NCBI GenBank assembly: GCA_016715885.1
Contig: JADJXL010000022.1
Location: forward strand, 267,588 to 325,804
Length of the DNA stretch: 58,217 nt
From: Polyangiaceae bacterium
Lineage (GTDB): Bacteria; Myxococcota_A; Polyangia; Polyangiales; Polyangiaceae
Reading direction: 5' to 3'
Part shown: positions 1 through 58,217 of the stretch, piece by piece
How positions within the stretch are numbered: the first letter of the stretch is position 1
How the letters are laid out: each line of letters starts with the position of its first letter
Notes under the pieces: model-generated
Databases searched by the model: none
The model's input: the letters and a program-made list of their open reading frames with translations, nothing else
What the model was told of the DNA's origin: nothing
Position numbers and translations under genes: made by a program

Positions 1-2897
1 GTGCCATTGCAGAAGTCGCCACCGCCGTCACGAAGGGCGATTTGACCCGCAGCATCAAGGTCGAGGCGCAAGGCGAGCTCGCGGCGCTGAAGGACACGAC
101 CAATGAAATGATCCGAAACTTGCGCGACACGACGCTGAAAAATAGCGAACAGGATTGGCTCAAGACGAACCTGGCCAAGTTTTCACGCATGCTCCAGGGG
201 CAAAAGGATTTGCTCGCCGTCGGCAGGCTCATTCTGTCGGAGCTCGCGCCGGTCGTTTCCGCGCAGCAAGGCGTGTTTTACACGATGGATGTTTCAAAGG
301 AAGAACCGACGCTGAAGCTTTTGGCGAGCTACGCGTACAAGCAACGCAAACATTCCGACAACAAATTCAGGCTGGGCGAGGGGCTCGTGGGTCAATGCGC
401 GCTGGAAAAGGAGCGCATCATGCTCGTCAATGCGCCGCCCGATTACATCACGATCACGAGCGGCCTTGGCGAAGCGGTGCCGGTGAACATCGTCGTATTG
501 CCGGTGCTCTTCGAAGGCCAGGTCAAAGCGATTCTGGAGCTTGCTTCTTTCGAGCGGTTCAGCCCGACGCACCTTGCATTCCTCGATCAGCTCACCGAAT
601 CGATTGGCATCGTGCTCAACACGATCGAGGCGAACATGCGCACGGAGGACTTGCTGAAGCAATCGCAATCGCTCGCGCGTGAGCTGCAGAGTCAGCAAGA
701 GGAGCTGCGACAAACCAATGCGGAGCTTGGCGAAAAAGCGCGGCTTTTGGCGCAGCAAAACGTGGAAGTCGAGCAGAAGAACAGCGAAGTGGAACATGCT
801 CGGCAGGCGCTCGAGGAGAAGGCAAAGCAGCTCGCATTGACGTCGAAGTACAAGTCCGAATTCCTCGCGAACATGTCGCACGAGCTTCGGACGCCGCTGA
901 ACAGCCTGCTGATCCTGTCCGAGCAGCTTTCGAAGAACACCGAAGGCAATTTGATGGCCAAGCAGATCGACTTTGCGAAGACGATTCATTCGTCGGGCAA
1001 TGATTTGCTCGCGCTCATCAACGACATCTTGGATTTGTCGAAGATAGAGAGCGGTACGGTCGTGGTGGACGTGGGCGAGGTGTGGTTCCGCGATCTCGGC
1101 AATTACGTCGAAAGGACGTTCCGGCACGTGGCCGAGGCGAAGAAGGTGGAGTTCGAGCTGGATTTCGGGACAAACTTGCCGCGGTCGATTCATACGGATG
1201 CGAAGCGATTGCAACAGGTGCTCAAGAACCTGCTTTCCAACGCGTTCAAGTTCACGGAACGCGGCAAAGTCAGGCTCGAAGTATGCACGGTCTCCGAGGG
1301 GTACAGCCGCGAGCACGAAACGTTGAATCGCGCGGGAGCAGCGATTGCGTTCAGCGTGCACGATACGGGTATCGGCATCTCCTCGGACAAACAGCAGATC
1401 ATTTTTGAAGCGTTTCAGCAGGCGGATGGATCCACGAGCCGCAAGTACGGCGGAACGGGTCTGGGCCTCGCGATCAGCCGCGGCATCGCGAACTTGCTGG
1501 GCGGGGAGCTGCGTTTGTCGAGCGTTCCCGGACGAGGCAGCACGTTCACGCTCTACATTCCGCACGTGTACATGGCTCCGCCGCGTACCCAGCGCACGCG
1601 ATCACAGACGATGGAAGCGGTAGCGCTACCGCCGAGCCCATTGTTGGAGGTCATATCGCATGACACGCCGCCGGTGGTGCATCGGAGCATCGACGACGAA
1701 CAGACGGAGATCGGGCCTGGAGATCGCGCGCTGCTCGTGATCGAAAACGACATCGCGTTCGCGCGGCTCGTCATGGATGTGGCGCGGGAGCGAGGGTTCA
1801 AGCCGATCGTGGCGCACCGAGGAGCCGAGGCTTTGTCGCGCGCGAGAGAGCGCAAGCCGGCTGCGATGACGCTCGATCTGCGCTTGCCGGACATGGATGG
1901 GCTGCGCGTACTCGATCGGCTGAAGCACGATCTGGGATTGCGACACGTGCCGGTGCAAGTGATCACCACGGACGAAGAACAGCGGGAGCGTGCGCTTCGA
2001 AAGGGGGCGATCGACGTGGTCTCGAAGCCGATTCGGACGCGTGAGGAGCTCGCTTCCGCGATCGACAAGCTGCGTGCGTTCATCGATGCCAAGCAGCGAT
2101 CGATTTTGCTGGTGGAGCCGAACCCGCTCGAAATCGAGCACAAGAGCAAGCTTCTCTCGCACGAGTCGGTGGACATCCGCGTCGCGACCACGTTTCAGGA
2201 AGCCGTCGACGCGATCGCACAGGCGCGTCCGGATGTCGTGGTCACGGGGCTCGACCTTCCGGATGGCAATGGTCTGGATCTCGTGACGCGAGCAGGTCTT
2301 GCGAACGACATGGGTGTGCCGATCATCCTGCACGTGCCGCATGGTGCGCCGCCTGCGGAGCAAGAGCGCATCGACAAACTGCTGCATACGGCGGTGCTGA
2401 AGCAGAGTCGTTCCGAGGAGCGATTGGTCGACGAAGTTGCGCTCTTCTTGCACCTGCGTGTCGATGATTTGCCACCGCAGCGGCGCGCTTGGCTCGAGAA
2501 GATCCACGCGTCGCCCGAGGTGCTCGCGGGCAAACAGGTGCTGATCGTCGACGACGACATCCGCAACATCTTCGCGATGACGACGATCCTCGAGGAGCAG
2601 GGGATGAACACGCGTGCGGCGGAGACAGGGCGCGCAGCGATCACGGTGCTCGAGCAGCACGAGGGGATCGACGTCGTGTTGATGGACATCATGATGCCGG
2701 AGATGGATGGTTACGACACGATCCGGGCCATTCGTTCGCGGGAAGCATGGCGCTCGCTCCCGATCATCGCGGTGACCGCGAAGGCGATGAAGGGCGATCG
2801 GGAGAAGTGTTTCGAGGCAGGCGCGACCGACTACGTTGCCAAGCCTGTCGATCCTGAGCAGCTCTTCGCGCGGCTCAGATTTTGGCTGCACCGATGA
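1..2897 (+). CDS. Hybrid sensor histidine kinase, 5'-truncated at the window edge: HAMP end, GAF, coiled coil, HisKA, HATPase_c and three receiver domains
   Basis: The reading frame is open from nt 3 and begins [40 protein letters not shown], which is the tail of a HAMP domain. The H-box is [16 protein letters not shown]. The ATPase G-boxes are DTGIGIS and [10 protein letters not shown]. Three REC domains carry the conserved aspartates ([28 protein letters not shown]). The 951-aa ORF in the track is only the part after the first alternative start codon. Confidence 0.85.
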
Positions 2898-2942
2898 CGG
2901 CGAGGGTGCGTCGGGAACAACCTCGCGAGTGAGGGGTGGCAA

Positions 2943-5048
2943 ATGGGCGAAGTGCGCGACGAACGAAACAAGGTCGGGATCCTGGTGGTGGACGACTGTC
3001 ACGATCGGCTGCTGGCTGTCGAGACGATGCTCGCGGATTTGAACGAACGCGTGGTGGTTGCGCAGAGTGGGCGGGAGGCGCTGCGGTGCCTCCTGCAGGA
3101 GGACTTTGCGGTCATCCTGCTCGACGTCGACATGCCCATCATGGATGGGTTCGAGACGGCGCGACTCATCCGGCAACGCAAGCGCTCGCGACAAACGCCG
3201 ATCATTTTTCTGACGGCATTTGGCGACTCTTTTCAGGCCGCGCAGGGGTACGCGCTCGGAGCTGTTGACTACATCCTCACGCCAGTCCATCCAGATATTT
3301 TGAGAGCAAAGGTATCCGTGTTTGTCGCTCTGCACCGTAAAACGGAAGAGGCCCGGCTCGCGGCGCAGTCGATCGCCGAGCGCGCCTCGCAACTGTCGGC
3401 GCTGTCGCGTGCATCGCTCCTGATCAACGCGGCGCGATCGATCGACGTGATGCTGGAGGAAGTTGCGCGGGGTGTACGCGTGGCGGTCGGTGCGAGCGCC
3501 GCGTTCGTTGGGTGCGTGAACGGCTCCAAATCTGCGCTTGCCTTTTCGCCGCGCGAAGCCTTCGACATGGCCGTCCATCGCGCTCGAGACTTGCGATCCG
3601 ATTGGGTGCATCAGCGGGTCGCATCCGAGTCGCGGGTGATCATGTTGTCGCCATCGGACCGAGACAAACTGCCACCACGACCCGGGTTGCCTCGAGGTCC
3701 GCTCATGGCCGCACCGCTCATGGGCCTCGAGGGGCAGTGCGTTGGTTGGATCGAGGTCGTGGGGGCGCTGGATCGGACGTTCAGCGAGGATGACGAATCG
3801 CTTCTTTTGCTCGCCTCGCAGCTCGCGTCCGTGGCGCTCCAGAATCTTTCGAACGCGGAAGAACGTGAGGTGAGCAGGCTCAAAGACGAGTTTCTCGCGA
3901 CGCTGTCGCACGAGCTTCGCACGCCGCTCACGGCGATCGTCGGGTGGACGCGGATTCTGCTCGACACGAAACCCGATGCGGCGAAGATCGCGCGGGGGCT
4001 CGAGGTGATCGAACGCAACGCGGGCGCGCAGGCCAAGCTCATCGAGGATCTGCTGGACGTCTCGCGCATCGTGACGGGCAAACTGATGCTCGACACGACG
4101 CTCGTGGGGCTCTCGTCGCTCGTCGAGACTGCGATGGAGACGCTTCGCCCCGTGGCGCAGGCGAAGAACATCACGGTGACGCTGTCGCTCGGCGATCGCC
4201 GGGACTTCGTGGACGGCGATCCCGAGAGGCTACGTCAGGTCACGACAAACCTCATCGCGAACTCGCTGAAGTTCACGCCTGTTGGCGGGCGTGTCGAGGT
4301 GCGCGTGCGCCGCGTGGAGGACGACGTCGAGCTTTCGGTGAGCGACAACGGCGAGGGGATCCGCCCAGAATTCTTGCCGTTCGTATTCGATCGATTTCGC
4401 CAGGGTGACAGTTCGAGTCGCAGGGCGCACGGGGGGCTCGGGATCGGCCTTGCGGTCGTGCGGCACATCGTCATTTCGCACGGCGGCACGGTGACGGCTC
4501 ACAGCGCTGGCGTGAACCAGGGCGCTACGTTCGTCGTGCGATTGCCCCGCGTCGTGCGCGAGGGTGACGGCCCAACGCCTCCGCCCGTGAGTTGCCTCAT
4601 CGCGCCGCCACCGACGCTCGCAGGGCTGCGCGTGCTCGTCGTGGACGACAACGAGGACACGCTCGAAATTCTGCGGCAGGTCCTCGCTTCGCATCGGGTG
4701 GACGTGCGCACTGCGTCGAACGTGCGTGATGCGATCGCTGCGTTCGACGCCGTGCGTCCGCATGTGCTCGTGAGTGACATTGCGATGCCTGGGGAGGATG
4801 GATACGACTTCATGGATCACATTCGGCGTCGTGGGCCGGAGCGTGGGGGGGCCGTACCAGCGCTCGCGCTCACGGCTCATGCGCGTCCGGAGGATCAAGA
4901 GCGCGCGCTTGCTGCGGGGTTTCAGAAGCACGTGTCGAAGCCGGTCGATCCGGCTGAGCTCGTGCAGGCGGTTGCGTCTCTCGTGGGTTTGTCTTGGCCA
5001 CGGGGGAATCAGGCGGACGAGTGGGTGGCATCGAGGGACAGTGCTTAG
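2943..5048 (+). CDS. Hybrid sensor histidine kinase with REC, GAF, HisKA, HATPase_c and REC domains
   Basis: The N-terminal receiver reads VVDDCHD...LLDVDMPIMDG...K. A GAF-like region follows. The H-box is [18 protein letters not shown]. The ATPase motifs are DNGEGI and GGLGIGLAVV. A C-terminal receiver reads LVVDDNEDT...SDIAMPGEDG. The gene lies 46 bp downstream of the previous kinase gene. Confidence 0.85.
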   Translation: MGEVRDERNKVGILVVDDCHDRLLAVETMLADLNERVVVAQSGREALRCLLQEDFAVILLDVDMPIMDGFETARLIRQRKRSRQTPIIFLTAFGDSFQAAQGYALGAVDYILTPVHPDILRAKVSVFVALHRKTEEARLAAQSIAERASQLSALSRASLLINAARSIDVMLEEVARGVRVAVGASAAFVGCVNGSKSALAFSPREAFDMAVHRARDLRSDWVHQRVASESRVIMLSPSDRDKLPPRPGLPRGPLMAAPLMGLEGQCVGWIEVVGALDRTFSEDDESLLLLASQLASVALQNLSNAEEREVSRLKDEFLATLSHELRTPLTAIVGWTRILLDTKPDAAKIARGLEVIERNAGAQAKLIEDLLDVSRIVTGKLMLDTTLVGLSSLVETAMETLRPVAQAKNITVTLSLGDRRDFVDGDPERLRQVTTNLIANSLKFTPVGGRVEVRVRRVEDDVELSVSDNGEGIRPEFLPFVFDRFRQGDSSSRRAHGGLGIGLAVVRHIVISHGGTVTAHSAGVNQGATFVVRLPRVVREGDGPTPPPVSCLIAPPPTLAGLRVLVVDDNEDTLEILRQVLASHRVDVRTASNVRDAIAAFDAVRPHVLVSDIAMPGEDGYDFMDHIRRRGPERGGAVPALALTAHARPEDQERALAAGFQKHVSKPVDPAELVQAVASLVGLSWPRGNQADEWVASRDSA

Positions 5049-5076
5049 GGGCGAATAGGCATGGAAAGCGGGTGAG

Positions 5077-5526
5077 ATGGCGGGACGAGACGATGGAGGA
5101 GATGCTTCGGGACGCGGGCGGCCGTGGACGGATTCTCGGGAGAACCCGGACGAGCGGATCGTTCGGTTCATCGAGGGGAACGTGTCTGCGCTCGAGGAGC
5201 TCGAGGTCATGTTGCTCCTTCGTTCGACCGCGCCGCGTCCTTGGCGAGCCGACGAGGTTTGTCGGGAGCTTGGGTCGAGTCTTCGTTCGATTCAGATGCG
5301 TCTCGACAAACTGACGTCGATGCAGATTTTCGTTTTGGTCGGCACCGCGCAGGAGAAAGCGTACCGATACGAGCCGCTCGACGAGCAGATGCGTTCGTTG
5401 ATTGATGGAGTGGCGAAGCTTTACAAAGAACGTCGGCTTTTCGTGATTGATCTGTTGTATGGGCGTCCCGAGAGTGAGATTCGAGCGTTTTCGGAGGCAT
5501 TTCGGATCAAAAAGGGGAGAGGGTGA
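5077..5526 (+). CDS. Hypothetical small cytoplasmic protein, possibly a winged-helix regulator
   Basis: This is a 149-aa ORF. It follows the kinase genes closely, and its stop overlaps the next start (ATGA). No diagnostic motif was recognised. Confidence 0.4.
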   Translation: MAGRDDGGDASGRGRPWTDSRENPDERIVRFIEGNVSALEELEVMLLLRSTAPRPWRADEVCRELGSSLRSIQMRLDKLTSMQIFVLVGTAQEKAYRYEPLDEQMRSLIDGVAKLYKERRLFVIDLLYGRPESEIRAFSEAFRIKKGRG

Positions 5527-5792
5527 TCATGATCGCTCCGGTCGTTTATCTCCTCTGCGCGCTGACGAGCTTGTTGACCATGGTATTGCTTTTTCGAGCG
5601 TACATGGCGCGGCGAGTGCGTTTGCTGCTTTGGAGTGGTCTTTGTTTCGCGGGGCTGGCGCTCAACAATGCGCTGCTTTTCGTGGATATGGTTGTCATTC
5701 CCATGGCGGATCTCTCCATGTTCAGGCAGATTCCGGCGGTCGTGGGTATGTCGCTACTGGTCTTTGGGCTCGTATACGATATTCGCGAGTAG
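5523..5792 (+). CDS. Small 3-TM membrane protein, paralogous to the next gene
   Basis: The 89-aa protein has three hydrophobic helices. It is translationally coupled to the upstream ORF. Confidence 0.5.
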   Translation: MIMIAPVVYLLCALTSLLTMVLLFRAYMARRVRLLLWSGLCFAGLALNNALLFVDMVVIPMADLSMFRQIPAVVGMSLLVFGLVYDIRE

Positions 5793-5818
5793 TGTGAATG
5801 GGGTTTGGGGAGGCGAGT

Positions 5819-6109
5819 ATGTATGAGTTCACGAGCGGTGTGCTCTTTTTCGGGTTCGCTGTCGTCGCGCTCTGTTTTCTGCGCTTTTGGCGCAAAACGG
5901 GGGATAGGCTATTCGCGATCTTCGCAGTTTCTTTTGCGCTCATGGCGGTGAGCCGCTGTTTGCTCGGTTTCATGCGGGTTCAGGAAGATGCGTACCCTTA
6001 CGTCTATATGCTGCGACTTTTGGCGAACATTGTGATCATTTATGGAATCATCGACAAGAATCGCAATATCGGCCACGAGGGTCGAGCGGAGGCGCCTTCG
6101 CGTCCGTGA
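5819..6109 (+). CDS. Small 3-TM membrane protein, paralogous to the preceding gene
   Basis: A GGGGAGG Shine-Dalgarno lies 6 nt before the ATG at 5819 (the track ORF starts at 5798). The sequence FGFAVVALCFLRFWRK...LLGF resembles LLFRAYMARR...LLFV in the previous protein. Confidence 0.5.
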   Translation: MYEFTSGVLFFGFAVVALCFLRFWRKTGDRLFAIFAVSFALMAVSRCLLGFMRVQEDAYPYVYMLRLLANIVIIYGIIDKNRNIGHEGRAEAPSRP

Positions 6110-6340
6110 TGCGCGTCGTTGAACGGTGGGCAATCGATCGCGATTACACATTCTCTGCGAATAGAGGTCGACGTATCCATTGATTCGGGGCCATGTAGAA
6201 GCATCAGTTGAAAAATACGAAATCGAGCGAATGAATTTTTCGAGCAGCGTATGTTGCGGCTTGCTCAGGTCGCTTCGTTGAATCACGGTCGCATTCGTTC
6301 GGGGGGATTACGTTGATGCTCCAACCAACGAAAGAGCGAA

Positions 6341-7747
6341 ATGAACGCATTGCGTGGTTCCTTGTACATGGGTGTTCTTGGGGTATTCGTTTTGGCGGCT
6401 GGTTGCCAGGGCGAAGAAACCACTCAAACGACCGATGCAAAGGTCGCGGGTGAGAGCTGCGTCGATGGTTGCGACAATCCGGCTGCGGATGAAGGCACGA
6501 CCGATGCCGAAACCGATGCTGCGGATACCGAAGCCGATGCGGCGAATGTCGAAAGCAGTGCCGACGCGACGCTCATGAGCGGCGTGGCATGCGGTAAGGG
6601 GACCGATACTTACGAGCCGAACGACAAGCGCGGCAAAGCCATCAATGCGCCGCTTGGCGTTACGACGGGACTTTCCATTTGCAGCGGAGACGAGGATTGG
6701 TTTCGCGTGGCCGTCCCGGCGAGCACCATCGTGCGCGTGGGCATCGAAATGAATCATGATGCCGGCGATTTGGACCTCGTCGTGTACGACGAAGCCGGTC
6801 GGCTCGTGGGAGGCCGTTATGGCAAGCAATATCCGTCGTCTTGGAGCGGTTTCGAGACCGATTCGGAGTTCTACGGTCTGTATTCCGAACGAGGCGATGC
6901 GGTATACCACGTTCGCGTCGTCGGTAAGAAGGGCGTGGAGAACGACTACAGCTTGCACGTAGACCATTTCCCTTACGTCGATGGTTCGAGCTGCACGGGG
7001 GCCGGTTTTTCCTTGGCCGACTGCATAGGACAAGGTGCCAATGGCAGCGGCCTCTTGCCATTCCCGTTTCCCGACCCGAATGATTCGACCGTCGGGGCTG
7101 GTTACGAATGGGAGAGCGCCGCGAATTATCGATTTGCTCGGCGCGAGCTCATCATGCTCGTCCGGCACGCTTTGGCCGAAACGATCAAGGCATTCCCCAA
7201 TACGACGGCTCTTTCGCTCCTCGATGTGTGCCAGAAAGACGGCATTACGCCTGGTTACGACGTCGGGAGCCCTCGACATCCGCAAAGCACGCATGACCAG
7301 GGTGGAAACATCGACATTGCGTACTTCCAAACGGACGGCGCGAATGATGGGGAAATCGTCTGCGGCGACGGCGCCACGCATGGCGATGGCTATTGCACGA
7401 AGGGTGCGACGAAAACCAACTTCGTGGATTTCCCTCGACAAGCGTTTTTCATGGCCAAGCTTTTCGCTTCGCCAAGAACGCGCGTCGTCGGCACCGACAC
7501 GGTGCTCGCTCCGCTCATCGCCGATGCAGCGAAGGCTCTTGCCGCGCTTCCCAAGGGACATCCGCAGCGGATTACATCGAACGAGCTGGCCGGATTCGAG
7601 AGCAAAATGGCATATGGCTCCGGGTGGCCGTACCACCACCACCACATTCACCTCAGCATGAATTGGTGGACGTCGAAGGGGTCTTTCGTGCCGGACAATG
7701 CGGCTCCGCTCGGCCCCACCGAGCACTCGATGGCAATGCCCGAGTGA
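6341..7747 (+). CDS. Secreted lipoprotein with an acidic linker and a bacterial pre-peptidase C-terminal (PPC)-like domain
   Basis: The signal peptide ends in the lipobox LAAGC. An Asp/Glu/Thr-rich spacer follows. The PPC-like signature is YEPNDKRGKAINAPLGVTTGLSICSGDEDWFRVAV...LDLVVYDEAGRLVG. The C-terminal half is His-rich. Confidence 0.6.
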   Translation: MNALRGSLYMGVLGVFVLAAGCQGEETTQTTDAKVAGESCVDGCDNPAADEGTTDAETDAADTEADAANVESSADATLMSGVACGKGTDTYEPNDKRGKAINAPLGVTTGLSICSGDEDWFRVAVPASTIVRVGIEMNHDAGDLDLVVYDEAGRLVGGRYGKQYPSSWSGFETDSEFYGLYSERGDAVYHVRVVGKKGVENDYSLHVDHFPYVDGSSCTGAGFSLADCIGQGANGSGLLPFPFPDPNDSTVGAGYEWESAANYRFARRELIMLVRHALAETIKAFPNTTALSLLDVCQKDGITPGYDVGSPRHPQSTHDQGGNIDIAYFQTDGANDGEIVCGDGATHGDGYCTKGATKTNFVDFPRQAFFMAKLFASPRTRVVGTDTVLAPLIADAAKALAALPKGHPQRITSNELAGFESKMAYGSGWPYHHHHIHLSMNWWTSKGSFVPDNAAPLGPTEHSMAMPE

Positions 7748-7842
7748 CGTGAAGCCGGTCTGATGAATGGGTAGCTCGCTTCGCGCACGGGGGGACGCGC
7801 GAAGCGAGGCTAGCCATCATGACATTCTTCACGTTTCGGCCA

Positions 7843-7871
7843 TTGACCAAGCGCTCGACAGCCGGTATATC
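7843..7871 (+). promoter_or_regulatory. Sigma-70-like promoter candidate: TTGACC, 17-bp spacer, TATATC
   Basis: TTGACC at 7843-7848, a 17-bp spacer, then TATATC at 7866-7871. It sits about 30 bp upstream of an AAAAGGAG ribosome-binding site and the ATG at 7901. Confidence 0.35.
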
Positions 7872-7900
7872 TTGGAGCGACTGAAAAGGAGTTACTCGCC

Positions 7901-8734
7901 ATGACGGTCCTCCAAGATGCCCCTCGGCAGCAAAATGGTTCGGTTCCTCGTCCCCGGTCGCCGGGGGTCGATCTGGATGCCGAGTTGCCGCGGTATTGGT
8001 TGGCAGACAATGCATGGGCGACGCACATTGCCAACGGCGTCAACATGCTATTTCCGGCCGGAGAGCGTTTTTTCGTCCGTTCGGTGAACCATTACATGGA
8101 TCATGTCGACGACCCGCACTTGAAAGCTCAAATCAAGGGTTTTTTCGGACAGGAGGGACGTCACGCGAAGGAGCACGAGCGGCAGCTTCGGCAGCTCGAA
8201 CTGCAAGGTTATGATGTGCACCGCATCTTGGCACTTTACGAACGAATTGCGTTTGGTTTCCTCGAACGGGTATCGCCCACGTCGCTGGCGCTTGCGACGA
8301 CGGCCGCTGCGGAGCATTTTACGGCAATCATGGCCGAGAATGCATTGAAGAGCAGATTGCTGGACCGTGCACATCCGGCGATGAGGCAGCTACTGTATTG
8401 GCATGCGGCGGAAGAAATCGAGCATCGGGCGGTGGCATTCGACGTGCTCCGCAAGGTGAATCCCAGTTATGGGTTGCGCATGGCGGGCCTGGCCATGGCC
8501 AGCGTGTGTTTGACGGGGTTTTGGGCGATGGCCGTCACGGTTCTCTTGACGCAGGATACGGAGCTCGAAAAGAGGCGGTTATGGGATGATTTTTTGGCCA
8601 TGCGAGCGGTCAAAGAGCGGCGCGCTTTTCTTTGGAAGGGAATCCGCTCGTACATGCGGCCCGATTTTCACCCGTCGCAGGCAGACATCGATCACCTCGC
8701 GGAAGAATACTTGTCGAGCGTTGGATTGGCGTAA
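7901..8734 (+). CDS. Predicted metal-dependent hydrolase (PF10118-like)
   Basis: WHAAEEIEHRAVAFDVL and the conserved FGQEGRHAKEHERQL region are typical of this family of putative metal-dependent hydrolases. Confidence 0.55.
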   Translation: MTVLQDAPRQQNGSVPRPRSPGVDLDAELPRYWLADNAWATHIANGVNMLFPAGERFFVRSVNHYMDHVDDPHLKAQIKGFFGQEGRHAKEHERQLRQLELQGYDVHRILALYERIAFGFLERVSPTSLALATTAAAEHFTAIMAENALKSRLLDRAHPAMRQLLYWHAAEEIEHRAVAFDVLRKVNPSYGLRMAGLAMASVCLTGFWAMAVTVLLTQDTELEKRRLWDDFLAMRAVKERRAFLWKGIRSYMRPDFHPSQADIDHLAEEYLSSVGLA

Positions 8735-8747
8735 AACCGTAGCCCCG

Positions 8748-9365
8748 TCACTTTTTCCCGGCCAATTGTACGAGCTCGGTGCACATTTCTTCTCGAACTG
8801 TGCCGAATCGGTCTTCGTACCACGAAAAATCGTCATTGGGTCCGCGCTGAATATCCGCATGCCAAGCATTGGCGCACGTGAAGTCGGCGAGCTTGCCGGT
8901 CTTTGCGATTTGAAGCGCGAATGCCGGCACTCGCAAGGCGTGGAAGACTTTCTTTCGTGATGGCCCGGGCTCATCGACGAATCGCTTTTTGGCTTTTTGC
9001 CAATCGGCTTTCGACTTTTCGGTGGCCGACACCGACAATTTCCTTCGATCGAGCGTATACTTGAAGGGCGGGCGCGGGGCCATGAGCGTCGCTTCCGGCG
9101 ACGCAAAGAAACATTCCAATGCGAATACGCTTTGATCGTCGAGCGCTGTTTGAAAGGTCACGGGGCCATGAATGACGATGTTGATTCCGTGCGCAAAAGC
9201 CAAGTCTTGCTTTTGTCCAGGCCGCGTCATGATCACGACGAAATCGTCGTCGGACGTGGGTTTGGCCGTGCCGTACACGCGCGATCCCACACGGTAGGCC
9301 GCGCGCACATCGCCGGCCGATGCGCGCAGAATCGAACATAACGAATCGAGGACGGCTTGGCTCAT
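8748..9365 (-). CDS. Minimal nucleotidyltransferase of the Pol-beta superfamily
   Basis: VGSRVYGTAKPTSDDDFVVI matches the GS-x(9-13)-DxD NTase signature. The gene is 205 aa and stand-alone, convergent with the hydrolase gene. Confidence 0.45.
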   Translation of the reverse strand: MSQAVLDSLCSILRASAGDVRAAYRVGSRVYGTAKPTSDDDFVVIMTRPGQKQDLAFAHGINIVIHGPVTFQTALDDQSVFALECFFASPEATLMAPRPPFKYTLDRRKLSVSATEKSKADWQKAKKRFVDEPGPSRKKVFHALRVPAFALQIAKTGKLADFTCANAWHADIQRGPNDDFSWYEDRFGTVREEMCTELVQLAGKK

Positions 9366-9479
9366 GCGTCTCTAGCGTAGGGCATCGTGGGCAAAGTGCA
9401 ATGGTCCCGCGACCCTGCACGAAGGTGGACTGCACATTGAGCATGGGCATCGACCAGGATTTGCGGTAGAAAGCATTTC

Positions 9480-10991
9480 ATGCGCGCATCCGCCCGGTCG
9501 AAGCTCGTGGTTTCCTTGATTGCCGTCACGACCATCTCGTGTGGATGCACGCCGGCACCCGCACCGACGCGACCCAACGATTCAGCGCCCACCATAGGCA
9601 AATCCTCCGGCACACCATTGGCCAGCGCGAGCATTGTGGCGGCTTCTGCGAGTGCACCTCCGGCAGCTCCACCCGCGCCGTCCGCGCCGGTGCGTCTACC
9701 CACCCTCGAGTGGGCTCGGCGCTGGGGTTCCTATGGAAGCGACAACGCTGGTAGGCTCGTCGTTGCCGATGACGGCACGTGGATCATGGCTGGCGGCTAC
9801 CAATTCGAAATCGACTTCGACGGCAAGAAGCTCACGGGTACGTCGGCATTGCAGGGCAACATGGGGACGTTCATTGCCGGATTCGGCCCCGATGGGAAGC
9901 TTCGCTGGGCCACGGATTTTCACGGCAAAGCTAACGAAAATATCACCGATATGGCTTTGGGGCCCGACGGCACGGTCATCTTTGCTGGAGCGTTTCGCGA
10001 GATGAATGCTGGCTGCGGGAAAATTCGATCCGTGGAATTCGACGATATTCTCGTTGGCGCATTGTCTACCTTGGGTCGATGCGAGTGGACGCGAGGCTTC
10101 GGTAGCAAAGGCAATGATTGGGGCCAAGCCATTGCCGTGGACGATGCAGGGAACGTGACTGTTTTCGGCACGTTCCAATCCGGAACGAATTTCGGCGGTG
10201 GTCCCATGGATGCTGGCGAAAGCGCGGGCGTCTTTGCGGCAAGTTTTACGCCGGGTGGCAAATATCGATGGGCACGCTCATTGGGAAACCGTTCGCCCAT
10301 CTTTGCGCAGGATGCTACCGTCGATGCAGCCGGCAACGTGTACGTAACGCTTCGTTTCGAGGGGACGGTCGATTTTGGCGATGGTCCGAAGACGAGCCGT
10401 GGGGGTGGCGACGTCGCTCTCTTGGCGCTGTCGTCCGACGGCCGATTGTCATGGTCGACATCGTTCGGCGGACCTTTTTTGGACGTTGTGAATGGACTCG
10501 TCGTCGATCCTCGATCGGGTGATTTGCTTTTGGTCGGATCGTTTGCACGATTCATCGATATTGGCACGAATCATCTCGAGAGCGCCGGGGGCGGGGAAGG
10601 ATTCATTGCGCGCTTCGACAAAATGGGGAAACCTTTATGGGCCCAGAGGCTCGGGAGCTCCGAGCATGACAGCTTGGGCAGCGTGGCTCTCGACGCGCTG
10701 GGCAACATCTACGCGATTGGTCAGTTTCGCGGTTCGTTTACGTTCGGCGAATCCACCTTGCGCAGCGCGGGCGAATACGACGCACTGGCCGTCAGCATGA
10801 ATCCGGACGGATCGCCACGCTGGGCCGTGTCATTCGGTGGACCGGGCTATGAGGACGCGAACGGATTGGCGGTCGAGCCGTCTGGACGCATTCTCGTCGC
10901 AGGCACATTCGCCTCGAAGGCTTCATTCGGTACGACCAACCTCGAATCGGCCGGCGCACACGACATATTTGTCATCGCAATGCGTCCGTGA
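9480..10991 (+). CDS. Secreted lipoprotein with SBBP-type beta-propeller repeats
   Basis: The signal peptide carries a Cys lipobox (TISCGC). The motif G-x-x-x-D-x-G-x-x-[IV]-A-[VL]-D-x-x-G-N-[IV]-x-x-x-G-x-F recurs about eight times, for example GSKGNDWGQAIAVDDAGNVTVFGTF. Confidence 0.7.
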   Translation: MRASARSKLVVSLIAVTTISCGCTPAPAPTRPNDSAPTIGKSSGTPLASASIVAASASAPPAAPPAPSAPVRLPTLEWARRWGSYGSDNAGRLVVADDGTWIMAGGYQFEIDFDGKKLTGTSALQGNMGTFIAGFGPDGKLRWATDFHGKANENITDMALGPDGTVIFAGAFREMNAGCGKIRSVEFDDILVGALSTLGRCEWTRGFGSKGNDWGQAIAVDDAGNVTVFGTFQSGTNFGGGPMDAGESAGVFAASFTPGGKYRWARSLGNRSPIFAQDATVDAAGNVYVTLRFEGTVDFGDGPKTSRGGGDVALLALSSDGRLSWSTSFGGPFLDVVNGLVVDPRSGDLLLVGSFARFIDIGTNHLESAGGGEGFIARFDKMGKPLWAQRLGSSEHDSLGSVALDALGNIYAIGQFRGSFTFGESTLRSAGEYDALAVSMNPDGSPRWAVSFGGPGYEDANGLAVEPSGRILVAGTFASKASFGTTNLESAGAHDIFVIAMRP

Positions 10992-11154
10992 TTCTGTCGG
11001 CCCGATGGGCTCGTCTGGCCGCGCTGAATTGAGCGAACGTCTGCTACGGACGAGCGAGGATTCGTCGGCCAAAACGGTGCTTTCCACACAAATTTGCATT
11101 GCGGAATTTGCCATCGCGTTCAGCTTCTGAACCAGACGAGCTGGGGGGCTGAAA

Positions 11155-11730
11155 ATGACCAGGGCGGACGTGTGCGTCATGCGCGCGGGAGTAATATTGG
11201 CATTGCTGGTTTTTTCGGGTTGCGGCGCTGCCGCGAGGGCGCCGAAGCAGCACGTCGCGGCCGTGCCATCGACGACGGAAAACCCGCTTTCCAATGCGGC
11301 GCCCGAGACGATGCCGATTGCAGCGCCCGACGCGCCGGACAAACCGCCGGTCGAGTCGTCATTGCCGACTGCCGAGGCGGCAGTGTCGCCCATTGTGTCC
11401 GCACCCGCGGATTCTCGAGGGATCAAGCGGGCGGAATTACGCGGCAGGGTGGAAAATCATGCGGGACAGCGATTGACCATCGAGCCGCTGATGATATTGA
11501 GCCCGACGTATCCCGTGCCGGCGACGACGGCGGGTCTTTGGATTGAGGGGAAGGGGGACGGGGGCGAGGCGGATTGGCTTCTTTTCGCAGAGGTCAAAGT
11601 GGCGCACAGCCTGCACTTTGGAATGCCGATGGTGGTGGACATCGTCAAGAAAGAAGCGCTGGGCGCGCAGCGGCGAGCGCTCGAGACGTTGCCGCGTGGT
11701 TCGCGGGTGCGCATTGAATGGGCGTGGTGA
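11155..11730 (+). CDS. Hypothetical lipoprotein
   Basis: The signal peptide carries the lipobox VFSGC. The rest is Pro/Ala-rich with no recognised domain. Confidence 0.5.
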   Translation: MTRADVCVMRAGVILALLVFSGCGAAARAPKQHVAAVPSTTENPLSNAAPETMPIAAPDAPDKPPVESSLPTAEAAVSPIVSAPADSRGIKRAELRGRVENHAGQRLTIEPLMILSPTYPVPATTAGLWIEGKGDGGEADWLLFAEVKVAHSLHFGMPMVVDIVKKEALGAQRRALETLPRGSRVRIEWAW

Positions 11731-11743
11731 AGGGGGTTGTCAA

Positions 11744-12490
11744 TTACGCGTTCGGAGGTGCCGCTTGTTGCGCAAGTGCCGCGGGCGCCGTCGCGACATA
11801 CCGCTCCGCCAATTCCACGAGCGATGCGTGAAGCGCCATTGCCAATTCACGCTCGGCGCCTTCGCCACCATGTTCGACCATCCATGAAAGCGTATCGGCC
11901 GCCCATGCAAACGTCGTCGCGCATTCCATCGCCGCAGTTGCTTTTCGCCGATATGGCGTGCGATTCGTCTCGCCATGGCCAATCGCCGCGGCCAATGCAT
12001 CCGTGGCCGATGCAATCTCCGCCATGATCGGCCCGAGCCCCAAGAGCGCCACGTCCGCTGCACCTTGTCCCTGCGATGTCAACGCCGCCTGCTTGCGCGC
12101 GAAATCGACTTCCTCTTGATACCGCAATTGCGTCTGCCCAGCGCCCGCACCGAGAAGCAGCATCTTTTGTAGACGCTCGGCAGCCTCCCGCTTGGCCGTG
12201 TTGTTCGATTCCGCCGCCACCCCGAGGAGCCCATTCAATTGCTTTTGGCAGGAGTCCCATTGCCGATCGCAACCCTTCGCACCCCCAGCTCCGGCAATCG
12301 CCTCGAGGAGCCCCATCACCGTCCGCTTCATACGAATTTTCACCACGGCCGTCATTGGTGCATTCCAGAGTGGCGTCGACGAATTCTCGTAGTTCGTCGT
12401 ATCCACGAGCGCCCAAGCGCCCGTCGACATCGTGGACCCGAATGCAGTAAAACCCGCTTGCGGAACATGGGCAAACGATAGCTGACTCAT
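11744..12490 (-). CDS. Hypothetical protein
   Basis: A 248-aa ORF with coding-like composition and no recognised motif. Confidence 0.4.
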   Translation of the reverse strand: MSQLSFAHVPQAGFTAFGSTMSTGAWALVDTTNYENSSTPLWNAPMTAVVKIRMKRTVMGLLEAIAGAGGAKGCDRQWDSCQKQLNGLLGVAAESNNTAKREAAERLQKMLLLGAGAGQTQLRYQEEVDFARKQAALTSQGQGAADVALLGLGPIMAEIASATDALAAAIGHGETNRTPYRRKATAAMECATTFAWAADTLSWMVEHGGEGAERELAMALHASLVELAERYVATAPAALAQQAAPPNA

Positions 12491-12625
12491 GATGTCGCTC
12501 CTTTCCGACCCGGCTGCGTCACCAGGTGGTTATCCGCTTCGATGCAGCGCCATCGAAGATGTTCAACATTTTTTGTCGTCGATCGTCAGGCAGGAACGAA
12601 GCTGCGGGAACCCTCGTCGAGTTCG

Positions 12626-12870
12626 CGAAAAAACTCGACGGCACGCGGTGCGCTCGTGGAGGAAACTCGACGACGGTCAGCGCGTCGGGCGAAAAACTCG
12701 ACGACGATTGCCGCGTTCGGACGACGCACGCGGTGACCGTCGGTCGTGCACGAGCAAAAAGTCGATGAGGATCCGGAAGGTTGGGCTCGAGACTCGACGG
12801 CGGTCGCCGCGTCTGCCGCAAAACTCGGCAACGAGCGCAGGCATTGAGCGAAAAGCTGAAGGACGGATGG
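12626..12870. repeat. Intergenic array of about six or seven degenerate direct repeats with a ~31-bp period (core AAAACTCGACGRCGG...GCGCGT)
   Basis: Copies seen by eye include gaaaaaactcgacggcacgcggtgcgc at 12628, gaaactcgacgacggtcagcgcgtc at 12662, gaaaaactcgacgacgattgccgcgtt at 12691, gagactcgacggcggtcgccgcgtc at 12789 and aaaactcggcaacgagcgcagg at 12820. Confidence 0.6.
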
Positions 12871-13009
12871 CGCGATTGGAGCGGAAGTGGGTGACGATCG
12901 GTGCGTCAGCGGGTCACTGCGCCGGCAAAGCGGCGGACAAACCGGGCGGTAAGTGACGAGGTATTTCGATCGCGGCGCGGTCGCAACCTCGTGAAGTCAT
13001 CTGCGACCG

Positions 13010-13438
13010 TCATGACTCTTGTTGCCGCGTATTCAGTTTCTGTCGAATCGCAGCCACGTACAGCAGCAAATCATCCACATGGTGTTGCACGACATTCTGT
13101 ACGACTCGGGGGTCGACCGCTGCATAACCATGCACCAAAAGATTGCGAAAACCCACCATGTTGTGGAGTGTCAATGCGAGCGTCGCATCAATCCAGCCAT
13201 GCTGTTCGAGCAGCTCGAACATGGCTCGATTCGAGCGAGGTTCGCCCATACGTTCGTCCGAAACGATGTGCGAGGCTACGTCGAGCGCTGCTTGAATGGC
13301 GATTTGCAAGGTATGCTCTGCAAACCGGCGCTCACGTAAATCCCGCACGATATCGGCGGGGCGCGACAATGTGCGCAATTCTTGGACATACGTTTCAATA
13401 CAAGCAAGCTTCTTGCTGACGAGGTCCACGTCCGTCAT
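13010..13438 (-). CDS. hepT: HepT-like (DUF86) RNase toxin of a HepT/MntA toxin-antitoxin pair
   Basis: The R-x4-H-x-Y active-site motif is present as RNLLVHGY. The gene is 142 aa and its start overlaps the upstream partner by 4 nt. Confidence 0.8.
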   Translation of the reverse strand: MTDVDLVSKKLACIETYVQELRTLSRPADIVRDLRERRFAEHTLQIAIQAALDVASHIVSDERMGEPRSNRAMFELLEQHGWIDATLALTLHNMVGFRNLLVHGYAAVDPRVVQNVVQHHVDDLLLYVAAIRQKLNTRQQES

Positions 13439-13842
13439 GTCGGTCTCTCTTGTCGACGGTATCTTCGAAGCACGGGCTCCAAATCGAAATATTCATTTCG
13501 TGCTCGCACTTCGAATGCAATCCGTGCGCTGCGATCACGGTCCAGGAGAAGTTTACCGTCACGGAGAATCCGGTGCACCAGATCGATCGGCGCCGAATGC
13601 AGGTTGACGACCTGTACCGGTCGCCCAACGGCACGCTCGAGCTCCCCTTCGAGCCTGAACGGTTGAGCATCGAGCGTTGGCGCAGGGGCTTGCGCGTAGA
13701 GAACGGCAATGTCGACGTCGCTGTCCGACCGCCCTGTCCCGCGAGCAAAGCTCCCGAAAAGATACGCGGCAACGACCCCGTACTGCTGCGCCTCGAGGAT
13801 CGTGCGTAGAGCTTGCTCGGATTCGGGCTCGAGATGCGCCAC
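13435..13842 (-). CDS. mntA: MntA-like nucleotidyltransferase antitoxin
   Basis: GSFARGTGRSDSDVDIAV matches the GS-x10-DxD NTase motif. The gene is 135 aa and sits immediately upstream of hepT in the canonical order. Confidence 0.8.
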   Translation of the reverse strand: MAHLEPESEQALRTILEAQQYGVVAAYLFGSFARGTGRSDSDVDIAVLYAQAPAPTLDAQPFRLEGELERAVGRPVQVVNLHSAPIDLVHRILRDGKLLLDRDRSARIAFEVRARNEYFDLEPVLRRYRRQERPT

Positions 13843-13982
13843 GCCCTGAGTTTAGACTCGAGTTCGACGCGAGTAAAGACATAGCGCATCCCATCCACCA
13901 CAACTCGGGTGACCGAGAGCCCGACAATTTCGCGCTGGGCACCTTCGTGCTGCGATTCGGAAGGTTGCGCCGAACCGATCAG

Positions 13983-14519
13983 TCATCGATGCGGCGCTGT
14001 GCGAAGCGCATGCATGTGAGCCTCGAGCGCGGCGGCCGAGCATATCACCGCACCGCTGTCGTCGTGAAATCGCTCGAGCCATTTCGCTGCTGCTGAAACG
14101 CTGGAGAACGACTCATGAGGGTATGGGAGACGCGCAAGCATACTGAGACCGGTGGCCACAGCCCGAACCATGGACGCCCGAAAGCCCTCCCCCTCGAATA
14201 CGAGAGCGGACGCGCGCACGAATCCGGCCCCTGCGGCGAGCGAGTCCGCAAGCGCCTTGCGTACATCGGGCTCCGGCGGCGGAGCTCCCGTGTCGACGAC
14301 GCCAAGCAAGACTCCGGCACCATCGGATCGAGCGGCTGCGATTCGAACCGTTTGCTCCAATGCGCGAGCCGCGTCCACGGTGGTGGTGCCACGCCAGACA
14401 TAAAACACGGCCCCGGGCACGTACCCAATGGCATGCAACAATTGGGCTCGTACAATGTAAAGTTGATCCACGAAGCAAGTGTAGAACGGTCGTGCGGGAA
14501 CGACAAGAAGCTGTCTCAC
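13983..14519 (-). CDS. Hypothetical protein
   Basis: A 178-aa ORF whose start overlaps the upstream fragment. No recognised motif. Confidence 0.35.
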   Translation of the reverse strand: MRQLLVVPARPFYTCFVDQLYIVRAQLLHAIGYVPGAVFYVWRGTTTVDAARALEQTVRIAAARSDGAGVLLGVVDTGAPPPEPDVRKALADSLAAGAGFVRASALVFEGEGFRASMVRAVATGLSMLARLPYPHESFSSVSAAAKWLERFHDDSGAVICSAAALEAHMHALRTAPHR

Positions 14520-14815
14520 GCGCCGACCACGGCTGACAACCTCGGACGCGCGTCATGGCGGCAAGCACCAGCGCATAGGATGAAAAAAACGCCAAATTCG
14601 GCGGGCGTCAGCGCAACTTGGCGCCATTTCAATGGGCCAGCACACTCGGGGCAAACATTGACATCCACAGCAAATACGTGTCTGAGCAGCCACGCCCATG
14701 CCGCTCGGTGCATCGCCGGCGCCACGCGTTGCTCCATCGACATCGATAAGGCATCGGTCACAAGTCCGATGATTGGACCGGGGTTGGTTCCGTAGAGTAG
14801 CGTCATTTGTGGCAT
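14516..14815 (-). mobile_element. Relic C-terminal fragment of an IS91-family (Y2, rolling-circle) transposase
   Basis: The ORF ends AAWAWLLRHVFAVDVNVCPECAGPLKWRQVALTPAEFGVFFILCAG. This resembles the characteristic IS91/ISCR C-terminal tail (LL-R-VF-x-D-x-x-x-CP-x-CGG-x-hK-hhA-hx-P-x-h-x-K-IL-x-HLG). There is no catalytic N-terminal part. Confidence 0.4.
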
Positions 14816-14909
14816 TCGGCGCCCACGTCGACCGCGGGTACGCGCGCGGATTGCGGTTTACATTTTCGTGCATTCTGATAACTTACGACCTGCCACGAGG
14901 AGGTGACGC

Positions 14910-15530
14910 ATGCGGATCGAGCGTGACGACGGAGCCTTGGAGATGAGAAAGACCCGTGGACGCGGTCCCTGGTGGACGTTGGCGTTGATCGCCCTCGCCC
15001 TCCTCGGCGTGGCGTCGATGGGGTGCGCGGGCACGGCGACGGTCGTGCACAGACCCACGGTTTACGGCTACGTCGTGGCGGACGCGGGCCCGATGCCGGC
15101 GAACATTGCATCCCACCCGTACGTGTATTATCGCGGGGCGCCCGCGTATTGGGTGGACGGCAATTGGTATTATCGGAGCTCGAACGGGTGGGTGGTGTTC
15201 GTCGACGAACCCCGAGACCTCCATTATGCCCGCGTGCGCATGCCCAATCGGGCTTGGGCGACGGCTCGATATGGCGTTCGCACCGGCGGGCCCGTCGTGT
15301 ATTCGAGACACACGGGCCGATACGTGAAGGCATCGCCGACGGTTCGCCGCGCTCCCCCCGTGCGTGTATCCCCGGCGCCCTCGCGTCGCCCCGCGCGACC
15401 GGTGGTCGTGAGCCCGCACGATCGCGCGCCCTCGAAGGCGAGCCGGCACGATCGACGACACTCGAAGCCGTCGAAAACCACACGCTCGAAGGCCCCTTCG
15501 AGGAAGTCCCGCCCGTCGCGGGGTCGATGA
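14910..15530 (+). CDS. Hypothetical lipoprotein with a Tyr/Trp-rich core and a basic C-terminal tail
   Basis: The signal peptide ends in the lipobox VASMGC. The core sequence is YVYYRGAPAYWVDGNWYYRSSNGWVVFVDEP. The 3' third overlaps a minus-strand ORF. Confidence 0.45.
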   Translation: MRIERDDGALEMRKTRGRGPWWTLALIALALLGVASMGCAGTATVVHRPTVYGYVVADAGPMPANIASHPYVYYRGAPAYWVDGNWYYRSSNGWVVFVDEPRDLHYARVRMPNRAWATARYGVRTGGPVVYSRHTGRYVKASPTVRRAPPVRVSPAPSRRPARPVVVSPHDRAPSKASRHDRRHSKPSKTTRSKAPSRKSRPSRGR

Positions 15531-15687
15531 ACGATGTCGATGTCGAACGTCACGACGGGCGCTCCCATCATGACGGCCGCCGTCCCCCCAACCACGATGA
15601 ACTCGACGCCCGCATCCAGCAGCGCCAGCAACATCTGCTGACCTGCATCGGCACCTACCATCGCTACTTCGCCTCCCGCATTGCCTC

Positions 15688-15757
15688 GATGAACGCCGCT
15701 CGATGCATCGCCTGCGCCACGCGTTGCTCCATCGACATCGAGAGGGCGTCGAAAAAG
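15688..15757. repeat. Second copy of a ~70-bp segment shared with 14691-14760
   Basis: Both copies contain tgcatcgcc(g/t)gcgccacgcgttgctccatcgacatcga. Flanking substitutions are synonymous in the minus-strand frame that encodes IG...DALSMSMEQRVAxAMHRAA (gga/ggg, gat/gac, tta/ctc). Confidence 0.5.
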
Positions 15758-16086
15758 CGCCCGATCCACGTCGGCAACCGCGGCGATCACTTCGGGCGCC
15801 GTCTCGGCCAATCGCCGCAAGACAGGACCCACCACCGGATCGTCCCAGGTCTCGGGAAGAAGCGGGTGGAAATACGCGGCCAGCGTTTCCGCGTCGACAC
15901 TCGGCGCCGTCATGCCACCATCCTATTCGATTTCTGCACGTCGCGCCAGACCCAACCATGCAAAGCTTCTGAGAGCGCTGCGGTCGTCACCTTGTGTATG
16001 CCTGTTTGAGATACTAGCCCAACCAAGCGAACTGGCGCAGCAGCGTCGAGGAAGGCATTCATATTATGACAAAGAGTGATGTCGAT

Positions 16087-17232
16087 TCACTCTTTCGCTG
16101 GCTCGCTGAGCTTCTTCCACCCATCCTCCACCTGCTTCCAAAGCTTTTGCGCGTCTTTTGAAAGTTGCTCCAGGATCACTCTTGCGATGACCTCGAAAAT
16201 GGCATCGGTGATCGCTTCGGATGCAGCTTTGTACATCTCATCTTTGGCGAGCAGGGGTGGATCTTGGAGTGCATTTATGGCGGCGCCCATGGCGTTGCCA
16301 GCAGCCGCGCCTCCCGCAGCGGTTGCAAGAAGTCCAAGTGGTCCCAGCGATGCACCAAACGGCGCTGTAGAGGCTGCACCAATTGCGGCCCCTATTCCCT
16401 TCGCATCCACCGACACCTTGTCACCACGAACTTCGCCGATATTCGCCGCATATTCTATGGGATTCCAGGTCCGGTCCCCCGACTCGACATTGATGAAATC
16501 GCCCTCCAGATAGCAGCACGCAAACTGATGTTTCCCATATAGCCCTTGTTTTAGGAGCGGCACGTTGTTGCCTTTGGCCAATTGGTCATGCCTCGGCGCA
16601 AAGCTGCTCGTCGAGTCGAGTCTCTTGAGTGCAGCCAAAACCTTGCTCTTGACAGACGCCCCGAAAGCGTCGCTGGTAGTGTAACCGTTACCGCTGGGCA
16701 TGTCTGCGCGTTTCACGAGCAGAGGTCCGCGCGGCAGTTTGTCACTGCTCGAGTACAGTTGACGGTTGTAGTGTGGTGGTTTGTTGCGTTTCTGGCCATT
16801 GATTCCTGGCGTAATGTCCAAAAAAAACGATTCTGCACCTCTGTTGAAGGCATTGAAGTGGAGAATAATGAAGAAGTCCGCCTTCGAATCGGTAACTACC
16901 TGCGCCCGCTCCGCAGCGGTTAGATTTATATTCTCGTCCGATTTGGTCAGAACAACCTCGACATCGACGGCCATCGCATTGGCACGCGCTTCAATGGTGG
17001 GTTTCAAGATATTCGCAAACCGTTGAGTCATCGTTTTTTCATACACATCACTCACCACACCAACCGCATTGTTCCAGTACGACCCGCTGACGTTGGCGGT
17101 GCCACCATGACCGGGATCGATGACCACGACCCATTTCGTTTTGCGGCAGTCTTTCTTCGCTGAGAGCGGATCCTTGGACGCCGCCGCGCAGTCGTTATTG
17201 ATGGCAGCCACTTGCGCTGTCATTTTACTCAT
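16087..17232 (-). CDS. N-acetylmuramoyl-L-alanine amidase (Amidase_3 family) with no signal peptide and a Gly/Ala-rich C-terminal region
   Basis: VVVIDPGHGG and FFIILHFNA are the Zn-binding Amidase_3 motifs, and LEGDFINVESGD corresponds to the family E-x-G-F motif. GGAGGG lies 8 nt upstream of the ATG at 17232. A/T-rich third codon positions contrast with the rest of the window. Confidence 0.75.
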   Translation of the reverse strand: MSKMTAQVAAINNDCAAASKDPLSAKKDCRKTKWVVVIDPGHGGTANVSGSYWNNAVGVVSDVYEKTMTQRFANILKPTIEARANAMAVDVEVVLTKSDENINLTAAERAQVVTDSKADFFIILHFNAFNRGAESFFLDITPGINGQKRNKPPHYNRQLYSSSDKLPRGPLLVKRADMPSGNGYTTSDAFGASVKSKVLAALKRLDSTSSFAPRHDQLAKGNNVPLLKQGLYGKHQFACCYLEGDFINVESGDRTWNPIEYAANIGEVRGDKVSVDAKGIGAAIGAASTAPFGASLGPLGLLATAAGGAAAGNAMGAAINALQDPPLLAKDEMYKAASEAITDAIFEVIARVILEQLSKDAQKLWKQVEDGWKKLSEPAKE

Positions 17233-17476
17233 GGCTCGTTCCCTCCTCGTGTTGTATTCCACATTCTTCTGAGCGGCTTGCGACTTGTGTCAAATCAGGT
17301 ACGAGCACCTTGTCGCCAGGACCCAAGCTCTTGGGATCAAAGCTCTGATTACCAGTACCCAAATCAAAAATCTTTGCGCCACGCTGCACCTGAAGATCCC
17401 GAATGTCGATGCCATATTCTCGCGCAATCCCATAAAGCGACTCTCCATGCGCAATTTCATGTACCAGATGCCCCAT
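17225..17476 (-). CDS. Small single-domain LysM protein
   Basis: HEIAHGESLYGIAREYGIDIRDL...LGPGDKVLVP is a LysM signature. Its stop overlaps the amidase start (ccATGAGTAAaatg). Confidence 0.6.
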   Translation of the reverse strand: MGHLVHEIAHGESLYGIAREYGIDIRDLQVQRGAKIFDLGTGNQSFDPKSLGPGDKVLVPDLTQVASRSEECGIQHEEGTSHE

Positions 17477-18155
17477 AAAGCCTCCTCATGATCGTGTCCG
17501 TATCACCACTCTGCATTGCCGTGACAATCCATGCCCACGCAGGCGACTGCATCCAATTCCAACCCAGAAACACGCCCAGCATCGCTGCACGTAATTGCCA
17601 CGCAGCCGGAACGCCAGTTCGACCCCATCCCGAGTCCAGCAGATGCACGTAATCTGCCAAACGCTCGAGGTTCAGGTGTACGAGGCGCCGCGACATCACC
17701 GATTGCAATACAACTTCAAGTTGATGCGACTCGAGCGGCACGAGTGGACAATCGGTCGCCAGCGGGAGGTTCTCGAGACACCCGCGTTTTGTGCTAAACG
17801 TTCCGTCCCAGAGTAGCATGTCGACATGGTCGAGAACTCGCGCAAGCTTGAGGACGGGCGCCACTTGATCCCTCCAGTGGCATCGCTCGAGCATGTTTTC
17901 GTACAGTGGGCTTTCGGGGAAGCGGCTACCAAAATAGATGTACCCGATCGAGTAGCGCATGATGTCCGCCTCTGCGACGTAGCCGTACGATACAGCTTCT
18001 TCGATCACGTGCAAGCCCAGAGTCTCGCGGTCTTCCCCAATAAACTCGACGAACCATGGCAGTCGCTTGGACCACCAGCAGGACAACTCCCGCGCGAAAC
18101 TCCGATGAACAGCGTCGGTGAATGCCGATACCGCCTGACGATGTAGGCTGAGCAT
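17457..18155 (-). CDS. Hypothetical Trp-rich protein, first gene of the low-GC LysM/amidase island
   Basis: A 232-aa ORF that overlaps the LysM gene start by 20 nt. It has intermediate GC and no recognised motif. Confidence 0.45.
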   Translation of the reverse strand: MLSLHRQAVSAFTDAVHRSFARELSCWWSKRLPWFVEFIGEDRETLGLHVIEEAVSYGYVAEADIMRYSIGYIYFGSRFPESPLYENMLERCHWRDQVAPVLKLARVLDHVDMLLWDGTFSTKRGCLENLPLATDCPLVPLESHQLEVVLQSVMSRRLVHLNLERLADYVHLLDSGWGRTGVPAAWQLRAAMLGVFLGWNWMQSPAWAWIVTAMQSGDTDTIMRRLYGASGT

Positions 18156-18339
18156 GGAACCAGCATACCGTCAGCCACGAACCGTTTGCAATGAAAAACG
18201 TTTGCCCTCCCCACGGCCGGGATAAACGCGTCGATTTCCTTGTCCCCATCGCTCCTCCAGCGGCAAAGCGGCGCATGCAAGCCGCAGGTGCTTCTCGACT
18301 TCGCCCCTCGGCCCTTTTGCGCTATGCTTCGGTCGTCCC

Positions 18340-18948
18340 ATGAAACTCCACGCCCCAGCCGCCGATCGCAACAAGCAGCCCATTCTCGACGTTCTGCGCC
18401 CGCTGTTGCCCAAACCTGCGCTTGTCATCACGATTGCCGAAGGTTCGGGCCAGCACGTCGTCCATTTCGCCCAATACCTTCCGCACGTCACGTTTCAGCC
18501 TACGGATCGCGACCCCGACGCGCTCGCGAGCATCGGAGCGCATCGCGCCGAAGCAGCCCTGGCAAACATCCGCCCCGCCATGACGCTCGATGCCGCAGAT
18601 TCCACTTGGCCCATTGAATACGCCGATGCCGTCGTGTGCATCAACATGATCCACATTTCACCTTGGTCCGCGAGTGAAGGGCTCTTTCGTGGCGCATCAC
18701 GCGTGCTTCGGCCTGAAGGGTTTCTCTTGACGTACGGCCCGTGACGATTTTCGGGAGCGTTTCACGCGTCAAGCAATCAGGCCTTCGATGAATCGCTCAG
18801 GGCGCGAAATCCAGCCTGGGGCGTGCGCGACATGGGCGACCTCGCGAAGCTCGCTGCGTCGAACGGTTTGTCGCATGAAACATCCGTGGCGATGCCCGCG
18901 AACAACCATTGCTTGATTTTTCGGAAACCGGCGAGCGGAGCCGGCTGA
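18340..18948 (+). pseudogene. DUF938-family (methyltransferase-like) gene interrupted by an in-frame TGA at 18742-18744
   Basis: The N-terminal part reads MKLHAPAADRNKQPILDVL...GSGQHVVHFAQYLP. After LLTYGP, a TGA is followed in the same frame by RFSGAFHASSNQAFDESLRARNPAWGVRDMGDLAKLAASNGLSHETSVAMPANNHCLIFRKP. That continuation matches the conserved DUF938 C-terminus. Confidence 0.6.
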
Positions 18949-19027
18949 CGCATCGAGCGCTCCGGACATCGGGGCGCACGAATACGTGCCTTGAGCGGTC
19001 TCGCCGAGCAGTCCGTCCGGCCGCCGC

Positions 19028-19738
19028 ATGCGCACGCGGATTGCATTTCGCGTGGCCATGCGTCGCTACGTCATTGCGCTCGTGCTCGGTGTGCCGCTCG
19101 CCGCGGGATGCGGGGCGACCCGCTACTATTACGAGCCTGCCGAGCAGGCCACGGCTACCGTCATGGGGGCTCCGGCCGCGCGCTACGCCATTCCACCCGA
19201 TACGCAACTCGGGGATGTCCGTATCGCATCGCTCGGCATCGATGACGTTCTGCTCGACGAAGACACCGACCCTGCGCCGGCATTGCACACACGACTCATC
19301 GTTGCCAACGAGCGCGGCGAGCGCGAGTGGAATGTCGATACGCGTAACATCCGCATTCAATTCTCGTCCCGCATGCCGCCGGTAGCCCCCGCATTCGTCA
19401 ATACCAATGGGACCGGTATGCCCGTGGTCACCATACCGCGAGGCGAATCACGCACGATCGACACGTACCATCTCTTGCCCGGCAACCTGGAAGATGCCGA
19501 GGATCTGCCGCAATTCGACATCGTTTGGGAAGTTCAAACCGACGCGGAAACCATTGCCGAACGGACTCCATTCGACCGCCGCGAAGCCGAGCCACCGCCG
19601 AGCACCATGACGATGTACGGCGCTTGGGGAATGGGGCCCTATCCATACGGCCCGTGGTACGATCCTTGGCTGGCCCGTCCCATCATCATCCAGCGCATCA
19701 CGCCGGCACCGCGGGTGTATTATTATCCTCGCAGATGA
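19028..19738 (+). CDS. Hypothetical lipoprotein
   Basis: The signal peptide carries the lipobox LAAGC. A Pro/Tyr-rich C-terminus follows. Confidence 0.45.
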   Translation: MRTRIAFRVAMRRYVIALVLGVPLAAGCGATRYYYEPAEQATATVMGAPAARYAIPPDTQLGDVRIASLGIDDVLLDEDTDPAPALHTRLIVANERGEREWNVDTRNIRIQFSSRMPPVAPAFVNTNGTGMPVVTIPRGESRTIDTYHLLPGNLEDAEDLPQFDIVWEVQTDAETIAERTPFDRREAEPPPSTMTMYGAWGMGPYPYGPWYDPWLARPIIIQRITPAPRVYYYPRR

Positions 19739-19753
19739 GCGCGCATCGCGGTG

Positions 19754-20620
19754 TCACCGATGCCCCACCGCGAGAAAATGGGTCATCGCCAGGAAAAACC
19801 GCCCGTTGGCGCCTCGCGTTTTCTGATCGGACAACCACGCATTGGCGGCTTCCAACGTCAGCAAGCCCATGGCCTCCGCCAATTGAGCCCATAGTTCTGG
19901 AAAAAATCCGTATTCGTCGTAGCTCGTGCACACGTGCGTGTCCGCAACGACGTGCACATTCGAAAAACCAGCGTCCTTGAGCAATCGATGATATTGGCGC
20001 CCGACTGCACCATTTGCAATGCCCCCCGCCGTGGCGCGCGCAATGCTGCGCGTCGTGGCGAGATCGTTGCTATCGAGCAGCACGCTGTCCCAATCCTGGT
20101 CCACGAGCACGATGCGCCCTCCCGGCGCAAGCACTCGGTGCGCTTCCTTCAATGCTGGTTCCGGCTGTCGTAAATGTTGATAAAGCCGCTCCGCACGGTA
20201 TCCGTGTAGGCTGCCATCGGCATAGGGTAACGATTCCGCATCACCCACCTGCATCGTGGCATGGATTCCCCTGCGGGCAGCGCGCGCGCGTGCCACGTTG
20301 ATCAAACTTTCGTTGATATCCACCCCAAAAACAGAACCACCCGGCGAAACCAGCTCCGCAAGCTCGAATATGGCGGTTCCCGCACCACAACCAATGTCCG
20401 CGACGCTCGATCCTCGTTCGGCGCGCAGGAGCTCGTACGAACGTCGCCTGCGTGCAATGACGTCCGGCTTTCGTTCCATGCGGTCGAGGAATGCCAAAAG
20501 CGGATTCGATGCCGCCTCTTCGGCGACGAGCTGGTTCTCATGATGGGAGTCTTGCATGTACGTCCTCTTTTCCCTATCGCTGGCCTGCCGCCATGAGCCC
20601 CGAACCAAATTCGGCGTCAA
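19754..20620 (-). CDS. Class I SAM-dependent methyltransferase
   Basis: Motif I is VADIGCGAGTAIFEL and the post-I motif is GGSVFGVDINE. The Methyltransf_11-like layout is present. Confidence 0.7.
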   Translation of the reverse strand: MTPNLVRGSWRQASDREKRTYMQDSHHENQLVAEEAASNPLLAFLDRMERKPDVIARRRRSYELLRAERGSSVADIGCGAGTAIFELAELVSPGGSVFGVDINESLINVARARAARRGIHATMQVGDAESLPYADGSLHGYRAERLYQHLRQPEPALKEAHRVLAPGGRIVLVDQDWDSVLLDSNDLATTRSIARATAGGIANGAVGRQYHRLLKDAGFSNVHVVADTHVCTSYDEYGFFPELWAQLAEAMGLLTLEAANAWLSDQKTRGANGRFFLAMTHFLAVGHR

Positions 20621-20814
20621 TCGACGGGCACGATTCGGGCTTCGAGCCGCGACGCATCCGCTCGACGTTGGCCCGACGAAGGCCGCGCTGCCAGGTTTGC
20701 CAATACCGCAGGCACACGTTTCGACCGTGACGCAACAAAATTATGCGACCGGCACGCAAGCTCACCCAATTGTCGCAAAATGCAATGATTTCAAACGAGT
20801 AGGCGACTTCGCGG

Positions 20815-23800
20815 GTGGTGCTTTGGCTCGCAAAATGTCAATGTACTGCAGCTCCAGAACAAAGGGTGCTATTTGAACCGGTTACCATGCCCGCTCAATC
20901 TCGCGTCGACGGAATTTCCCCCGGAGCCTTGACCCTCGAACAGTTCCTGCGCGGCGCGCTCGCCGCTGCCGAAGCTCTCGCGAAGCTGCATCAAAGCGGC
21001 ATCATCCACCAGAGCATCCGCTCCGACACGCTGCGGATCGATTTCGAGCATGTGACGGTCGAGCTGAGCGGCGTGCAGACCGTCGCGCAAGCCGAGCCCT
21101 CGGCACTCAAACTACCTCTCGAATCACTGCCCTACATCGCGCCCGAACAGACGGGACGGTTCGACTCCCCCATCGATCACCGCGTGGACCTCTATTCGCT
21201 CGGCATCGTGCTGTACGAGCGCTGGGCCGCGGCGCTTCCGTTTCACGCCGACGATGCCGTCGGGTGGGTGCACTGCCATGTCGCGCGCGCGCCACGTGCG
21301 CTCATCGAAGCTGCGTCGCAAACGCCCGTGGTCGTCTCCAGCATCGTCATGAAGCTCCTCGCGAAGTCGCCGGACGAACGCTACCAGAGCGCCCGAGGCC
21401 TCGCGCTCGACCTGGAACGCTGCTTGTCCGAGCTTTTGACGACGGCGCACATCGAGCCGTTCCCGCTCGGCACGCGCGACGTCTGGGACAAACTCCGCAG
21501 CGCCGGGCAGATGTACGGCCGCAAGGAAGAGCTCGCGGCGCTTCGCGCGGCTGTCGGTCGAGCGTCGACCACGCGCGAGGTCGTGCTCGTGACGGGGCCG
21601 TCGGGAATTGGAAAAACGGCGCTTCTGCGTGAGCTTCAAAAGAGCAGCGACGAGAAGGCGTTTTTCCTCTGGGGTAAGTTCGAGCATCAAAGGCGGGACA
21701 TTCCGTACACGACGATCGGCCAGGCTTTCGGAGATCTCGTGCGTCAGCTCCTCGCGCTGCCCGACAAGGAGCTCGATGCGATACGCCAGCGACTCGTTGC
21801 AGCGCTCGGCGTGAACGCGCAGCTCGTCGTGGATCTGGTTCCGCAGATCGAATTGGTGATCGGCAAGCAGCCTCCGGCGGTGGTTCTCCCGGCTGCGGAC
21901 ACGCAGAGCCGGTTCAACATGACGTTCGCAAATTTCGTCGATGTGCTCGCGACGTCCGAGCGACCGATCGTGCTTCTGCTGGACGATCTTCAGTGGGCGG
22001 ATTTTGGCAGCTTGGATCTTCTTCAGCACGTTCTCACGCAACCCGCGCTGCGCAATTTGCTCATGGTCGGCGTGTATCGCGAAGAAGACGTGGGGCCGTC
22101 GCATCCGCTCGACAGCATGCTCGGTGCGGTGCGAGGTGCTGGGGTGACGGTGACGCCGATTGTCGTCGGGCCGCTTTCGCAAGCGCAAGTCGTCGATCTC
22201 GTGCGGGATCTTTTCGGCTGCGAGCCTTCCGAGGCCAAACCTTTGGCGTCGCTGCTTTGGGCCAAAACCGGGGGCAACCCGTTTTTCATGGCGCAACTGC
22301 TGGGCGTCTTGCACGAGGAAAAACTCATTCGGTTCGACGCGCAGCGGTGGGGCTGGCGGTGGGACATTGCGGACATCGAGTCGAAGGAGATCACCGACGA
22401 TCTCGTGGAGCTCGTGCTGGGCAAGCTGCGGCGTTTGCCCGAAGGAACGCTCGAGACGCTCGAAATCGCAGCGAGCACGGGCAATGAATTTTCGGTCGAT
22501 TTGGTGGCGACTTTGTGCGGCAAGACGAGCGAGGAGGTTCGTTCGTTGCTCGAGCCTGCGCTGGCGGACGGGATTCTCTTGCAGCGGCCGAGCGGCTACA
22601 AGTTCCTCCACGACAGACTCGTTCATGCCGCGTACGGGTTGATTGGGGAAGACGAGCGCACGGCGCTGCATTTGCGGCTGGGATGGCTGCTTTTCGAGCG
22701 CACGCCCCAGGACGAGCTCGACGGCGCGATTTTCGACATCGTCAACCAGCTCAACCTGGGTGCAGCGCGAGTCGAGTCGCCGCATCAGCGACGCCGCATC
22801 GCCGAGCTCGATCTGCGCGCAGGCCGCAAGGCCAAGGCGGCTGCGGCGGCAAGAACGGCGGCCATGTACCTTGGCAAGGGTATTGGTCTTTTGCCCGAGG
22901 ATGCGTGGTCGACCGAGTATGCGCTCGCGTATGCGCTGCACATCGAGCTTGCGGAGTGCGAGTTCATGACGGGGCGCTTCGAGGATGCGGAGCGGCTCTG
23001 CGCGACGGTGCTCGAACATGCGCGCACGCCGGTCGACAAGGCGGGTGCGTATCGGATTCAGCTCCTGCTTGCGACGGCGCAGATGAACAATGCGCACGCG
23101 ATCGAGCTCGGGCGGACGGCGCTGCGTTTGTTCGGGATCGAGCTACCTGCCGATCCGACCGAGCAGGACGTTCGCTCCGAGGTGGCGGCGGTACGGGACA
23201 AACTCCAGGGCACGACGATCGAGTCTCTTGGTCGACTGTCCGCGATGACGGATCCGGATACGATTGCGGCGATGGACATCCTTGCCGCGCTCTATCCGGC
23301 TGCGGTGTATGTCGTTCCCAACCTCTCGCAAGTCGCTGTCGCGCACATGGTGCGTCTGAGTATTTTGCATGGCAATGCGCCCGCATCGGCGCACGGTTAT
23401 GCGATCCTCGGCTTGGTTCTTTGTTCGCGGTTCAGTGAATTCCGCGATGGCTACCTCTTTGGCAAGCTTGCATGCGACCTGAGCCAAGAGCCTCGTTTTG
23501 AAAGTTATGCGAGTGAGGCCCTCGTCAATTTCGGCGCACTCACGTTGATTTGGTCACGACCCATGCGCGAGTCGCTGGAAATTTTGGCGATGGGTTTCCG
23601 TAGCGGGAAAAACGCAGGAAAAACCATTTATGCCGGCTCGAATTTGCTCCAGACGGCGATGGTGTCTTTGGCCTTGGGTGAGCCGCTCGATGCCGTCCAG
23701 GATGCGGGCGCTTTTGCGTACGAGTTTTTGACGAATGCGCGATTCGGGTTCTTGGCCGATAATGCGCGCACGCTGCAGCATTGCGCGCGGTCGCTTCGTG

Positions 23801-25827
23801 GTGAGACGGAACGATTCGGGTCGCTCACCGGCGATGGACTCGACGAGGTTGCATTCGAGAAACACCTGCAAGCCCAGGGAATTCCGGTCATCCATTACTT
23901 GTATGCAATCTACAAGCTGGTGGCGCGTTATCATGCAGGCGAACATGCAGATGCGCTCGCCGCAGCCGATCTAGCAGAAGGCTTGATTTGGAGCCGGCTC
24001 TATAGCGTGGCGGATGCCGAGTTTTACTTCTATGCCGCTTTGGCGGTCGCCGCCGCCTATCAAGATGCCACGGAGGAAGCGCGAGCGGGTTTCCGAAAGC
24101 GACTTACGAATTACGAGGATCAACTCCGGCAATGGAGCGAGAGTTGTCCGGACAATTTTCGATCACGGCATCATTTGGTTTCGGCAGAAATCGCGCGTAT
24201 CGATGGCCGGGATCACGACGCCATCGTGCTCTACGACAAGGCGATTCGATTCGCGCGTGAATCGGGATTCGTTCACGTCGAGGGGCTCGCGTGCGAGCTG
24301 GCCGGGGTTTTCTACAACCAGCGCGGCTATGCGCTCTTGCCCGCCGCCAATCTTCGACAAGCACGCAAATGTTACGATCGGTGGGGCGCGAAAGCGAAGG
24401 TCCGGCAGCTCGATACGCTGTATCCGGACCTCGTGGAAGCGCCGCGGCGGGAAAGCTCGCCGATGCCGAGCGCGGATGCCGAGCCCATCGATTCGCTGAC
24501 GGCTGCCAAGGCATCGGCCGCGATTTCGAGTGAAATGTCGCCCGACGAGCTTTTGGCAACGCTCATGCGAATTCTCACCGAACACGCGGGCGCGCAGCGA
24601 GCTTGTTTGCTTTTGCCAACGGCCGAAGGGCTCAGTTTTGCCGCGGAAATCACGGCCGATCATGATGGCGTGCGCGTCGATACCTCACGAAATAGAAATG
24701 CTCCTTCAGCGAACGAGTTTCCCATCTCCGTTGCGCAATACGTGCGGCGAACGCGCGAAAAACTCGTGCTCGACGATGTCGCATCCAACGTGACGTTTGC
24801 AAGCGATCCTTACGTGGCTGCACGTCGTCCCAAGTCGCTTCTATGCGCTCCCATCGTCCGGCGCGGCGAAGTCGCCGGCATCTTGTACTTGGAAAACCGT
24901 TTGGCCCGCGGAGCGTTCACGCCGAAACGACTCTCCTTGCTCGAATTCCTTTCGGCCATTTCACTGGAAAATGCGCTGCTCGCGGCCGATTTGGTTCGCG
25001 AGACGGCGACGCGAACCCGAGCCGAAAAGACCCTCAAAGAAAGCGAAGAGCGCCTCCAAAGGCTCGTGGAAACGGCCAACGTCGTCCCGTGGGAAGCCGA
25101 TCGCATCACGGGCCGGTTCACGTACGTCGGCCCGCAGGTCGTCAAAATGCTCGGCTATCCGCAAGATGCCTGGTATTCGGACCATTTCTTGGGCACGCAC
25201 GTCCATCCGGAGGACCGCGAAAGCACGCTCCTGCACCTCGTCGCTGCGTCTGGCGAAGACGATTTCGATTTTCGCATTCGAGCCGCAGACGGGCGCACGG
25301 TGTGGCTCCACAACGTGGTGAGCGTACGCGGGGGCGATGGAAGCGATACCGTCGGAGGTTTTCTCTTTGACGTCACCGAGCGCAAGGAATCCGAAAGCAC
25401 CCTCAAGGACAAGCTGCGCATCATCGAAGAGCAGCAGACGGCCATTCAAAAATTGTCGACGCCCATCATCGAAGTATGGGAGGGCGTTTTGACGGTCCCG
25501 GTGCTTGGAATCGTCGACGAGCAGCGGGCCGAGCAAATGATGATGACGCTGCTCGATGCGGTGACGCGCACGGGTTGCCAATATACAATCATCGATTTGA
25601 CGGGCGTCGATGCGGTCGATACCGGCACGGCCGATCACCTCATGCGCATCGTCCGCGCCGTGCAACTCCTTGGCGCGCAGAGCATCGTGGTCGGTATTCG
25701 GCCGGAGGTGGCGCAAACGATCGTGTCGATGGGCGTGGACCTATCGTCGATCAGCACGCTGGCGACATTGCGGCAAGCATTGCTGATGTGCATGGGAGGG
25801 CCGCGAGGCGCGCGCAAGCGTGGTTGA
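20815..25827 (+). CDS. Giant multidomain signalling protein: N-lobe-less degenerate protein-kinase C-lobe, AAA_16/STAND P-loop NTPase, long helical (TPR-like) region, GAF, PAS and a C-terminal STAS domain
   Basis: Only the kinase C-lobe is present. HRD is replaced (IHQSIRSDT) and DFG is replaced (ELSG). The Walker A is VTGPSGIGKTALL and the Walker B is VLLLDDLQWAD. A GAF region reads CAPIVRRGEVAGILYLEN. A PAS region reads VWLHNVVSVRGGDG...FLFDVTERK. The STAS domain reads STPIIEVWEGVLTVPVLGIVD...IIDLTGVDAVDT. The track start is GTG 20815; an ATG at 20887 is an alternative. Confidence 0.8.
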   Translation: MVLWLAKCQCTAAPEQRVLFEPVTMPAQSRVDGISPGALTLEQFLRGALAAAEALAKLHQSGIIHQSIRSDTLRIDFEHVTVELSGVQTVAQAEPSALKLPLESLPYIAPEQTGRFDSPIDHRVDLYSLGIVLYERWAAALPFHADDAVGWVHCHVARAPRALIEAASQTPVVVSSIVMKLLAKSPDERYQSARGLALDLERCLSELLTTAHIEPFPLGTRDVWDKLRSAGQMYGRKEELAALRAAVGRASTTREVVLVTGPSGIGKTALLRELQKSSDEKAFFLWGKFEHQRRDIPYTTIGQAFGDLVRQLLALPDKELDAIRQRLVAALGVNAQLVVDLVPQIELVIGKQPPAVVLPAADTQSRFNMTFANFVDVLATSERPIVLLLDDLQWADFGSLDLLQHVLTQPALRNLLMVGVYREEDVGPSHPLDSMLGAVRGAGVTVTPIVVGPLSQAQVVDLVRDLFGCEPSEAKPLASLLWAKTGGNPFFMAQLLGVLHEEKLIRFDAQRWGWRWDIADIESKEITDDLVELVLGKLRRLPEGTLETLEIAASTGNEFSVDLVATLCGKTSEEVRSLLEPALADGILLQRPSGYKFLHDRLVHAAYGLIGEDERTALHLRLGWLLFERTPQDELDGAIFDIVNQLNLGAARVESPHQRRRIAELDLRAGRKAKAAAAARTAAMYLGKGIGLLPEDAWSTEYALAYALHIELAECEFMTGRFEDAERLCATVLEHARTPVDKAGAYRIQLLLATAQMNNAHAIELGRTALRLFGIELPADPTEQDVRSEVAAVRDKLQGTTIESLGRLSAMTDPDTIAAMDILAALYPAAVYVVPNLSQVAVAHMVRLSILHGNAPASAHGYAILGLVLCSRFSEFRDGYLFGKLACDLSQEPRFESYASEALVNFGALTLIWSRPMRESLEILAMGFRSGKNAGKTIYAGSNLLQTAMVSLALGEPLDAVQDAGAFAYEFLTNARFGFLADNARTLQHCARSLRGETERFGSLTGDGLDEVAFEKHLQAQGIPVIHYLYAIYKLVARYHAGEHADALAAADLAEGLIWSRLYSVADAEFYFYAALAVAAAYQDATEEARAGFRKRLTNYEDQLRQWSESCPDNFRSRHHLVSAEIARIDGRDHDAIVLYDKAIRFARESGFVHVEGLACELAGVFYNQRGYALLPAANLRQARKCYDRWGAKAKVRQLDTLYPDLVEAPRRESSPMPSADAEPIDSLTAAKASAAISSEMSPDELLATLMRILTEHAGAQRACLLLPTAEGLSFAAEITADHDGVRVDTSRNRNAPSANEFPISVAQYVRRTREKLVLDDVASNVTFASDPYVAARRPKSLLCAPIVRRGEVAGILYLENRLARGAFTPKRLSLLEFLSAISLENALLAADLVRETATRTRAEKTLKESEERLQRLVETANVVPWEADRITGRFTYVGPQVVKMLGYPQDAWYSDHFLGTHVHPEDRESTLLHLVAASGEDDFDFRIRAADGRTVWLHNVVSVRGGDGSDTVGGFLFDVTERKESESTLKDKLRIIEEQQTAIQKLSTPIIEVWEGVLTVPVLGIVDEQRAEQMMMTLLDAVTRTGCQYTIIDLTGVDAVDTGTADHLMRIVRAVQLLGAQSIVVGIRPEVAQTIVSMGVDLSSISTLATLRQALLMCMGGPRGARKRG

Positions 25828-25848
25828 GGGAAAGCGGTGCATCCGTCA

Positions 25849-26607
25849 TCAGGTAATGCGAAAACCACCGTCGAGCTGCAAGTTGGCTCCCGTTATGAAC
25901 GCCGCTCGATCCGAACAGAGGAAGAGCACGGCATCAGCAAGCTCGGCCGGGCGGCCCATGCGTTTCATGGGCAGCCTCGCGAAGAGCGCGCCGAGCGCTT
26001 CTTGTGGCAATTGCTGCGCATATTCGGCTGCCATAGCGGTTTCGAATGCCCCGGCGACGATCGCATTGACGCGGATGTTTTTCGCGGCACTCTCCACGGC
26101 AGCCGTACGCGTGAGCGCCTCGAGCCCGGCTTTCGCCGCCGAATACGCGCCAAGGCCGGGCTGCACCGATTGGGATGCGAGCGAGGAGCAATTGACGATG
26201 GCACCTCCTCCACTTGCTGCGATGGCTGGGATTTCGTATTTCATGCAGAAAAATATCGCACGCAGAAATGCAAGATCCCGGTCGAAAGATTCTGCGGTCA
26301 TCTCGACGAGGGATGACGCTCGGAGCGCTCCCCAAGCGTTGTTGTAGGCGTAATCCAAGCGGCCATGGATGGACAAGGTCCGCTCTACGAGCGCCTTGAC
26401 ATCGTCTTCGGATGTCACATCGGCGCGGATGAACGTGGCATCGCCGCCCGTAGCGCGAATGGAACCCTCGACTTCGCGCCCGAGCTCTTCACGGCGTGCC
26501 GTGAAGACGACCTTGGCGCCTTCACGGGCAAACGCTTCGGCCGCGGCCCTTCCCAGCCCCGCGTTTCCACCGGTTATCAGCGCAATCTTTCCCTCGAATT
26601 CACCCAC
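25849..26607 (-). CDS. Short-chain dehydrogenase/reductase (FabG-like 3-oxoacyl reductase family)
   Basis: The cofactor-binding motif is ITGGNAGLGRA and the catalytic motif is YSAAKAG (YxxxK). It lies 120 bp downstream of the NRPS-PKS gene on the same strand. Confidence 0.8.
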   Translation of the reverse strand: MGEFEGKIALITGGNAGLGRAAAEAFAREGAKVVFTARREELGREVEGSIRATGGDATFIRADVTSEDDVKALVERTLSIHGRLDYAYNNAWGALRASSLVEMTAESFDRDLAFLRAIFFCMKYEIPAIAASGGGAIVNCSSLASQSVQPGLGAYSAAKAGLEALTRTAAVESAAKNIRVNAIVAGAFETAMAAEYAQQLPQEALGALFARLPMKRMGRPAELADAVLFLCSDRAAFITGANLQLDGGFRIT

Positions 26608-26727
26608 GATTCACCTCCGCTCAGCAGTTTATCCGGAACGACGACGGCTGTATAGAGCCGTGTCTTGCCATGGATTGGGTGTCATGCATTGGACTGGACG
26701 TACCCACGATTGCCTTGTTCGTCAATG

Positions 26728-29700
26728 TTACGTTCGAGCAGATTCGCCCACGGGTAGCGAGCAGTGCATGTGAATCACGCGCCAGGCTCCTTCGTGTTTT
26801 TCCAGAACCAGGCTCAGGCGAGTATCGTGGTAAATGGCTTGTCGCTCGTCTTGTGCAGACGTTTGTTCAGAATCGAACCGTGCGGTAATGGTGGCAGCAC
26901 GACCACCGGCGAATACGAGAACTTTTGCATCGCGCACGCATGCGCGCAGGTCCACGAGCGATGCCATCTTGCGCTCATAATGTGCCCTGATGCTCATTGA
27001 GCCTTCGAGAATGTCATCGGAGACGCCAATGCTCACGCACGGATGATTCGGGGCAAACATGGCCCCCAATGCAGCCCCATCGCGCATACACATCCACTCG
27101 ACGAATCGATCCAGAAAAGCGCGTAGCTCCGCTTCGTCTTGGTCGAATGTTTGAATTGCTCTGCGGCTGGGGAATGGAGTTGGGATTCGAATACGTCGAG
27201 GCATCTCCGAGGGCGCTTGCAGTTGGACGTGCGAGGACGCATTGGGTTGCGTTGCAGGTTCGTGCGATACCGGGGTCATGGGCGTGGATGTCATTGCAGC
27301 CGGCGAGTCCATGAGGGTCTTGATGCCGTGGACGGTGGGATTCGCCATGAATTGAGCCATCTTGATTTTGCGTCCAGTTCGCAGGTTGAATTCAGCGAGG
27401 AAGTGAACGGCGAGGAGCGAGTCGCCTCCCAGCTCGAAGAAGTTTGCGCCTGGGGGCACTTGCGAAATGCCCAGCATACGCTTCCAAAGATGCTGTGCAA
27501 TCGACGGCGCACTGTCCGCAGCGGTCGTCGACATGGGTATGCGTGACGCCACGGGAGCTTCATCCATCGTGGAAATGGACACTTCGCCATTCGATGCCGA
27601 TGTCAGCGCAGCGAGGTCGTGCCACACGTTTGTTTTGAGCTCCGACGATCGCGTCGGATGCTCGGCGATGATGAGCGCACTGTCTTCGACACGCTGACGA
27701 GCGGGGTCTTTCGGAACGGTTTCGACATTCGCAAACCCGGCGCGCTTCAATTCGCGCTGCCAATCGGAGAGGGTCATCGTCAGCGCACCGCGGGCGCGAA
27801 CGACGTCCCAATAACCTGGCGCCAAACCCCAAACGAGATGGCCCCACGTACCGACGCGCGTCGTTTCGACGCAAACGAGCGCGCCGCCGGGAATGAGCAA
27901 TTCACGCAATTTCACGAGGCTCGAAGGGAGGTCGAGCGCCACGTGCACGGAATCGAGTCCGAGGATGATGTCATAACCTTCGTGGAACCCTTGTTCACTC
28001 GGGGCCCGATTCAGGTCGAAGCGAAGGAATTTCATCCAAGGAATGCGGCGTTTCTTTGCCTCGCGTTCTGCGACGTGAAGGAACGAACGTCCGATGTCGG
28101 TGAAATGGTATTCCACATTTTCACCACGAAGCCGCTCCACCAGGGGCCATGTGAGCCGACCATGTCCCGCGCCGACTTCGAGAATGCGGACTTTCTTGTC
28201 CCGGTGCCGCTTCATGATGTCGACCACGACGTCGCGTGCCAACGCCATGTAGACATGGTAATAAAACGCGGCATTTTCGCGCATGCACTCCTCGTAGAAT
28301 GCATCCGTGCCGTCGGGGTACAAAACGCCGATCGGCTCGATTTCGCCCGTCAGCGCTTCGTCGTAATGCGCGACGCAGTGTTCGAGGAAAAGGGATAGTC
28401 CCAAAAACTTGGGTTCGTCTCGTCGAAACGATACGGCGAGCCCGGCGGATCGCCCCACGCCCTCGCTACGGATCGAAATTGCGTCGGAACCTTGGCGAGT
28501 TGCCATGCCGGCACGTTCGAGCACGCGCACGAGGGAATTGAACATGGGGGTATATTTGGGCAGAATGCCCGTGTCTTTTTGCAGCGCCTCCATGGAACGC
28601 GGTCGTTCGAGGGTATCGCCCAATCGTCGTGCAAAAAAATCGAGCACGAGATGGGCGCAGAGGTTCTCCATTCGAGCCAACAACCCCGGAGCTTCGTCGA
28701 TGGATGTGGCTCCGAGCTCGCGGGTAATTTCGACGGCGCGCACGTCGAGCGGCGCGGGCTCCAAGGGCGGCGCGGCCGCTTGTTCATTGGGTTTGGGCAC
28801 TTTGGGCGGCGCAGCTTCGAGGTTGTAACGCCGCCTTTCGAATGGATACGTGGGCAATGGAATGCGCCGGCGCTTCTCGTGCGCGTAAAACGCTTGCCAA
28901 TCGACGTCCAGCCCGAGCTCCCACAATCGCCCCAATCCGCGAAACAGAGCGGCACACGAAGACTCGGCACGCTTGCGAGCGCTCGGCAATGTGCCCACGA
29001 TTTCGCACGTTTCTCCGTCGAACCGCGGATGCGCCTTGAGCAGCGAGCCGAGCGCGCTGCCCGGACCAACCTCGATGCAAATGGGCGATTCGAGGTCGAA
29101 TAGCGTATCGAAAGCATCGGTCAAGCGCACGGGATTGCAAAGATGATCCGCCCAAGCATCCGCATGGGTCGCCTGGTCGACATTCATGTATTTCCCCGTG
29201 ACGTTTGAAATGATGGGAATGCCGGGTGCGTTCCGCTCGGTGCGGGCCACGTGTGCACGAAAATCGGCGCGGATTCCGTGCATCATGGGTGAATGCGATG
29301 CACGTGAAACACGCACATCGCTGGTTTCGATGCCAGCATTCGTGAGACGAACGCGCACCTTGTCAATGAGCTCGGTGGCTCCGGATAGGACGACGCAATC
29401 GGGAGCATAGGTGGCAATGGCGATGCCGTCACCAAGGAATTGTGTAATCGTTCGCACGTCGGTAAATGCGGTGAGCATGCTGCCGGCGGGGGTGGAGTCC
29501 ATCAATTGGCCACGAGCGACGACGAGGCTGAGCGCGTCACGAAGCGAAAAGACGCCGGCAATGCAGGCTGCGACGTATTCGCCTAGGCTATGGCCGAGCA
29601 TGGCCGCGGGCTTTATGCCCCACGCCATGAGCTGCTTGGCCAACGCGTATTCGATGGCGAACAAGAATGGCTGCGCCCAGCCCATTTCGTCGAGTAGACG

Positions 29701-32700
29701 TTCGTTTTCGGCGCCGCCCGCTAACAATGGCCGGAGATCGAGCCGCGCGTCTTCCCGGACGATGTCGAAACAGCGATCGATCTCGATTCGGAATACCGGC
29801 TCGGCATCGTACAAGTCGCGACCCATTTGGAGATATTGCGCCCCATGGCCGGGAAACAAGAATACCACGGGGCGCGTCGTCGTGGGGACTGCCGGAGCAC
29901 TTGGGCTTGGCGGGACCGAAATCAAGGCGCCAATAGCCCCCATGACGTTGCGACAAACGACCGTCGTTCGATGACGCATGGGCGCTCGGCCCACGGCAAG
30001 TGTATACGCGACGTCCGCCAATTGGGCCGAAGCGTGCGTTCCGAGATAGCCGCGAAGCTTTTGCGAAACGGCTGATAACGTTTCGGGTGTACGTGCCGAG
30101 AGGCATAAGAGTTGGTAGGGCCGGCTTTCGGTAGATGCTTCCAAGGCAGGCGGCTCTTCCAAAACGACGTGTACGTTTGTCCCGCCAATCCCGAGAGCAC
30201 TCACGCCAGCTCGTCGTGGACCGTTTGCGCGCGGCCATGGCCGGGCACGATCGCTCATGAAGAAGGGCGAGGTTTCCAGATTGAGCAATGGATTGGGATT
30301 GCGGTAACCTGGGACCGGTGGAATGGTTGCATGCTCGAGCGCAAGGGCTGCTTTGATGAGGCCGGCAGCTCCAGCGGCAGCGTCCATGTGACCGAGGTTT
30401 GCTTTGAGGGCGCCGAGCGCACAATAACCGCGCCGATCCGTCGATTTGCGATAAGCGCGCGTCAATGCGCGGACTTCGGTCGGATCTCCGAGGCGCGTGC
30501 CGGTACCGTGCGTTTCGACGAATTCGATGGTAGCAGGATCCACGCGCGCCGTTTCACAGGCTTTGGCGACGACTGCGGCCACGCCGTCCTCGCTTGGCGC
30601 CGTGAAGCCAATTTTGTCCGATCCATCGTTGTTCATGGCCGAACCGAGGATGACGGCATGAATGGTGTCACGATCGGCAATGGCGTCCGCAAGTCGTTTC
30701 AGCACGACGATGGCAATGCCGCTCGATTTGACCATTCCGCTCGCATCGGCATCGAAGGGCCGGCAATGGCCATCCGCGGACTCGATACCTCCTTCGACGT
30801 GGAGATGTCCAAAGTCTCGCGGGCTCAATGCGGACAACGACACGCCGCCTGCAATGGCCATGTTGCAATCGCCCGCCAGCAGGCTTTGGCGAGCCATGTG
30901 AATGGCGGAGAGCGATGTGGAGCAAGCCGTTTGGACGACGACCGCGGGACCTTTCAGACCCAGTTTGAACGCCACCCGCGTCGCCAAAAAGTCCGTGGCA
31001 TTCAGCGTTTGCGCACGGTATCGCTCTTGGTCGCTCGATGCAGCGCCGAGCGCCTTCATGACGGGCCCCAGCCAATATCGAGGAATGGCTGCGCCGGCAA
31101 AGACGCCTATTTGGCTCGGATAACGGCCAGGGTCGACGCCCGCATGTTCGAGTGATTCATAGGCACATTCCAGGAAAAGCCGCTGCTGCGGGTCGAGCCA
31201 CGTGGCGTCGGCGTCATTGAAACCGAAAAAGGCTGCATCGAAATGATCCGCATCCTCCAAGACGCCTTCCGCGGGAATGAAATTCGCTTGGCGCACGCGT
31301 GCCGGATCGGCGCCTGCGGCAATGAGGTCCTCGGGATCCATTCTTTGGATCGTTTCGCGCCCTGTACGGACGACCTCCCACAAGTCGTCGGGTCCACGTA
31401 CGCCGGGAGCTCGAATGGCCATACCGACGATGGCAATGGCATCTGCGCGCGCGGGTGCCGGTGCTTTCGCAGGGGCAGCGTCGGTGCTCGGCTTTGGCGT
31501 GGGCTGAAGCTTCAGATTGGGCAACGTCGACAGATGTGTCGCAAGCTTCCGGATCGTGGGCAATCGGAGCATAGTCATCATGTCGATGTCGACGCCGAGT
31601 TGCGTTTGCAATTTTGCCTGCACGCGCGCCATGGCCAAAGAATGGCCACCCAACTCGAAGAACGGCGAATCGATACCGACATCGGATTGCCCCAAAACTT
31701 CCTTCCAAATCGAGGTGACAGCATGTTCCAGCGAGTTTGCGGTCGGAGCAATCACAGGGGCGCGCTCCACCGGCATCGGCAACGATGCTCGATCGATTTT
31801 ACCGCTCGAATTGACGGGCATTCGATCCAACACGACAAACGTAGCCGGTACCATGTATTCCGGCAATCGTTCGCGAAGGTGTTTCTTGAGCGCATCCACG
31901 AGGTCGGAAGGTGCTGGTCGACGTGGTAAGACATATCCTACGAGGCGTGGATCACCTGCAAAGCTCACGACCTGGACGGCAGCCATTTCAATGGCAGGAT
32001 GAAGACCGAGCTCCACTTCGATCTCCCCGAGCTCGACACGATAGCCGCGGAGTTTGATCTGACGATCGGTGCGTCCGAGGTAATCGATTTGGCCATCACC
32101 GCGCCACTTTACGCGATCGCCCGTCTTGTAGAATCGCGTCTCGGCGGCGTTGGGAATGAGGTTTTCTAGGAAGCGATCCCTGGTGAGCTCGGGTCGATTC
32201 AAATATCCTCGCGCGACAACCGGACCACCAATGTAGAGCTCACCGGGTATGCCAATGGGCACGGGATGCATGTGATCATCCAAAATGTAGACGGGAATGT
32301 GATCGAAAGGTCGCCCAATGGAGGGTTTTCCCTCGCCGCGCCGGCAGTCTCCCAGGACGGATACCACCGTCGTTTCGGTTGGTCCATATGCATTGACGAA
32401 GCGTCGACCATGGGCCCACTTGTTCACGAGGGATTCAGGGAGCGCCTCGCCAGCGGTGATGATCGTATGCAGCCGAGGAAGCTCGTCGTGAGGCGTCACG
32501 GCGAGCGCCGATGGCGTCATCGCTACGACATCGATATGCTTTTCCTGAAGCGTTTTCGTGAGATTCGCACCGGGCGCTATCGCATTCGAATCCGTCACGA
32601 CGAGCGTGGCTCCCACGGGCCAGGTCATGGCGAGCTCCCATATCGAGACGTCGAAGGTGAGGGAGAAAAATTGCAGCACGCGTGTTCCTACGCCGAGGCC

Positions 32701-35670
32701 AAACATGGTCTCGAGACCACGGGCCAGGTAATAAAGTCCCCGCCTTTCGACCATGACGCCTTTGGGACGGCCCGTCGATCCGGACGTGTAAATGACGTAC
32801 GCAAGGTGCTCGTGCCCTGCATTGGAAACCGGCCGCGATTCCGCCTGCGCGGCGATCGCCGCAGCTTCGTCGTCGAGCACAATGGTGCGTCCGCCGTATT
32901 CCGGTAAAACGCCCGCATTCTTCCGATTCGTCAGCAAAATCGAAATGGACGCGTCTTCCAGCATGAAACGAAGCCGCTCGCTCGGGTAGCTCGGATCCAG
33001 CGGCACGAACGCTCCGCCCGCTTTGAGCACCCCCAATATCGCCACCATCGCATCGATCGACCGCTCGATGCACAGGCCCACCAATGTATCAGGCTGCACC
33101 CCGAGCGCGCGCAGGTAATGCGCAAGGCGATTGGCACGGACGTCGAGCTCAGCATACGTCAATCGCGTATCACCCTGTTCCACGGCAATCGCCAATGGTG
33201 ACCTATCGACCTGCGCCTCGAACAGCCCCTCGAGCGACACGAATTCTTCTTCGGGCTTCGCCTTGACCCGCGGCCCTTGCCACTCTGCAAGCTGCTGCTC
33301 TTCCGCGCGAGTCAAAATCGCCAAATCCTCGAGGCGCGCCGCCGGATCGCGCACGATGCTCTCCAAGAGAACGCCGAAATGGCCCACCATCCGTTCAATG
33401 GTTTCTTTGGCAAAAAGTTCCGTCTGGTATTCGATATGGCCTACCAATCCAGACGATCGCTGATGCAGCTCCAGATACAAGTCGACCTTGGCCACACCAA
33501 TGTCGATTCGACCAGCATTCCAATTCGGCGTGGCGGCGAGGGGCGCGATGGGCGGCATGAGAATGAAGGTATTGTTGTACAGGGGATTTTCATTTGGGTC
33601 ACGCCTGCCGCCCAGCTCGTTCACGAGCCTATCGAACGGGACGTCCTGATGTTCGCGCGCTGCTTTCAACACGTCGCCCACTTTGGGAAGCAAATCGATG
33701 AACGACATGGCTGCATCGAGCTGCGTGCGCAAAACGAGGTTGTTGTTGAAAAAGCCGATCAGCCCCTCGAATTCGGGACGCGGACGACCCGCCGCGGCGG
33801 ACCCCACGATGATGTCGCTTTGCCCCGAATAGCGGAAGAGCAGCGTTTTCCATGCCGCGAGGAGCGTCGTGAAAAGCGTGACGCCCGTGCGTTGCGCGAT
33901 CGCGCGGAGTTTGGTGACGAGCTCGGAAGAAACCGCCACGGCCGCGCGTGCGCCTCGCCCCGTCGGCGACTGCGGACGTGGGAAATCGGTGGGCAAAGGC
34001 AGATCGGAAAAACCCGCCATGTGCGACTTCCAATAAGCCAACTTCGGCGCGAGTGCCGCTTCGCTCAGCCACATTCGTTGCCACGCGGCAAAATCCGCAT
34101 AATGAAGCGATGGCTCGGGCAAGGGAGACGGTTTGCCCAGGGAAAACGCCGCATAAAGCGCCGAGAGCTCGGGGAGAAATACATTGAAAAAGGATACGCC
34201 ATCGACGACGATGTGGTGCGCCGTGATGACGAGGCGCGCTTCGGCGTCGCCAAATCGAATGAGCAGCGCACGCACGAGCGGACCTTGCTCGAGATGAAAT
34301 GGTCTCCGCGCATGCTCGACGGCAGCGCGTGCGGCTTCCGATTCCCGAATGTCCTCGGGCCACGTGCCGGCATCGACCGAATCCAAATGAAATGGCCGCG
34401 GCGGCAAGATTTTTTGCTTGGGTGCTCCGTCGATAACGGCAAATACCGTACGCCATGCTTCGTGACGGCGTACGATTTCCGTGAGCGCCCGCTCGAGCAC
34501 CGTGGCATCCACGGCGCCATCCATTCGAATGATGATGGGCTCGTTGTAAACGATCGTGCCCGGAAAAAGCCGATGGACGAACCACAAGCGCTCTTGCGCG
34601 AACGATACATCCAGCTTCTCATCGCGACGCGCAGGCATGACGGGCGGACCAGGTAGCACTTTCGTGCTCGCCTTCGTGACGGGGGCGATGACGCTTGGCG
34701 CCGCATTTTCTGCAACGGTTGGTCCTACAAATGGCGCCAGCGCAATGTGACGTGTTGGAACGGGGGGAATCGTTATCCTTCGTAGGCTTGGCGGCGGCTC
34801 CTGCCATTCACATTGCGCGATGAACTCGACGACCGTTTTACAGAGCACGCTCTCCGCGTCCACCAGACCCTCGATGGCGTCGAAATGGTTTCTGCCTCGT
34901 TGAATGAATAGGCGCCCGGGGAGCCCATTGCGTTGCCAAAGGGTGAGGTATTCGTTCGATTGTCGTTTGAATTCGGCAGACTCGTCGTCACCGACGCTGA
35001 CGAGCAGGGGCGGACCCATATCGGGCACGTGGAAAATGGGACTTTGATCGAGGACGACTTCGTGATTGAGCCCGAGGTTTTTTTGCATCGACGTGTGTCG
35101 AAGTGGACGCAAGTCAAAAATGCCGCTGATGGGAATCGCGCCCTTGATGATGTCTTGCGGCAAACCATAATCCTCGTGCCATCGCGTGGACAAAAGCATG
35201 GCGACCTGATGGCCGCCCGCTGAATGACCAACCACGAAGATGCGGTCCGGATCTCCGTGAAATGCGCGAATGTTTTCGTAAATCCATTTCATCGCCGAGC
35301 GGCTTTGACGCGTGATGTCGGCTATGGTGACCGCCGGGCAGAGCGAATGGTTCGTGAGGACGACCGTCAGGCCATTGGCCCGCAATCCGCGCGCCACGAA
35401 GCTGAATTCCTTGCTGCTGAAGGACTGCCAATAGCCGCCGTGAATGAATACCACCACCGGCGCATTGGGCTGAGGTGCCGGCGAAATGTCGACTGTTTCG
35501 TCAGCTCCGGCACCAAACCGTATATCGAGTGACCAAGGAAGGTCATGACGCGCCTTGACGCTTTCGTCTGCATACCAGCGAAGATATCGCTGTGCGTCAT
35601 GCACGAGGTGCGTCGGGTCGTATTCTTTATCAAGTGTAGTCGACGTTTCGAACTGGCGGGATCTGATCAT
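26728..35670 (-). CDS. Hybrid NRPS-PKS megasynthase (2980 aa): alpha/beta-hydrolase, C, A, PCP, KS, AT, MT, ACP and an NTF2/SnoaL-like C-terminal domain
   Basis: - Abhydrolase: N-terminal VVVFIHGGYW plus VVGHSAGGH nucleophile elbow.
- C domain: HHIVVDGVS.
- A domain: LAYVIYTSGSTGRPKGV, NAYGPTETTV, GELYIGG, YKTGDRVKW, GRTDRQIKLRGYRVELGEIE, NSSGKIDR.
- PCP: FFELGGHSLAM.
- KS: TACSTSL, VETHGTGTRLGDPTE, ANLGH.
- AT: GHSLGEY plus RASH.
- MT: ILEVGAGHGRLTWPL.
- ACP: FFELGGDSLLAV.
- Terminal domain: NTF2-like (about 170 aa).
- No KR, DH or TE domain. GGGAGG lies 6 nt before the ATG. Confidence 0.9.
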   Translation of the reverse strand: MIRSRQFETSTTLDKEYDPTHLVHDAQRYLRWYADESVKARHDLPWSLDIRFGAGADETVDISPAPQPNAPVVVFIHGGYWQSFSSKEFSFVARGLRANGLTVVLTNHSLCPAVTIADITRQSRSAMKWIYENIRAFHGDPDRIFVVGHSAGGHQVAMLLSTRWHEDYGLPQDIIKGAIPISGIFDLRPLRHTSMQKNLGLNHEVVLDQSPIFHVPDMGPPLLVSVGDDESAEFKRQSNEYLTLWQRNGLPGRLFIQRGRNHFDAIEGLVDAESVLCKTVVEFIAQCEWQEPPPSLRRITIPPVPTRHIALAPFVGPTVAENAAPSVIAPVTKASTKVLPGPPVMPARRDEKLDVSFAQERLWFVHRLFPGTIVYNEPIIIRMDGAVDATVLERALTEIVRRHEAWRTVFAVIDGAPKQKILPPRPFHLDSVDAGTWPEDIRESEAARAAVEHARRPFHLEQGPLVRALLIRFGDAEARLVITAHHIVVDGVSFFNVFLPELSALYAAFSLGKPSPLPEPSLHYADFAAWQRMWLSEAALAPKLAYWKSHMAGFSDLPLPTDFPRPQSPTGRGARAAVAVSSELVTKLRAIAQRTGVTLFTTLLAAWKTLLFRYSGQSDIIVGSAAAGRPRPEFEGLIGFFNNNLVLRTQLDAAMSFIDLLPKVGDVLKAAREHQDVPFDRLVNELGGRRDPNENPLYNNTFILMPPIAPLAATPNWNAGRIDIGVAKVDLYLELHQRSSGLVGHIEYQTELFAKETIERMVGHFGVLLESIVRDPAARLEDLAILTRAEEQQLAEWQGPRVKAKPEEEFVSLEGLFEAQVDRSPLAIAVEQGDTRLTYAELDVRANRLAHYLRALGVQPDTLVGLCIERSIDAMVAILGVLKAGGAFVPLDPSYPSERLRFMLEDASISILLTNRKNAGVLPEYGGRTIVLDDEAAAIAAQAESRPVSNAGHEHLAYVIYTSGSTGRPKGVMVERRGLYYLARGLETMFGLGVGTRVLQFFSLTFDVSIWELAMTWPVGATLVVTDSNAIAPGANLTKTLQEKHIDVVAMTPSALAVTPHDELPRLHTIITAGEALPESLVNKWAHGRRFVNAYGPTETTVVSVLGDCRRGEGKPSIGRPFDHIPVYILDDHMHPVPIGIPGELYIGGPVVARGYLNRPELTRDRFLENLIPNAAETRFYKTGDRVKWRGDGQIDYLGRTDRQIKLRGYRVELGEIEVELGLHPAIEMAAVQVVSFAGDPRLVGYVLPRRPAPSDLVDALKKHLRERLPEYMVPATFVVLDRMPVNSSGKIDRASLPMPVERAPVIAPTANSLEHAVTSIWKEVLGQSDVGIDSPFFELGGHSLAMARVQAKLQTQLGVDIDMMTMLRLPTIRKLATHLSTLPNLKLQPTPKPSTDAAPAKAPAPARADAIAIVGMAIRAPGVRGPDDLWEVVRTGRETIQRMDPEDLIAAGADPARVRQANFIPAEGVLEDADHFDAAFFGFNDADATWLDPQQRLFLECAYESLEHAGVDPGRYPSQIGVFAGAAIPRYWLGPVMKALGAASSDQERYRAQTLNATDFLATRVAFKLGLKGPAVVVQTACSTSLSAIHMARQSLLAGDCNMAIAGGVSLSALSPRDFGHLHVEGGIESADGHCRPFDADASGMVKSSGIAIVVLKRLADAIADRDTIHAVILGSAMNNDGSDKIGFTAPSEDGVAAVVAKACETARVDPATIEFVETHGTGTRLGDPTEVRALTRAYRKSTDRRGYCALGALKANLGHMDAAAGAAGLIKAALALEHATIPPVPGYRNPNPLLNLETSPFFMSDRARPWPRANGPRRAGVSALGIGGTNVHVVLEEPPALEASTESRPYQLLCLSARTPETLSAVSQKLRGYLGTHASAQLADVAYTLAVGRAPMRHRTTVVCRNVMGAIGALISVPPSPSAPAVPTTTRPVVFLFPGHGAQYLQMGRDLYDAEPVFRIEIDRCFDIVREDARLDLRPLLAGGAENERLLDEMGWAQPFLFAIEYALAKQLMAWGIKPAAMLGHSLGEYVAACIAGVFSLRDALSLVVARGQLMDSTPAGSMLTAFTDVRTITQFLGDGIAIATYAPDCVVLSGATELIDKVRVRLTNAGIETSDVRVSRASHSPMMHGIRADFRAHVARTERNAPGIPIISNVTGKYMNVDQATHADAWADHLCNPVRLTDAFDTLFDLESPICIEVGPGSALGSLLKAHPRFDGETCEIVGTLPSARKRAESSCAALFRGLGRLWELGLDVDWQAFYAHEKRRRIPLPTYPFERRRYNLEAAPPKVPKPNEQAAAPPLEPAPLDVRAVEITRELGATSIDEAPGLLARMENLCAHLVLDFFARRLGDTLERPRSMEALQKDTGILPKYTPMFNSLVRVLERAGMATRQGSDAISIRSEGVGRSAGLAVSFRRDEPKFLGLSLFLEHCVAHYDEALTGEIEPIGVLYPDGTDAFYEECMRENAAFYYHVYMALARDVVVDIMKRHRDKKVRILEVGAGHGRLTWPLVERLRGENVEYHFTDIGRSFLHVAEREAKKRRIPWMKFLRFDLNRAPSEQGFHEGYDIILGLDSVHVALDLPSSLVKLRELLIPGGALVCVETTRVGTWGHLVWGLAPGYWDVVRARGALTMTLSDWQRELKRAGFANVETVPKDPARQRVEDSALIIAEHPTRSSELKTNVWHDLAALTSASNGEVSISTMDEAPVASRIPMSTTAADSAPSIAQHLWKRMLGISQVPPGANFFELGGDSLLAVHFLAEFNLRTGRKIKMAQFMANPTVHGIKTLMDSPAAMTSTPMTPVSHEPATQPNASSHVQLQAPSEMPRRIRIPTPFPSRRAIQTFDQDEAELRAFLDRFVEWMCMRDGAALGAMFAPNHPCVSIGVSDDILEGSMSIRAHYERKMASLVDLRACVRDAKVLVFAGGRAATITARFDSEQTSAQDERQAIYHDTRLSLVLEKHEGAWRVIHMHCSLPVGESART

Positions 35671-36022
35671 GTCGTCCTCCCTCGCGAGTTACCATCGAAT
35701 ACATGGTACCATGACAGACCAGTCCTTTTGTGGACGGAAATGCGTCGAAATCGTGTTGAGAGCACGTGAATGCGAATACTGCTTTGACATCCAACGATGC
35801 CTGCAGGTGGTTTGGCTGTCCAATGCTGTCTACGTTTTGAGCACAAACGATCGAGGCAGCAGTTTTCCGACAATGGATGAGAGCGCCAATGTTTTGACGA
35901 TCTGCGCTTGGGTGACCTCATTGACCCGAGGTTTAACGCAAAGTGGCAAAGACGCAGGGACGCAAAGACGTGGTCTATGCGCTGACCACGAGCAGTACTC
36001 CGCCACTTCGTTGATTGAGCTT

Positions 36023-36126
36023 CGGGAGCTGCTTGATTTCTCGGCACCGCGGCACCCCGAACTCGCCGCCTTCGGCGGCTCGGACAGCGGGGCCCCCGCC
36101 GCAGCGCCGAGAAATCAAGCAGCTCC
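36023..36126. repeat. Perfect 22-bp inverted repeat (gggagctgcttgatttctcggc / gccgagaaatcaagcagctccc) with a 60-nt spacer that holds a nested hairpin (cgccgccttcggcggc)
   Basis: The arms are at 36023-36044 and 36105-36126 and are exact reverse complements. The structure lies 37 bp beyond the peroxidase stop and about 350 bp upstream of the NRPS-PKS start. Confidence 0.7.
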
Positions 36127-36162
36127 CAAAGCCTCGCTTGATACGATTTGGGAGAGTCGTGT

Positions 36163-36918
36163 TCAGAGCACGCGCATGAATGCGACGAGGTCGCTCTTTT
36201 CCTGATCGGAGAGTTTCAGCTCGAGCACCAAATTGAAGAATTCCACGGTGTCTTCGAGCGTGAGGAGGCGGCCGTCGTGCAGATACGGTGGCGAATCCTT
36301 GATGCCTCGGAGCGGGAAGCTTTTCGTCGGGCCTTCGGCAACAGTGAGACGCCCATTGATGAGCGTTGGTTGGTAGAACCGTTCCACATGGAGATCGTGC
36401 ATGAAATTATCCGAATAGATCGGCGGTGGATGGCAATTGGCGCATTGCCCTTTGCCAAAGAAAACCTCCTGACCTCGAAGCTCTTCGGGCGTGGCGAGGC
36501 GTGGATCGAGTCGTTTGTCGGTGATGCGAAGCTTCGGCGCGGGCGGGAAGTCGAGTATCTCTTGGAATTCGGCCATCGCATGGACTTCGCTTCCTCGTTC
36601 GAGGAAATTGACACCCTTCTTCTGAGCGATCACGATATCCCCATCGAAATACGCCGCACGTTGCTCGAATTCAGTGAAATCCTCGATGGTGCGGAGTGCC
36701 CGTTGTGAACCAAAGAGCCGCTGCTGGTTCACGCCTCTTAGCGATGGCGTATCGATGCGGCGCCGATGCGATTGGGGGCGTTTGTCGCCGACGAGGTGAA
36801 ATGCTGCATTCGTATGACCATTCGCATGGCAATCGAAGCAGCTCACGCCGGGGCTGGGCTTTTCGGACCTACGATCGTCGGTCAGATTGAATTGCTGCTG
36901 CGCGAATTGCGATACCAA
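36163..36918 (-). CDS. Di-haem cytochrome c peroxidase (CCP/MauG family), catalytic part
   Basis: Two CxxCH haem motifs are present (CFDCHANGH and CANCHPPP). Its 5' end overlaps the next ORF by 50 nt in another frame, which suggests one frameshifted gene. Confidence 0.7.
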   Translation of the reverse strand: MVSQFAQQQFNLTDDRRSEKPSPGVSCFDCHANGHTNAAFHLVGDKRPQSHRRRIDTPSLRGVNQQRLFGSQRALRTIEDFTEFEQRAAYFDGDIVIAQKKGVNFLERGSEVHAMAEFQEILDFPPAPKLRITDKRLDPRLATPEELRGQEVFFGKGQCANCHPPPIYSDNFMHDLHVERFYQPTLINGRLTVAEGPTKSFPLRGIKDSPPYLHDGRLLTLEDTVEFFNLVLELKLSDQEKSDLVAFMRVL

Positions 36919-37657
36919 GAGGCGCAGCCCTTCGAGTTGTTTCCGGATTCAGGATTCCGTCGAACAACGCAAAAAAGTTTTGCCGCGTGACGAGCTGGCC
37001 GCGGGACACGTCCCCGAGGTCCGGCCTGGTCGTGAGAAAGATGGGCGGAGGAAACTCCGCAATGAAATGCTCGGGGAAGTCGAATTCCACGTCGAATCGT
37101 TCGAGGTTCAGGTTTTCCTGACGCTTGATCTCCGCGATGTGCGTCTTTGGGAAAACCATTCCGCCCTCGCCGTGTTTTGCGTGAGGCAATGGCATAAATC
37201 CCGCTGGAAAAAGGTTCTTGTCGCGAATCTCCGCCGGCGTCATACCGGCGAGCGACGTCCACGTCATTCCTTGCGGCAGCTTCACGCGCACGCCTTGTTG
37301 TACGGCCTTGCCTCGCGACATCGTGACGCCACGTGCCGGCTTGTTGGCGAGGTCGTACCTCGAGGCGAGCAAATCCAATTGCCTTTTCATCACGGCGGGT
37401 TTTTCCGCGGATAGACGCGCCATGATCGCGGCAAAAGGTTCTTCGATGGCGACGGGGGCATAACTCGTCTTCGAGTCTCCCGGCGCAAGCAAACCCAGGC
37501 GCGGATCGGAAACGATACCTCCAGCAGGCGCCGCTGCCGCCGACGTACCTCGCGCCGGCTGCGGTTCAGCGGCGGCATTGGGACTGAGTCCTGCGGAACA
37601 AGCTCCCACGGCGCCCACCGTCAGGGCGAGCCACAACGTATTCAGATGCAATCGCAT
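36869..37657 (-). CDS. Secreted N-terminal extension of the cytochrome c peroxidase locus
   Basis: A signal peptide reads LALTVGAVGACSA. FPPPIFLTT and KTHIAEIKRQENLNLERFD resemble N-terminal CCP regions. The ORF ends inside the downstream haem-domain ORF. Confidence 0.5.
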   Translation of the reverse strand: MRLHLNTLWLALTVGAVGACSAGLSPNAAAEPQPARGTSAAAAPAGGIVSDPRLGLLAPGDSKTSYAPVAIEEPFAAIMARLSAEKPAVMKRQLDLLASRYDLANKPARGVTMSRGKAVQQGVRVKLPQGMTWTSLAGMTPAEIRDKNLFPAGFMPLPHAKHGEGGMVFPKTHIAEIKRQENLNLERFDVEFDFPEHFIAEFPPPIFLTTRPDLGDVSRGQLVTRQNFFALFDGILNPETTRRAAPLGIAIRAAAIQSDRRS

Positions 37658-37821
37658 CGAGCCTCCTCTCGTGAATGACGAGACGAAAGCTTATTGCTTA
37701 ACAGCGAGGTCGTGGCGCGGATGAATCGGTCATTCGATACGCGACAAACCCGCCGCGCGTAGGTCGTTTTACCGAGGACCCATGGGGAAACGAAGGAAGT
37801 GTTTGTCTGGAACGTTTGCCG

Positions 37822-39108
37822 TCAATTCGGAATCGTCAACGCTTCGCGCAATTCGCCCTCGAGCTCGTTCAGGGCTGGTTCTCCCAATCCAGGCGGCGCA
37901 AATAATTGAAGATGAATCCGCCCTCGCAATCCAAATGCGACCATGGTCGGCACCGGAATCCCTTTGACGTTCGGCCCGACCGCGCGCATGTCGACGATAT
38001 CGTCGACGAGCGGCCCGAGGCCTTGATCGAGTTTTCCCACGTTGGTGAAAATGAATCCGCGGCTGATGGGCAAATCGACGAGCACCTGTTGGAATGCCGG
38101 CGCGAGCCGTCGCAGGATTCCATGCGGCAATGGCCCCGCGAGCAGCGTTGGCAAAAGCAAAAACGCCGGCCCAACGAGGCTCCGCCGGTGCTGTGCCGTG
38201 ATGGCGCTCACGGCCTTCACGGCATCGACGATGTTTTGCGTGGCCGAGCGTGGAACGATCGTGGTCAAGATGGATGATGCATTCGTGGTGGATAGGTGTG
38301 CCGAGCGTGAGTATCGCCGAAGGTCCATCGTGTAAAGCACGGCGACGGGCCCTTTGCTGGATCGCTTTGCCGCAATCATGGCAATGGCGGCCATGAGCAA
38401 ATCATTGACCCGCACATGCATGCCGCAGCGGGCCTCGAGCGCTTCGATGGTCGACGCTTCGAGCACGATTTGTCTCGACAATGGTCTGGCCGAGCCACTC
38501 TGCGGATAAGGCCGTTCGCGCGGGGCTGCGGACAAAACGCGAAGCGGCTGGAGCAGGACGGTGAACATATCGCGGCCGAGAATGGGCAATTGGCGCAGGG
38601 AAAGCCCATTCAGCGCGCGCCGCAAATGACGCCTGGGCTCCACGGGCAAAGCCGGGCGCACTCCATAAAGATGAGCGCCCAGCACGTGCCCGACGGCCGC
38701 CATGCCCGCACCATCCATGGCCAAATGCGATAAACTCACGATGAGCCGACAGCCAAAGGGCGCCGGCAACACGACGACTCGAAGAGGCCGCACGCGTGTT
38801 GGATCGAGCGAGCGTTCGGTCCACATTTGCGTGTCGCTCTCCAAGTCGGCCGCGGCACCCACGTGAACCATGTCGGAAATGGGGCCATGCACGCGAACCC
38901 AGCGATCCCGAAAAAAGTGGGGTTCATAGACGCATCCGAGCACGGGAAAAGCCGCGACGGTCGCTTGCACCGCCCGCTCGATGTCGTCGCGCGAAAAGCA
39001 GCGGCGAAGATCGATGACTCCGTGCACGCACAGATCGCCATAACGATCCGCCGACCCATGAAGGCCCACGTCCGCGATGCGGGCGCGAAATTGTTCGTTT
39101 CGACGCAA
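37822..39108 (-). CDS. Stand-alone condensation-domain-like / WS-DGAT-like acyltransferase
   Basis: SHLAMDGAG is a variant of the HHxxxDG acyltransferase motif. At 428 aa it is the size of a free-standing C domain. It is on the same strand as the NRPS-PKS, upstream of it. Confidence 0.5.
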   Translation of the reverse strand: MRRNEQFRARIADVGLHGSADRYGDLCVHGVIDLRRCFSRDDIERAVQATVAAFPVLGCVYEPHFFRDRWVRVHGPISDMVHVGAAADLESDTQMWTERSLDPTRVRPLRVVVLPAPFGCRLIVSLSHLAMDGAGMAAVGHVLGAHLYGVRPALPVEPRRHLRRALNGLSLRQLPILGRDMFTVLLQPLRVLSAAPRERPYPQSGSARPLSRQIVLEASTIEALEARCGMHVRVNDLLMAAIAMIAAKRSSKGPVAVLYTMDLRRYSRSAHLSTTNASSILTTIVPRSATQNIVDAVKAVSAITAQHRRSLVGPAFLLLPTLLAGPLPHGILRRLAPAFQQVLVDLPISRGFIFTNVGKLDQGLGPLVDDIVDMRAVGPNVKGIPVPTMVAFGLRGRIHLQLFAPPGLGEPALNELEGELREALTIPN

Positions 39109-39128
39109 GATACAGCTACCCTCGGTCG

Positions 39129-39779
39129 CTATTGATTCACTTGTCCTGCGAGCGCATTCATCAATGCTTTTTCTTCTTCGATCAATCGTTCGATTTTCTG
39201 GCGTGTGGAGGCCACTACCTGCTCGACGGGCGGATCTTCATCCGGGTTGTGGTACGCGCTCAGAATGCCGAGCGACGTGATCCATTCCAGTTCGTCGAAG
39301 CCCGCGCCCACTTTGCGTAAAAAGTCGGCGAGGACGAGTGTCAAGAGCTTGTAATGACCTTTGTAAGGCAATCCGAGCGAGCGGATGGGGGCGTCGCTGC
39401 TGAGCCATAACGACGACGTCACGGCGAGCGCCGTCGCGGCGGCCGCGGGCTCTTCCGCAAGGATTTCGACGACATCGGCGATCATGGTCAGGGCGCTCGG
39501 ATCACGCAGCGCAACCATTCCTTTGCCCTCGAAGTGCCGACCTTCGATGACATTCGGCACGACGGTTGCGCGCAGTGCTGCTTGTCCTTCGTGGTTTTCC
39601 CAGATGGGTGCGATCTGGATGCCGGACGATTGCGTTTCCGTTCGCAGGTTCAGCGTGTGAAGCAGGATCGCTCGCGCGTCGTGCATCAAGTCGTCGGTGT
39701 CCGGGAGCGCGTAGTCATCGGGAAGCTCGAGAAACGCGCGGCCGCTGGTCGTGTCGAAGTCCATGGCGCCCTCTAACAT
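39129..39779 (-). CDS. Hypothetical acidic protein
   Basis: A 216-aa ORF that lies 20 bp upstream of the condensation-like gene. No recognised motif. Confidence 0.4.
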
Positions 39780-41296
39780 GGATTTGGCGGGAACGGAAGC
39801 GCAAAGTTGGGCGAGGAGTTGAGCGCTTGGGGCGAGTTGTTGGAGGGCGCTCGAAGCATTGCGCGAGGGCGTTCAATAACAGCAAGCCACGGGCGGGAGG
39901 CTTGGCATATGCTGCCGCCATAAATGACTTCACCATTCGCTCCGACGTACGTGCCGTAATTGCCGGTGCTCGTGCTGGTGAAGCTGACACAAGAATAATT
40001 GGTATTTCGCCCAAAGCTCGGGGCTCCCTCGATGGTGATGGAATCGCCATCGTCTACGCTGGCGTCGAGCCACGCACCGGACGCGGGAATGGGCGTTGCA
40101 GAATTCGTCCGGATGTATTCGGCGGCATGGCAGAGGTGCGCGCCCGGAAATTCCGCATTGCAAATGGCATGGACGGCCGGGCGCCCGCCCATGTTGCCGG
40201 TAGACGTCGATGCCGTGAAGCCAGCGAAGACGGTCTTTGGTGCGCCATTACAACAAGCAAGCGGCCGCGCAGTTTGGCATGTGCTTCCGCCGTAGATGCC
40301 TTCGCCATTCGCTCCGACGTACGTGCCGTAATTACCGGTGCTCGTGCTGGTGAAGCTCACGCATGAATAATTGGTGTTTCGGCCAAACCGGTAGGATCCC
40401 TCGATGGTCACGCTGTCAGCCGGATCGACGCTCGCATCGAGCCACGCACCCGTGGCCGGAACGGTCGTCGCGGAATTGGAAAGAATGTATTCGGAAATAT
40501 GGCAAAGGTGAGCGCCTGCGAATTCAGACGCGCAAATCGCATGCGCCGCTGGCCGACCTCCTATGTTGCCGGTATGCGTTGACGTGGTGAAACCAGCGAA
40601 CGACGCGACATCCTCCATGTATGCGCCTGCTCCAGGCGGTCCCGCGGGCCCCTGAGGCCCCGGATTCCCCGCCGGCCCCGTCGCACCCGCGGGTCCCGCC
40701 GGCCCCATTGCCCCCGTCGGTCCCACCGGTCCCATTGCGCCCGTTGCGCCATCCGCCCCAGCGGGCCCCATGGCTCCCGTCGGCCCCATTGCGCCTGTCG
40801 CACCCGTAGCTCCCGCTGCCCCGGTCGCTCCCGTCGGCCCCATTGCGCCTGTCGCGCCTGTCGCGCCCGTAGCTCCCGCTGCCCCGGTCGCTCCCGTCGC
40901 GCCTGCCGCCCCAGTTGCCCCAGTTGCTCCCGCCGCACCTGGCGCCCCCGTGGCTCCCGTTGGCCCCGCAGGCCCAGCCGGCCCCATCAGCCCTTGCGGA
41001 CCCATCGGCCCAGCCGGACCCATTGCACCTTCGAGGCCCATCGGTCCCATGGGTCCTTCTGGTCCTGTGGGTCCGGTTACGCCTGGCAGACCCATGGGTC
41101 CCTCGGGACCTGTTGGCCCTGTTACGCCGATGGGACCTTCGGGTCCTGTGGGTCCTGTCGCTCCAGGTGGTCCTGCTGGACCTTGACCAGGCTCGCCGGC
41201 TTGTTCGCCGCTGCTGCATCCCAGGACAAACCCTGGCATCGTGCCGCAAAGAACGAGCGTGAGCAGCGAGATCGAAGACAGACGTTGCAGAACCAT
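39773..41296 (-). CDS. Collagen-like triple-helix repeat lipoprotein with two tandem Cys-containing C-terminal globular domains
   Basis: A lipoprotein signal ends in VLGCSS. About 200 aa of uninterrupted G-X-Y repeats follow ([19 protein letters not shown]...GATGATGAAGATGATG...). Two homologous domains of about 125 aa each contain HAIC...GAHLCH...[24 protein letters not shown]...C. Confidence 0.8.
39838..40621. repeat. Intragenic tandem duplication (two copies of about 390 bp, roughly 90% identical) encoding the two C-terminal domains of the collagen-like protein
   Basis: For example 39921-40020 (gccataaatgacttcaccattcgctccgacgtacgtgccgtaattgccggtgctcgtgctggtgaagctgacacaagaataattggtatttcgcccaaagc) against 40291-40390 (gccgtagatgccttcgccattcgctccgacgtacgtgccgtaattaccggtgctcgtgctggtgaagctcacgcatgaataattggtgtttcggccaaacc). 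Confidence 0.75.
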
Positions 41297-41461
41297 GGCG
41301 AAGACCTCCGAGCGGTACGGCATCGCCCTTTACGCTCGTGTCCGAGCGGCTGCAAGGGTTACGTGCGGTTCGAGCGAAAGAGGCTTTGGAGCACGTGGGC
41401 TCGCCTGTAAAGTTTTGCAAAACCCCTCGCGCAGTGTGGGCGACGTGTTATTTGTACCCTC

Positions 41462-42652
41462 GTGCTGGCACTATTTCCCTGGTTTTCCGCGGGTCTTGCG
41501 GTCCTCGTCGTCCTCTTCGCACGGATCGTCCGTGGTCGTTTGTATGCCACCTTCGTCGGCGTGCTTCTGACGATTCATACGCTCATTGCCATTGCAATGG
41601 CGAAGGTATTCGAGCCCATCCTTCCCATTTACGCATTTCTTCATGCCGCCGTGTACGTGCACTTTGCGCTCCTCGCCGTGCCCAAAATGCGGCCCGTTTG
41701 GTACCGAGCGCTCGTCAGCGTGCCTGCCTCGTATTTCGCAGCGGCGACGTTTCTCGCGCTCCCATGGGCCATCGTCTCGGCCGTGGGATTCACGCCCCAT
41801 GGCTTTTTCATTCCTTATTTGATTGCGCTGTTCGGGCTCGTGCAAAGCCTGCGGCATCGTTTCGAAGAAACCGATATCGTGCTCGATGACCAGCATGCTC
41901 CGATGCTACAGCGGTATTCTCTGGGATCGGGCAGGCAGGAGCGTCCTTTGCGTATCGTGCAAATCACCGATCCGCATCTCGGGCCGTTCATGTCGGAAAA
42001 ACGTCTTCGTTCGATTGCACAGCGAGCGGTCGAAGCCGAGCCTGATCTCGTATTGCTCACCGGGGACTTTTTGACCATGGAGTCCCACGAAGCTCGCGCG
42101 TCGCTTGCAAGGGCGCTCGAACCTCTGGCGCAGCTTCCGGGGCGAGTATTTGCGTGTCGCGGCAATCACGATCACGAAGCTCCCGAAACCGTCGCGGGAG
42201 CGATGCACGACATTGGCGCCACGCTGCTCATCGACGAAGAGCGCACGGTGGAAACACCCGCCGGGCCGGTCCAAATACTCGGTATCGATTTTCATTTCCG
42301 CGACCGAGCACAACGGATGAAACGAGTTTTCGCTCGGCACCCGCGCATTGAAGGAATGAAGCGCCTCGTGCTCTTGCATGATCCGGGTGCATTTCGGCAC
42401 GTGCCCGACGGAGAAGCCGACTTGGTCTTCGGCGGGCATACCCACGGTGGTCAGCTCGGTCTTTTGGTGCTCGGATTGCCCCATACGTTCGTCAGCACGT
42501 TCACGCAGATTCCAGATCATGGCCTATGGGCTCTCGGTCGTAATCGATTGTACGTGCATCGAGGGACCGGCCATTATGGATTTCCTCTTCGCGTCGGCGT
42601 GCCGTCCGAAGAGAGCCTTCTCCGCGTGCATTGGACATCGGACGAGCGGTAG
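41462..42652 (+). CDS. Membrane-anchored calcineurin-like metallophosphoesterase
   Basis: About five N-terminal TM helices are followed by the phosphoesterase motifs IVQITDPHLG, LTGDFLT, CRGNHDHE, LHDPG and FGGHTHGGQ. It has a GTG start. Confidence 0.75.
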   Translation: MLALFPWFSAGLAVLVVLFARIVRGRLYATFVGVLLTIHTLIAIAMAKVFEPILPIYAFLHAAVYVHFALLAVPKMRPVWYRALVSVPASYFAAATFLALPWAIVSAVGFTPHGFFIPYLIALFGLVQSLRHRFEETDIVLDDQHAPMLQRYSLGSGRQERPLRIVQITDPHLGPFMSEKRLRSIAQRAVEAEPDLVLLTGDFLTMESHEARASLARALEPLAQLPGRVFACRGNHDHEAPETVAGAMHDIGATLLIDEERTVETPAGPVQILGIDFHFRDRAQRMKRVFARHPRIEGMKRLVLLHDPGAFRHVPDGEADLVFGGHTHGGQLGLLVLGLPHTFVSTFTQIPDHGLWALGRNRLYVHRGTGHYGFPLRVGVPSEESLLRVHWTSDER

Positions 42653-42714
42653 TAGAGCGCCTCTGAATTGGGGAAAGGCAATTCGGGGGGTATGGGGGGC
42701 AGAGCAGTCGGCTC

Positions 42715-42741
42715 GTCTTTTGGGTCGTAGACCCAAAAGAC
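42715..42741 (+). terminator. Perfect 12-bp stem / 3-nt loop hairpin (gtcttttgggtc gta gacccaaaagac) downstream of the phosphoesterase gene
   Basis: Exact inverted repeat 63 bp after the stop codon. There is no trailing T-tract, as is common in GC-rich genomes. Confidence 0.4.
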
Positions 42742-42870
42742 TCAAAGAGCCGCCTGCGAGCCCCCCATCGTGACCAATCTCGCGAAGCGCGCGTCCCACG
42801 CGCGCGTAGCGAGCATACAAATCCTGCCCCGGTCCCGGGTCGATCCCGACCCAGCCTCGAACCCGCTTCC

Positions 42871-44280
42871 TTGCGCGACGAACCCGTAGTAAGCTCTGCC
42901 CGGGCAATGTTGGGTGCTCAGCCTGGCACACTCCTGGTGGGGAAATACCGCATCGAGCGGCAGCTCGGTAGCGGCGGCATGGGCGTCGTCCTCGAAGCGA
43001 CGCATGTTGCGCTGGGCCAAACCGTCGCCGTCAAGCTGCTCAACGCCGAGCATGCTCGGTCGCCCGATGTCGTCGCGCGGTTCCTCCGCGAAGCGCGGAT
43101 CGCAGCGACTTTGCCGTCGGAACACATCGCGCGCGTCAGCGATGTCGGCATGACCGAAACCGGCGAGCCGTACATCGTGATGGAGCGTCTCGTCGGTCGT
43201 GACCTCGATGCCGAGCTTCACATGCGCGGCAAGCTTCCCATCGCGGAGGCCGTGGATCTCATGCTCGAAGCGTGCGAAGGCGTCGCCATGGCGCACGCAT
43301 ACAACCTCGTGCATCGCGACCTCAAGCCGGCAAATCTTTTTCTCGCCGAAAGGCCGCTGCGCCCGCGCGTGCTCAAAGTGCTCGATTTTGGTTTGTCGAA
43401 GGAAGACACCGGAAATCACGCAGGACTCACCGGCTCCGAGACCGTCTTCGGCACCCCGCAGTACATGTCGCCCGAGCAGATCCAAAGTGCAAGAAACGTC
43501 GATGCGCGCAGTGATCAACACGCCCTCGGCATGATTCTCTACGAAATGATCGCGGGCCAGCCGGCGTTCTCGGCACCCTCCGTCACGCAGCTCATCGTCG
43601 TCATCGCGACCCATCCTCCTCCGCATGTTCGAGTGGTTCGTCCTGACGTACCTGCCAAGCTCGACGAAGCCCTCGTGCGCGCGATGGCGAAACGCCCGGC
43701 GGATCGTTTTCCGGATTTGGCAGCATTCGCCGCAGCCATTGCCCCCTTTGGTGGATCCGACGCTCGCACGCGCGCCGAGCTCGTTGCTCGAGCGCTTGTC
43801 ACGCCAAACGCTCATGTGGATCCCGAGCCGAGCCGGACGTCGCGCGCGCCGACGGACGAAGCACCCACGTTGCCGCGGGATTTGCCGCGACCCGCGATGG
43901 AGACCCACTCGGCCCTGACCAGCTCCACGCGCAGCCTCGACGCGCACCGCGCTCGAAACAAACGCACGGCGATCATCGTTGCAGCGAGCGCCGTGGTGGC
44001 CGCAATCATCGTCGTCGCCCTCGTATTCGGCATGGGCGACGATGAACCGACGGTCGTTGCGGATAGCTCGTCGAGCTCGGCTGTCGCTGCAGCGCCCATC
44101 GTCGAAGCAGCGCCTCAAAAGACCGCCGCAGCGCCCACGGAAAGCGCGACTCCGGCGGCATCAGCGTCTGCTACGAGCGCGGCAAAAACGTCCAAGACTC
44201 CGGCTGGCACCAGGCCTGTGCGACAACCCAAAGACTCGGTCAAAACTTCCGTGGAGATGTTTGGTGGTAAAAGGAAATAG
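42871..44280 (+). CDS. Eukaryotic-like Ser/Thr protein kinase, catalytically intact, with a C-terminal TM segment and a Ser/Ala/Pro-rich tail
   Basis: The diagnostic motifs are LGSGGMGVV, VAVKLL, HRDLKPANLFL, DFGLSK and GTPQYMSPEQ. Confidence 0.85.
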   Translation: MRDEPVVSSARAMLGAQPGTLLVGKYRIERQLGSGGMGVVLEATHVALGQTVAVKLLNAEHARSPDVVARFLREARIAATLPSEHIARVSDVGMTETGEPYIVMERLVGRDLDAELHMRGKLPIAEAVDLMLEACEGVAMAHAYNLVHRDLKPANLFLAERPLRPRVLKVLDFGLSKEDTGNHAGLTGSETVFGTPQYMSPEQIQSARNVDARSDQHALGMILYEMIAGQPAFSAPSVTQLIVVIATHPPPHVRVVRPDVPAKLDEALVRAMAKRPADRFPDLAAFAAAIAPFGGSDARTRAELVARALVTPNAHVDPEPSRTSRAPTDEAPTLPRDLPRPAMETHSALTSSTRSLDAHRARNKRTAIIVAASAVVAAIIVVALVFGMGDDEPTVVADSSSSSAVAAAPIVEAAPQKTAAAPTESATPAASASATSAAKTSKTPAGTRPVRQPKDSVKTSVEMFGGKRK

Positions 44281-45304
44281 CCTCGCCATCGTGCTCGCGT
44301 CGATGCTTGCGCTCGTGCCCCATGCAGCTCGCGCCGACGAGCCGCCTGCGGAAACGCCTCCCGTGGAAACGCCTGCGGAAACGCCTCCTCCGGAGATGTC
44401 CCGTGCGGATGCGTTGTTCCAAGAGGGCAAACAACTTTTGGAGCAAGGAAAGTTCCTCGAAGCGTGCGACAAACTCGCAGAGAGCGACGCGCTCGATCCT
44501 GCGATCGGCACGCTTGGATTGCTCGCGGCGTGTCACGAGCAGCAGGGGCGCACGGCGACGGCATGGCGCGAATACGGCGAGACGGCGGCGCGCGCCGAGG
44601 CCGTGGGCGATGAACGCGCAGCGTTTGCCCGGGAACGCGTGAAGGCGCTCGAGCCCGAATTGCCGCGGCTGCTCGTGCGTTTGGCCAAACCTCATCCCAA
44701 CGTGATGATCTATCGAAATGGCATCCGCCTGATGCCCGAAGATCTCGGCATCGTCGTGCCCGTTGATCCGGGTACGTACGAAATCGTCGTTCGATGGCCG
44801 GATAAACCGGAATTCCGTGCGACGCTCATCGCCACGTCGCGCAAGACCGCCGAGCTCGAAGTCCCCGATCCCGATCGAGTTGCGACGGCATCGACGGCGC
44901 CCTTTCGCCCCGACAAACCGGTGATACCGACTGCGCCTTCGCCGCAACGTATCGGCGCGATTGTGGCCGGTGGCGTGGGGCTCGTTGGTTTTGGCATGAG
45001 CGCCGCGTTCGCCATCTCGGCGGCCAGCAAAAACAGCGCATCCATCCCGATTGAACAGTCCTGCGGTTCGGCGGCTACGTGTCAAAAGGGCAAGGAACTG
45101 CGCGAGCAAGCGTTTGCGGCGGCGACGGTGGCCAACGTTGGCTTTGGCATCGGCGTGGTCGGCGCCGGCACCGCGCTCGTGCTGGCACTCTTGCCGAATC
45201 GATCGCCCACCCTGGCGCGAGAAAAGACCCAAGCCCAGCATGTTCAGTTCGTTCCATGGGCGGGGCGGGACGTTGCGGGAGCGCAGTTCGTCGGGCGCTT
45301 CTAA
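44264..45304 (+). CDS. Secreted/membrane protein with a TPR-like helix, a PEGA-like domain and C-terminal TM helices, translationally coupled to the kinase
   Basis: A GTG at 44264 overlaps the kinase stop. The signal peptide reads LAIVLASMLALVPHAARA. The PEGA-like stretch reads VMIYRNGIRLMPEDLGIVVPVDPGTYEIVVRW. Two C-terminal hydrophobic helices follow. Confidence 0.55.
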   Translation: MVKGNSLAIVLASMLALVPHAARADEPPAETPPVETPAETPPPEMSRADALFQEGKQLLEQGKFLEACDKLAESDALDPAIGTLGLLAACHEQQGRTATAWREYGETAARAEAVGDERAAFARERVKALEPELPRLLVRLAKPHPNVMIYRNGIRLMPEDLGIVVPVDPGTYEIVVRWPDKPEFRATLIATSRKTAELEVPDPDRVATASTAPFRPDKPVIPTAPSPQRIGAIVAGGVGLVGFGMSAAFAISAASKNSASIPIEQSCGSAATCQKGKELREQAFAAATVANVGFGIGVVGAGTALVLALLPNRSPTLAREKTQAQHVQFVPWAGRDVAGAQFVGRF

Positions 45305-45345
45305 AAGTCTTGCCAAACGCCCCAATACGGGGAAGAATACTGAAC

Positions 45346-45954
45346 ATGCGTTCCATATTTTGCGTTGGCTGGGCGTTCGTGGCCCTTGCTGCAATGGCGG
45401 GGTGCGAGCAAGTTCTCGGAGTCGAACCGTGGGAGGATCACAATCGCGTAGACGAACCCGATACAGACGACACGCCGGCGAGTAGTAGCAGCAGCAGTAG
45501 CAGCAGTTCTGGGGCGGCGATGACGTGCCTCAATGGCGTGCAAGACGGCACGGAAACCGGTGTCGATTGCGGCGGGGATTCATGTGACGTTTGTTCTGAC
45601 GGACGTGGTTGCAGCATGGACTCCGATTGTCTGAGTAGCTACTGTCCGGTTTCGCGCGGGTATTGTATCTCGCTGAATGGTCGAGACATGTGCGAAGGCG
45701 CAGACCCGGACAATCCCCATTGCGCCGACTGCACACAGAATGCGGCGGAATCCGACGTCGATTGTGGTGGAGATTGCTTGCCATGCCGCGCAGGTAAGGG
45801 CTGCACCAATGACGGTGAATGTTGGAGCGGCGTTTGCACGAATGGTGCGTGCGTTGCGGGAGCCAAGGGGACGCGATGCTTCTCGAATGCCGATTGCGCG
45901 AGCGGCTCGTGCGGCACGTTGGGATGCCCCATCGACGGCGCGTGCTGTCAATGA
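45346..45954 (+). CDS. Cys-rich repeat lipoprotein
   Basis: An ATG at 45346 leads into a signal peptide with lipobox AAMAGC. A poly-Ser linker follows. Repeated CGGDxC...C modules occur (CGGDSCDVCSDGRGCSMDSDC; CGGDCLPCRAGKGCTNDGEC). Confidence 0.6.
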   Translation: MRSIFCVGWAFVALAAMAGCEQVLGVEPWEDHNRVDEPDTDDTPASSSSSSSSSSGAAMTCLNGVQDGTETGVDCGGDSCDVCSDGRGCSMDSDCLSSYCPVSRGYCISLNGRDMCEGADPDNPHCADCTQNAAESDVDCGGDCLPCRAGKGCTNDGECWSGVCTNGACVAGAKGTRCFSNADCASGSCGTLGCPIDGACCQ

Positions 45955-46115
45955 CCAGTCACCGCCTTCTTTCCGCAAGCCACGCGAGGCCCGCATTGTA
46001 AATGATGTCGTGACCTCCTTGAAAAATGGTCACCGTCGACCCAAGGCTCGACCTTTCGAGAAGCACCTTGGCCCCCGCTTGCTCATAAAGCGGTCGTTTC
46101 CCTGAAAATACAAGC

Positions 46116-47183
46116 TCATGGGGGCACGCGACGTGTTCGGTCGAGCTCCCTCAGTTGACCCTCCGGAATACGTTCGTTCGGTGATGCGAGATCATTGAAT
46201 GCTCGAAGTGCATGGTTTGGCGGAACCAGATGATCCCAAATGCCCAAGCCCAAATAAATGGGAACTCGTCCGCGTGCATTCGACAAATATTGGCTCGGGC
46301 TTCGCCGCCGGCATTCCTTTTCGGCCGGGCTTCCCGGAACGGGGCGGCCACCGCAAGCTGCCGCGATCTCGCCCGCATAATGCCGTTCGGGCGACGTTTT
46401 TTGCATCCATTCGTACCAATCCACCAAATCATAAATCGGCACCCACGAAACCACACCTGCCCATATATCGGGATGTTTGCCCGCCAGCACGAGCGACGTC
46501 ATGGCGCTGCCCGAATAACCCACCAAATAAATGCGTGATGAATCGATCCGAGCGCGTTTTTTGGCGTATTCCACCGCATCGAGCACGTCTCCGAGGGAAA
46601 GCTCGGAGGCCACCGCTTCGGGTTTGCGATAAGGACCGCGATGATCCGGGTGAATGAGCGCCCAGCCATTTCGTTCGGCAAAAATGGCATAAGGAATGCC
46701 AATATTTTGCAAATAGTTTTCGCTCCAGCTATGCAGCACGACGAGCAGCGGCTTTGGCGAATCGCCCGTTGGCGTATAAAACAGAGCTTTTTGTATTGTT
46801 TTATCGAGGCTCGAACGAATGTCGACCTCTTCGATTCGGGGGACCCGTGTACGCCATACCGACAGATCCTGCGCGCCAAATGGAAAGGGCCCACCCACGG
46901 CACGCGGATATTCCGGGACCAGCATCAGCAAAGGTTGCCCGGTCGTTATGGTTTCGCCACGAGCGGACGCCGGAAAAAGCACCGCAAATGTCAAAATACG
47001 CTCACCAGGACGAACTTGATGGCCAGCATTCCACCATGCGCACGCAAAGGCTGTACCGACGAACCGAGCCACCGACCTGGGGCGTGTATTCATGGTGCCG
47101 CTCGTATGGCAAGGGCCATCCATTTTGCTAACGTCGCGGCAAAGAGGTTTATCGAATGAAACGTTCCTTGTTTGTCGTGGCAC
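46116..47183 (-). CDS. Alpha/beta-hydrolase (prolyl-oligopeptidase / dienelactone-hydrolase-like). The true start is probably downstream of the track start.
   Basis: LLVVLHSWS and the nucleophile elbow GYSGSA are present. The protein is about 60% identical to the divergently oriented neighbour over about 230 aa. Confidence 0.6.
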   Translation of the reverse strand: MPRQTRNVSFDKPLCRDVSKMDGPCHTSGTMNTRPRSVARFVGTAFACAWWNAGHQVRPGERILTFAVLFPASARGETITTGQPLLMLVPEYPRAVGGPFPFGAQDLSVWRTRVPRIEEVDIRSSLDKTIQKALFYTPTGDSPKPLLVVLHSWSENYLQNIGIPYAIFAERNGWALIHPDHRGPYRKPEAVASELSLGDVLDAVEYAKKRARIDSSRIYLVGYSGSAMTSLVLAGKHPDIWAGVVSWVPIYDLVDWYEWMQKTSPERHYAGEIAAACGGRPVPGSPAEKECRRRSPSQYLSNARGRVPIYLGLGIWDHLVPPNHALRAFNDLASPNERIPEGQLRELDRTRRVPP

Positions 47184-48497
47184 TCCTCACGTGTGCGGTT
47201 CTTTTGACGCTCATTTCGGGCCGCGTTGCATCTCGAGCCTACGCAAAGCCCAAGCCCAAAGGACTCGAAGCGAAAGCCATGAGCGTTAAAAGTCATACGC
47301 TTGCGTCGCGATTTCCGGGCGGCGAGGGCGCCATGAGCGCCAAAGCATGGAAACGTCTCGTTCCAGGGGCGCGCGATGTCACGCTTCCATCTTCGTCGGA
47401 TGGATCGGCGCAACGTGCGATGTTTTTCGATTCGGGATCGTCCGCGGAAAAACCGCTTCTCGTCGTCTTGCACAGTTGGAGCACGGATTATCGTCAGAAC
47501 ATCGGCATTCCTTATGCTCTGCACGCGGCAAAAAAAGATTGGGTCTTCATTCATCCGAATTTCCGCGGTCCAAACAGAAACGCCGCCGCTGGCGTATCGG
47601 ACCTCGTGACGAGCGACATTCTGGATGCCGTGGAATACGCCAAGCGGCATGCGCGTGTGGACACGAATCGCATCTATTTGGCGGGTTTTTCCGGCGGCGG
47701 CCTCGCGGCGCTCGCCATGGCGGGCCGGCATCCGGACATGTGGGCCGGCGTCGTGGCATGGTGTCCCATTCACGATATCGTGGATTGGTATCGCGAAAAT
47801 GTCGCACATGTGCCTCGCCGGCATTACGTGGGCAACATCGAAGCCGTTTGCGGAGGCGCGCCGCGTGCTGGTACGAAAGCTTTTACCGAATGCAAAAGAC
47901 GTAGCCCGAGCGCCGTTTTGGAGCGAGCTCGGCAAGCCGGCGTGCCCATGTACATTGCCGCGGGTGTTCGTGACGACATCGTGTATCCGCGGCACGCCAT
48001 TGCCGCGTTCAATCAGCTAGCCATTGCCGCCGACCAATTGGCAGACGATTTTCTGCCGAAGCTGAAATCGTCCACGCGCCCTGCATCCCTACGAAGTCCC
48101 GCGGGCGAGCCGACCCATATGCGCTTGCGGGCACGCCCGTGCGCGCGTCGCGCACGTCTGGCAATACGACGCTCGTGCTTTCGATGGCGGACACGACGTC
48201 GTCTACGATGCGGGGTTTGCCTGGCTCGAAGGAAAGCGGCGCATTGCGCAGAAGCGCGTCGCTCCCTGACCCAGGGTTCGCGGGTAAGGTGCGCGAAGCT
48301 CTTGCTTGACGGTTCCGTTTTGCACGCGCATCGCGGTACAGTCCGCTCGATGTCCAAGCGCGCCTCTGCTCCTCCCTCGCACTCTGGCCCTCCCACAGCG
48401 CTCGATCCCATGGCGCCCACGGTCGAATCAGTACCGCAAAGGCCGCTCGACGCCACCATTGCCGCGCTCCCCGACCTACCCATCGTGACGCTCGTCG

Positions 48498-50222
<1,725 letters not shown>

Positions 50223-50374
50223 GGTTTTCACGCGGACGTCGTTTTCTTCGCCACGATGAAGCGCCGCCCGCACGCCACGGGACGTATCGAGTGCACTGGT
50301 TGCGCGGCGCGGGCGATGTAGAGCGGCGATTGCGTATATGACGACTGCACTTTTGGGCTTTTACCCATGCGCGG

Positions 50375-50926
50375 TCACCGCGCTGATTCCGCGCATAATT
50401 CCAAGAGCTCTGCTTTTGATCGCACCTGAAGCGTCCATGATACAGAGTCATCGGGCACATGCTGCAAGTCGGCACGCGCTTCGGCTTTTCGGCCCAACTG
50501 AAAGTACGCTTCCGCTCGCAGGAAGTGGAGCCCCTCGCGGTCGTAATCGTCATTCAGTTCATCACAGAGAACGAGTCCTTGCGTGAAGTCCGCAACGGCA
50601 AGATCGTAGTCGCGTGCCATGAGCGCATAGCGACCTCGATTGAAAAACACCGATGGCTTGCGACGTGCAAGTGCCATCACCCGCGTCATGGCTGCAATGG
50701 CGGCGACGTAATTGTCATTCCGTGCGTAGCCGTACGCCAGCGCGTTCCAGACGTCCGGCTCATCAGGATATCGGTGGGTAAGTTCTACGGCGGCTTCCAA
50801 AGCGGTCGGCTCCTCCGCTCTAATCCGCTCTTTGATGTCCATGATCACGGCTTTCAACCCGTCGTCCATCACGTCCTCCTTCCAGGTCGGCCTGCTCGAC
50901 CCCAATCGATTTTGTTGCCACCGCAT
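50375..50926 (-). CDS. TPR-repeat protein (copy A)
   Basis: Three TPR-like repeats are present (PDVWNALAYGYARNDNYVAAIAAM...). It is paralogous to 52199-52696. Confidence 0.6.
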   Translation of the reverse strand: MRWQQNRLGSSRPTWKEDVMDDGLKAVIMDIKERIRAEEPTALEAAVELTHRYPDEPDVWNALAYGYARNDNYVAAIAAMTRVMALARRKPSVFFNRGRYALMARDYDLAVADFTQGLVLCDELNDDYDREGLHFLRAEAYFQLGRKAEARADLQHVPDDSVSWTLQVRSKAELLELCAESAR

Positions 50927-51776
50927 CGCTCATCAACATGGCCGCGCGCGCAATCCTCGCGGTTCTTGTAGCCTCCGGTCAGGTTGCGAGGAGGATTGGG
51001 CGAAGATAGCAACTCATCGCATTTCTCGCGCGCGTCTTCCCATTGTTTCTGGCACTCCTTCGACATGTGCCCCGCGACGGCTGCAGCAAGCACGACAACG
51101 CCGACGCCCACGACGATCGTCACGCCCGACCCACCAACGACGACCGGAATCAACTCGTACACATGAGGCAGCAGCATCGTGGTGTCACCGATGAGGCTGC
51201 GCGAATGCGGTAGGATGCTTTCAGAATTCGTCGATGATAACGATTCATCCTCTGGCAGCACGTCGAGCACCGACATCTGCTCCAGCGCCTCGATCATGCA
51301 TGCCTCGAGCTCCGCGTCGTCCAGCCGGTTCCCGTTCGGCTCGACGTCCCGGACCACACCATGTGCTGTCACCTGGACCTTGAAGGCGATATCGTACGAG
51401 TGGCGCGAAAGTCGGGAAACCCGCCCGTTCGTGCATGCTTGAAGGGCAGCCATGATGCTTGGAGGAAGAGACCGCTCCGATGCCTGAGATAGATCCGATG
51501 GCTGCGGGGGCGTCATCGCATGCTCGCCGTTCGCCGCGCATCCTGCCGGCACCACACCATGACCAACGTTGCAGCGAACGACGTCGCCCAGGCAAACCGC
51601 CGGCGGCTCGAAACCTTATGGCGCTGGTTGCGTGCGTTTACCATACTTTCCTTTGGTGAAGGGAGTCATGCGGATGAGGTCGAAGTCTTGTTACGCGCTT
51701 GGTTCCGCTCGTCGCCGGTAACTCCATTCGGATTCTCGGCGATGCTCGAATAGGTCAGCGATAACGTCGGTGCCAT
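50869..51776 (-). pseudogene. Lipoprotein with a central TM helix and a C-terminal four-Cys domain (copy A), broken by at least two 1-bp indels
   Basis: Relative to copy B it carries homopolymer indels at about 51575 and 51640-51660, the latter creating the in-frame stop KTSTSSA*. The signal reads SRRRFAWATSFATTLV(MGVV)PAGC, the TM helix LIPVVVGGSGVTIVVGVGVVVLAAAV, and the C-terminus CQKQWEDAREKC...CARGHVDERC. Confidence 0.5.
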
Positions 51777-52198
51777 GCCCGCTTTCGAGACGGCGGAACG
51801 TCGAGCGGAATATCGATTTGGTATTCGCCTGCCAGAGAAACGCAGACGATTGCAACAACCTCCCCACCGTGAATGCTGCGGGCAGAATGGGAGCTGCAGG
51901 CAGCTTTGGCAACACGGCATTGCTTTTCATCACGACCGCAGTTTCAATGTAGGACCGTGCGACGAATCGCCACACGCAACCGTTACGAACACGACGAGCA
52001 TGGTGAGAGAAGGAAGCGGTAAAGCATGTCCCCTCCGTTGTGCGATGCGTTGTGAGGCTACAAGGAGCGGTAGGATAGTGTCAACGGGCATGCGGCGCCC
52101 AACCCGAGAATCTCAGGTAGACACCGTCACCGCGCGGGCGGCGCCATCGTGCCCCGCGCACGCCGCCGATGCGAAGCTGGGCTTTCACCCATGCGCGG

Positions 52199-52696
52199 TC
52201 ACCGCGCTGATTCCGCGCACAATGCCAAAAGTTCGGCCTTCGATCGCACCTGGATCGTCCAAAAGACGCAGTCATCCTTTACATGCTCCAAATCGGACCG
52301 CGCTTCGGCTTTTCGACCCAATTGGAAGAACGCTTCCGCTCGCAGAAAGTGGAGTACCTCTCGGTAGGGCTCATGCTCCATCTGGTCGCCCAAAACGAGT
52401 CCTTTGGTAAAGTCGGCAACCGCACCTTCATAATCCGCTGTCATGAGCAAATATCCACCTCGCGTGAAGTACAGCGCAGGCCTTTCAGGCCGGAGGTCCA
52501 TTTCCCGCGTAATGGCTGCAATCGCGGCGGTGTAATCGTCCCTCACTTCATAGGCATAAGCGAGTGCACGCCAGACGTCTGGCTCATCTGGATATTGCTC
52601 GGCAAGCGCTGCCATGTCGTCGAAAGCAGCCGGATCCTCCGCGCCAAGACGCACTTTGATCTTATTGATCAGGGATTTCAGCGTGTCACTCATCAC
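52199..52696 (-). CDS. TPR-repeat protein (copy B)
   Basis: PDVWRALAYAYEVRDDYTAAIAAI... It is about 75% identical in amino acids to copy A. Confidence 0.6.
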   Translation of the reverse strand: MMSDTLKSLINKIKVRLGAEDPAAFDDMAALAEQYPDEPDVWRALAYAYEVRDDYTAAIAAITREMDLRPERPALYFTRGGYLLMTADYEGAVADFTKGLVLGDQMEHEPYREVLHFLRAEAFFQLGRKAEARSDLEHVKDDCVFWTIQVRSKAELLALCAESAR

Positions 52697-53605
52697 GTTC
52701 TCCTTCCAGGGCGGGCTCCGTGGCCTTCGTTATCGATACGGTTGCCACCGCAACGCACGGAAACAAGGCCGCGAGCACATTCTTTCGTGTCCAGATAACC
52801 TCCAGTCACGTTGCGTGGTGGATCATTAGAATCCAGGAGGTCAAGGCATTTCTGCTTCGCATCTTTCCACTCTTTTTGACACTCCTTCGACATGTGCCCC
52901 GCGACGGCTGCAGCAAGCACGACAACGCCGACGCCCACGACGATCGTCACGCCCGACCCACCAACGACGACCGGAATCAACTCGTACACATGAGGCAGCA
53001 GCATCGTGGTGTCACCGATGAGGCTGCGCGAATGCGGTAGGATGCTTTCAGAATTCGTCGATGATAACGATTCATCCTCTGGCAGCACGTCGAGCACCGA
53101 CATCTGCTCCAGCGCCTCGATCATGCATGCCTCGAGCTCCGCGTCGTCCAGCCGGTTCCCGTTCGGCTCGACGTCCCGGACCACACCATGTGCTGCTGTC
53201 ACCTGGACCTGAAGGCGATATCGTACGAGTGGCGCGAAAGTCGGAAACCCGCCCGTTCGTGCATGCTTGAAGGGCAGCCATGATGCTTGGAGGAAGAGAC
53301 CGCTCCGATGCCTGAGATAGATCCGATGGCTGCGGGGGCGTCATCGCATGCTCGCCGTTCGCCGCGCATCCTGCCGGCACCACACCCATGACCAACGTTG
53401 TAGCGAACGACGTCGCCCAGGCAAACCGCCGGCGGCTCGAAACCTTATGGCGCTGGTTGCGTGCGTTTACCATACTTTCCTTTGGTGAAGGAGTCATGCG
53501 GATGAGGGTCGAAGTCTTGTTACGCGCTTGGTTCCGCTCGTCGCCGGTAACTCCATTCGGATTCTCGGCGATGCTCGAATAGGTCAGCGATAACGTCGGT
53601 GCCAT
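52693..53605 (-). pseudogene. Lipoprotein / TM / four-Cys protein (copy B), with a frameshift at about 53235 relative to copy A
   Basis: The reading frame is continuous from MAPTLSL through the lipobox to NGRVS, then shifts (tcggaaaccc here, tcgggaaaccc in copy A). Its stop overlaps the TPR gene start (ATGA). Confidence 0.5.
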
Positions 53606-54011
53606 GCCCGCTTCGAGACGGCGGAACGTCGAGCGGAATATCGATTTGGTATTCGCCTGCCAGAGAAACACCAGACGATTGCAACAACCTCCCCACCGTG
53701 AATGCTGCGGGCAGAATGGGAGCTGCAGGCAGCTTTGGCAACACGGCATTGCTTTTCATCACGACCGCAGTTTCAATGTAGGACCGTGCGACGAATCGCC
53801 ACACGCAACCGTTACGAACACGACGAGCATGGTGAGAGAGAGGAAGCGGTAAAGCATGTCCCCCTCCGTTGTGCGATGCGTTGTGAGGCTACAAGGAGCG
53901 GTAGGATAGTGTCAACGGGCATGCGGCGCCCAACCCGAGAATCTCAGGTAGACACCGTCACCGCGCGGGCGGCGCCATCGTGCCCCGCGCACGCCGCCGA
54001 TGCGAAGCTGG

Positions 54012-54240
54012 GCTTTCACCCATGCGCGGTCACCGCGCTGGTGACGACGTGCGCCTGTTGACCCTTTCGTGGTCACCGCGCTGGCGACGACGATCGCATG
54101 TCGACCCTTCCGTGGTCGCCGTGCTGGTAACGACAGGCAGATGTCCAACCTTGCGTTGTGACCACGCGGGTGACGGGCCTCGATGGTGGACCCTTTCTGC
54201 GTCACCAACTTGGTGACGTTCGGCGGTCGAGCAGTTTGGA
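54012..54240. repeat. Array of about five degenerate ~42-bp tandem units, each carrying the palindrome GGTCACC-N5-GGTGAC
   Basis: Units seen: gcgcggtcaccgcgctggtgacgacg, gtggtcaccgcgctggcgacgacg, gtggtcgccgtgctggtaacgaca, gttgtgaccacgcgggtgacgg and gcgtcaccaacttggtgacgtt. The first unit is the junction of the 1.8-kb repeat. Confidence 0.65.
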
Positions 54241-54268
54241 CTTGCCATCGTGGTCGTCTTCCGGTGTA

Positions 54269-55017
54269 ATGCGCATCATGTCCAATCCCACTCCCGAGAT
54301 CGTGGGCTCGCAAAAAGCCTACGAGGAATTTCTTTCTGAGGCCGAAGCGCTGGCCGATGCCGACGTGCGCCCATTTCGCGCGGATGGATCGCTGGCGTTG
54401 CACAACGTCGAGATGGGCCTCGACGCGATTTCGCCCCACGCTGATCGGATCAAAGCGGAGCTGCCGACCGTGGATGTCGTTGCGCTGCAAGAGCTCCCCG
54501 ACTTGGCGCTTGCGGTCATTTACGCGGCTGCGCAGGTGGATCGCACGAGCGACGGGTCGACCGGCGCGTTGATCGAGAAGGCCCGAGCATCGCGCACGTT
54601 GCTGCTTGCATCCTCGGAAGCATTGGCCGTCGCCGGAATTTTGCCGGCGCATGAAGCCGAGCGAATTCGAGCGGGCACTGGGCCCATCGATTTGGCGCAA
54701 GACAACGTCGATCTCGCGGCGCTCTTGACCAAACACGCGACGGCGATAGCCGGAAAACGGCGGTCACGCCGGAGCAGATCACGGAAGCAGCCAACGTGGG
54801 TACCGAGCTGCTCAAACGCCTCAAGCCCAAGGGTACGCGGAGCAAGGATCCGGCGATCGAGGCTGTGGCGTTACGTGATCGATTCTGGACGCTGCTTGCG
54901 ATGCGCCACAAGGAGCTGCGTCGTGTGGGAATGTGGTTGTGGATGGACGAGGTGGATCGATTCGTTCCTGCGCTGCAATCACGGTCGGTGCGTCGGAAAA
55001 AGCCGGAAAACGGTTGA
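54269..55017 (+). pseudogene. Hypothetical protein with a frameshift in an A4 run at about 54755
   Basis: The frame reading MRIMSNPTPEIVGSQKAYEEFLSEAEAL...LTKHATAIAGK continues in the +1 frame as TAVTPEQITEAANVGTELLKRLKPKG...VRRKKPENG*. Confidence 0.45.
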
Positions 55018-55534
55018 GGGGGTTGGCGCGGGGAATGGGCCACGACGTTACGCGTGCCTGCAGCAAAAAGGTTGCGGCACGCATATGCAAGGGAAGCGCC
55101 AGTTGAGCGTCTTGTCGCAACGAGGAAAACAGGGTGCATAGCCGCAGGCAAGTTTTTGGCGCGCTGGAAAGGCTCTGTCATGGTGGGGAGATTCTAGTAA
55201 CGCTACCGGATGACGTTTGACCAACGGCGATTCGCGTCGCTCGCCGCATCATTCACCGGCGCAAGCCCAATTCTCGACGTCGTTCGTCGAACCAGCGGCG
55301 TGCCGGCGCCATATCGTCGAAAAAGCGGACAGGAAAATCGCTTACCCGTCAGGAGCTTTGCCGCGCGGAAAAACATCGTCCCCATCACGCGAAGATGGAA
55401 ACTTGCGCCAACCCTTCTGAACAGCCAACATACGTCGAATGTCCGCTTCGGTGACTTCGCCGATGTAATGCCCGATCAAGACGTCGGGCTCTTCGGTTGT
55501 TGCATACGATCGATCGCTGGACTCGGACATGGTC

Positions 55535-56315
55535 TTACGCCGACCCCGTCTTCTTTGCCGCGATGAATCGGCGTACGCCCGTGACGACCGCATCGCCCAA
55601 ATCGAGCGGTATCGATCGACGAATCGTTTTCAGTGCATCTTCCCGAATACGCAATTTCGTCACCCGATGCGCGTGCCTGTCGAGCTCGCCGAATTGCGCG
55701 GCCCGTTCATACGCGCGCTCGAGCAGTTTGTCGGGTGACACCACTTCATCGAGCATCCCTGCTGCGACGGCTTCTTCGGGCGTGTACATCGTGGACAGCG
55801 TCGCCGCGCGCTGGAAATGCGCCGGCGGCAATCGCAATCGCATCACCTCCACCGCAACCCGCGGCATGGGCAATCCAATGGCAACCTCGTTGGCAACGTA
55901 TTTGTAGTCGCCAGCAGCGCCGATGCGGTAATCCGCACACAGCAAACCAAAAGACCCATCGCCATCGCGTGACCACTGCTCGCCGCAATGACCGGCCGAG
56001 GAAACGACAAAGGCCGCGCCGTCATGGCAAACCCACCGTTGAGCATCCCCACCGCGGCCGGGCCGCCAGACGCATCACCTTGAGGTCGAAGCCTGCCGAG
56101 AATGCATCGACCCGACCCGTCAGCACGATCATCGCATCGTCTCGCTCGGCGCGATCGATGGCCTCGTTCAATGCTTTGAACATCTGCGGCGAAAGCGCAT
56201 TACGCTTGCCGTCGTCCATCGTGATCGTGGCGACTTCGCCGTCGCGATGATAATCGACCGGTGACTGGCTCATGAAACGCTCCTCTTGGGAAGAGCCGCG
56301 AGCATAATCCAACAT
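55535..56315 (-). pseudogene. Enoyl-CoA hydratase/isomerase (crotonase) gene with two frameshifts
   Basis: The N-terminal part GEVATITMDDGKRNALS...FSAGFDLKVM is at 56022-56315. The middle part RPVIAASSGHAMAMGLLVCC is in a second frame at about 55930-56040. The C-terminal part CADYRIGAAGDYKYVANEVAIGLPMP is in a third frame at 55535-55945. Confidence 0.6.
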
Positions 56316-56470
56316 TCATGCTCATGGCTACCAAAAGAATGTCGACGTGAGCGCTTGTGTTCGATCGCGCAGCCGAGGTCTTCGGTCATGCGACCCCTTG
56401 CCGTTGCCAGGGACGTCTCCAGACATGACAGTGGGGCGCGCAGGGCGCCTGCCATTGGAGGGGAGGTACC

Positions 56471-56989
56471 ATGACCCGGTTGTGCTCCGTATTTTCTGCG
56501 ATGTTCGCGACTGTTGCACTTGCCGCACCGGCCGTCGCCGCCGACGGTGCGGTCGCCAAAATGGTGGATCCATCCGGCAAGACCCTGGGCACGCTCGACC
56601 TTCGAAGCACGCCCAACGGGGTCCTCATTACGGGTGAGCTATCCGGCTTGCCGCCAGGGCCTCATGGTTTCCACATTCACGAAAAGGGCGCATGCACGCC
56701 CAATTTCGATGCGGCCGGCGGACACTTCAATCCGACCGGCGCCGAGCACGGCTTTCGCGATCCCGCGGGCCCACACGCAGGCGATTTACCCAATATCGTC
56801 GTTCCGCAAAACGGTCGGATAAAGATCGAAGTGTACGCGCCGGGCGCCATGCTCGACCAAGGAAAAAATAGCCTGCTCGCAGACGATGGCACGGCCATCG
56901 TGGTGCATGCACAACCGGACGATTATACGACCGATCCCGCGGGGGCAGCGGGCGCGCGCATTGCGTGTGGCGTCATACAGAAGAAATAG
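56471..56989 (+). CDS. sodC: Periplasmic Cu/Zn superoxide dismutase
   Basis: A signal peptide is followed by GFHIHEKGAC, AGGHFNP and HAGDLPN, and then a C-terminal Cys-Gly motif. A GGAGGGGAGG ribosome-binding site is present. Confidence 0.85.
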   Translation: MTRLCSVFSAMFATVALAAPAVAADGAVAKMVDPSGKTLGTLDLRSTPNGVLITGELSGLPPGPHGFHIHEKGACTPNFDAAGGHFNPTGAEHGFRDPAGPHAGDLPNIVVPQNGRIKIEVYAPGAMLDQGKNSLLADDGTAIVVHAQPDDYTTDPAGAAGARIACGVIQKK

Positions 56990-57109
56990 ACCTTGCGGCG
57001 GTCTTGTCGCTGACCATCGACCCATCGAAGGCGAAGTCGAGGCGGACGGCGCCCGCACCTTGCAATTCATGCAAATCTGGTTTTAGTTCGCCCTACCCGG
57101 AGCTTTTGC

Positions 57110-58022
57110 ATGAACACCGCCGTCGAGTTGCCCGATCCAAGCCACGAAGCACCGCACGCCGCGCTTTCCCCCGAAGAGGCGGCCAAGGTCGCCGCGGCGC
57201 TTCCATTGAACCACCGCTTCCGCCTCGGCGCCGAAATCACACCAGTCCAGCGCGCCTACCTCGACAAAAACGGCTACCTCGTGTTTGCCCGGGTCGCATC
57301 GCCCGACGAGGTCGCACGCATCGTCGCCGAAGTCGACCGCGTGCAGGCAAGTTCCTCGCCGAAGGGCGGCGCAAAGGTCCACGGCATTCCCATTTGGTTC
57401 GGTCGCGACGAACAGGGAAAACCTTACTTGCAGCGCACGGGCTTTCTGTCGGTCCATTCCGACTACGTCCGCCAATTCGTCACCGATGCTCGCTTCGAGC
57501 CCATCCGGAAGCTCGTCGGCAAAGACGCTCGCATTGGCCACGAGGAAAAGATGGCGTCGTGTTCAACCGATACATCCGCACGAAAGGCAGCCTCCGCCCG
57601 GGCCTTGCGTGGCACACCGACTGGCCTGCGCGACGCCTTTATGGACAGCTCCCCGGCCCGATGCTCAACGTGGGCCTGCACTTCGAGCGGATTACCCCGG
57701 AAGACGGCGGCCTACGCATCATTCCGGGCAGCCACAATCAGGATGGCGCGATTTCTTGTTTCGCAAGCTTTACTTCGTCGACAATCGGCCCGACCCGGCA
57801 GTCATGGTGGAAACATGGCCGGGCGACCTCACCGTGCTGACGGCCGCACGTGGCATCGCGTCGCCGCGTCCCAATACCGGCGCTTCGCAGCCATATGCCG
57901 CAGGCATGTACGTGCGTCGTGACCGGGGCGTACCAGCCCAGATCCGGGCAAAGCGACACCGCGTCCGTACCTCAAGCCTGCGAACTCATCACACGACGCC
58001 AAAACCTGGCTCCGGGCGCTGA
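57110..58022 (+). pseudogene. Phytanoyl-CoA dioxygenase (PhyH)-family Fe/2OG oxygenase gene with at least two frameshifts
   Basis: The N-terminal part ITPVQRAYLDKNGYLVFARVASPDEV is in frame 57110. The core DGVVFNRYIRTKG...WHTDWP...LRIIPGSHNQ is in the frame of ORF 56965-57840. The tail lies in a third frame (57285-58022). Confidence 0.55.
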
Positions 58023-58217
58023 CGCGAACCACGGTCACGGCACGCGCATTCGTCGTCGCCCACGCGGACGAGCAAAACGCGGCTGGTGTGCTTGGCCCAT
58101 TCGGCGCAGTTGTCATTCCACGACGTTGCGGTGAACGGGCGGCCTGGGATTGCGCGCTCTTGCTCCGGGGCGGAAACAGTTATGTCGACAACAGAGGATG
58201 CTCCGAGGTCGGCGAGA

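Follow-up and report, generated by a model that had tools for sequence, protein, structure and literature searches.

A mobile LysM and Amidase_3 cassette of a Polyangiaceae bacterium as a putative orphan T6SS effector with an adaptor-like partner

A cassette of three overlapping minus-strand genes, located in a 58,217-nt stretch of a Polyangiaceae contig (the window), is interpreted here, with a confidence slightly better than even, as an orphan T6SS effector, a peptidoglycan amidase, accompanied by a split-adaptor partner resembling co-TecT. The open reading frames, as read from the window, encode a 232-aa protein, an 83-aa LysM protein and a 381-aa Amidase_3 protein. The cassette is most likely a toxin-plus-adaptor unit for bacterial warfare, rather than a phage lysis module or a housekeeping module. 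A sequence-only reading of the same DNA had offered three options, namely a phage-derived lysis module, a peptidoglycan-targeting effector/immunity set, and a stress or defence module; the effector part of the second is the best supported of these, and the immunity role that it would give to the 232-aa protein is disfavoured. We infer that the amidase depends on a T6SS in the host and makes contact with the 232-aa protein, and likewise the compartment in which it acts.

Gene organization and selection

The sequence-only reading had placed three minus-strand genes between positions 16087 and 18155, and they are present there with the following features:

16074 to 18194, strand not assigned: extent of the mobile cassette, from blastn comparison with four loci (L002, L008, L003 and L007) and GC content
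17457 to 18155, minus strand: gene of the 232-aa protein; open reading frame, predicted divergent member of a ~255-aa all-helical family
17225 to 17476, minus strand: gene of the LysM mini-protein, 83 aa; Pfam LysM match near the cut-off, and family profile
16087 to 17232, minus strand: Amidase_3 gene, 381 aa; Pfam Amidase_3 match, rare subfamily with insertions
16267 to 16404, minus strand: Gly/Ala/Ser-rich low-complexity insertion, amidase residues ~277-322; composition, hydropathy and MAFFT alignment
17481 to 17487, minus strand: Shine-Dalgarno-like GAGGAGG, 4 nt before the ATG of the LysM gene (17476); sequence inspection
17242 to 17248, minus strand: Shine-Dalgarno-like GAGGAGG, 9 nt before the ATG of the amidase gene (17232); sequence inspection

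The gene overlaps of 20 nt (17457-17476) and 8 nt (17225-17232) agree with those reported earlier, the second being counted from the ATG at 17232, which is kept in homologues; an alternative GTG start of the amidase at 17262, upstream of the ATG, is not conserved among them. One GAGGAGG motif falls in the 3'-terminal part of the gene for the 232-aa protein and the other in that of the LysM gene, and the overlaps together with these motifs before both internal ATGs support the earlier claim of co-translation. Promoter and terminator scans gave no signal beyond shuffled background. Purifying selection acts on each of the three genes: dN/dS is 0.19-0.29 for the 232-aa gene, 0.18-0.31 for the LysM gene and 0.22-0.33 for the amidase gene, an overall range of 0.18-0.33. 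The open reading frames are intact in three split-form lineages, and the start codons and Shine-Dalgarno motifs are kept.

The amidase had been described as lacking a signal peptide, and hydropathy confirms this for it and likewise for the 232-aa and LysM proteins, with an N-terminal maximum of at most 0.3 in each. Nor does any of the three contain a segment of transmembrane grade on the Kyte-Doolittle scale: the highest 19-residue value is at most 1.34, compared with 2.02 in a neighbouring lipoprotein taken as control. Signal sequences are characteristically missing from T6SS effectors (PMC11582642), and their absence from all three proteins was therefore counted for the T6SS effector reading.

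Composition and mobility

The sequence-only reading described a low-GC island with A/T-rich third codon positions in a window of ~70% GC. The compositional claim was overstated, as the GC content of the window is 60.3%. The cassette is indeed its lowest 2069-nt stretch (54.8%, in the bottom 0.4% of sliding windows and about 2.6 SD low), but this is merely 5.5 points under the mean. GC3 stands out clearly in the short LysM open reading frame (z -3.8) but not in the amidase gene (z -1.2) or the 232-aa gene (z -0.36), both of which are inside the spread of neighbouring genes. The CAI-like index of the cassette genes (0.64-0.65) is at the low end of the reference values, whose mean is 0.705 and whose minimum is 0.637. 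Each of the two runs cited as examples, TTTTTTTTG and AAAAAA, occurs once in the island.

The horizontal acquisition that was deduced from composition is nonetheless supported, chiefly by comparison with other genomes. In Polyangium sp. 6x1 (L002) the cassette has a GC content of 54.8% versus 68.3% for its flanks, a drop of 13.5 points. Its nucleotide homology with the cassette of the window (79%, blastn) runs from 39 nt before the first start to 13 nt past the last stop, and the neighbours of the cassette are unrelated in every locus compared. Because of the GC contrast and the tight homology boundaries in Polyangium sp. 6x1, the cassette is regarded as a discrete mobile unit of 2.1 kb. It adjoins Prim-Pol, VapE and DNA-methylase genes in that genome; the Prim-Pol element has a host-like GC content (66-71%) in contrast to 53-57% in the cassette, and the two are therefore considered separate acquisitions. 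In another locus (L009), the cassette adjoins a phage-type integrase. A tRNA integration site was suspected downstream in L002 but was not borne out, no tRNAs being found in L002 or in the window. IS-like remnants are present near the cassette in the window, along with a repeat of 57 nt and a truncated DUF938 gene; the cassette is located in a variable region and adjoins a HepT/MNT toxin-antitoxin pair.

The amidase and its LysM module

The 381-aa protein is a predicted N-acetylmuramoyl-L-alanine amidase in which the set of catalytic motifs is intact. It matches Pfam Amidase_3 (PF01520) with an E value of 1.4e-14 and 54.9 bits (cut-off 27) over profile positions 1-117 of 174, and hhalign comparison with canonical Amidase_3 (99.6%) extends over residues 34-263, with an insert of ~45 residues after H125. 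Four residues, H42 (DPGHGG), E65 (EKTM), H125 (HFN) and E243 (YLEGDF), are invariant in eight aligned homologues; from CwlV- and AmiB-type structures, we take H42, E65 and H125 to be the zinc ligands and E243 to be the catalytic glutamate. There are about six close homologues in total. In a set of 185,579 species genomes, the subfamily occurs in just two, those of Polyangium sp. 6x1 and Chondromyces apiculatus, and scans with the amidase alignment found only distant canonical amidases beyond those two.

The Amidase_3 catalytic domain is shared with AmiA, AmiB, AmiC and the sporulation amidase CwlD, and the insert after the second zinc-binding histidine is at roughly the site of the autoinhibitory helix of AmiB and AmiC. 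Unlike these enzymes, the cassette amidase has neither a Sec/Tat signal nor an AMIN domain. Its NCBIfam scores are 23.5 for AmiA (cut-off 400), 17.1 for AmiC (cut-off 700) and 25.1 for CwlD (cut-off 221), and the two genomes that carry it place it in unrelated contexts, outside the conserved division context of AmiA/B/C. The homologues do not occupy a conserved core context, and no housekeeping family was found to which the 232-aa protein belongs.

The Gly/Ala-rich stretch of the amidase, previously called C-terminal, is internal and is followed by ~59 residues that include a conserved helix. It is 63% G/A/S with a mean hydropathy of 1.02, and its position relative to the last Amidase_3 helix derives from the MAFFT alignment, since the hhalign alignment did not span it. 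The stretch is absent in three homologues (P0008, P0009 and L010) and longer in three others (P0006, P0007 and P0010), because of which it looks like a low-complexity insertion of variable length rather than an anchor in the membrane. The idea of such an anchor at the C-terminus, or of a SAR-like domain, was considered and rejected, given also the sub-threshold hydropathy and the internal position. Weak PHROG tape-measure matches at this stretch are probably a low-complexity effect.

The 83-aa protein is a predicted peptidoglycan-binding module. Alone, it falls short of the Pfam LysM (PF01476) cut-off (20.4 bits versus 20.9), but its identification as a LysM mini-protein is upheld by its orthologues, six of six of which match Pfam LysM (best 1.5e-6), and by a six-sequence family profile that matches solved LysM domains (4uz2, E 4.4e-10; LytE, 3.9e-9; MltD, 4.1e-5). 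The alignment is good only in the first half (beta-alpha), the second half having a loop longer by ~12 residues. LysM is the N-terminus of fused amidases of 429 to 439 aa in L003, L004 and L007, and is kept as a separate gene in L002 and L008. The fused forms, which occur in more distant homologues, look ancestral, and the separate gene characterizes the clade of the window.

A family of putative adaptor proteins

The 232-aa protein, Trp-rich as noted before (11 W, 4.7%), has no match in Pfam, PHROG, PADLOC, NCBIfam or PDB sequences, and just four close homologues among 5.8 billion proteins. It is predicted to be a divergent member of an unnamed all-helical family of ~255 aa, to which it aligns over 230 columns by hhalign (97%, E 1.3e-10 against a disjoint 43-sequence family alignment); an exhaustive profile search returned full-length relatives only. 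The family has about 90 members or clusters and no Pfam model, and comes mostly from soil and peat metagenomes, its sources including Acidobacteriota, Desulfobacterota, Myxococcota and a low-GC lineage. An AF2 model of the 232-aa protein has 12 helices and a pLDDT of 85.7 with a 76-sequence MSA, and was confident only at that depth (pLDDT 52.8 with four sequences). Foldseek found no match to the model in the PDB, and the family member P0034 had no tblastn match among plasmids. Direct comparison with a long DUF4123 protein, at its C-terminal extension, gave a weak match (33% probability).

A gene of this family is located directly upstream in seven of the seven lineages that possess the amidase subfamily, in most cases overlapping by the same 20 nt. 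The role of an adaptor or co-chaperone suits the 232-aa protein better than that of an immunity protein because it has no signal peptide, is encoded upstream of the effector and has relatives encoded after DUF4123 genes. It is proposed to be an effector-binding co-adaptor, by analogy with co-TecT or with the C-lobe of DUF4123 adaptors.

T6SS-type loci of the relatives

All four of the independent genomic contexts obtained for the ~255-aa family are of T6SS type. For the 232-aa protein, this tie to T6SS runs through remote homology (17-24% identity) and four sampled contexts out of about 90 family members, which counts against the T6SS effector reading. One locus (L020-L029) has the order TssF-TssG-ClpV-VgrG-PAAR-FHA/DUF4123-family member-putative effector. 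Another (L019) has a short DUF4123 gene of 202 aa followed by a family member, and in a third (L018) the family member comes immediately before Tae4, after which lies the gene of a WG-repeat protein with a lipoprotein-like N-terminus. The fourth, a low-GC metagenome contig (L010), has the order short DUF4123-family member-LysM-Amidase_3-226 aa-PAAR-DUF4123-VasX_N. Its amidase matches that of the window with an E value of 1e-33, including the subfamily insert, its LysM-linker region with 4e-12, and its partner protein the 232-aa protein with 94.5% and E 7.7e-8; by these similarities, L010 carries the same module as the window. The DUF4123 genes that precede family members are short or of N-lobe type (196+ aa, 202 aa, and one of 338 aa that also has an FHA domain), which fits the split-adaptor design of TecT and co-TecT (PMC11582642). 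Whereas the relatives in L010, L019 and L020-L029 are encoded between an N-lobe DUF4123 gene and the effector, the 232-aa gene of the window directly precedes the effector genes and no DUF4123 gene is present.

T6SS genes have been reported in Polyangiales (PMC10196010). None (VgrG, PAAR, DUF4123 or Tss) was found anywhere in the 58 kb of the window or, in the Polyangium (L002) and Chondromyces (L007) loci, within about 10 kb of the cassette. A co-TecT-like protein needs a DUF4123 N-lobe partner, which would therefore be encoded elsewhere. Antibacterial T6SS effectors normally have a paired immunity gene. Downstream of the amidase, the window, L002, L007, L008 and L009 share no conserved gene, and there is therefore no immunity candidate. 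The genes upstream of the cassette in L003 and L008 were considered as T6SS components and rejected, as they have no Pfam match and are unrelated to one another.

In the T6SS effector reading, the amidase would be synthesised in the cytoplasm of the producer without an export signal and loaded on the T6SS spike, which would fire it into a neighbouring Gram-negative cell. In the periplasm of that cell it would cleave peptidoglycan at the bond that joins the L-alanine of the stem peptide to MurNAc. The LysM module, here a separate, translationally coupled mini-protein, would bind the glycan strand. The 232-aa protein would be the loading factor, binding the effector in the producer cytoplasm and passing it to the spike, as is done in DUF4123 (Tap/Tec) adaptors by the C-terminal lobe, which is helical and variable, or by co-TecT where this lobe has a gene of its own.

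Comparison with known secretion systems

TecT, co-TecT and TseT constitute a split-adaptor system in Pseudomonas aeruginosa, and the DUF4123 (Tap/Tec) adaptors are bilobed, according to the summary of Burkinshaw 2018 in Colautti 2024 (PMC11582642). The gene order given in that summary is like the one seen here, in which a relative of the 232-aa protein has a short DUF4123 gene immediately before it and an effector gene immediately after. The C-lobe of the adaptors is effector-binding and all-helical, and the 232-aa protein is predicted to be all-helical and cytoplasmic, without a signal peptide. In contrast, a DUF4123 gene is absent from the Polyangiaceae cassettes, and the TseT cargo is a DNase whereas the cargo here is a peptidoglycan amidase.

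The fusion of LysM to a peptidoglycan hydrolase is an established architecture of T6SS cargo in Acinetobacter, where the cargo of VgrG islands combines LysM with a catalytic domain as the cassette does (PMC6838775). Like Tae1-4 and this Acinetobacter cargo, the cassette amidase is a signal-less peptidoglycan hydrolase that is predicted to act in the periplasm of the target. However, cleavage by the Tae enzymes, which are of the papain-like or NlpC/P60 type, falls inside the peptide stem or the cross-link, whereas the cassette amidase, as a zinc Amidase_3, is predicted to strip the whole stem peptide from MurNAc. No Tai-like periplasmic immunity gene adjoins the cassette. No description of an Amidase_3 T6SS effector was found in the literature searched.

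Alternative explanations

It is conceivable, though doubtful, that the 232-aa family consists of unrecognised stand-alone effector-loading proteins which in Polyangiaceae would be independent of DUF4123, docking on VgrG/PAAR or using another route, so that the cassette would be a mobile, immunity-less adaptor-plus-toxin module deployable by any recipient. The same doubtful proposal includes a zinc Amidase_3 toxin that would need no immunity gene, for example if LysM and amidase acted on prey-type or non-self-modified peptidoglycan only. An unlikely reading dispenses with the T6SS and makes the amidase an autolysin or predation enzyme, with the 232-aa protein as a cytoplasmic holder or inhibitor that spares cytoplasmic peptidoglycan precursors; included in that unlikely reading, the LysM protein and the amidase would meet peptidoglycan after membrane damage, lysis or vesicle release, as in myxobacterial developmental lysis or prey killing. 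T6SS and immunity genes are absent near every Polyangiaceae copy and the cassette moves as a self-sufficient 2.1-kb unit, both consistent with such a function, and the strict pairing and translational coupling would also suit an enzyme-inhibitor pair. However, the 232-aa family and the same amidase module occur in explicit T6SS loci, the LysM domain points to polymeric peptidoglycan rather than soluble precursors, and no precedent was found in the literature searched.

A phage-derived lysis module, consisting of a holin-dependent LysM-Amidase_3 endolysin and an accessory protein in a prophage remnant or satellite-like element, is improbable. Signal-less modular amidases are typical endolysins, and endolysins with an Amidase_3 domain (PHROG 435 and 2742, amidases of Bacillus and Listeria phages, CwlV, PDB 1jwq) share with the cassette amidase the fold, the zinc-binding motif and a modular cell-wall-binding domain; PHROG endolysin families match its core (phrog_435, E 6.8e-10), and the Prim-Pol/VapE/DNA-methylase genes of Polyangium sp. 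6x1 and the integrase of L009 are nearby. Yet this core aligns over the first ~100 residues only, and the cassette amidase differs by the ~45-residue insert after the second zinc-binding histidine and by the variable Gly/Ala-rich insert. Holin, spanin and phage structural genes are absent from the window and the other loci, all three proteins lack a transmembrane segment, and the Prim-Pol element is by its GC content a separate acquisition. By tblastn, 50,697 phage genomes yielded only the generic N-terminal Amidase_3 core (seven records, 27-32% coverage) and no relative of the 232-aa protein, and IMG/VR contained no relative. Lacking holin and spanin, full-length phage relatives and a phage-borne relative of the 232-aa protein, the lysis option is poorly supported. 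The probability is also low that the cassette is an inert passenger, recently captured from a T6SS-bearing donor and decaying for want of a working delivery route, as its orphan position, the IS-like remnants, repeat and truncated gene close by, the missing partner adaptor and immunity gene, and the splitting of LysM from the amidase relative to the fused forms might suggest; the intact reading frames in three split-form lineages at low dN/dS (0.18-0.33), the invariant catalytic residues and the retained start codons and Shine-Dalgarno motifs argue against decay. Very improbable is an anti-phage or toxin-antitoxin-like abortive-infection module, in which the amidase would be released to lyse an infected cell, with the 232-aa protein serving as its antitoxin or sensor. 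The variable region beside the HepT/MNT pair, the mobility of the cassette and the tight pairing of two proteins are compatible with it, but PADLOC matched none of the three proteins or of four neighbours (E up to 0.1), which leaves the defence option without support, the amidase has no export route to the peptidoglycan of its own cell, and the contexts of the relatives are T6SS loci and not defence islands.

Significance

Should the T6SS effector reading be wrong, the cassette would still encode a cytoplasmic amidase system that is unusual, conserved and strictly paired and has no known function. If it is correct, the ~255-aa family would amount to the effector-binding lobe of DUF4123 adaptors in a widespread, stand-alone form and would be a new genomic marker for the discovery of T6SS effectors, and zinc Amidase_3 enzymes would be added to the T6SS peptidoglycan toxins, until now mainly papain-like Tae amidases and muramidases. 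The absence of an immunity gene would leave the self-protection of the producer to be explained, and the tight, low-GC, immunity-less cassette of 2.1 kb would show an adaptor-plus-toxin pair moving jointly among myxobacterial genomes.

Gene structure and protein families

The cassette comprises three overlapping genes:

17457-18155, minus strand: ORF for a 232-aa protein
17225-17476, minus strand: ORF for an 83-aa LysM protein
16087-17232, minus strand: ORF for a 381-aa Amidase_3 protein

The overlaps of 20 nt (17457-17476) and 8 nt (17225-17232) described in the sequence-only reading are present, the latter resting on an amidase start at ATG 17232, which is kept in homologues; a longer alternative (GTG 17262) is not conserved among them. 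Co-translation of the three genes had also been proposed, and translational coupling is reasonable because GAGGAGG motifs lie within the preceding gene 4 nt (LysM) and 9 nt (amidase) before the internal start codons. A hydropathy scan, in which a neighbouring lipoprotein scored as positive control, detected no signal peptide or TM-grade hydrophobic segment in any of the three proteins, in agreement with the earlier description of the amidase as signal-less.

The 381-aa protein matches Amidase_3 (Pfam, E 1.4e-14), with H42, E65, H125 and E243 invariant in all eight aligned homologues; hhalign shows ~45 inserted residues following the second Zn-binding histidine. Its Gly/Ala-rich stretch, previously placed at the C-terminus, is internal (residues ~277-322), being followed by ~59 residues that include a conserved helix; its hydropathy is below TM level. 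In the multiple alignment, from which its position relative to the last Amidase_3 helix was inferred (hhalign did not span it), the stretch is absent from fused homologues and longer in others, and we interpret it as a low-complexity insertion, variable among homologues. The 83-aa protein alone falls slightly under the Pfam LysM cut-off; all six of its orthologues match Pfam LysM, and a six-sequence family profile matches solved LysM domains (E 4.4e-10). LysM and amidase are separate genes in the window, Polyangium sp. 6x1 and locus L008, and a single polypeptide in more distant members (loci L003 and L004, Chondromyces apiculatus, and the metagenome contig L010). Purifying selection acts on all three ORFs (dN/dS 0.18-0.33), which argues that the split is a maintained state, not decay.

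The 232-aa protein has no match in Pfam, PHROGs, PADLOC, NCBIfam or PDB sequences. When 1.84 billion representatives were searched exhaustively with a profile, eight relatives of 226-272 aa emerged, borderline in score but full-length, and iteration led to an unnamed family of ~255 aa, with ~90 clusters and no Pfam annotation. Profiles from disjoint alignments of four window-type sequences and 43 of the ~255-aa family matched each other over 230 columns (97% probability, E 1.3e-10). With a deeper alignment, AlphaFold2 gave a confident model of 12 helices (pLDDT 85.7, pTM 0.82).

The amidase subfamily has ~6 close homologues among 5.8 billion proteins; its only carriers among 185,579 species genomes are Polyangium sp. 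6x1 and Chondromyces apiculatus, IMG/VR has no match, and JGI metagenomes hold no relative closer than canonical amidases. In all seven lineages with this subfamily, a homologue of the 232-aa protein is encoded immediately upstream, typically with the identical 20-nt overlap. A housekeeping cell-separation amidase, which the sequence-only reading also thought a poor fit, is excluded: the enzyme is rare, its context varies, it lacks an export signal, and its NCBIfam scores fall far short of equivalog cut-offs.

Genomic surroundings and horizontal transfer

The window, from a Polyangiaceae MAG, is ordinary myxobacterial chromosome (hybrid histidine kinases, Ser/Thr kinases, NRPS-PKS), within which neither phage structural genes nor type VI secretion system (T6SS) genes were found. 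Its features include:

13010-13842, minus strand: HepT-like RNase / MNT nucleotidyltransferase toxin-antitoxin pair, 4-nt overlap (Pfam HepT-like 1.2e-28, Polbeta 2e-21)
14700-14756 and 15695-15751: 57-nt direct repeat, 91% identity, 995 nt apart
14516-14815, minus strand: ORF over the first repeat copy, weak likeness to the C-terminus of ISCR/IS91-family transposases (NCBIfam E 0.016)
14910-15530 and 19028-19738, plus strand: two lipoprotein-like ORFs flanking the island (lipobox Cys, Tyr/Trp/Pro-rich, no Pfam match)
18340-18744, plus strand: DUF938 methyltransferase gene, divergent from the cassette, matching profile positions 3-140 of 202 only
25849-26607: SDR gene adjoining the NRPS-PKS
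26728-35670, minus strand: 2980-aa hybrid NRPS-PKS (esterase, C, A, PCP, KS, AT, methyltransferase and SnoaL-like domains)
39773-41323, minus strand: collagen triple-helix-repeat protein (Pfam Collagen 1.5e-26)

The HepT/MNT pair lies ~2 kb downstream of the cassette, consistent with an accessory region of variable content. The repeat and its overlapping ORF may be IS remnants that bear on the cassette's arrival, and the DUF938 gene appears truncated at its 3' end. Neither lipoprotein-like ORF accompanies the cassette at other loci, which makes a role as immunity genes unlikely. The NRPS-PKS probably belongs to a natural-product cluster, and the collagen-repeat gene accounts for a 74% GC spike at 40501-41000.

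Window GC content is 60.3%, not ~70% as estimated by eye. No 2-kb stretch is lower in GC than the island (54.8%, within the bottom 0.4% of sliding windows), a shift of just ~5.5 points, and of the three genes to which A/T-rich third positions were attributed, only the short LysM ORF is a strong GC3 outlier. Horizontal acquisition was nonetheless rightly proposed, and better grounds for it come from other loci: the cassette is at 54.8% GC against 68.3% in its flanks in Polyangium sp. 6x1 and at 62.9% against 73.1% in the metagenome contig L003, the 79% nucleotide identity between the window and Polyangium runs only from 39 nt 5' of the first ATG to 13 nt past the last stop, and flanking genes are unrelated from locus to locus throughout.

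Between the window (16087-18155) and the Polyangium locus (L002, 10001-12101), dS is uneven at 0.25 (232-aa gene), 0.57 (LysM) and 0.87 (amidase) with similar dN/dS, which suggests mosaic recombination or, at the first gene, an additional constraint acting on the DNA. Beside the Polyangium cassette (L002, 1-9400) lie Prim-Pol, VapE-like and N6_N4 DNA methylase genes with many small ORFs, a set suggestive of an integrative element or satellite; its GC content is host-like (66-71%) in contrast to that of the cassette (53-57%).

Type VI secretion contexts of related modules

All retrieved contexts of the ~255-aa family have type VI secretion character. Ten contigs of a Terriglobales lineage share the order TssF, TssG, ClpV, VgrG, PAAR, FHA/DUF4123, family member, Big_2 protein and two small ORFs, the last three being candidates for a new effector with immunity or accessory proteins. 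In L020 these three lie at 8772-10817, 3' of the family member in a complete T6SS cluster, and encode a 356-aa Big_2 protein and unannotated ORFs of 130 and 123 aa. Elsewhere a 202-aa DUF4123 gene lies directly 5' of the member (L019), or the member lies directly 5' of a gene for the amidase effector Tae4, after which comes a WG-repeat protein whose N-terminus resembles that of a lipoprotein (L018).

The ~40% GC contig L010 carries a short DUF4123 gene, a family member, LysM-Amidase_3, a 226-aa protein, PAAR, a long DUF4123 gene and VasX_N. Its amidase matches that of the window at E 1e-33, subfamily-specific insert included, its LysM-linker at E 4e-12, and its partner protein matches the window subfamily profile (94.5%, E 7.7e-8); it is a true bridge locus. 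Between the DPGHGG and EKTM motifs its LysM-amidase frame (1357-2693) is interrupted, leaving two ORFs 65 nt apart; the break could be real, as a pseudogene or frameshift, or could stem from misassembly of this Logan contig.

In DUF4123 adaptors, which are two-lobed, VgrG is bound by the conserved N-lobe and the effector by the C-lobe, which is variable and all-helical; the lobes are sometimes separate ORFs, TecT and co-TecT, of which co-TecT binds the effector TseT (Colautti et al. 2024, PMC11582642). Where family members follow DUF4123 genes, these are of short or N-lobe type (196+ aa, 202 aa, and 338 aa counting an FHA domain), and the all-helical member is encoded at exactly the place of co-TecT. 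Fusion of LysM to peptidoglycan hydrolases is established as an architecture of T6SS cargo (PMC6838775), and T6SS genes have been reported for Polyangiales (PMC10196010).

Function of the cassette

Of the options raised by the sequence-only reading, an effector is the one we favour, by somewhat better than even chances: the cassette would be an orphan T6SS cargo unit, in which the 232-aa protein would load the amidase onto the T6SS in the manner of co-TecT, and the amidase would be a peptidoglycan-degrading effector whose LysM module has split off as a separate gene. No DUF4123, PAAR or VgrG gene lies near any Polyangiaceae copy, and no conserved immunity gene lies downstream of the amidase across the compared loci. 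It is a good deal less probable that the amidase is an autolysin or predation enzyme acting independently of a T6SS, with the 232-aa protein as its cytoplasmic holder or inhibitor.

The proposed phage-derived lysis module is improbable: holin and spanin are absent, the amidase has no full-length phage homologues and the 232-aa protein no phage relative at all, and the cassette differs in GC content from the adjacent Prim-Pol element. We give equally little credence to an inert passenger, against which the purifying selection on the ORFs speaks, and least of all to the suggested defence function, as a defence or toxin-antitoxin module with no PADLOC match.

The case for T6SS cargo as a whole is coherent but indirect. 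The logic of an adaptor paired with peptidoglycan-degrading cargo is already known; what the literature searched does not describe is the unnamed accessory ~255-aa family, T6SS cargo with an Amidase_3 catalytic domain, and a tight mobile cassette that travels with neither immunity gene nor DUF4123.

Follow-up and report, generated by a model that had tools for sequence, protein, structure and literature searches.

A cluster-linked STAND NTPase of Polyangiaceae combines a kinase C-lobe with an RsbR-type STAS domain

A 58,217-nucleotide stretch of a Polyangiaceae bacterium contig (hereafter, the window) carries a gene for a 1646-residue protein in which the C-lobe only of a kinase is followed by an AAA_16 STAND NTPase, a TPR-like region and GAF, PAS and STAS domains. 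The protein is a cytoplasmic, STAND-type signalling protein, and it belongs to a clade found in Polyangiaceae and Nannocystis. Comparison of the loci indicates that Polyangiaceae inherit this gene and an adjoining NRPS-PKS cluster (with SnoaL and SDR) as a unit. This coupling is the strongest functional clue and was absent from the preliminary description of the sequence. Since the gene is inherited together with the cluster, its product is probably a dedicated sensor or regulator of that cluster. The features on which the analysis is based are listed in Table 1.

Table 1. Positions in the window of the gene, its domains and motifs, and its neighbors
Feature	Positions	Strand	Evidence
Divergent intergenic region, facing the upstream methyltransferase gene	20558..20886	.	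no coding potential for a kinase N-lobe (tblastn, stops)
Coding sequence of the 1646-aa protein, stop included	20887..25827	+	exact NCBI match, ortholog N-termini
Non-catalytic kinase C-lobe-only domain, KIND-like pseudokinase, residues 13-186	20923..21444	+	Pfam, PknB alignment, AlphaFold2, Foldseek
HRD remnant, H41-Q42-S43 (HQN in orthologs)	21007..21015	+	PknB alignment, ortholog comparison
DFG remnant, L60-S61-G62	21064..21072	+	PknB alignment, ortholog comparison
AAA_16 STAND NTPase, residues 209-394	21511..22068	+	Pfam, E 8e-36
Walker A, GPSGIGKT, residues 237-244	21595-21618	+	intact in 17 orthologs
Walker B, LLLDDLQWAD, residues 363-372	21973-22002	+	DD in 15/17 orthologs
Helical, winged-helix and TPR-like STAND arm, residues 395-1180	22069..24426	+	weak Pfam matches to TPR_19 and TPR_CHK1
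GAF domain, residues 1219-1356	24541..24954	+	Pfam, E 6e-15; Foldseek: GAF domains of PDE and Lcd1
PAS_3/PAS domain, not LOV, residues 1388-1492	25048..25362	+	Pfam, NCBIfam
J-alpha-like linker helix between PAS and STAS, residues 1493-1526	25363..25464	+	NCBIfam YtvA_fam, profile positions 113-243, a match that takes in this helix and STAS
RsbR-type STAS domain, residues 1527-1620	25465..25746	+	Pfam, E 1.7e-12; PDB matches; Foldseek
SDR (short-chain dehydrogenase), convergent, 21 bp downstream, part of the co-inherited cluster	25849..26607	-	Pfam
NRPS-PKS megasynthase, 2980 aa: hydrolase, C, A, PCP, KS, AT, C-methyltransferase, ACP, SnoaL	26728..35670	-	domain scan; synthase homologs adjoin orthologs

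Gene model and the N-terminal half kinase

The longest open reading frame, from a GTG at 20815 to 25827 on the forward strand, would encode 1670 amino acids. The ATG at 20887 is the likely true start, because the resulting 1646-aa product matches, at 100% identity from end to end, the NCBI protein P0001 (MAG: AAA family ATPase, Polyangiaceae bacterium) and the position agrees with the N-termini of the orthologs. The frame is intact and, with the full-length database match and the orthologs, the gene reported in the preliminary description is genuine. That description also held that a 195-bp upstream gap left no room for a kinase N-lobe. This argument fails, since the figure of 195 bp refers to ORFs taken at their maximal length. 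If the likely start codons are used, the intergenic region measures 329 bp, in principle enough for about 100 codons, and the absence of an N-lobe has to be argued from missing homology and not from lack of room. When the N-termini of five full-length paralogs were compared by tblastn with positions 19001-21200 of the window, no remnant of their residues 1 to ~94 was found upstream. They align only from residue ~95, inside the ORF from about nt 20929, and stop codons are present upstream in the gene's own frame. A frameshift or an upstream remnant that would restore the N-lobe was rejected because the paralog N-termini have no match there.

The part of the kinase that is present is recognized consistently by sequence and by structure. 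The Pfam Pkinase match extends over residues 26-167 and covers only positions 106-253 of the 263 in the profile (38.3 bits against a cut-off of 31.7), and the alignment with PknB begins at PknB residue 108 and spans its residues 108-275. An AlphaFold2 model of the domain (pLDDT 85, pTM 0.83) has PknB as its best Foldseek match (probability 1.00), over ~170 of ~270 columns and in the C-lobe only. In the sequence IIHQSIRSDT (residues 39-48) HQS aligns with the HRD of PknB, and in ELSG (residues 59-62) LSG aligns with its DFG. The domain thus retains a recognizable kinase fold, as a C-lobe only, and has lost the P-loop, the VAIK lysine and the HRD and DFG aspartates. These results agree with the earlier view of a pseudokinase scaffold with a missing N-lobe and degenerate catalytic motifs, and the domain is predicted to be incapable of ATP binding or phosphorylation.

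Database comparison shows that the half kinase is a conserved trait of the whole myxobacterial clade and not a local truncation. The catalytic loop reads HQNIRP and no DFG is present in the database proteins P0001-P0067. Four C-terminal layouts are found in the clade without N-lobe, whose members end in STAS or have nothing after GAF or PAS. The layout and length of the window protein recur in 43 of the best 120 database clusters, and the layout is found in more than 20 genomes of four genera. Among 17 orthologs, conservation peaks in STAS (mean identity 77%, with 34% of the columns invariant) and decreases through the linker helix (73%), PAS (66%), GAF (65%), the C-lobe (62%) and AAA_16 (58%) to the TPR-like arm, the least conserved part (about 50-58%). 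Conservation of the C-lobe is on par with that of GAF and PAS, and the domain is under purifying selection.

STAND core, sensory domains and STAS output

The order of an AAA_16 domain with Walker A and Walker B motifs and a helical, TPR-like arm is that of a STAND NTPase. Walker A is located at residue 222-261 in P0001-P0067 and at ~325-340 in most HisKA paralogs; a few HisKA paralogs list it nearer residue 230-250. The protein sequence contains no flavin motif of the NCRFLQ type. Neither HisKA nor HATPase_c is matched anywhere in the protein by Pfam or NCBIfam at E up to 0.1, on which ground an overlooked HisKA/HATPase was rejected, and the scans with both collections also gave no helix-turn-helix family, whether LuxR-type effector or other. 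Because a DNA-binding domain is absent, the output would have to be protein-protein. The proposal that a STAS domain takes the place of the HisKA/HATPase output usual in the Pkinase-AAA_16-GAF-PAS family is supported by the Pfam STAS match together with the lack of HisKA/HATPase_c.

The same domain had been described as RsbR/SpoIIAA-like. The assignment to STAS and the likeness to RsbR and YtvA stand (best E ~5e-27), whereas the likeness to SpoIIAA does not. In the PDB, the closest sequences are RsbR of Listeria and Vibrio (E 5e-27 to 1e-26; ~97 bits against RsbR), followed by YtvA (2e-18) and RsbS (3e-13). The NCBIfam models for SpoIIAA/RsbV score below their cut-offs (TIGR00377, 22.3 against 53.45 bits; TIGR02886, 20 against 114.75 bits). 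It is also evident that the domain, as the C-terminus of a 1646-aa protein, is not a single-domain antagonist (~110 aa) of the SpoIIAA/RsbV type. An N-terminal sensor, a linker helix and an RsbR-type STAS domain together make up the RsbR-type architecture. A model of the C-terminal 480 residues, which is moderately confident (pLDDT 65.6) and was used for domain-level matches only, best matches full-length YtvA and then the stressosome protein RsbR (Foldseek), with a helix predicted at model residues 331-357, in the linker. The C-terminal ~260 residues are a YtvA-like module of PAS, helix and STAS, and the scores place the STAS domain, as a predicted stressosome co-antagonist, in the RsbR/YtvA type and not in the SpoIIAA type. 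The partners to be expected are therefore RsbS and RsbT, not RsbW.

We have also compared the RsbR phosphorylation sites, placed by the numbering of an alignment with Listeria RsbR. The position of Listeria T175 (T171 in Bacillus subtilis) is Glu in the window protein and E, G, A, T, S, N or R in orthologs. The position of T209 (T205 in B. subtilis) is Thr, replaced by A, G, I or S in some orthologs. The Thr at this second site (VDT) occupies the position of the phosphorylation site SpoIIAA S58, RsbS S59 and RsbR T205. The position of Listeria T241 is Thr here and in 16 of the 17 orthologs. We infer from the sequence that output may take place through partner switching; with Glu at the first site and variation at both canonical sites, a phosphorylation-driven form of it is not assured.

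Linkage to NRPS-PKS clusters and the search for partner genes

In Polyangiaceae, all orthologs whose flank can be read have a homologous NRPS-PKS as their neighbor. The pairing is seen in the window, at eight Polyangium, two Chondromyces and three Sorangium loci and in a distant MAG. Homologs of the SDR adjoin the orthologs at loci L004, L010, L011, L014, L015 and L018. The NRPS-PKS takes a convergent, an upstream or a downstream position in different genomes, and the flank on the opposite side is not conserved among orthologs. The adjacency is kept where genes have been inverted, fused or split, and at protein identities as low as 47%. Both STAND copies of Polyangium sp. y55x31, counted among the eight loci of that genus, adjoin a homologous NRPS-PKS, and each of the two intragenomic copies is paired with a synthase of the matching lineage. 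The trees of the STAND core and of KS-AT are congruent (Mantel r 0.88, reached by 0/5000 permutations), a congruence that is partly expected from the common species phylogeny. Paralogs that lack STAS are likewise found inside NRPS/PKS/SnoaL clusters. No NRPS-PKS was found within reach of the Nannocystis orthologs (39% identity) or near the GAF-STAS paralog P0062, and the link to a cluster is therefore not universal. Our guess is that the cluster product might be crocadepsin; no matching cluster was found in a survey of conserved myxobacterial clusters.

Partner genes were sought in the window and at related loci. Among the 57 ORFs of the 58-kb window, the target included, Pfam detected no HATPase_c_2, no SpoIIE and no STAS beyond the protein's own, and phmmer with myxobacterial queries found no homologs of RsbS, RsbT, RsbU or PAS-STAS proteins in stop-to-stop ORFs of at least 50 aa. 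Both searches uphold the initial impression that the window contains no RsbW-type kinase or PP2C phosphatase, and by them a hidden second STAS, RsbW/RsbT or PP2C gene was rejected. RsbS, RsbT, RsbW and PP2C genes were also absent within 10 kb of any ortholog and within 10 kb of ~45 RsbR-type STAS loci in Polyangium, Sorangium, Chondromyces and Nannocystis. Genes like RsbS, RsbT and RsbU do exist in related myxobacteria; locus L001, for example, has an RsbS-like gene at 1050-1454 and an RsbT-like gene at 2505-2903. A STAS_2 and HATPase_c_2 pair at the same locus (5687-6530) was rejected as RsbS/RsbT, as it has no PDB matches and is assigned by NCBIfam to slr1659/slr1658-type regulators. The best 120 RsbT homologs are of Labilithrix-type and uncultured bacteria, and many HATPase_c_2 and SpoIIE genes occur at related myxobacterial loci. 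Orphan RsbR-type STAS proteins are numerous in Sorangium, Nannocystis and Polyangium, none of them with adjoining RsbS/RsbT, and PAS-STAS genes are found near the orthologs in Chondromyces and Sorangium.

Possible mechanism and comparison with known systems

We lean, by somewhat better than even chances, toward a STAND sensor that is linked to the cluster and acts through protein binding by its STAS domain. The GAF, PAS or TPR parts would read a signal and flip the nucleotide-dependent STAND switch, probably with oligomerization, and the switch would shift the dimeric linker helix and the STAS domain. The consequence would be altered STAS-mediated protein binding, not phosphotransfer or DNA binding: the STAS domain may assemble with other STAS proteins of the RsbR/RsbS type and bind, or let go of, an RsbT-like kinase or some other partner. 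The pathway would be tied to the neighboring cluster, whose expression it would control or on whose product it would report. A more specific proposal, which we regard as speculative and rather improbable, is that the STAND-STAS protein and the minimal NRPS-PKS (with SnoaL) could form a cognate synthase-receptor pair, in which a small acyl-amino-acid-derived signal would be made by the cluster, bound by GAF, PAS or TPR and relayed by a stressosome-like STAS assembly. Its logic would be comparable to that of LuxI/LuxR and AfsA/ArpA, with the difference that the relay here has no DNA-binding domain. The paralogous pairs (two in one Polyangium genome, and the versions without STAS) might then be separate private channels.

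The output could be explained in other ways. In one version, which develops the preliminary description, the STAS domain would act as a SpoIIAA/RsbV-type anti-sigma-factor antagonist. An orphan RsbW-type anti-sigma kinase encoded elsewhere would phosphorylate it and be sequestered by it, and a PP2C phosphatase would reset it. The STAS fold, the Thr at the site equivalent to SpoIIAA S58 and the many HATPase_c_2 and SpoIIE genes at related loci are in keeping with this, but the sequence is far nearer to RsbR/YtvA than to single-domain antagonists, the phosphorylation site varies among orthologs, and neither RsbW nor PP2C genes accompany any ortholog, which leaves this explanation unlikely. We hold it equally unlikely that the protein is an ordinary stressosome sensor of the general stress response, that is, an RsbR paralog with an oversized sensory arm whose adjacency to the NRPS-PKS is meaningless synteny. 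Although such a role would suit the RsbR-type STAS domain with its linker helix, the RsbS- and RsbT-like genes of related Myxococcota and the Nannocystis orthologs without a cluster, it accounts poorly for an adjacency that outlasts rearrangement while the other flank is not conserved, for the duplicated copy with its own synthase of matching lineage, for STAS-less paralogs embedded in the same kind of cluster, and for the failure to find RsbS or RsbT near members in Polyangium, Sorangium, Chondromyces and Nannocystis.

The STAS domain might also serve for self-assembly or as a scaffold only, with neither a kinase partner nor phosphorylation, by multimerizing the STAND protein or joining it to orphan RsbR-type STAS proteins, while the real output would pass through binding by the C-lobe or the NOD. 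The lack of conservation at the canonical phosphorylation sites, the abundance of orphan RsbR-type proteins, the nearby PAS-STAS genes and the STAS-less paralogs, which apparently function without the domain, would all be compatible with such a role. We nevertheless consider it quite unlikely, since STAS and the linker helix are the most conserved parts, which fits a specific partner better than generic assembly, and since Thr is almost invariant at the T241 position. Finally, the missing N-lobe, the degenerate catalytic motifs and the absence of HisKA/HATPase could be taken as signs of a 5'-truncated, inactivated histidine kinase of the Pkinase-AAA_16-GAF-PAS family in decay. The conservation data effectively refute this reading, which is extremely improbable: the frame is open over 1646 codons, the layout and length recur across genera, and the C-lobe, the STAS domain and both Walker motifs are strongly conserved.

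Searches of the literature turned up no experiments on any member and nothing relevant on this architecture or on myxobacterial stressosomes, and in the literature searched the architecture is not characterized. The natural-product clusters of myxobacteria are an important source of drug leads, but little is understood of how they are regulated, and many are silent in culture. A conserved, cluster-linked sensor whose output is neither DNA binding nor phosphotransfer would offer a new means of activating silent clusters. Stressosome-type STAS signalling would also gain a lineage, and a role in secondary metabolism, for which the literature searched has no description, and the synthase-receptor pair, if true, would represent a novel kind of myxobacterial circuit for chemical signalling.

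The C-terminal part has its closest counterparts in RsbR (RsbRA-RD) of Bacillus subtilis and Listeria, RsbR of Vibrio vulnificus and the LOV-STAS protein YtvA, which likewise consist of a sensor, a long linker helix and a C-terminal STAS domain. As in YtvA, PAS directly precedes the helix, and YtvA also has an acidic residue in place of the first phospho-threonine. Unlike YtvA, the protein has no flavin-binding motif, and compared with RsbR, whose sensor has ~140 residues, it carries ~1380 extra N-terminal residues (C-lobe, STAND, TPR and GAF). It differs from the RsbRST module in that neither rsbS nor rsbT lies beside the gene (58-kb window) or its orthologs (10 kb), and in the variability of the phosphorylation sites among orthologs. 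STAND regulators of the LAL/MalT type sit in polyketide clusters (PikD, AfsR-like proteins) and likewise combine AAA_16 with a TPR-like arm in a protein encoded next to, and co-inherited with, a PKS/NRPS cluster; the LuxR or SARP DNA-binding domain of those regulators is absent here.

The core of AAA_16, TPR-like, GAF and PAS regions is homologous (~40% identity over ~91% of the protein) to that of the dual protein kinases (HstK, or cyanobacterial STK family III), described together with the wider Pkinase-AAA_16-TPR-GAF-PAS-HisKA-HATPase family, fungal CHK1-type proteins included (PMC2176072, PMC1262709). Those proteins have a complete kinase with HKDIKPAN, Walker A at ~325-340 and a HisKA/HATPase end, whereas the clade described here has no N-lobe, HQN or HQS for HRD, no DFG, and an end in STAS or in nothing after GAF or PAS; in the window protein Walker A is at 237 and HisKA/HATPase is absent. 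The half kinase, in turn, resembles the KIND domain of animals, which is likewise a lone kinase C-lobe kept as a non-catalytic domain and which acts as a protein-interaction module (PMC2064798). No KIND family match was among the Pfam results at E up to 0.1, the likeness being architectural only, and the bacterial domain has a separate origin, from a PknB-like kinase, and is fused to a STAND NTPase. By this analogy the C-lobe is best read as a putative docking surface. In keeping nothing but the C-lobe of a Hanks-type kinase under purifying selection, the clade offers a bacterial counterpart of animal KIND, which suggests that half a kinase can persist as an interaction module.

A kinase C-lobe without an N-lobe

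The longest ORF of the target gene (20815..25827, +) begins with GTG and would encode 1670 aa. Because the 1646-aa product from the ATG at 20887 shows full-length identity with the NCBI entry "MAG: AAA family ATPase [Polyangiaceae bacterium]", and the N-termini of the orthologs coincide with this ATG, the start was taken as 20887. The Pfam and NCBIfam domain calls agree with the domain string of the preliminary description, which is therefore correct; this includes the lack of HisKA and HATPase_c in the target at E up to 0.1. The architecture is nearly certain: GAF and PAS are the sensor domains, and the STAND NTPase is apparently competent.

Features of the target protein, the window and the ortholog loci
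Feature	Position	Strand	Remarks
Pkinase	residues 26-167		Pfam, profile positions 106-253 of 263 only
AAA_16	residues 209-394		Pfam, E 8e-36
TPR, TPR_CHK1	between residues 680 and 1130		Pfam, weak matches
GAF	residues 1219-1356		Pfam
PAS_3/PAS	residues 1388-1492		Pfam
STAS	residues 1527-1620		Pfam, E 1.7e-12
Hybrid histidine kinases, two in tandem	window 3-5048	+	GAF, HisKA, HATPase_c, 2 or 3 receiver domains; first runs past window start
Methyltransferase, DUF938 type	window 18340-18744	+	upstream of target
Methyltransferase, UbiE/COQ5-like	window 19754-20620	-	upstream of target, nearer one
SDR	window 25849-26607		convergent to target
NRPS-PKS, 2980 aa	window 26728-35670		hydrolase, C, A, PCP, KS, AT, C-methyltransferase, ACP, SnoaL
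ORF run	window 35667-39779		no family match
Collagen-repeat protein, 516 aa	window 39773-41323	-	triple-helix repeats (Pfam Collagen, E 1.5e-26); after the ORF run, just past NRPS-PKS start
Ser/Thr kinase gene	window ~48600-50222	+	apparently disrupted
PAS-STAS genes near orthologs	L005 1579-2799; L006 16677-17864; L016 16176-17030; L017 11757-13070; L015 29-589		

In the comparison with solved structures, the target N-terminus pairs with residues 108-275 of M. tuberculosis PknB. IIHQSIRSDT is aligned with PknB IIHRDVKPAN and VELSGV with VMDFGI, so the HRD position reads HQS and the DFG position LSG, as the degenerate motifs first described (IHQSIRSDT and ELSG) had implied; the target retains the alpha-F aspartate as well as an APE motif (PYIAPE). 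The C-lobe is non-catalytic. The structural check proposed in the preliminary description gave a confident AlphaFold2 model of residues 1-218 (25 homologs; pLDDT 85, pTM 0.83). Its top Foldseek matches are PknB kinase domains, with ~170 of ~270 PknB columns aligned and TM scores of 0.65-0.68 on the query and ~0.54 on PknB, as expected for a C-lobe alone. When the N-terminal 175 residues from each of five full-length paralogs were searched by tblastn against window 19001-21200, paralog residues from ~95 onward aligned inside the target ORF, from ~nt 20929, and residues 1-94 of the five had no match in this interval. Together with stop codons upstream in the target's own frame, this rules out a frameshift that would restore an upstream N-lobe. 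The N-lobe is thus absent, as had been claimed, but not because a 195-bp gap leaves no room for it: that distance holds only between maximal ORFs, and with likely starts the intergenic region (20558-20886) measures 329 bp, so the argument rests on missing homology rather than missing room. The UbiE/COQ5-like gene is divergent from the target across this shared region, and the DUF938 ORF covers profile positions 3-140 of 202 only and may be truncated.

It is also evident that the N-lobe truncation is a clade trait. Of the 120 best-matching database relatives, those numbered P0001-P0067 have Walker A at residue 222-261, HQNIRP in the catalytic loop (HQS in the target and its closest relatives) and no DFG; most HisKA/HATPase-bearing relatives have Walker A at ~325-340 (a few nearer 230-250), HKDIKPAN and LTGFGIA. 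The clade is represented in Polyangium, Chondromyces, Sorangium, Nannocystis and soil MAGs, and its members end after GAF (~1396 aa), after PAS (~1508 aa), with GAF-PAS-STAS (~1650 aa) or with GAF-STAS lacking PAS (P0062); STAS is present in 43 of the best 120 database clusters. Over the 17 STAS-bearing orthologs, mean identity to the target is 77% in STAS, 73% in the linker helix, 66% in PAS, 65% in GAF, 62% in the C-lobe, 58% in AAA_16 and 50% in the TPR-like arm. These regional identities indicate constraint on both the dead half-kinase and the STAS domain, which rules out reading the target as a decaying remnant. All 17 keep an intact Walker A, and 15 of them have DD in Walker B.

Almost all full-length HisKA-bearing paralogs (P0068-P0120), which keep HKDIKPAN, have LTGFGIA at the DFG position; lacking the metal-binding aspartate, these paralogs may likewise be pseudokinases, or else atypical kinases. 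In the apparently disrupted kinase gene of the window, an upstream in-frame stretch reads as an N-lobe (GVGGMGEV...VAKK). After it comes an in-frame stop, with no catalytic loop, and the ORF from 49002 opens at the APE motif, matching Pkinase profile positions 159-255 only. A pseudogene, an internal deletion or an assembly error could each account for this.

Type of STAS domain and candidate partners

The last 154 residues best match stressosome RsbR (Listeria 9o5l, 6qcm and 7b0u; Vibrio 7o0i; E 5e-27 to 1e-25), then YtvA (2e-18) and RsbS (3e-13 to 1e-10). The NCBIfam YtvA model matches through its J-alpha and STAS part, and the SpoIIAA/RsbV models fall far under their cut-offs; of the RsbR- and SpoIIAA-like character originally proposed, only the former holds. 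A moderately confident model of the last 480 residues (pLDDT 65.6) runs GAF, long helix, PAS, long helix, STAS, and Foldseek ranks full-length YtvA first (E 3.5e-12, alignment over all 261 residues) and stressosome RsbR of Listeria and Vibrio next. The STAS domain is therefore RsbR/YtvA-like in sequence and fold. By the numbering of the Listeria RsbR alignment, T175 (B. subtilis T171) corresponds to Glu in the target (GIVDEQRA) and to E, G, A, T, S, N or R in the 17 orthologs; T209 (B. subtilis T205) to Thr (AVDTG), with T in 11 orthologs, S in 3, and also A, G and I; and T241 (B. subtilis n/a) to Thr (AQTIV), with T in 16 of 17. At the sequence level, the classical RsbR phospho-switch is not a conserved feature of the target and its orthologs.

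Pfam found no STAS, HATPase_c_2 or SpoIIE in the 56 other window ORFs scanned, and myxobacterial RsbS-, RsbT-, RsbU- and PAS-STAS-like phmmer queries matched the target alone among all stop-to-stop window ORFs of at least 50 aa, in keeping with the earlier remark that no RsbW-type kinase or PP2C phosphatase is visible in the window. In a "Polyangiaceae bacterium" MAG locus (L001), a 209-aa RsbR-like protein lies near RsbS-, RsbT-like and SpoIIE genes: a 134-aa protein has B. subtilis RsbS as best PDB match (E 2e-18), homologs of a 132-aa kinase are called RsbT by JGI and NCBI, and a SpoIIE phosphatase directly follows this kinase. Such a module recurs in Labilithrix-type loci and occurs in none of ~45 loci around RsbR-type STAS genes of Polyangium, Sorangium, Chondromyces and Nannocystis, which have many orphan RsbR-type STAS proteins. 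A stressosome-type partner for the target is uncertain.

In Sorangium, Nannocystis and Polyangium, the orphan proteins (L027-L047, L052, L063, L067, L069, L076 and L080) are 300-630 aa long and differ in their N-terminal parts, and no RsbS/RsbT-like gene lies within 10 kb of them; Labilithrix-type genomes, by contrast, carry arrays of ~215-aa RsbR-like proteins with RsbS, RsbT and RsbU. A separate ~400-aa PAS-STAS protein, encoded a few kb from the ortholog in Chondromyces and Sorangium and absent from the window and the Polyangium loci, has an RsbR-type STAS (34-38% identity to the target C-terminus) and is a candidate STAS partner. L001 also holds a small gene pair (5687-6530, -; STAS_2, 132 aa, and HATPase_c_2, 144 aa) that weakly matches, under NCBIfam cut-offs, slr1659/slr1658 superfamily regulators rather than RsbS/RsbT; it shares this locus with the RsbS-, RsbT- and RsbU-like genes and with a CheA-like Hpt-HATPase.

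Co-inheritance with an NRPS-PKS cluster

One genome per species was scanned, giving 18 full-coverage loci whose flanks were compared by tblastn. A homologous NRPS-PKS adjoins every Polyangiaceae ortholog with a readable flank: eight in Polyangium (both Polyangium sp. y55x31 copies included), two in Chondromyces and three in Sorangium. None was found by this comparison beside the Nannocystis orthologs (six, at 39% identity). The opposite flank is not conserved: no scanned locus has a counterpart of the UbiE/COQ5-like methyltransferase gene that lies next upstream of the target. In Polyangium aurulentum the ortholog adjoins the same kind of synthase, convergent and with an SDR; in Chondromyces crocatus the adjoining synthase is convergent and encoded by distinct PKS and NRPS genes; in Sorangium So ce363 NRPS and PKS lie upstream on the same strand; and in a MAG with a 47% identity ortholog an NRPS lies 123 bp downstream on the same strand. 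STAS-less clade members lie within clusters of this type, in the order NRPS, PKS, SnoaL, clade gene in S. cellulosum So ceGT47 and NRPS, SnoaL, clade gene, PKS on a metagenome contig, and another locus (L025) has a similar setting. The GAF-STAS member P0062 has no adjoining synthase.

By neighbour joining, the STAND core and the adjacent KS-AT region yield largely congruent trees, and their distance matrices give a Mantel r of 0.88 (reached in 0 of 5000 permutations), a correlation inflated by shared species phylogeny. Each of the two copies in Polyangium sp. y55x31 falls in the same lineage in both trees. This paralog pairing, together with the orientation changes and gene fusions or fissions, suggests that sensor and synthase are kept as a unit. 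The target is co-inherited with the NRPS-PKS cluster, and its link to the cluster is likely.

In the So ceGT47 locus (L087), two N-lobe-less clade members lie 7.5 kb apart (10001-14191 and 21736-24191); the STAS-less copy directly follows the NRPS, PKS and SnoaL genes, and the other, of 1687 aa, bears STAS.

Proposed mechanism and comparison with known systems

On balance, we lean slightly towards a picture in which a non-catalytic C-lobe, a STAND switch and an RsbR/YtvA-type helix-STAS output form a cluster-tied sensor. A signal on the GAF, PAS or TPR parts would act on the NOD, switching its nucleotide state and its oligomerisation; this switch may rearrange the linker helices and STAS domains, and thereby alter how the protein binds a STAS partner or an RsbT-like kinase. 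The pathway would be coupled to the adjacent cluster, either regulating it or sensing its product. The C-lobe could provide a docking surface, as the kinase C-lobe does in animal KIND domains (PMC2064798).

No study of this architecture was found in the literature searched, and database names of its members are generic or conflicting ("AAA family ATPase", "RsbR, positive regulator of sigma-B", "Histidine kinase"). Myxobacteria often have unusual domain fusions; the conserved half-kinase and the tie between a STAS-output sensor and a biosynthetic cluster both merit experiment. Its descent places the target among the Pkinase-AAA_16-GAF-PAS histidine kinases, known as "dual protein kinases" (HstK, for example; PMC2176072), but it lacks their complete kinase domain and HisKA/HATPase. 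Unlike LAL regulators it has no helix-turn-helix, and unlike SpoIIAA it is not single-domain and falls under the model cut-offs. Judging from its sequence, it would work most like an RsbR/YtvA-type co-antagonist joined to a STAND switch, differing from RsbR in lacking an rsbS/rsbT neighbourhood and conserved phospho-threonines.

Follow-up and report, generated by a model that had tools for sequence, protein, structure and literature searches.

A hydrolase-fused NRPS-PKS of a Polyangiaceae bacterium with a layout related to that of coralinone synthases

The window analyzed here, a 58,217 nt stretch of a Polyangiaceae contig, contains a megasynthase gene which, with a probability of roughly 0.55, encodes a functional NRPS-PKS derived from the coralinone-synthase layout by gain of a serine hydrolase and loss of an A-T module and the TE, and releasing a small N-heterocyclic signal. 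We regard the locus as a firm starting point for finding a new small molecule, but not as a new kind of system. The gene (26728..35670, minus strand, as are all of its domains) is a single uninterrupted ORF of ~8.9 kb, and its 2980 aa product is 100% identical to P0001, an NCBI protein annotated as 'MAG: Polyangiaceae bacterium'. Pfam and NCBIfam give the order serine hydrolase, C, A, PCP, KS, AT, MT, carrier protein and NTF2-like domain, and the Pfam search thereby bears out the layout proposed by an earlier sequence-only reading. Thioesterase, NAD_binding_4/R, KR, DH and ER domains had no Pfam match in the 2980 aa protein at E≤0.01, in agreement with the earlier claim that TE, R and KR are lacking. 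Residues 233-351 and 2790-2845 are short or low-complexity linkers to which no domain was assigned, while the catalytic motifs are complete in the hydrolase, C, A, both carrier proteins, KS, AT and MT.

The N-terminal domain (34831..35634; aa 13-280) is a serine hydrolase of the arylformamidase-like HGGYW subfamily, with HGGYW at 77-81, Ser150, Glu230 and His262. Pfam recognizes Abhydrolase_3/BD-FAE at aa 67-232, and the NCBIfam model HaHSL_fam spans residues 13-280. Among PDB sequences, it matches the lipase 9n8r (5.6e-28), 2pbl and the kynurenine formamidase 4e11 (2e-20). Free-standing proteins of ~290 aa align with the whole domain at 50-58% identity; judged by these alignments, it corresponds in its entirety to an arylformamidase-like HGGYW hydrolase that is widespread in free-standing form. 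The possibility that the hydrolase is a separate gene was checked and ruled out: no stop codon interrupts the hydrolase-C junction and the same fusion recurs in four further independent assemblies (P0002, P0003, P0005 and P0006), so the hydrolase is fused to the C domain in one gene. The catalytic motifs and triad are kept in all five fused copies.

The condensation domain (33289..34617; aa 352-794; HHIVVDG at 485) matches Txo2, Txo1 and TycC at E-77 to E-66 but the solved starter C domains of RzmA and CDA-C1 only at E-16 to E-18, and by this comparison is of the elongation (LCL-like) rather than the starter type. It ranks among the best-conserved domains of the synthase family, with 62-66% identity to the Polyangium members and 96% to P0002. 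In the adenylation domain (AMP-binding; 31798..33222; aa 817-1291), an independent read-out of the Stachelhaus positions reproduced the code DVWAIAAVVK reported before. The code describes a large hydrophobic/aromatic pocket, as the earlier substrate prediction had it, and the substrate is probably a bulky, aromatic amino acid. The PCP (PP-binding) follows at 31531..31722 (aa 1317-1380; Ser1344). Neither a second A-T nor a PPTase or MbtH gene was found within the 58-kb window. The short aminoacyl-ketide previously suggested as the product leaves out a donor for the C domain.

The ketosynthase (30310..31443; aa 1410-1787) retains Cys1583, His1721 and His1761, and the acyltransferase (28987..29865; aa 1936-2228) has both motifs noted earlier, GHSLGE with Ser2028 and RASH at 2123. 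The methyltransferase region (27664..28596; aa about 2359-2669), of which Pfam matches aa about 2480-2650, contains the SAM motif EVGAGHG at 2498 and the conserved dyad His2576/Glu2602. Its best matches are the C-methyltransferases CurJ (6.5e-32), DisA, AprA MT2, PksCT and LovB, and no entry named O-methyltransferase matches it better than E=0.0028. On this sequence evidence the domain is a C-methyltransferase, not an O-methyltransferase; of the 'O- or C-methylated' product envisaged before, the C-methylation is retained and O-methylation is unlikely. The terminal carrier protein (27316..27507; aa 2722-2785; Ser2751) has the PCP-like motif FFELGGDSLLAV.

The C-terminal domain (SnoaL_3/DUF4440; 26746..27138; aa 2845-2975) matches SnoaL_3 at 2850-2974 with 41.4 bits against a Pfam cutoff of 22. 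Its AF2 model (pLDDT 93.5) aligned to NTF2-like proteins in Foldseek with TM of 0.7-0.83, confirming the NTF2 fold that had been assigned from the letters. The conserved R, W and H-x-H-x-S residues occur superfamily-wide and so are not diagnostic of a catalytic site.

Sequence comparison places the megasynthase in a small Polyangium/Nannocystis (Polyangiaceae/Nannocystaceae) family. The layout of the window protein is common to P0002 (81% identical), P0003 (66%) and P0006 (54%), P0005 has the hydrolase plus a TE, and the Polyangium proteins are arranged as C..cMT-ACP-TE-NTF2. L015 (Polyangium sp. y55x31), L016 (Nannocystis exedens) and P0051 have A-T-C-A-T-KS-AT-cMT-ACP-TE with an NTF2 tail. 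In the NJ tree these A-T-first forms branch at the base, bootstrap support for the C-first clade is 100/100, and the hydrolase forms hold derived positions (P0001-3, 100/100; P0005+P0006, 100/100; the hydrolase group plus P0038, 68/100). TE losses fall on P0001-3, P0006, L011 and P0054, and the absence of the TE is, as read from the tree, a secondary loss. Since TE-NTF2 is the ancestral arrangement, the NTF2 domain did not originate as a thioester-cleaving domain, and the proposal that it is the only plausible release catalyst in cis was not sustained. P0054 lost its TE without having a hydrolase, so the hydrolase does not clearly take the place of the TE. The NTF2 and A domains of P0001 and P0002 are only 31% and 72% identical, respectively, compared with 83-98% for the hydrolase, C, KS, AT and MT domains; this joint divergence suggests that the NTF2 domain meets that part of the product which varies.

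The sole neighbor conserved across the synthase family, which the earlier reading missed, is a convergent gene (20815..25827, plus strand) for a 1670 aa pseudokinase-AAA_16(STAND)-GAF-PAS-STAS protein. Orthologues 62-63% identical occupy the same convergent position in seven or more loci, among them those of the two paralogous synthases in a single Polyangium genome, and by its domains the protein is a candidate regulator or sensor. A classical SDR gene (25849..26607, minus strand) lies 120 bp downstream of the megasynthase on the same strand and was once proposed as a trans-KR. The family as a whole does not retain it: apart from the window, only the 81% relative has the SDR, an MDR reductase is found there in two other loci, and three have neither. 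The SDR is possibly a lineage-specific accessory. Upstream, a gene for a secreted di-haem (2x CXXCH) MauG/MbnH-like protein with weak family matches (36163..37657, minus strand) is interrupted by a frameshift, giving the pieces 36163..36918 and 36869..37657. Beyond it, a 428 aa ORF (37822..39108, minus strand) contains HLAMDGAG, the one motif behind its former label of condensation-like acyltransferase; it had no Pfam, NCBIfam or PDB sequence match, and its model has a pLDDT of 34. Upstream of the 66% relative, neither the di-haem nor the HxxxDG gene is present, which leaves their earlier assignment to the same pathway unsupported.

These features suggest the following scheme. The ancestral layout would have been A-T-C-A-T-KS-AT-ACP-TE with an inserted C-methyltransferase and, behind the TE, a fused NTF2-like domain. 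In the window lineage, the first A-T module would have been lost and the complete arylformamidase-like serine hydrolase fused in its place, and the TE would also have been lost. Given the large hydrophobic A pocket and the catalytically intact KS, AT, C-MT and carriers, the enzyme is predicted to be able to load a bulky amino acid, extend it once with a malonyl-type unit and methylate the alpha-carbon, giving a putative carrier-bound gamma-amino-alpha-methyl-beta-ketoacyl thioester. The elongation-type C domain would add a donor delivered in trans, be it a second aminoacyl group or an acyl chain, or may instead act on the terminal carrier protein. Release without a canonical TE might occur through hydrolysis by the N-terminal serine hydrolase and/or cyclization in which the NTF2 or C domain assists. 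A small N-heterocycle may then form from the beta-keto acid or ketone, either a 5-alkyl-pyrazinone/pyrazine following coralinone logic or a 3-methyl-tetramate. The product would be a signaling-type metabolite linked to the convergent pseudokinase-STAND-GAF-PAS-STAS protein that travels with the synthase.

Parts of this scheme can be read differently. The NTF2-like domain might be a structural C-terminal dimerization/oligomerization hub and no catalyst, with release by the hydrolase, the C domain or spontaneously, a reading that we consider possible though doubtful. The top fold matches of the tail, CaMKII-association-domain-like proteins and CaMKII hubs, agree with it, as do a weak CaMKII_AD Pfam match in the L011 copy, the superfamily-wide nature of the invariant residues and the ancestral position after a TE; however, the free-standing NTF2-type genes in the coralinone cluster and beside the synthases of L002 and L004 would be unexpected of a tethering element, and the divergence of the domain together with the A domain points the same way. 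C-A-T plus KS-T-TE logic makes N-acyl tetramates such as reutericyclin. Here, the C domain could N-acylate the aminoacyl-PCP from an acyl-CoA or acyl-ACP of primary metabolism, and one extension with C-methylation followed by lactamization would yield an N-acyl-3-methyl-tetramic acid. An intact, strongly conserved C domain that comes first without a cis donor or a nearby NRPS gene would fit such a lipo-/acyl-tetramate synthase, and the repeated dispensability of the TE in the C-first clade is consistent with self-releasing cyclization, but this C domain is far nearer the elongation than the starter type and the ancestors of the family had their aminoacyl donor in cis, and we find this outcome unlikely.

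It is quite improbable that the N-terminal domain acts as a genuine kynurenine formamidase feeding kynurenine or a related aryl-amine amino acid to the A domain. The HGGYW motif and Ser-acid-His triad, the match to 4e11, which is the Drosophila enzyme, the name 'arylformamidase' given by JGI to close free-standing homologues and the large A pocket would all suit it. Against it, the top PDB sequence matches are the lipase 9n8r and the esterase-like 2pbl, no tryptophan or indoleamine dioxygenase lies within the window, and two free-standing homologues sit outside kynurenine-pathway contexts. Furthermore, the A codes do not follow whether a hydrolase is present: of two proteins without one, P0054 has DVWAIAGVVK and P0024 has DGGVIAVVAK, the latter to be compared with DGGVIAAVAK in P0003. 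Finally, the loss of A1-T1 and the TE next to a frameshifted di-haem gene could mark an inactive, decaying relic, yet the intact 8.9-kb ORF with every catalytic motif, a layout kept in lineages 54-81% identical and the near-identity of the C domain to that of P0002 make this highly improbable.

Our preferred reading, a functional synthase derived from the coralinone-synthase layout, can be set against several known systems. The hydrolase resembles the kynurenine formamidase 4e11 and the HGGYW esterases 2pbl and 9n8r in its alpha/beta-hydrolase fold, HGGYW oxyanion motif, GHSAGG nucleophile elbow and acid-His pair, but it differs in forming the N-terminal part of an NRPS-PKS and in having no kynurenine-pathway context. 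The polyketide-pathway proteins SgcJ (4ovm), Aln2 (6p7l) and ActVI-ORFA (5bka) have the same alpha+beta cone fold as the tail (TM about 0.7), with identities of only 15-22% and no nameable common catalytic residues; unlike these, the tail is covalently attached as the last domain of a modular synthase. KS-AT-cMT-ACP-TE modules following an NRPS module are known from the epoxyketone pathways (epoxomicin/eponemycin) and from TubF of tubulysin. There, too, an amino-acid thioester receives one malonyl unit that is alpha-C-methylated by an embedded CurJ/LovB-type C-MT. Compared with these modules, the window protein has neither a TE nor a reductive loop, no acyl-CoA-dehydrogenase-like epoxyketone enzyme lies next to it, and its NTF2 tail and N-terminal hydrolase have no counterpart there.

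No identical characterized cluster was found, and the sequence-only reading had recognized none either, but the layout is not an orphan, for it has CorA-type relatives. The coralinone synthase CorA is A-T-C-A-T-KS-AT-ACP-TE and makes a dipeptidyl beta-keto acid that is converted by decarboxylation, cyclization and oxidation into a 5-methyl-pyrazinone morphogen; coralinone, a 5-alkyl-pyrazinone, is a myxobacterial aggregation signal (Zhu et al., ACS Cent Sci 2024, PMC10979478). Polyangium and Nannocystis carry cMT-bearing cor-like clusters, and the published definition of cor-like needs two amino-acid modules, which the window protein does not have (PMC10979478). The gene adjoining corA encodes a free-standing NTF2-family protein, whereas NTF2 is a fused domain in the window synthase. 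CorA's first A-T module and TE have no equivalent in the window protein, which differs further by its serine hydrolase at the N-terminus and its C-MT. The window shows no corB-type Do-family protease close to the synthase, and the conserved pseudokinase-STAND-GAF-PAS-STAS partner is a difference from the coralinone cluster. By architecture, taxonomy and the NTF2 neighbor, not by direct alignment with CorA, the family looks like one tied to the coralinone synthases. In each case one gene encodes an NRPS-PKS in which an amino-acid module is followed by exactly one ketide extension and a reductive loop is lacking; the full CorA order, plus cMT and fused NTF2, is found in the basal members L015, L016 and P0051, and both systems occur in a myxobacterial setting with signaling-type biology.

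The synthase gene at 26728..35670 on the minus strand is one uninterrupted ORF of 2980 aa, and its product matches exactly a protein annotated on a 325.8-kb contig of an NCBI Polyangiaceae MAG. Pfam and NCBIfam profiles place an α/β-hydrolase (Abhydrolase_3/BD-FAE; HaHSL_fam) at residues 13-280, followed by condensation (C, 352-794), adenylation (A, 817-1291), PCP (1317-1380), KS (1410-1787) and AT (1936-2228) domains and a SnoaL_3 domain (2850-2974) at the C-terminus; in the domain order, a methyltransferase (MT) and then a second carrier protein lie between AT and SnoaL_3. The full set of catalytic motifs was found in the protein: HGGYW at 77-81, Ser150, Glu230 and His262 in the hydrolase, HHIVVDG at 485 in the C domain, Lys1291 in the A domain, Ser1344 and Ser2751 in the carrier proteins, Cys1583, His1721 and His1761 in the KS, the AT nucleophile Ser2028, and EVGAGHG at 2498, His2576 and Glu2602 in the MT. 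The sequence-only reading had allowed that a thioesterase (TE) or reductase domain might have been overlooked and that the hydrolase might be a separate gene joined by a wrong start site. Neither doubt was borne out. The Pfam/NCBIfam searches of the window protein returned no thioesterase, reductase, KR, DH or ER, and the leftover stretches are short linkers; the distance from the last carrier serine to the C-terminus is ~230 residues, compared with 426-605 in TE-bearing relatives, and PF00975 has no match. The hydrolase-C fusion recurs in four homologous synthases from independent assemblies (P0002, P0003, P0005 and P0006; 81%, 66%, 57% and 54% identity) and is therefore neither an assembly artefact nor a start-site error. 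Judged from its sequence, this is a genuine biosynthetic gene, intact and so far uncharacterised.

The same reading had recognised no characterised cluster with this layout. Instead, the window protein falls into a family whose basal members, L015 (the second copy in Polyangium sp. y55x31), L016 (Nannocystis exedens) and the homologous synthase P0051, have a layout like that of the coralinone synthase. These three read A-T-C-A-T-KS-AT-cMT-ACP-TE-NTF2, with an additional A-PCP module at the start, and Polyangium proteins like P0013 read C-A-PCP-KS-AT-MT-ACP-TE-NTF2. P0005 combines the N-terminal hydrolase with a TE, P0054 is without MT and TE, and L011 has an MT and no TE, its reading frame running off the start of the contig so that the N-terminus lies beyond it. 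The terminal carrier protein is PCP-like, and its motif FFELGGDSLLAV is conserved throughout the family. In a scan of GTDB species genomes with the carrier-protein motif as query, the genomes with an NTF2 domain behind such a synthase were confined to Polyangium (P. fumosum, sp. y55x31 with two copies, sp. 15x6 and one MAG) and Nannocystis exedens.

In a neighbour-joining tree of ~1770 aligned core positions, the forms beginning with A-T are basal and all forms beginning with C cluster as a single clade in 100/100 bootstraps. Forms that bear the hydrolase are derived: P0001 (the window protein), P0002 and P0003 group together (100/100), as do P0005 and P0006 (100/100), and the whole group with the N-terminally truncated P0038 is recovered in 68/100. 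All TE losses sit within the C-first clade. The most economical history has the first module lost once and the TE lost at least four times (P0001-3, P0006, L011 and P0054), and the hydrolase was probably gained once. Read against this tree, the window synthase is a derived form within a recognisable family, and its lack of a TE is a secondary loss.

Free-standing proteins of ~290 aa, a very large set labelled 'arylformamidase' by JGI and 'alpha/beta hydrolase' by NCBI, align with 93-97% of the N-terminal domain at 50-58% identity. In sequence comparison with solved structures, a lipase comes first (9n8r, 5.6e-28), and the esterase-like 2pbl and the Drosophila kynurenine formamidase (4e11, 2e-20) also match. 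This full-length homology and the matches to solved hydrolases identify the domain as a complete HGGYW-type serine hydrolase, whose motif and Ser150, Glu230 and His262 are kept in 5/5 fused copies and in the free-standing homologues. The more specific reading as a kynurenine formamidase is unsupported: tryptophan dioxygenase (TDO/IDO) and kynureninase are absent within the 58-kb window and beside two free-standing homologues, and across the family the A-domain codes do not shift with the presence or absence of the hydrolase. In Polyangium sp. 15x6, a stand-alone BD-FAE hydrolase lies beyond the kinase; it was rejected as the unfused counterpart, with 24% identity over 144 residues and HGGCW instead of HGGYW.

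The C domain matches the elongation C domains of Txo2, Txo1 and TycC at E-77 to E-66, but the solved starter C domains of RzmA (7c1h) and CDA-C1 (4jn3) only at E-16 to E-18; it thus resembles the elongation type and is far from the starter (lipo-initiation) type. It is among the best-conserved domains, with 62-66% identity to the Polyangium members and 96% to P0002. This strong conservation indicates that the C domain is still in use, even though no donor module for it was found in the synthase gene or elsewhere in the 58-kb window. The A-domain specificity code DVWAIAAVVK extracted by the sequence-only reading was reproduced independently, as were the AT motifs GHSLGE and RASH. The pocket of the amino-acid module is roomy and hydrophobic; codes in the family are DGW[V/T/M/I]IAAVAK-like, the basal P0051 carries a Tyr-type code (DASTIAAVCK), and a literature search for the A-domain codes gave no matches. 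The AT specificity motif (window residues 2123-2126) is RASH or RAGH in 15/15 family members examined and differs from the usual HAFH (malonyl) and YASH (methylmalonyl).

For the MT, methylation on either oxygen or carbon had been proposed. The closest solved relatives are CurJ (6.5e-32) and DisA (3.3e-24), then AprA MT2, PksCT and LovB, all C-methyltransferases; His2576/Glu2602 align with the C-MT His-Glu dyad, and the domain is placed between the AT and the carrier protein. No entry named O-methyltransferase matches better than E=0.0028. These matches and the dyad place the methylation on carbon, and the O-methylation half of the proposal falls away.

The NTF2-like assignment of the terminal domain was upheld. 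It scores 41.4 bits against PF13474 (cutoff 22), its AF2 model (pLDDT 93.5) is an α+β cone, and Foldseek matches it to NTF2-like structures with probability 1.00 and TM 0.7-0.83, namely CaMKII-association-domain-like proteins, SAV_4671, SgcJ, Aln2 and ActVI-ORFA. The invariant residues (A, R, W, H, S) are those of the superfamily-wide R/W/HxHxS set, and all matches to PDB sequences are insignificant (E>=0.06). Thus, the model confirms the SnoaL_3/DUF4440 fold, but a catalytic site cannot be named. As a word-index query, the domain found one fragment, and as a profile run against 1.84 billion representative proteins it gave 11 matches below 1e-30, mainly C-terminal fragments; the names and genomic contexts of the best free-standing matches gave no functional clue. 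Free-standing NTF2-type genes flank two family members, encoding a SnoaL_2 protein at L002 and a DUF4440 protein at L004. By hhalign, the fused profile matches the latter weakly (probability 22%) and the former not at all.

Identity between P0001 and P0002 is high in the hydrolase (98%), C (96%), AT (90%), KS (86%) and MT (83%) and low in the A domain (72%), PCP (68%), terminal carrier protein (59%) and NTF2 domain (31%). The joint divergence of the A and NTF2 domains suggests that the NTF2 domain varies along with the choice of substrate. The pattern, at 81% identity overall, is a mosaic, as if the A-PCP and carrier-NTF2 stretches had been exchanged or were evolving fast together.

Convergent to the synthase gene, 20815..25827 on the plus strand encodes a protein of 1670 aa with a kinase C-lobe and AAA_16/STAND, TPR, GAF, PAS and STAS domains. 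Its kinase part has the C-lobe only, the N-lobe being absent, and carries HQS for HRD ('IIHQSIRSDT' where HRDxKxxN is expected), so it is likely a pseudokinase. Orthologues with 62-63% identity occupy the same convergent position in Polyangium sp. 15x6, at L015 and at the metagenomic loci L001 (the locus of P0002), L003 and L006. In P. fumosum and at the first y55x31 copy (L013), the place is taken by a convergent ORF 1656-1658 aa long, known by position and size. A different Pkinase-AAA_16 protein stands there at L002 and L007, and the Nannocystis locus has none. With few exceptions the family is accompanied by a single large regulator of sensor type, and this conserved partner makes a candidate synthase-sensor pair. 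Farther away, 42-5048 on the plus strand encodes two tandem hybrid histidine kinases, each with GAF, HisKA, HATPase and two or three receivers, and the Polyangium sp. 15x6 synthase has a hybrid kinase like these upstream (L005 6545-9409).

Of all the neighbours, the convergent gene is the one that stays with the synthase. The sequence-only reading had proposed the SDR at 25849..26607 as a trans-acting KR and the upstream di-haem and HLAMDGAG genes as members of the pathway. The SDR is of the generic classical type and is restricted to the window and its 81% relative, with a zinc-type MDR reductase in its place at two other loci and nothing at three; a role as trans-KR is possible but unsupported. 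The product of the di-haem gene (36163-37657, minus strand) is secreted, contains CXXCH twice and weakly resembles MauG/MbnH. A frameshift near 36869-36918, at a brief run of A, breaks this gene into two ORFs that overlap; either the MAG consensus is wrong here or the gene is a pseudogene. The 428-aa HLAMDGAG ORF could be placed in no family by Pfam at E<=10 or by PDB sequence search, and its single-sequence model has a pLDDT of 34; kinship with the PapA_C acyltransferase beside P0005 was rejected, as the similarity ends at the motif. Neither gene occurs upstream of the 66% relative, leaving their membership unsupported. Within the 58-kb window, no other NRPS/PKS, A-T, PPTase or MbtH genes were found, scanning between the genes for promoters and terminators gave results at or below chance, and Rfam and tRNA scans found nothing.

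Downstream genes vary among the relatives: L002 (10849-12535) and L006 (17444-20008) carry a zinc-type MDR alcohol dehydrogenase, accompanied by the SnoaL_2 protein in the former and by a vanadium-chloroperoxidase-like protein in the latter, and L004 (12381-14145) carries the DUF4440 protein and a PapA_C acyltransferase. Elsewhere in the window, 39773-41323 on the minus strand encodes 516 aa with a signal-peptide-like N-terminus, long collagen-type G-x-y repeats (Pfam Collagen 1.5e-26) and, at the end, two copies of a ~130-aa Cys-containing module. At 46116-48742, overlapping ORFs on opposite strands, 46116-47183 (minus) and 47156-48742 (plus), both match Peptidase_S9/alpha-beta-hydrolase profiles.

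Since the synthase has one amino-acid module, one competent KS-AT-cMT-carrier module and no reduction, its enzyme-bound end product is predicted to be a γ-amino-α-methyl-β-ketoacyl thioester. The C domain would add a donor delivered in trans or act on the PCP-like terminal carrier protein. Release would proceed without a canonical TE, the candidates in cis being the Ser150 hydrolase, the NTF2 domain and the C domain. That the TE was repeatedly lost only after the loss of module 1 fits a chain that releases itself via a free or differently substituted amine. The hydrolase as a replacement for the TE is not proven, as P0054 is without both and the N-terminus of L011 is off the contig. For that reason L011, with its MT and no TE, is also the doubtful case for the idea that each MT-bearing member may keep either a TE or the hydrolase. 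The freed β-keto acid or ketone may then close to a small heterocycle, either an alkyl-pyrazinone or pyrazine by the logic of coralinone or, through lactamisation, a 3-methyl-tetramate.

A more far-reaching reading, given a probability of about 0.2, pairs the synthase with the convergent pseudokinase-STAND-GAF-PAS-STAS protein as a dedicated signal synthase and its receptor or regulator. The two would make up a LuxI/LuxR-like module in Polyangiaceae, present twice in Polyangium sp. y55x31, and the fused NTF2 domain, with the repurposed C domain or the N-terminal hydrolase, would constitute a previously undescribed TE-independent off-loading/cyclisation device for γ-amino-β-keto thioesters. The convergent regulator is a testable candidate sensor for the synthase product. 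The family itself is a natural series of one assembly line, with or without the first module, the TE and the extra hydrolase and always with NTF2. Its main value is as a natural experiment on two points: how β-keto thioesters get off an assembly line that lacks a thioesterase, and what the NTF2 proteins recurring in such clusters do. Genome miners may also take it as a pointer to a conserved single-gene cluster, as yet uncharacterised, in Polyangium and related MAGs.

CorA, the coralinone synthase of Corallococcus exiguus, is A-T-C-A-T-KS-AT-ACP-TE, and corA alone yields a dipeptidyl β-keto acid that spontaneously decarboxylates, cyclises and is oxidised to coralinone, a 5-methyl-pyrazinone morphogen that promotes cell aggregation (PMC10979478). 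Coralinone-type pyrazinones are the first small molecules shown to drive myxobacterial aggregation as morphogens, and their receptor is unknown (PMC10979478); the signal-synthase/receptor pair, if true, would supply a candidate for this receptor class. The same study reported 110 cor-like clusters, including variants with an extra cMT, KR or nMT in Sorangium, Chondromyces, Nannocystis and Polyangium (PMC10979478). The closest listed homologue of CorA (C. exiguus SDU70) is WP_171422662.1, and that of its NTF2 neighbour WP_171422661.1. The ancestral layout of our family equals the CorA order. Of the features that define cor-like clusters (PMC10979478), the two-amino-acid assembly A-T-C-A-T is present in the relatives L015, L016 and P0051, whereas the window protein has one A domain, one PCP and a hydrolase at its N-terminus. 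It also differs in the terminal or stand-alone TE, having no PF00975 match, but shares the single KS-AT-ACP elongation without a full reductive loop, in the form KS-AT-cMT-carrier with intact active sites. Lacking a second amino-acid module and a TE, the window protein itself falls outside the published definition. The family is related to CorA by layout, a link drawn from architecture, taxonomy and gene content. As free-standing NTF2-type genes stand at L002 and L004 and an NTF2-family gene adjoins corA, it is plausible that the fused NTF2 domain has an unfused counterpart in the coralinone system.
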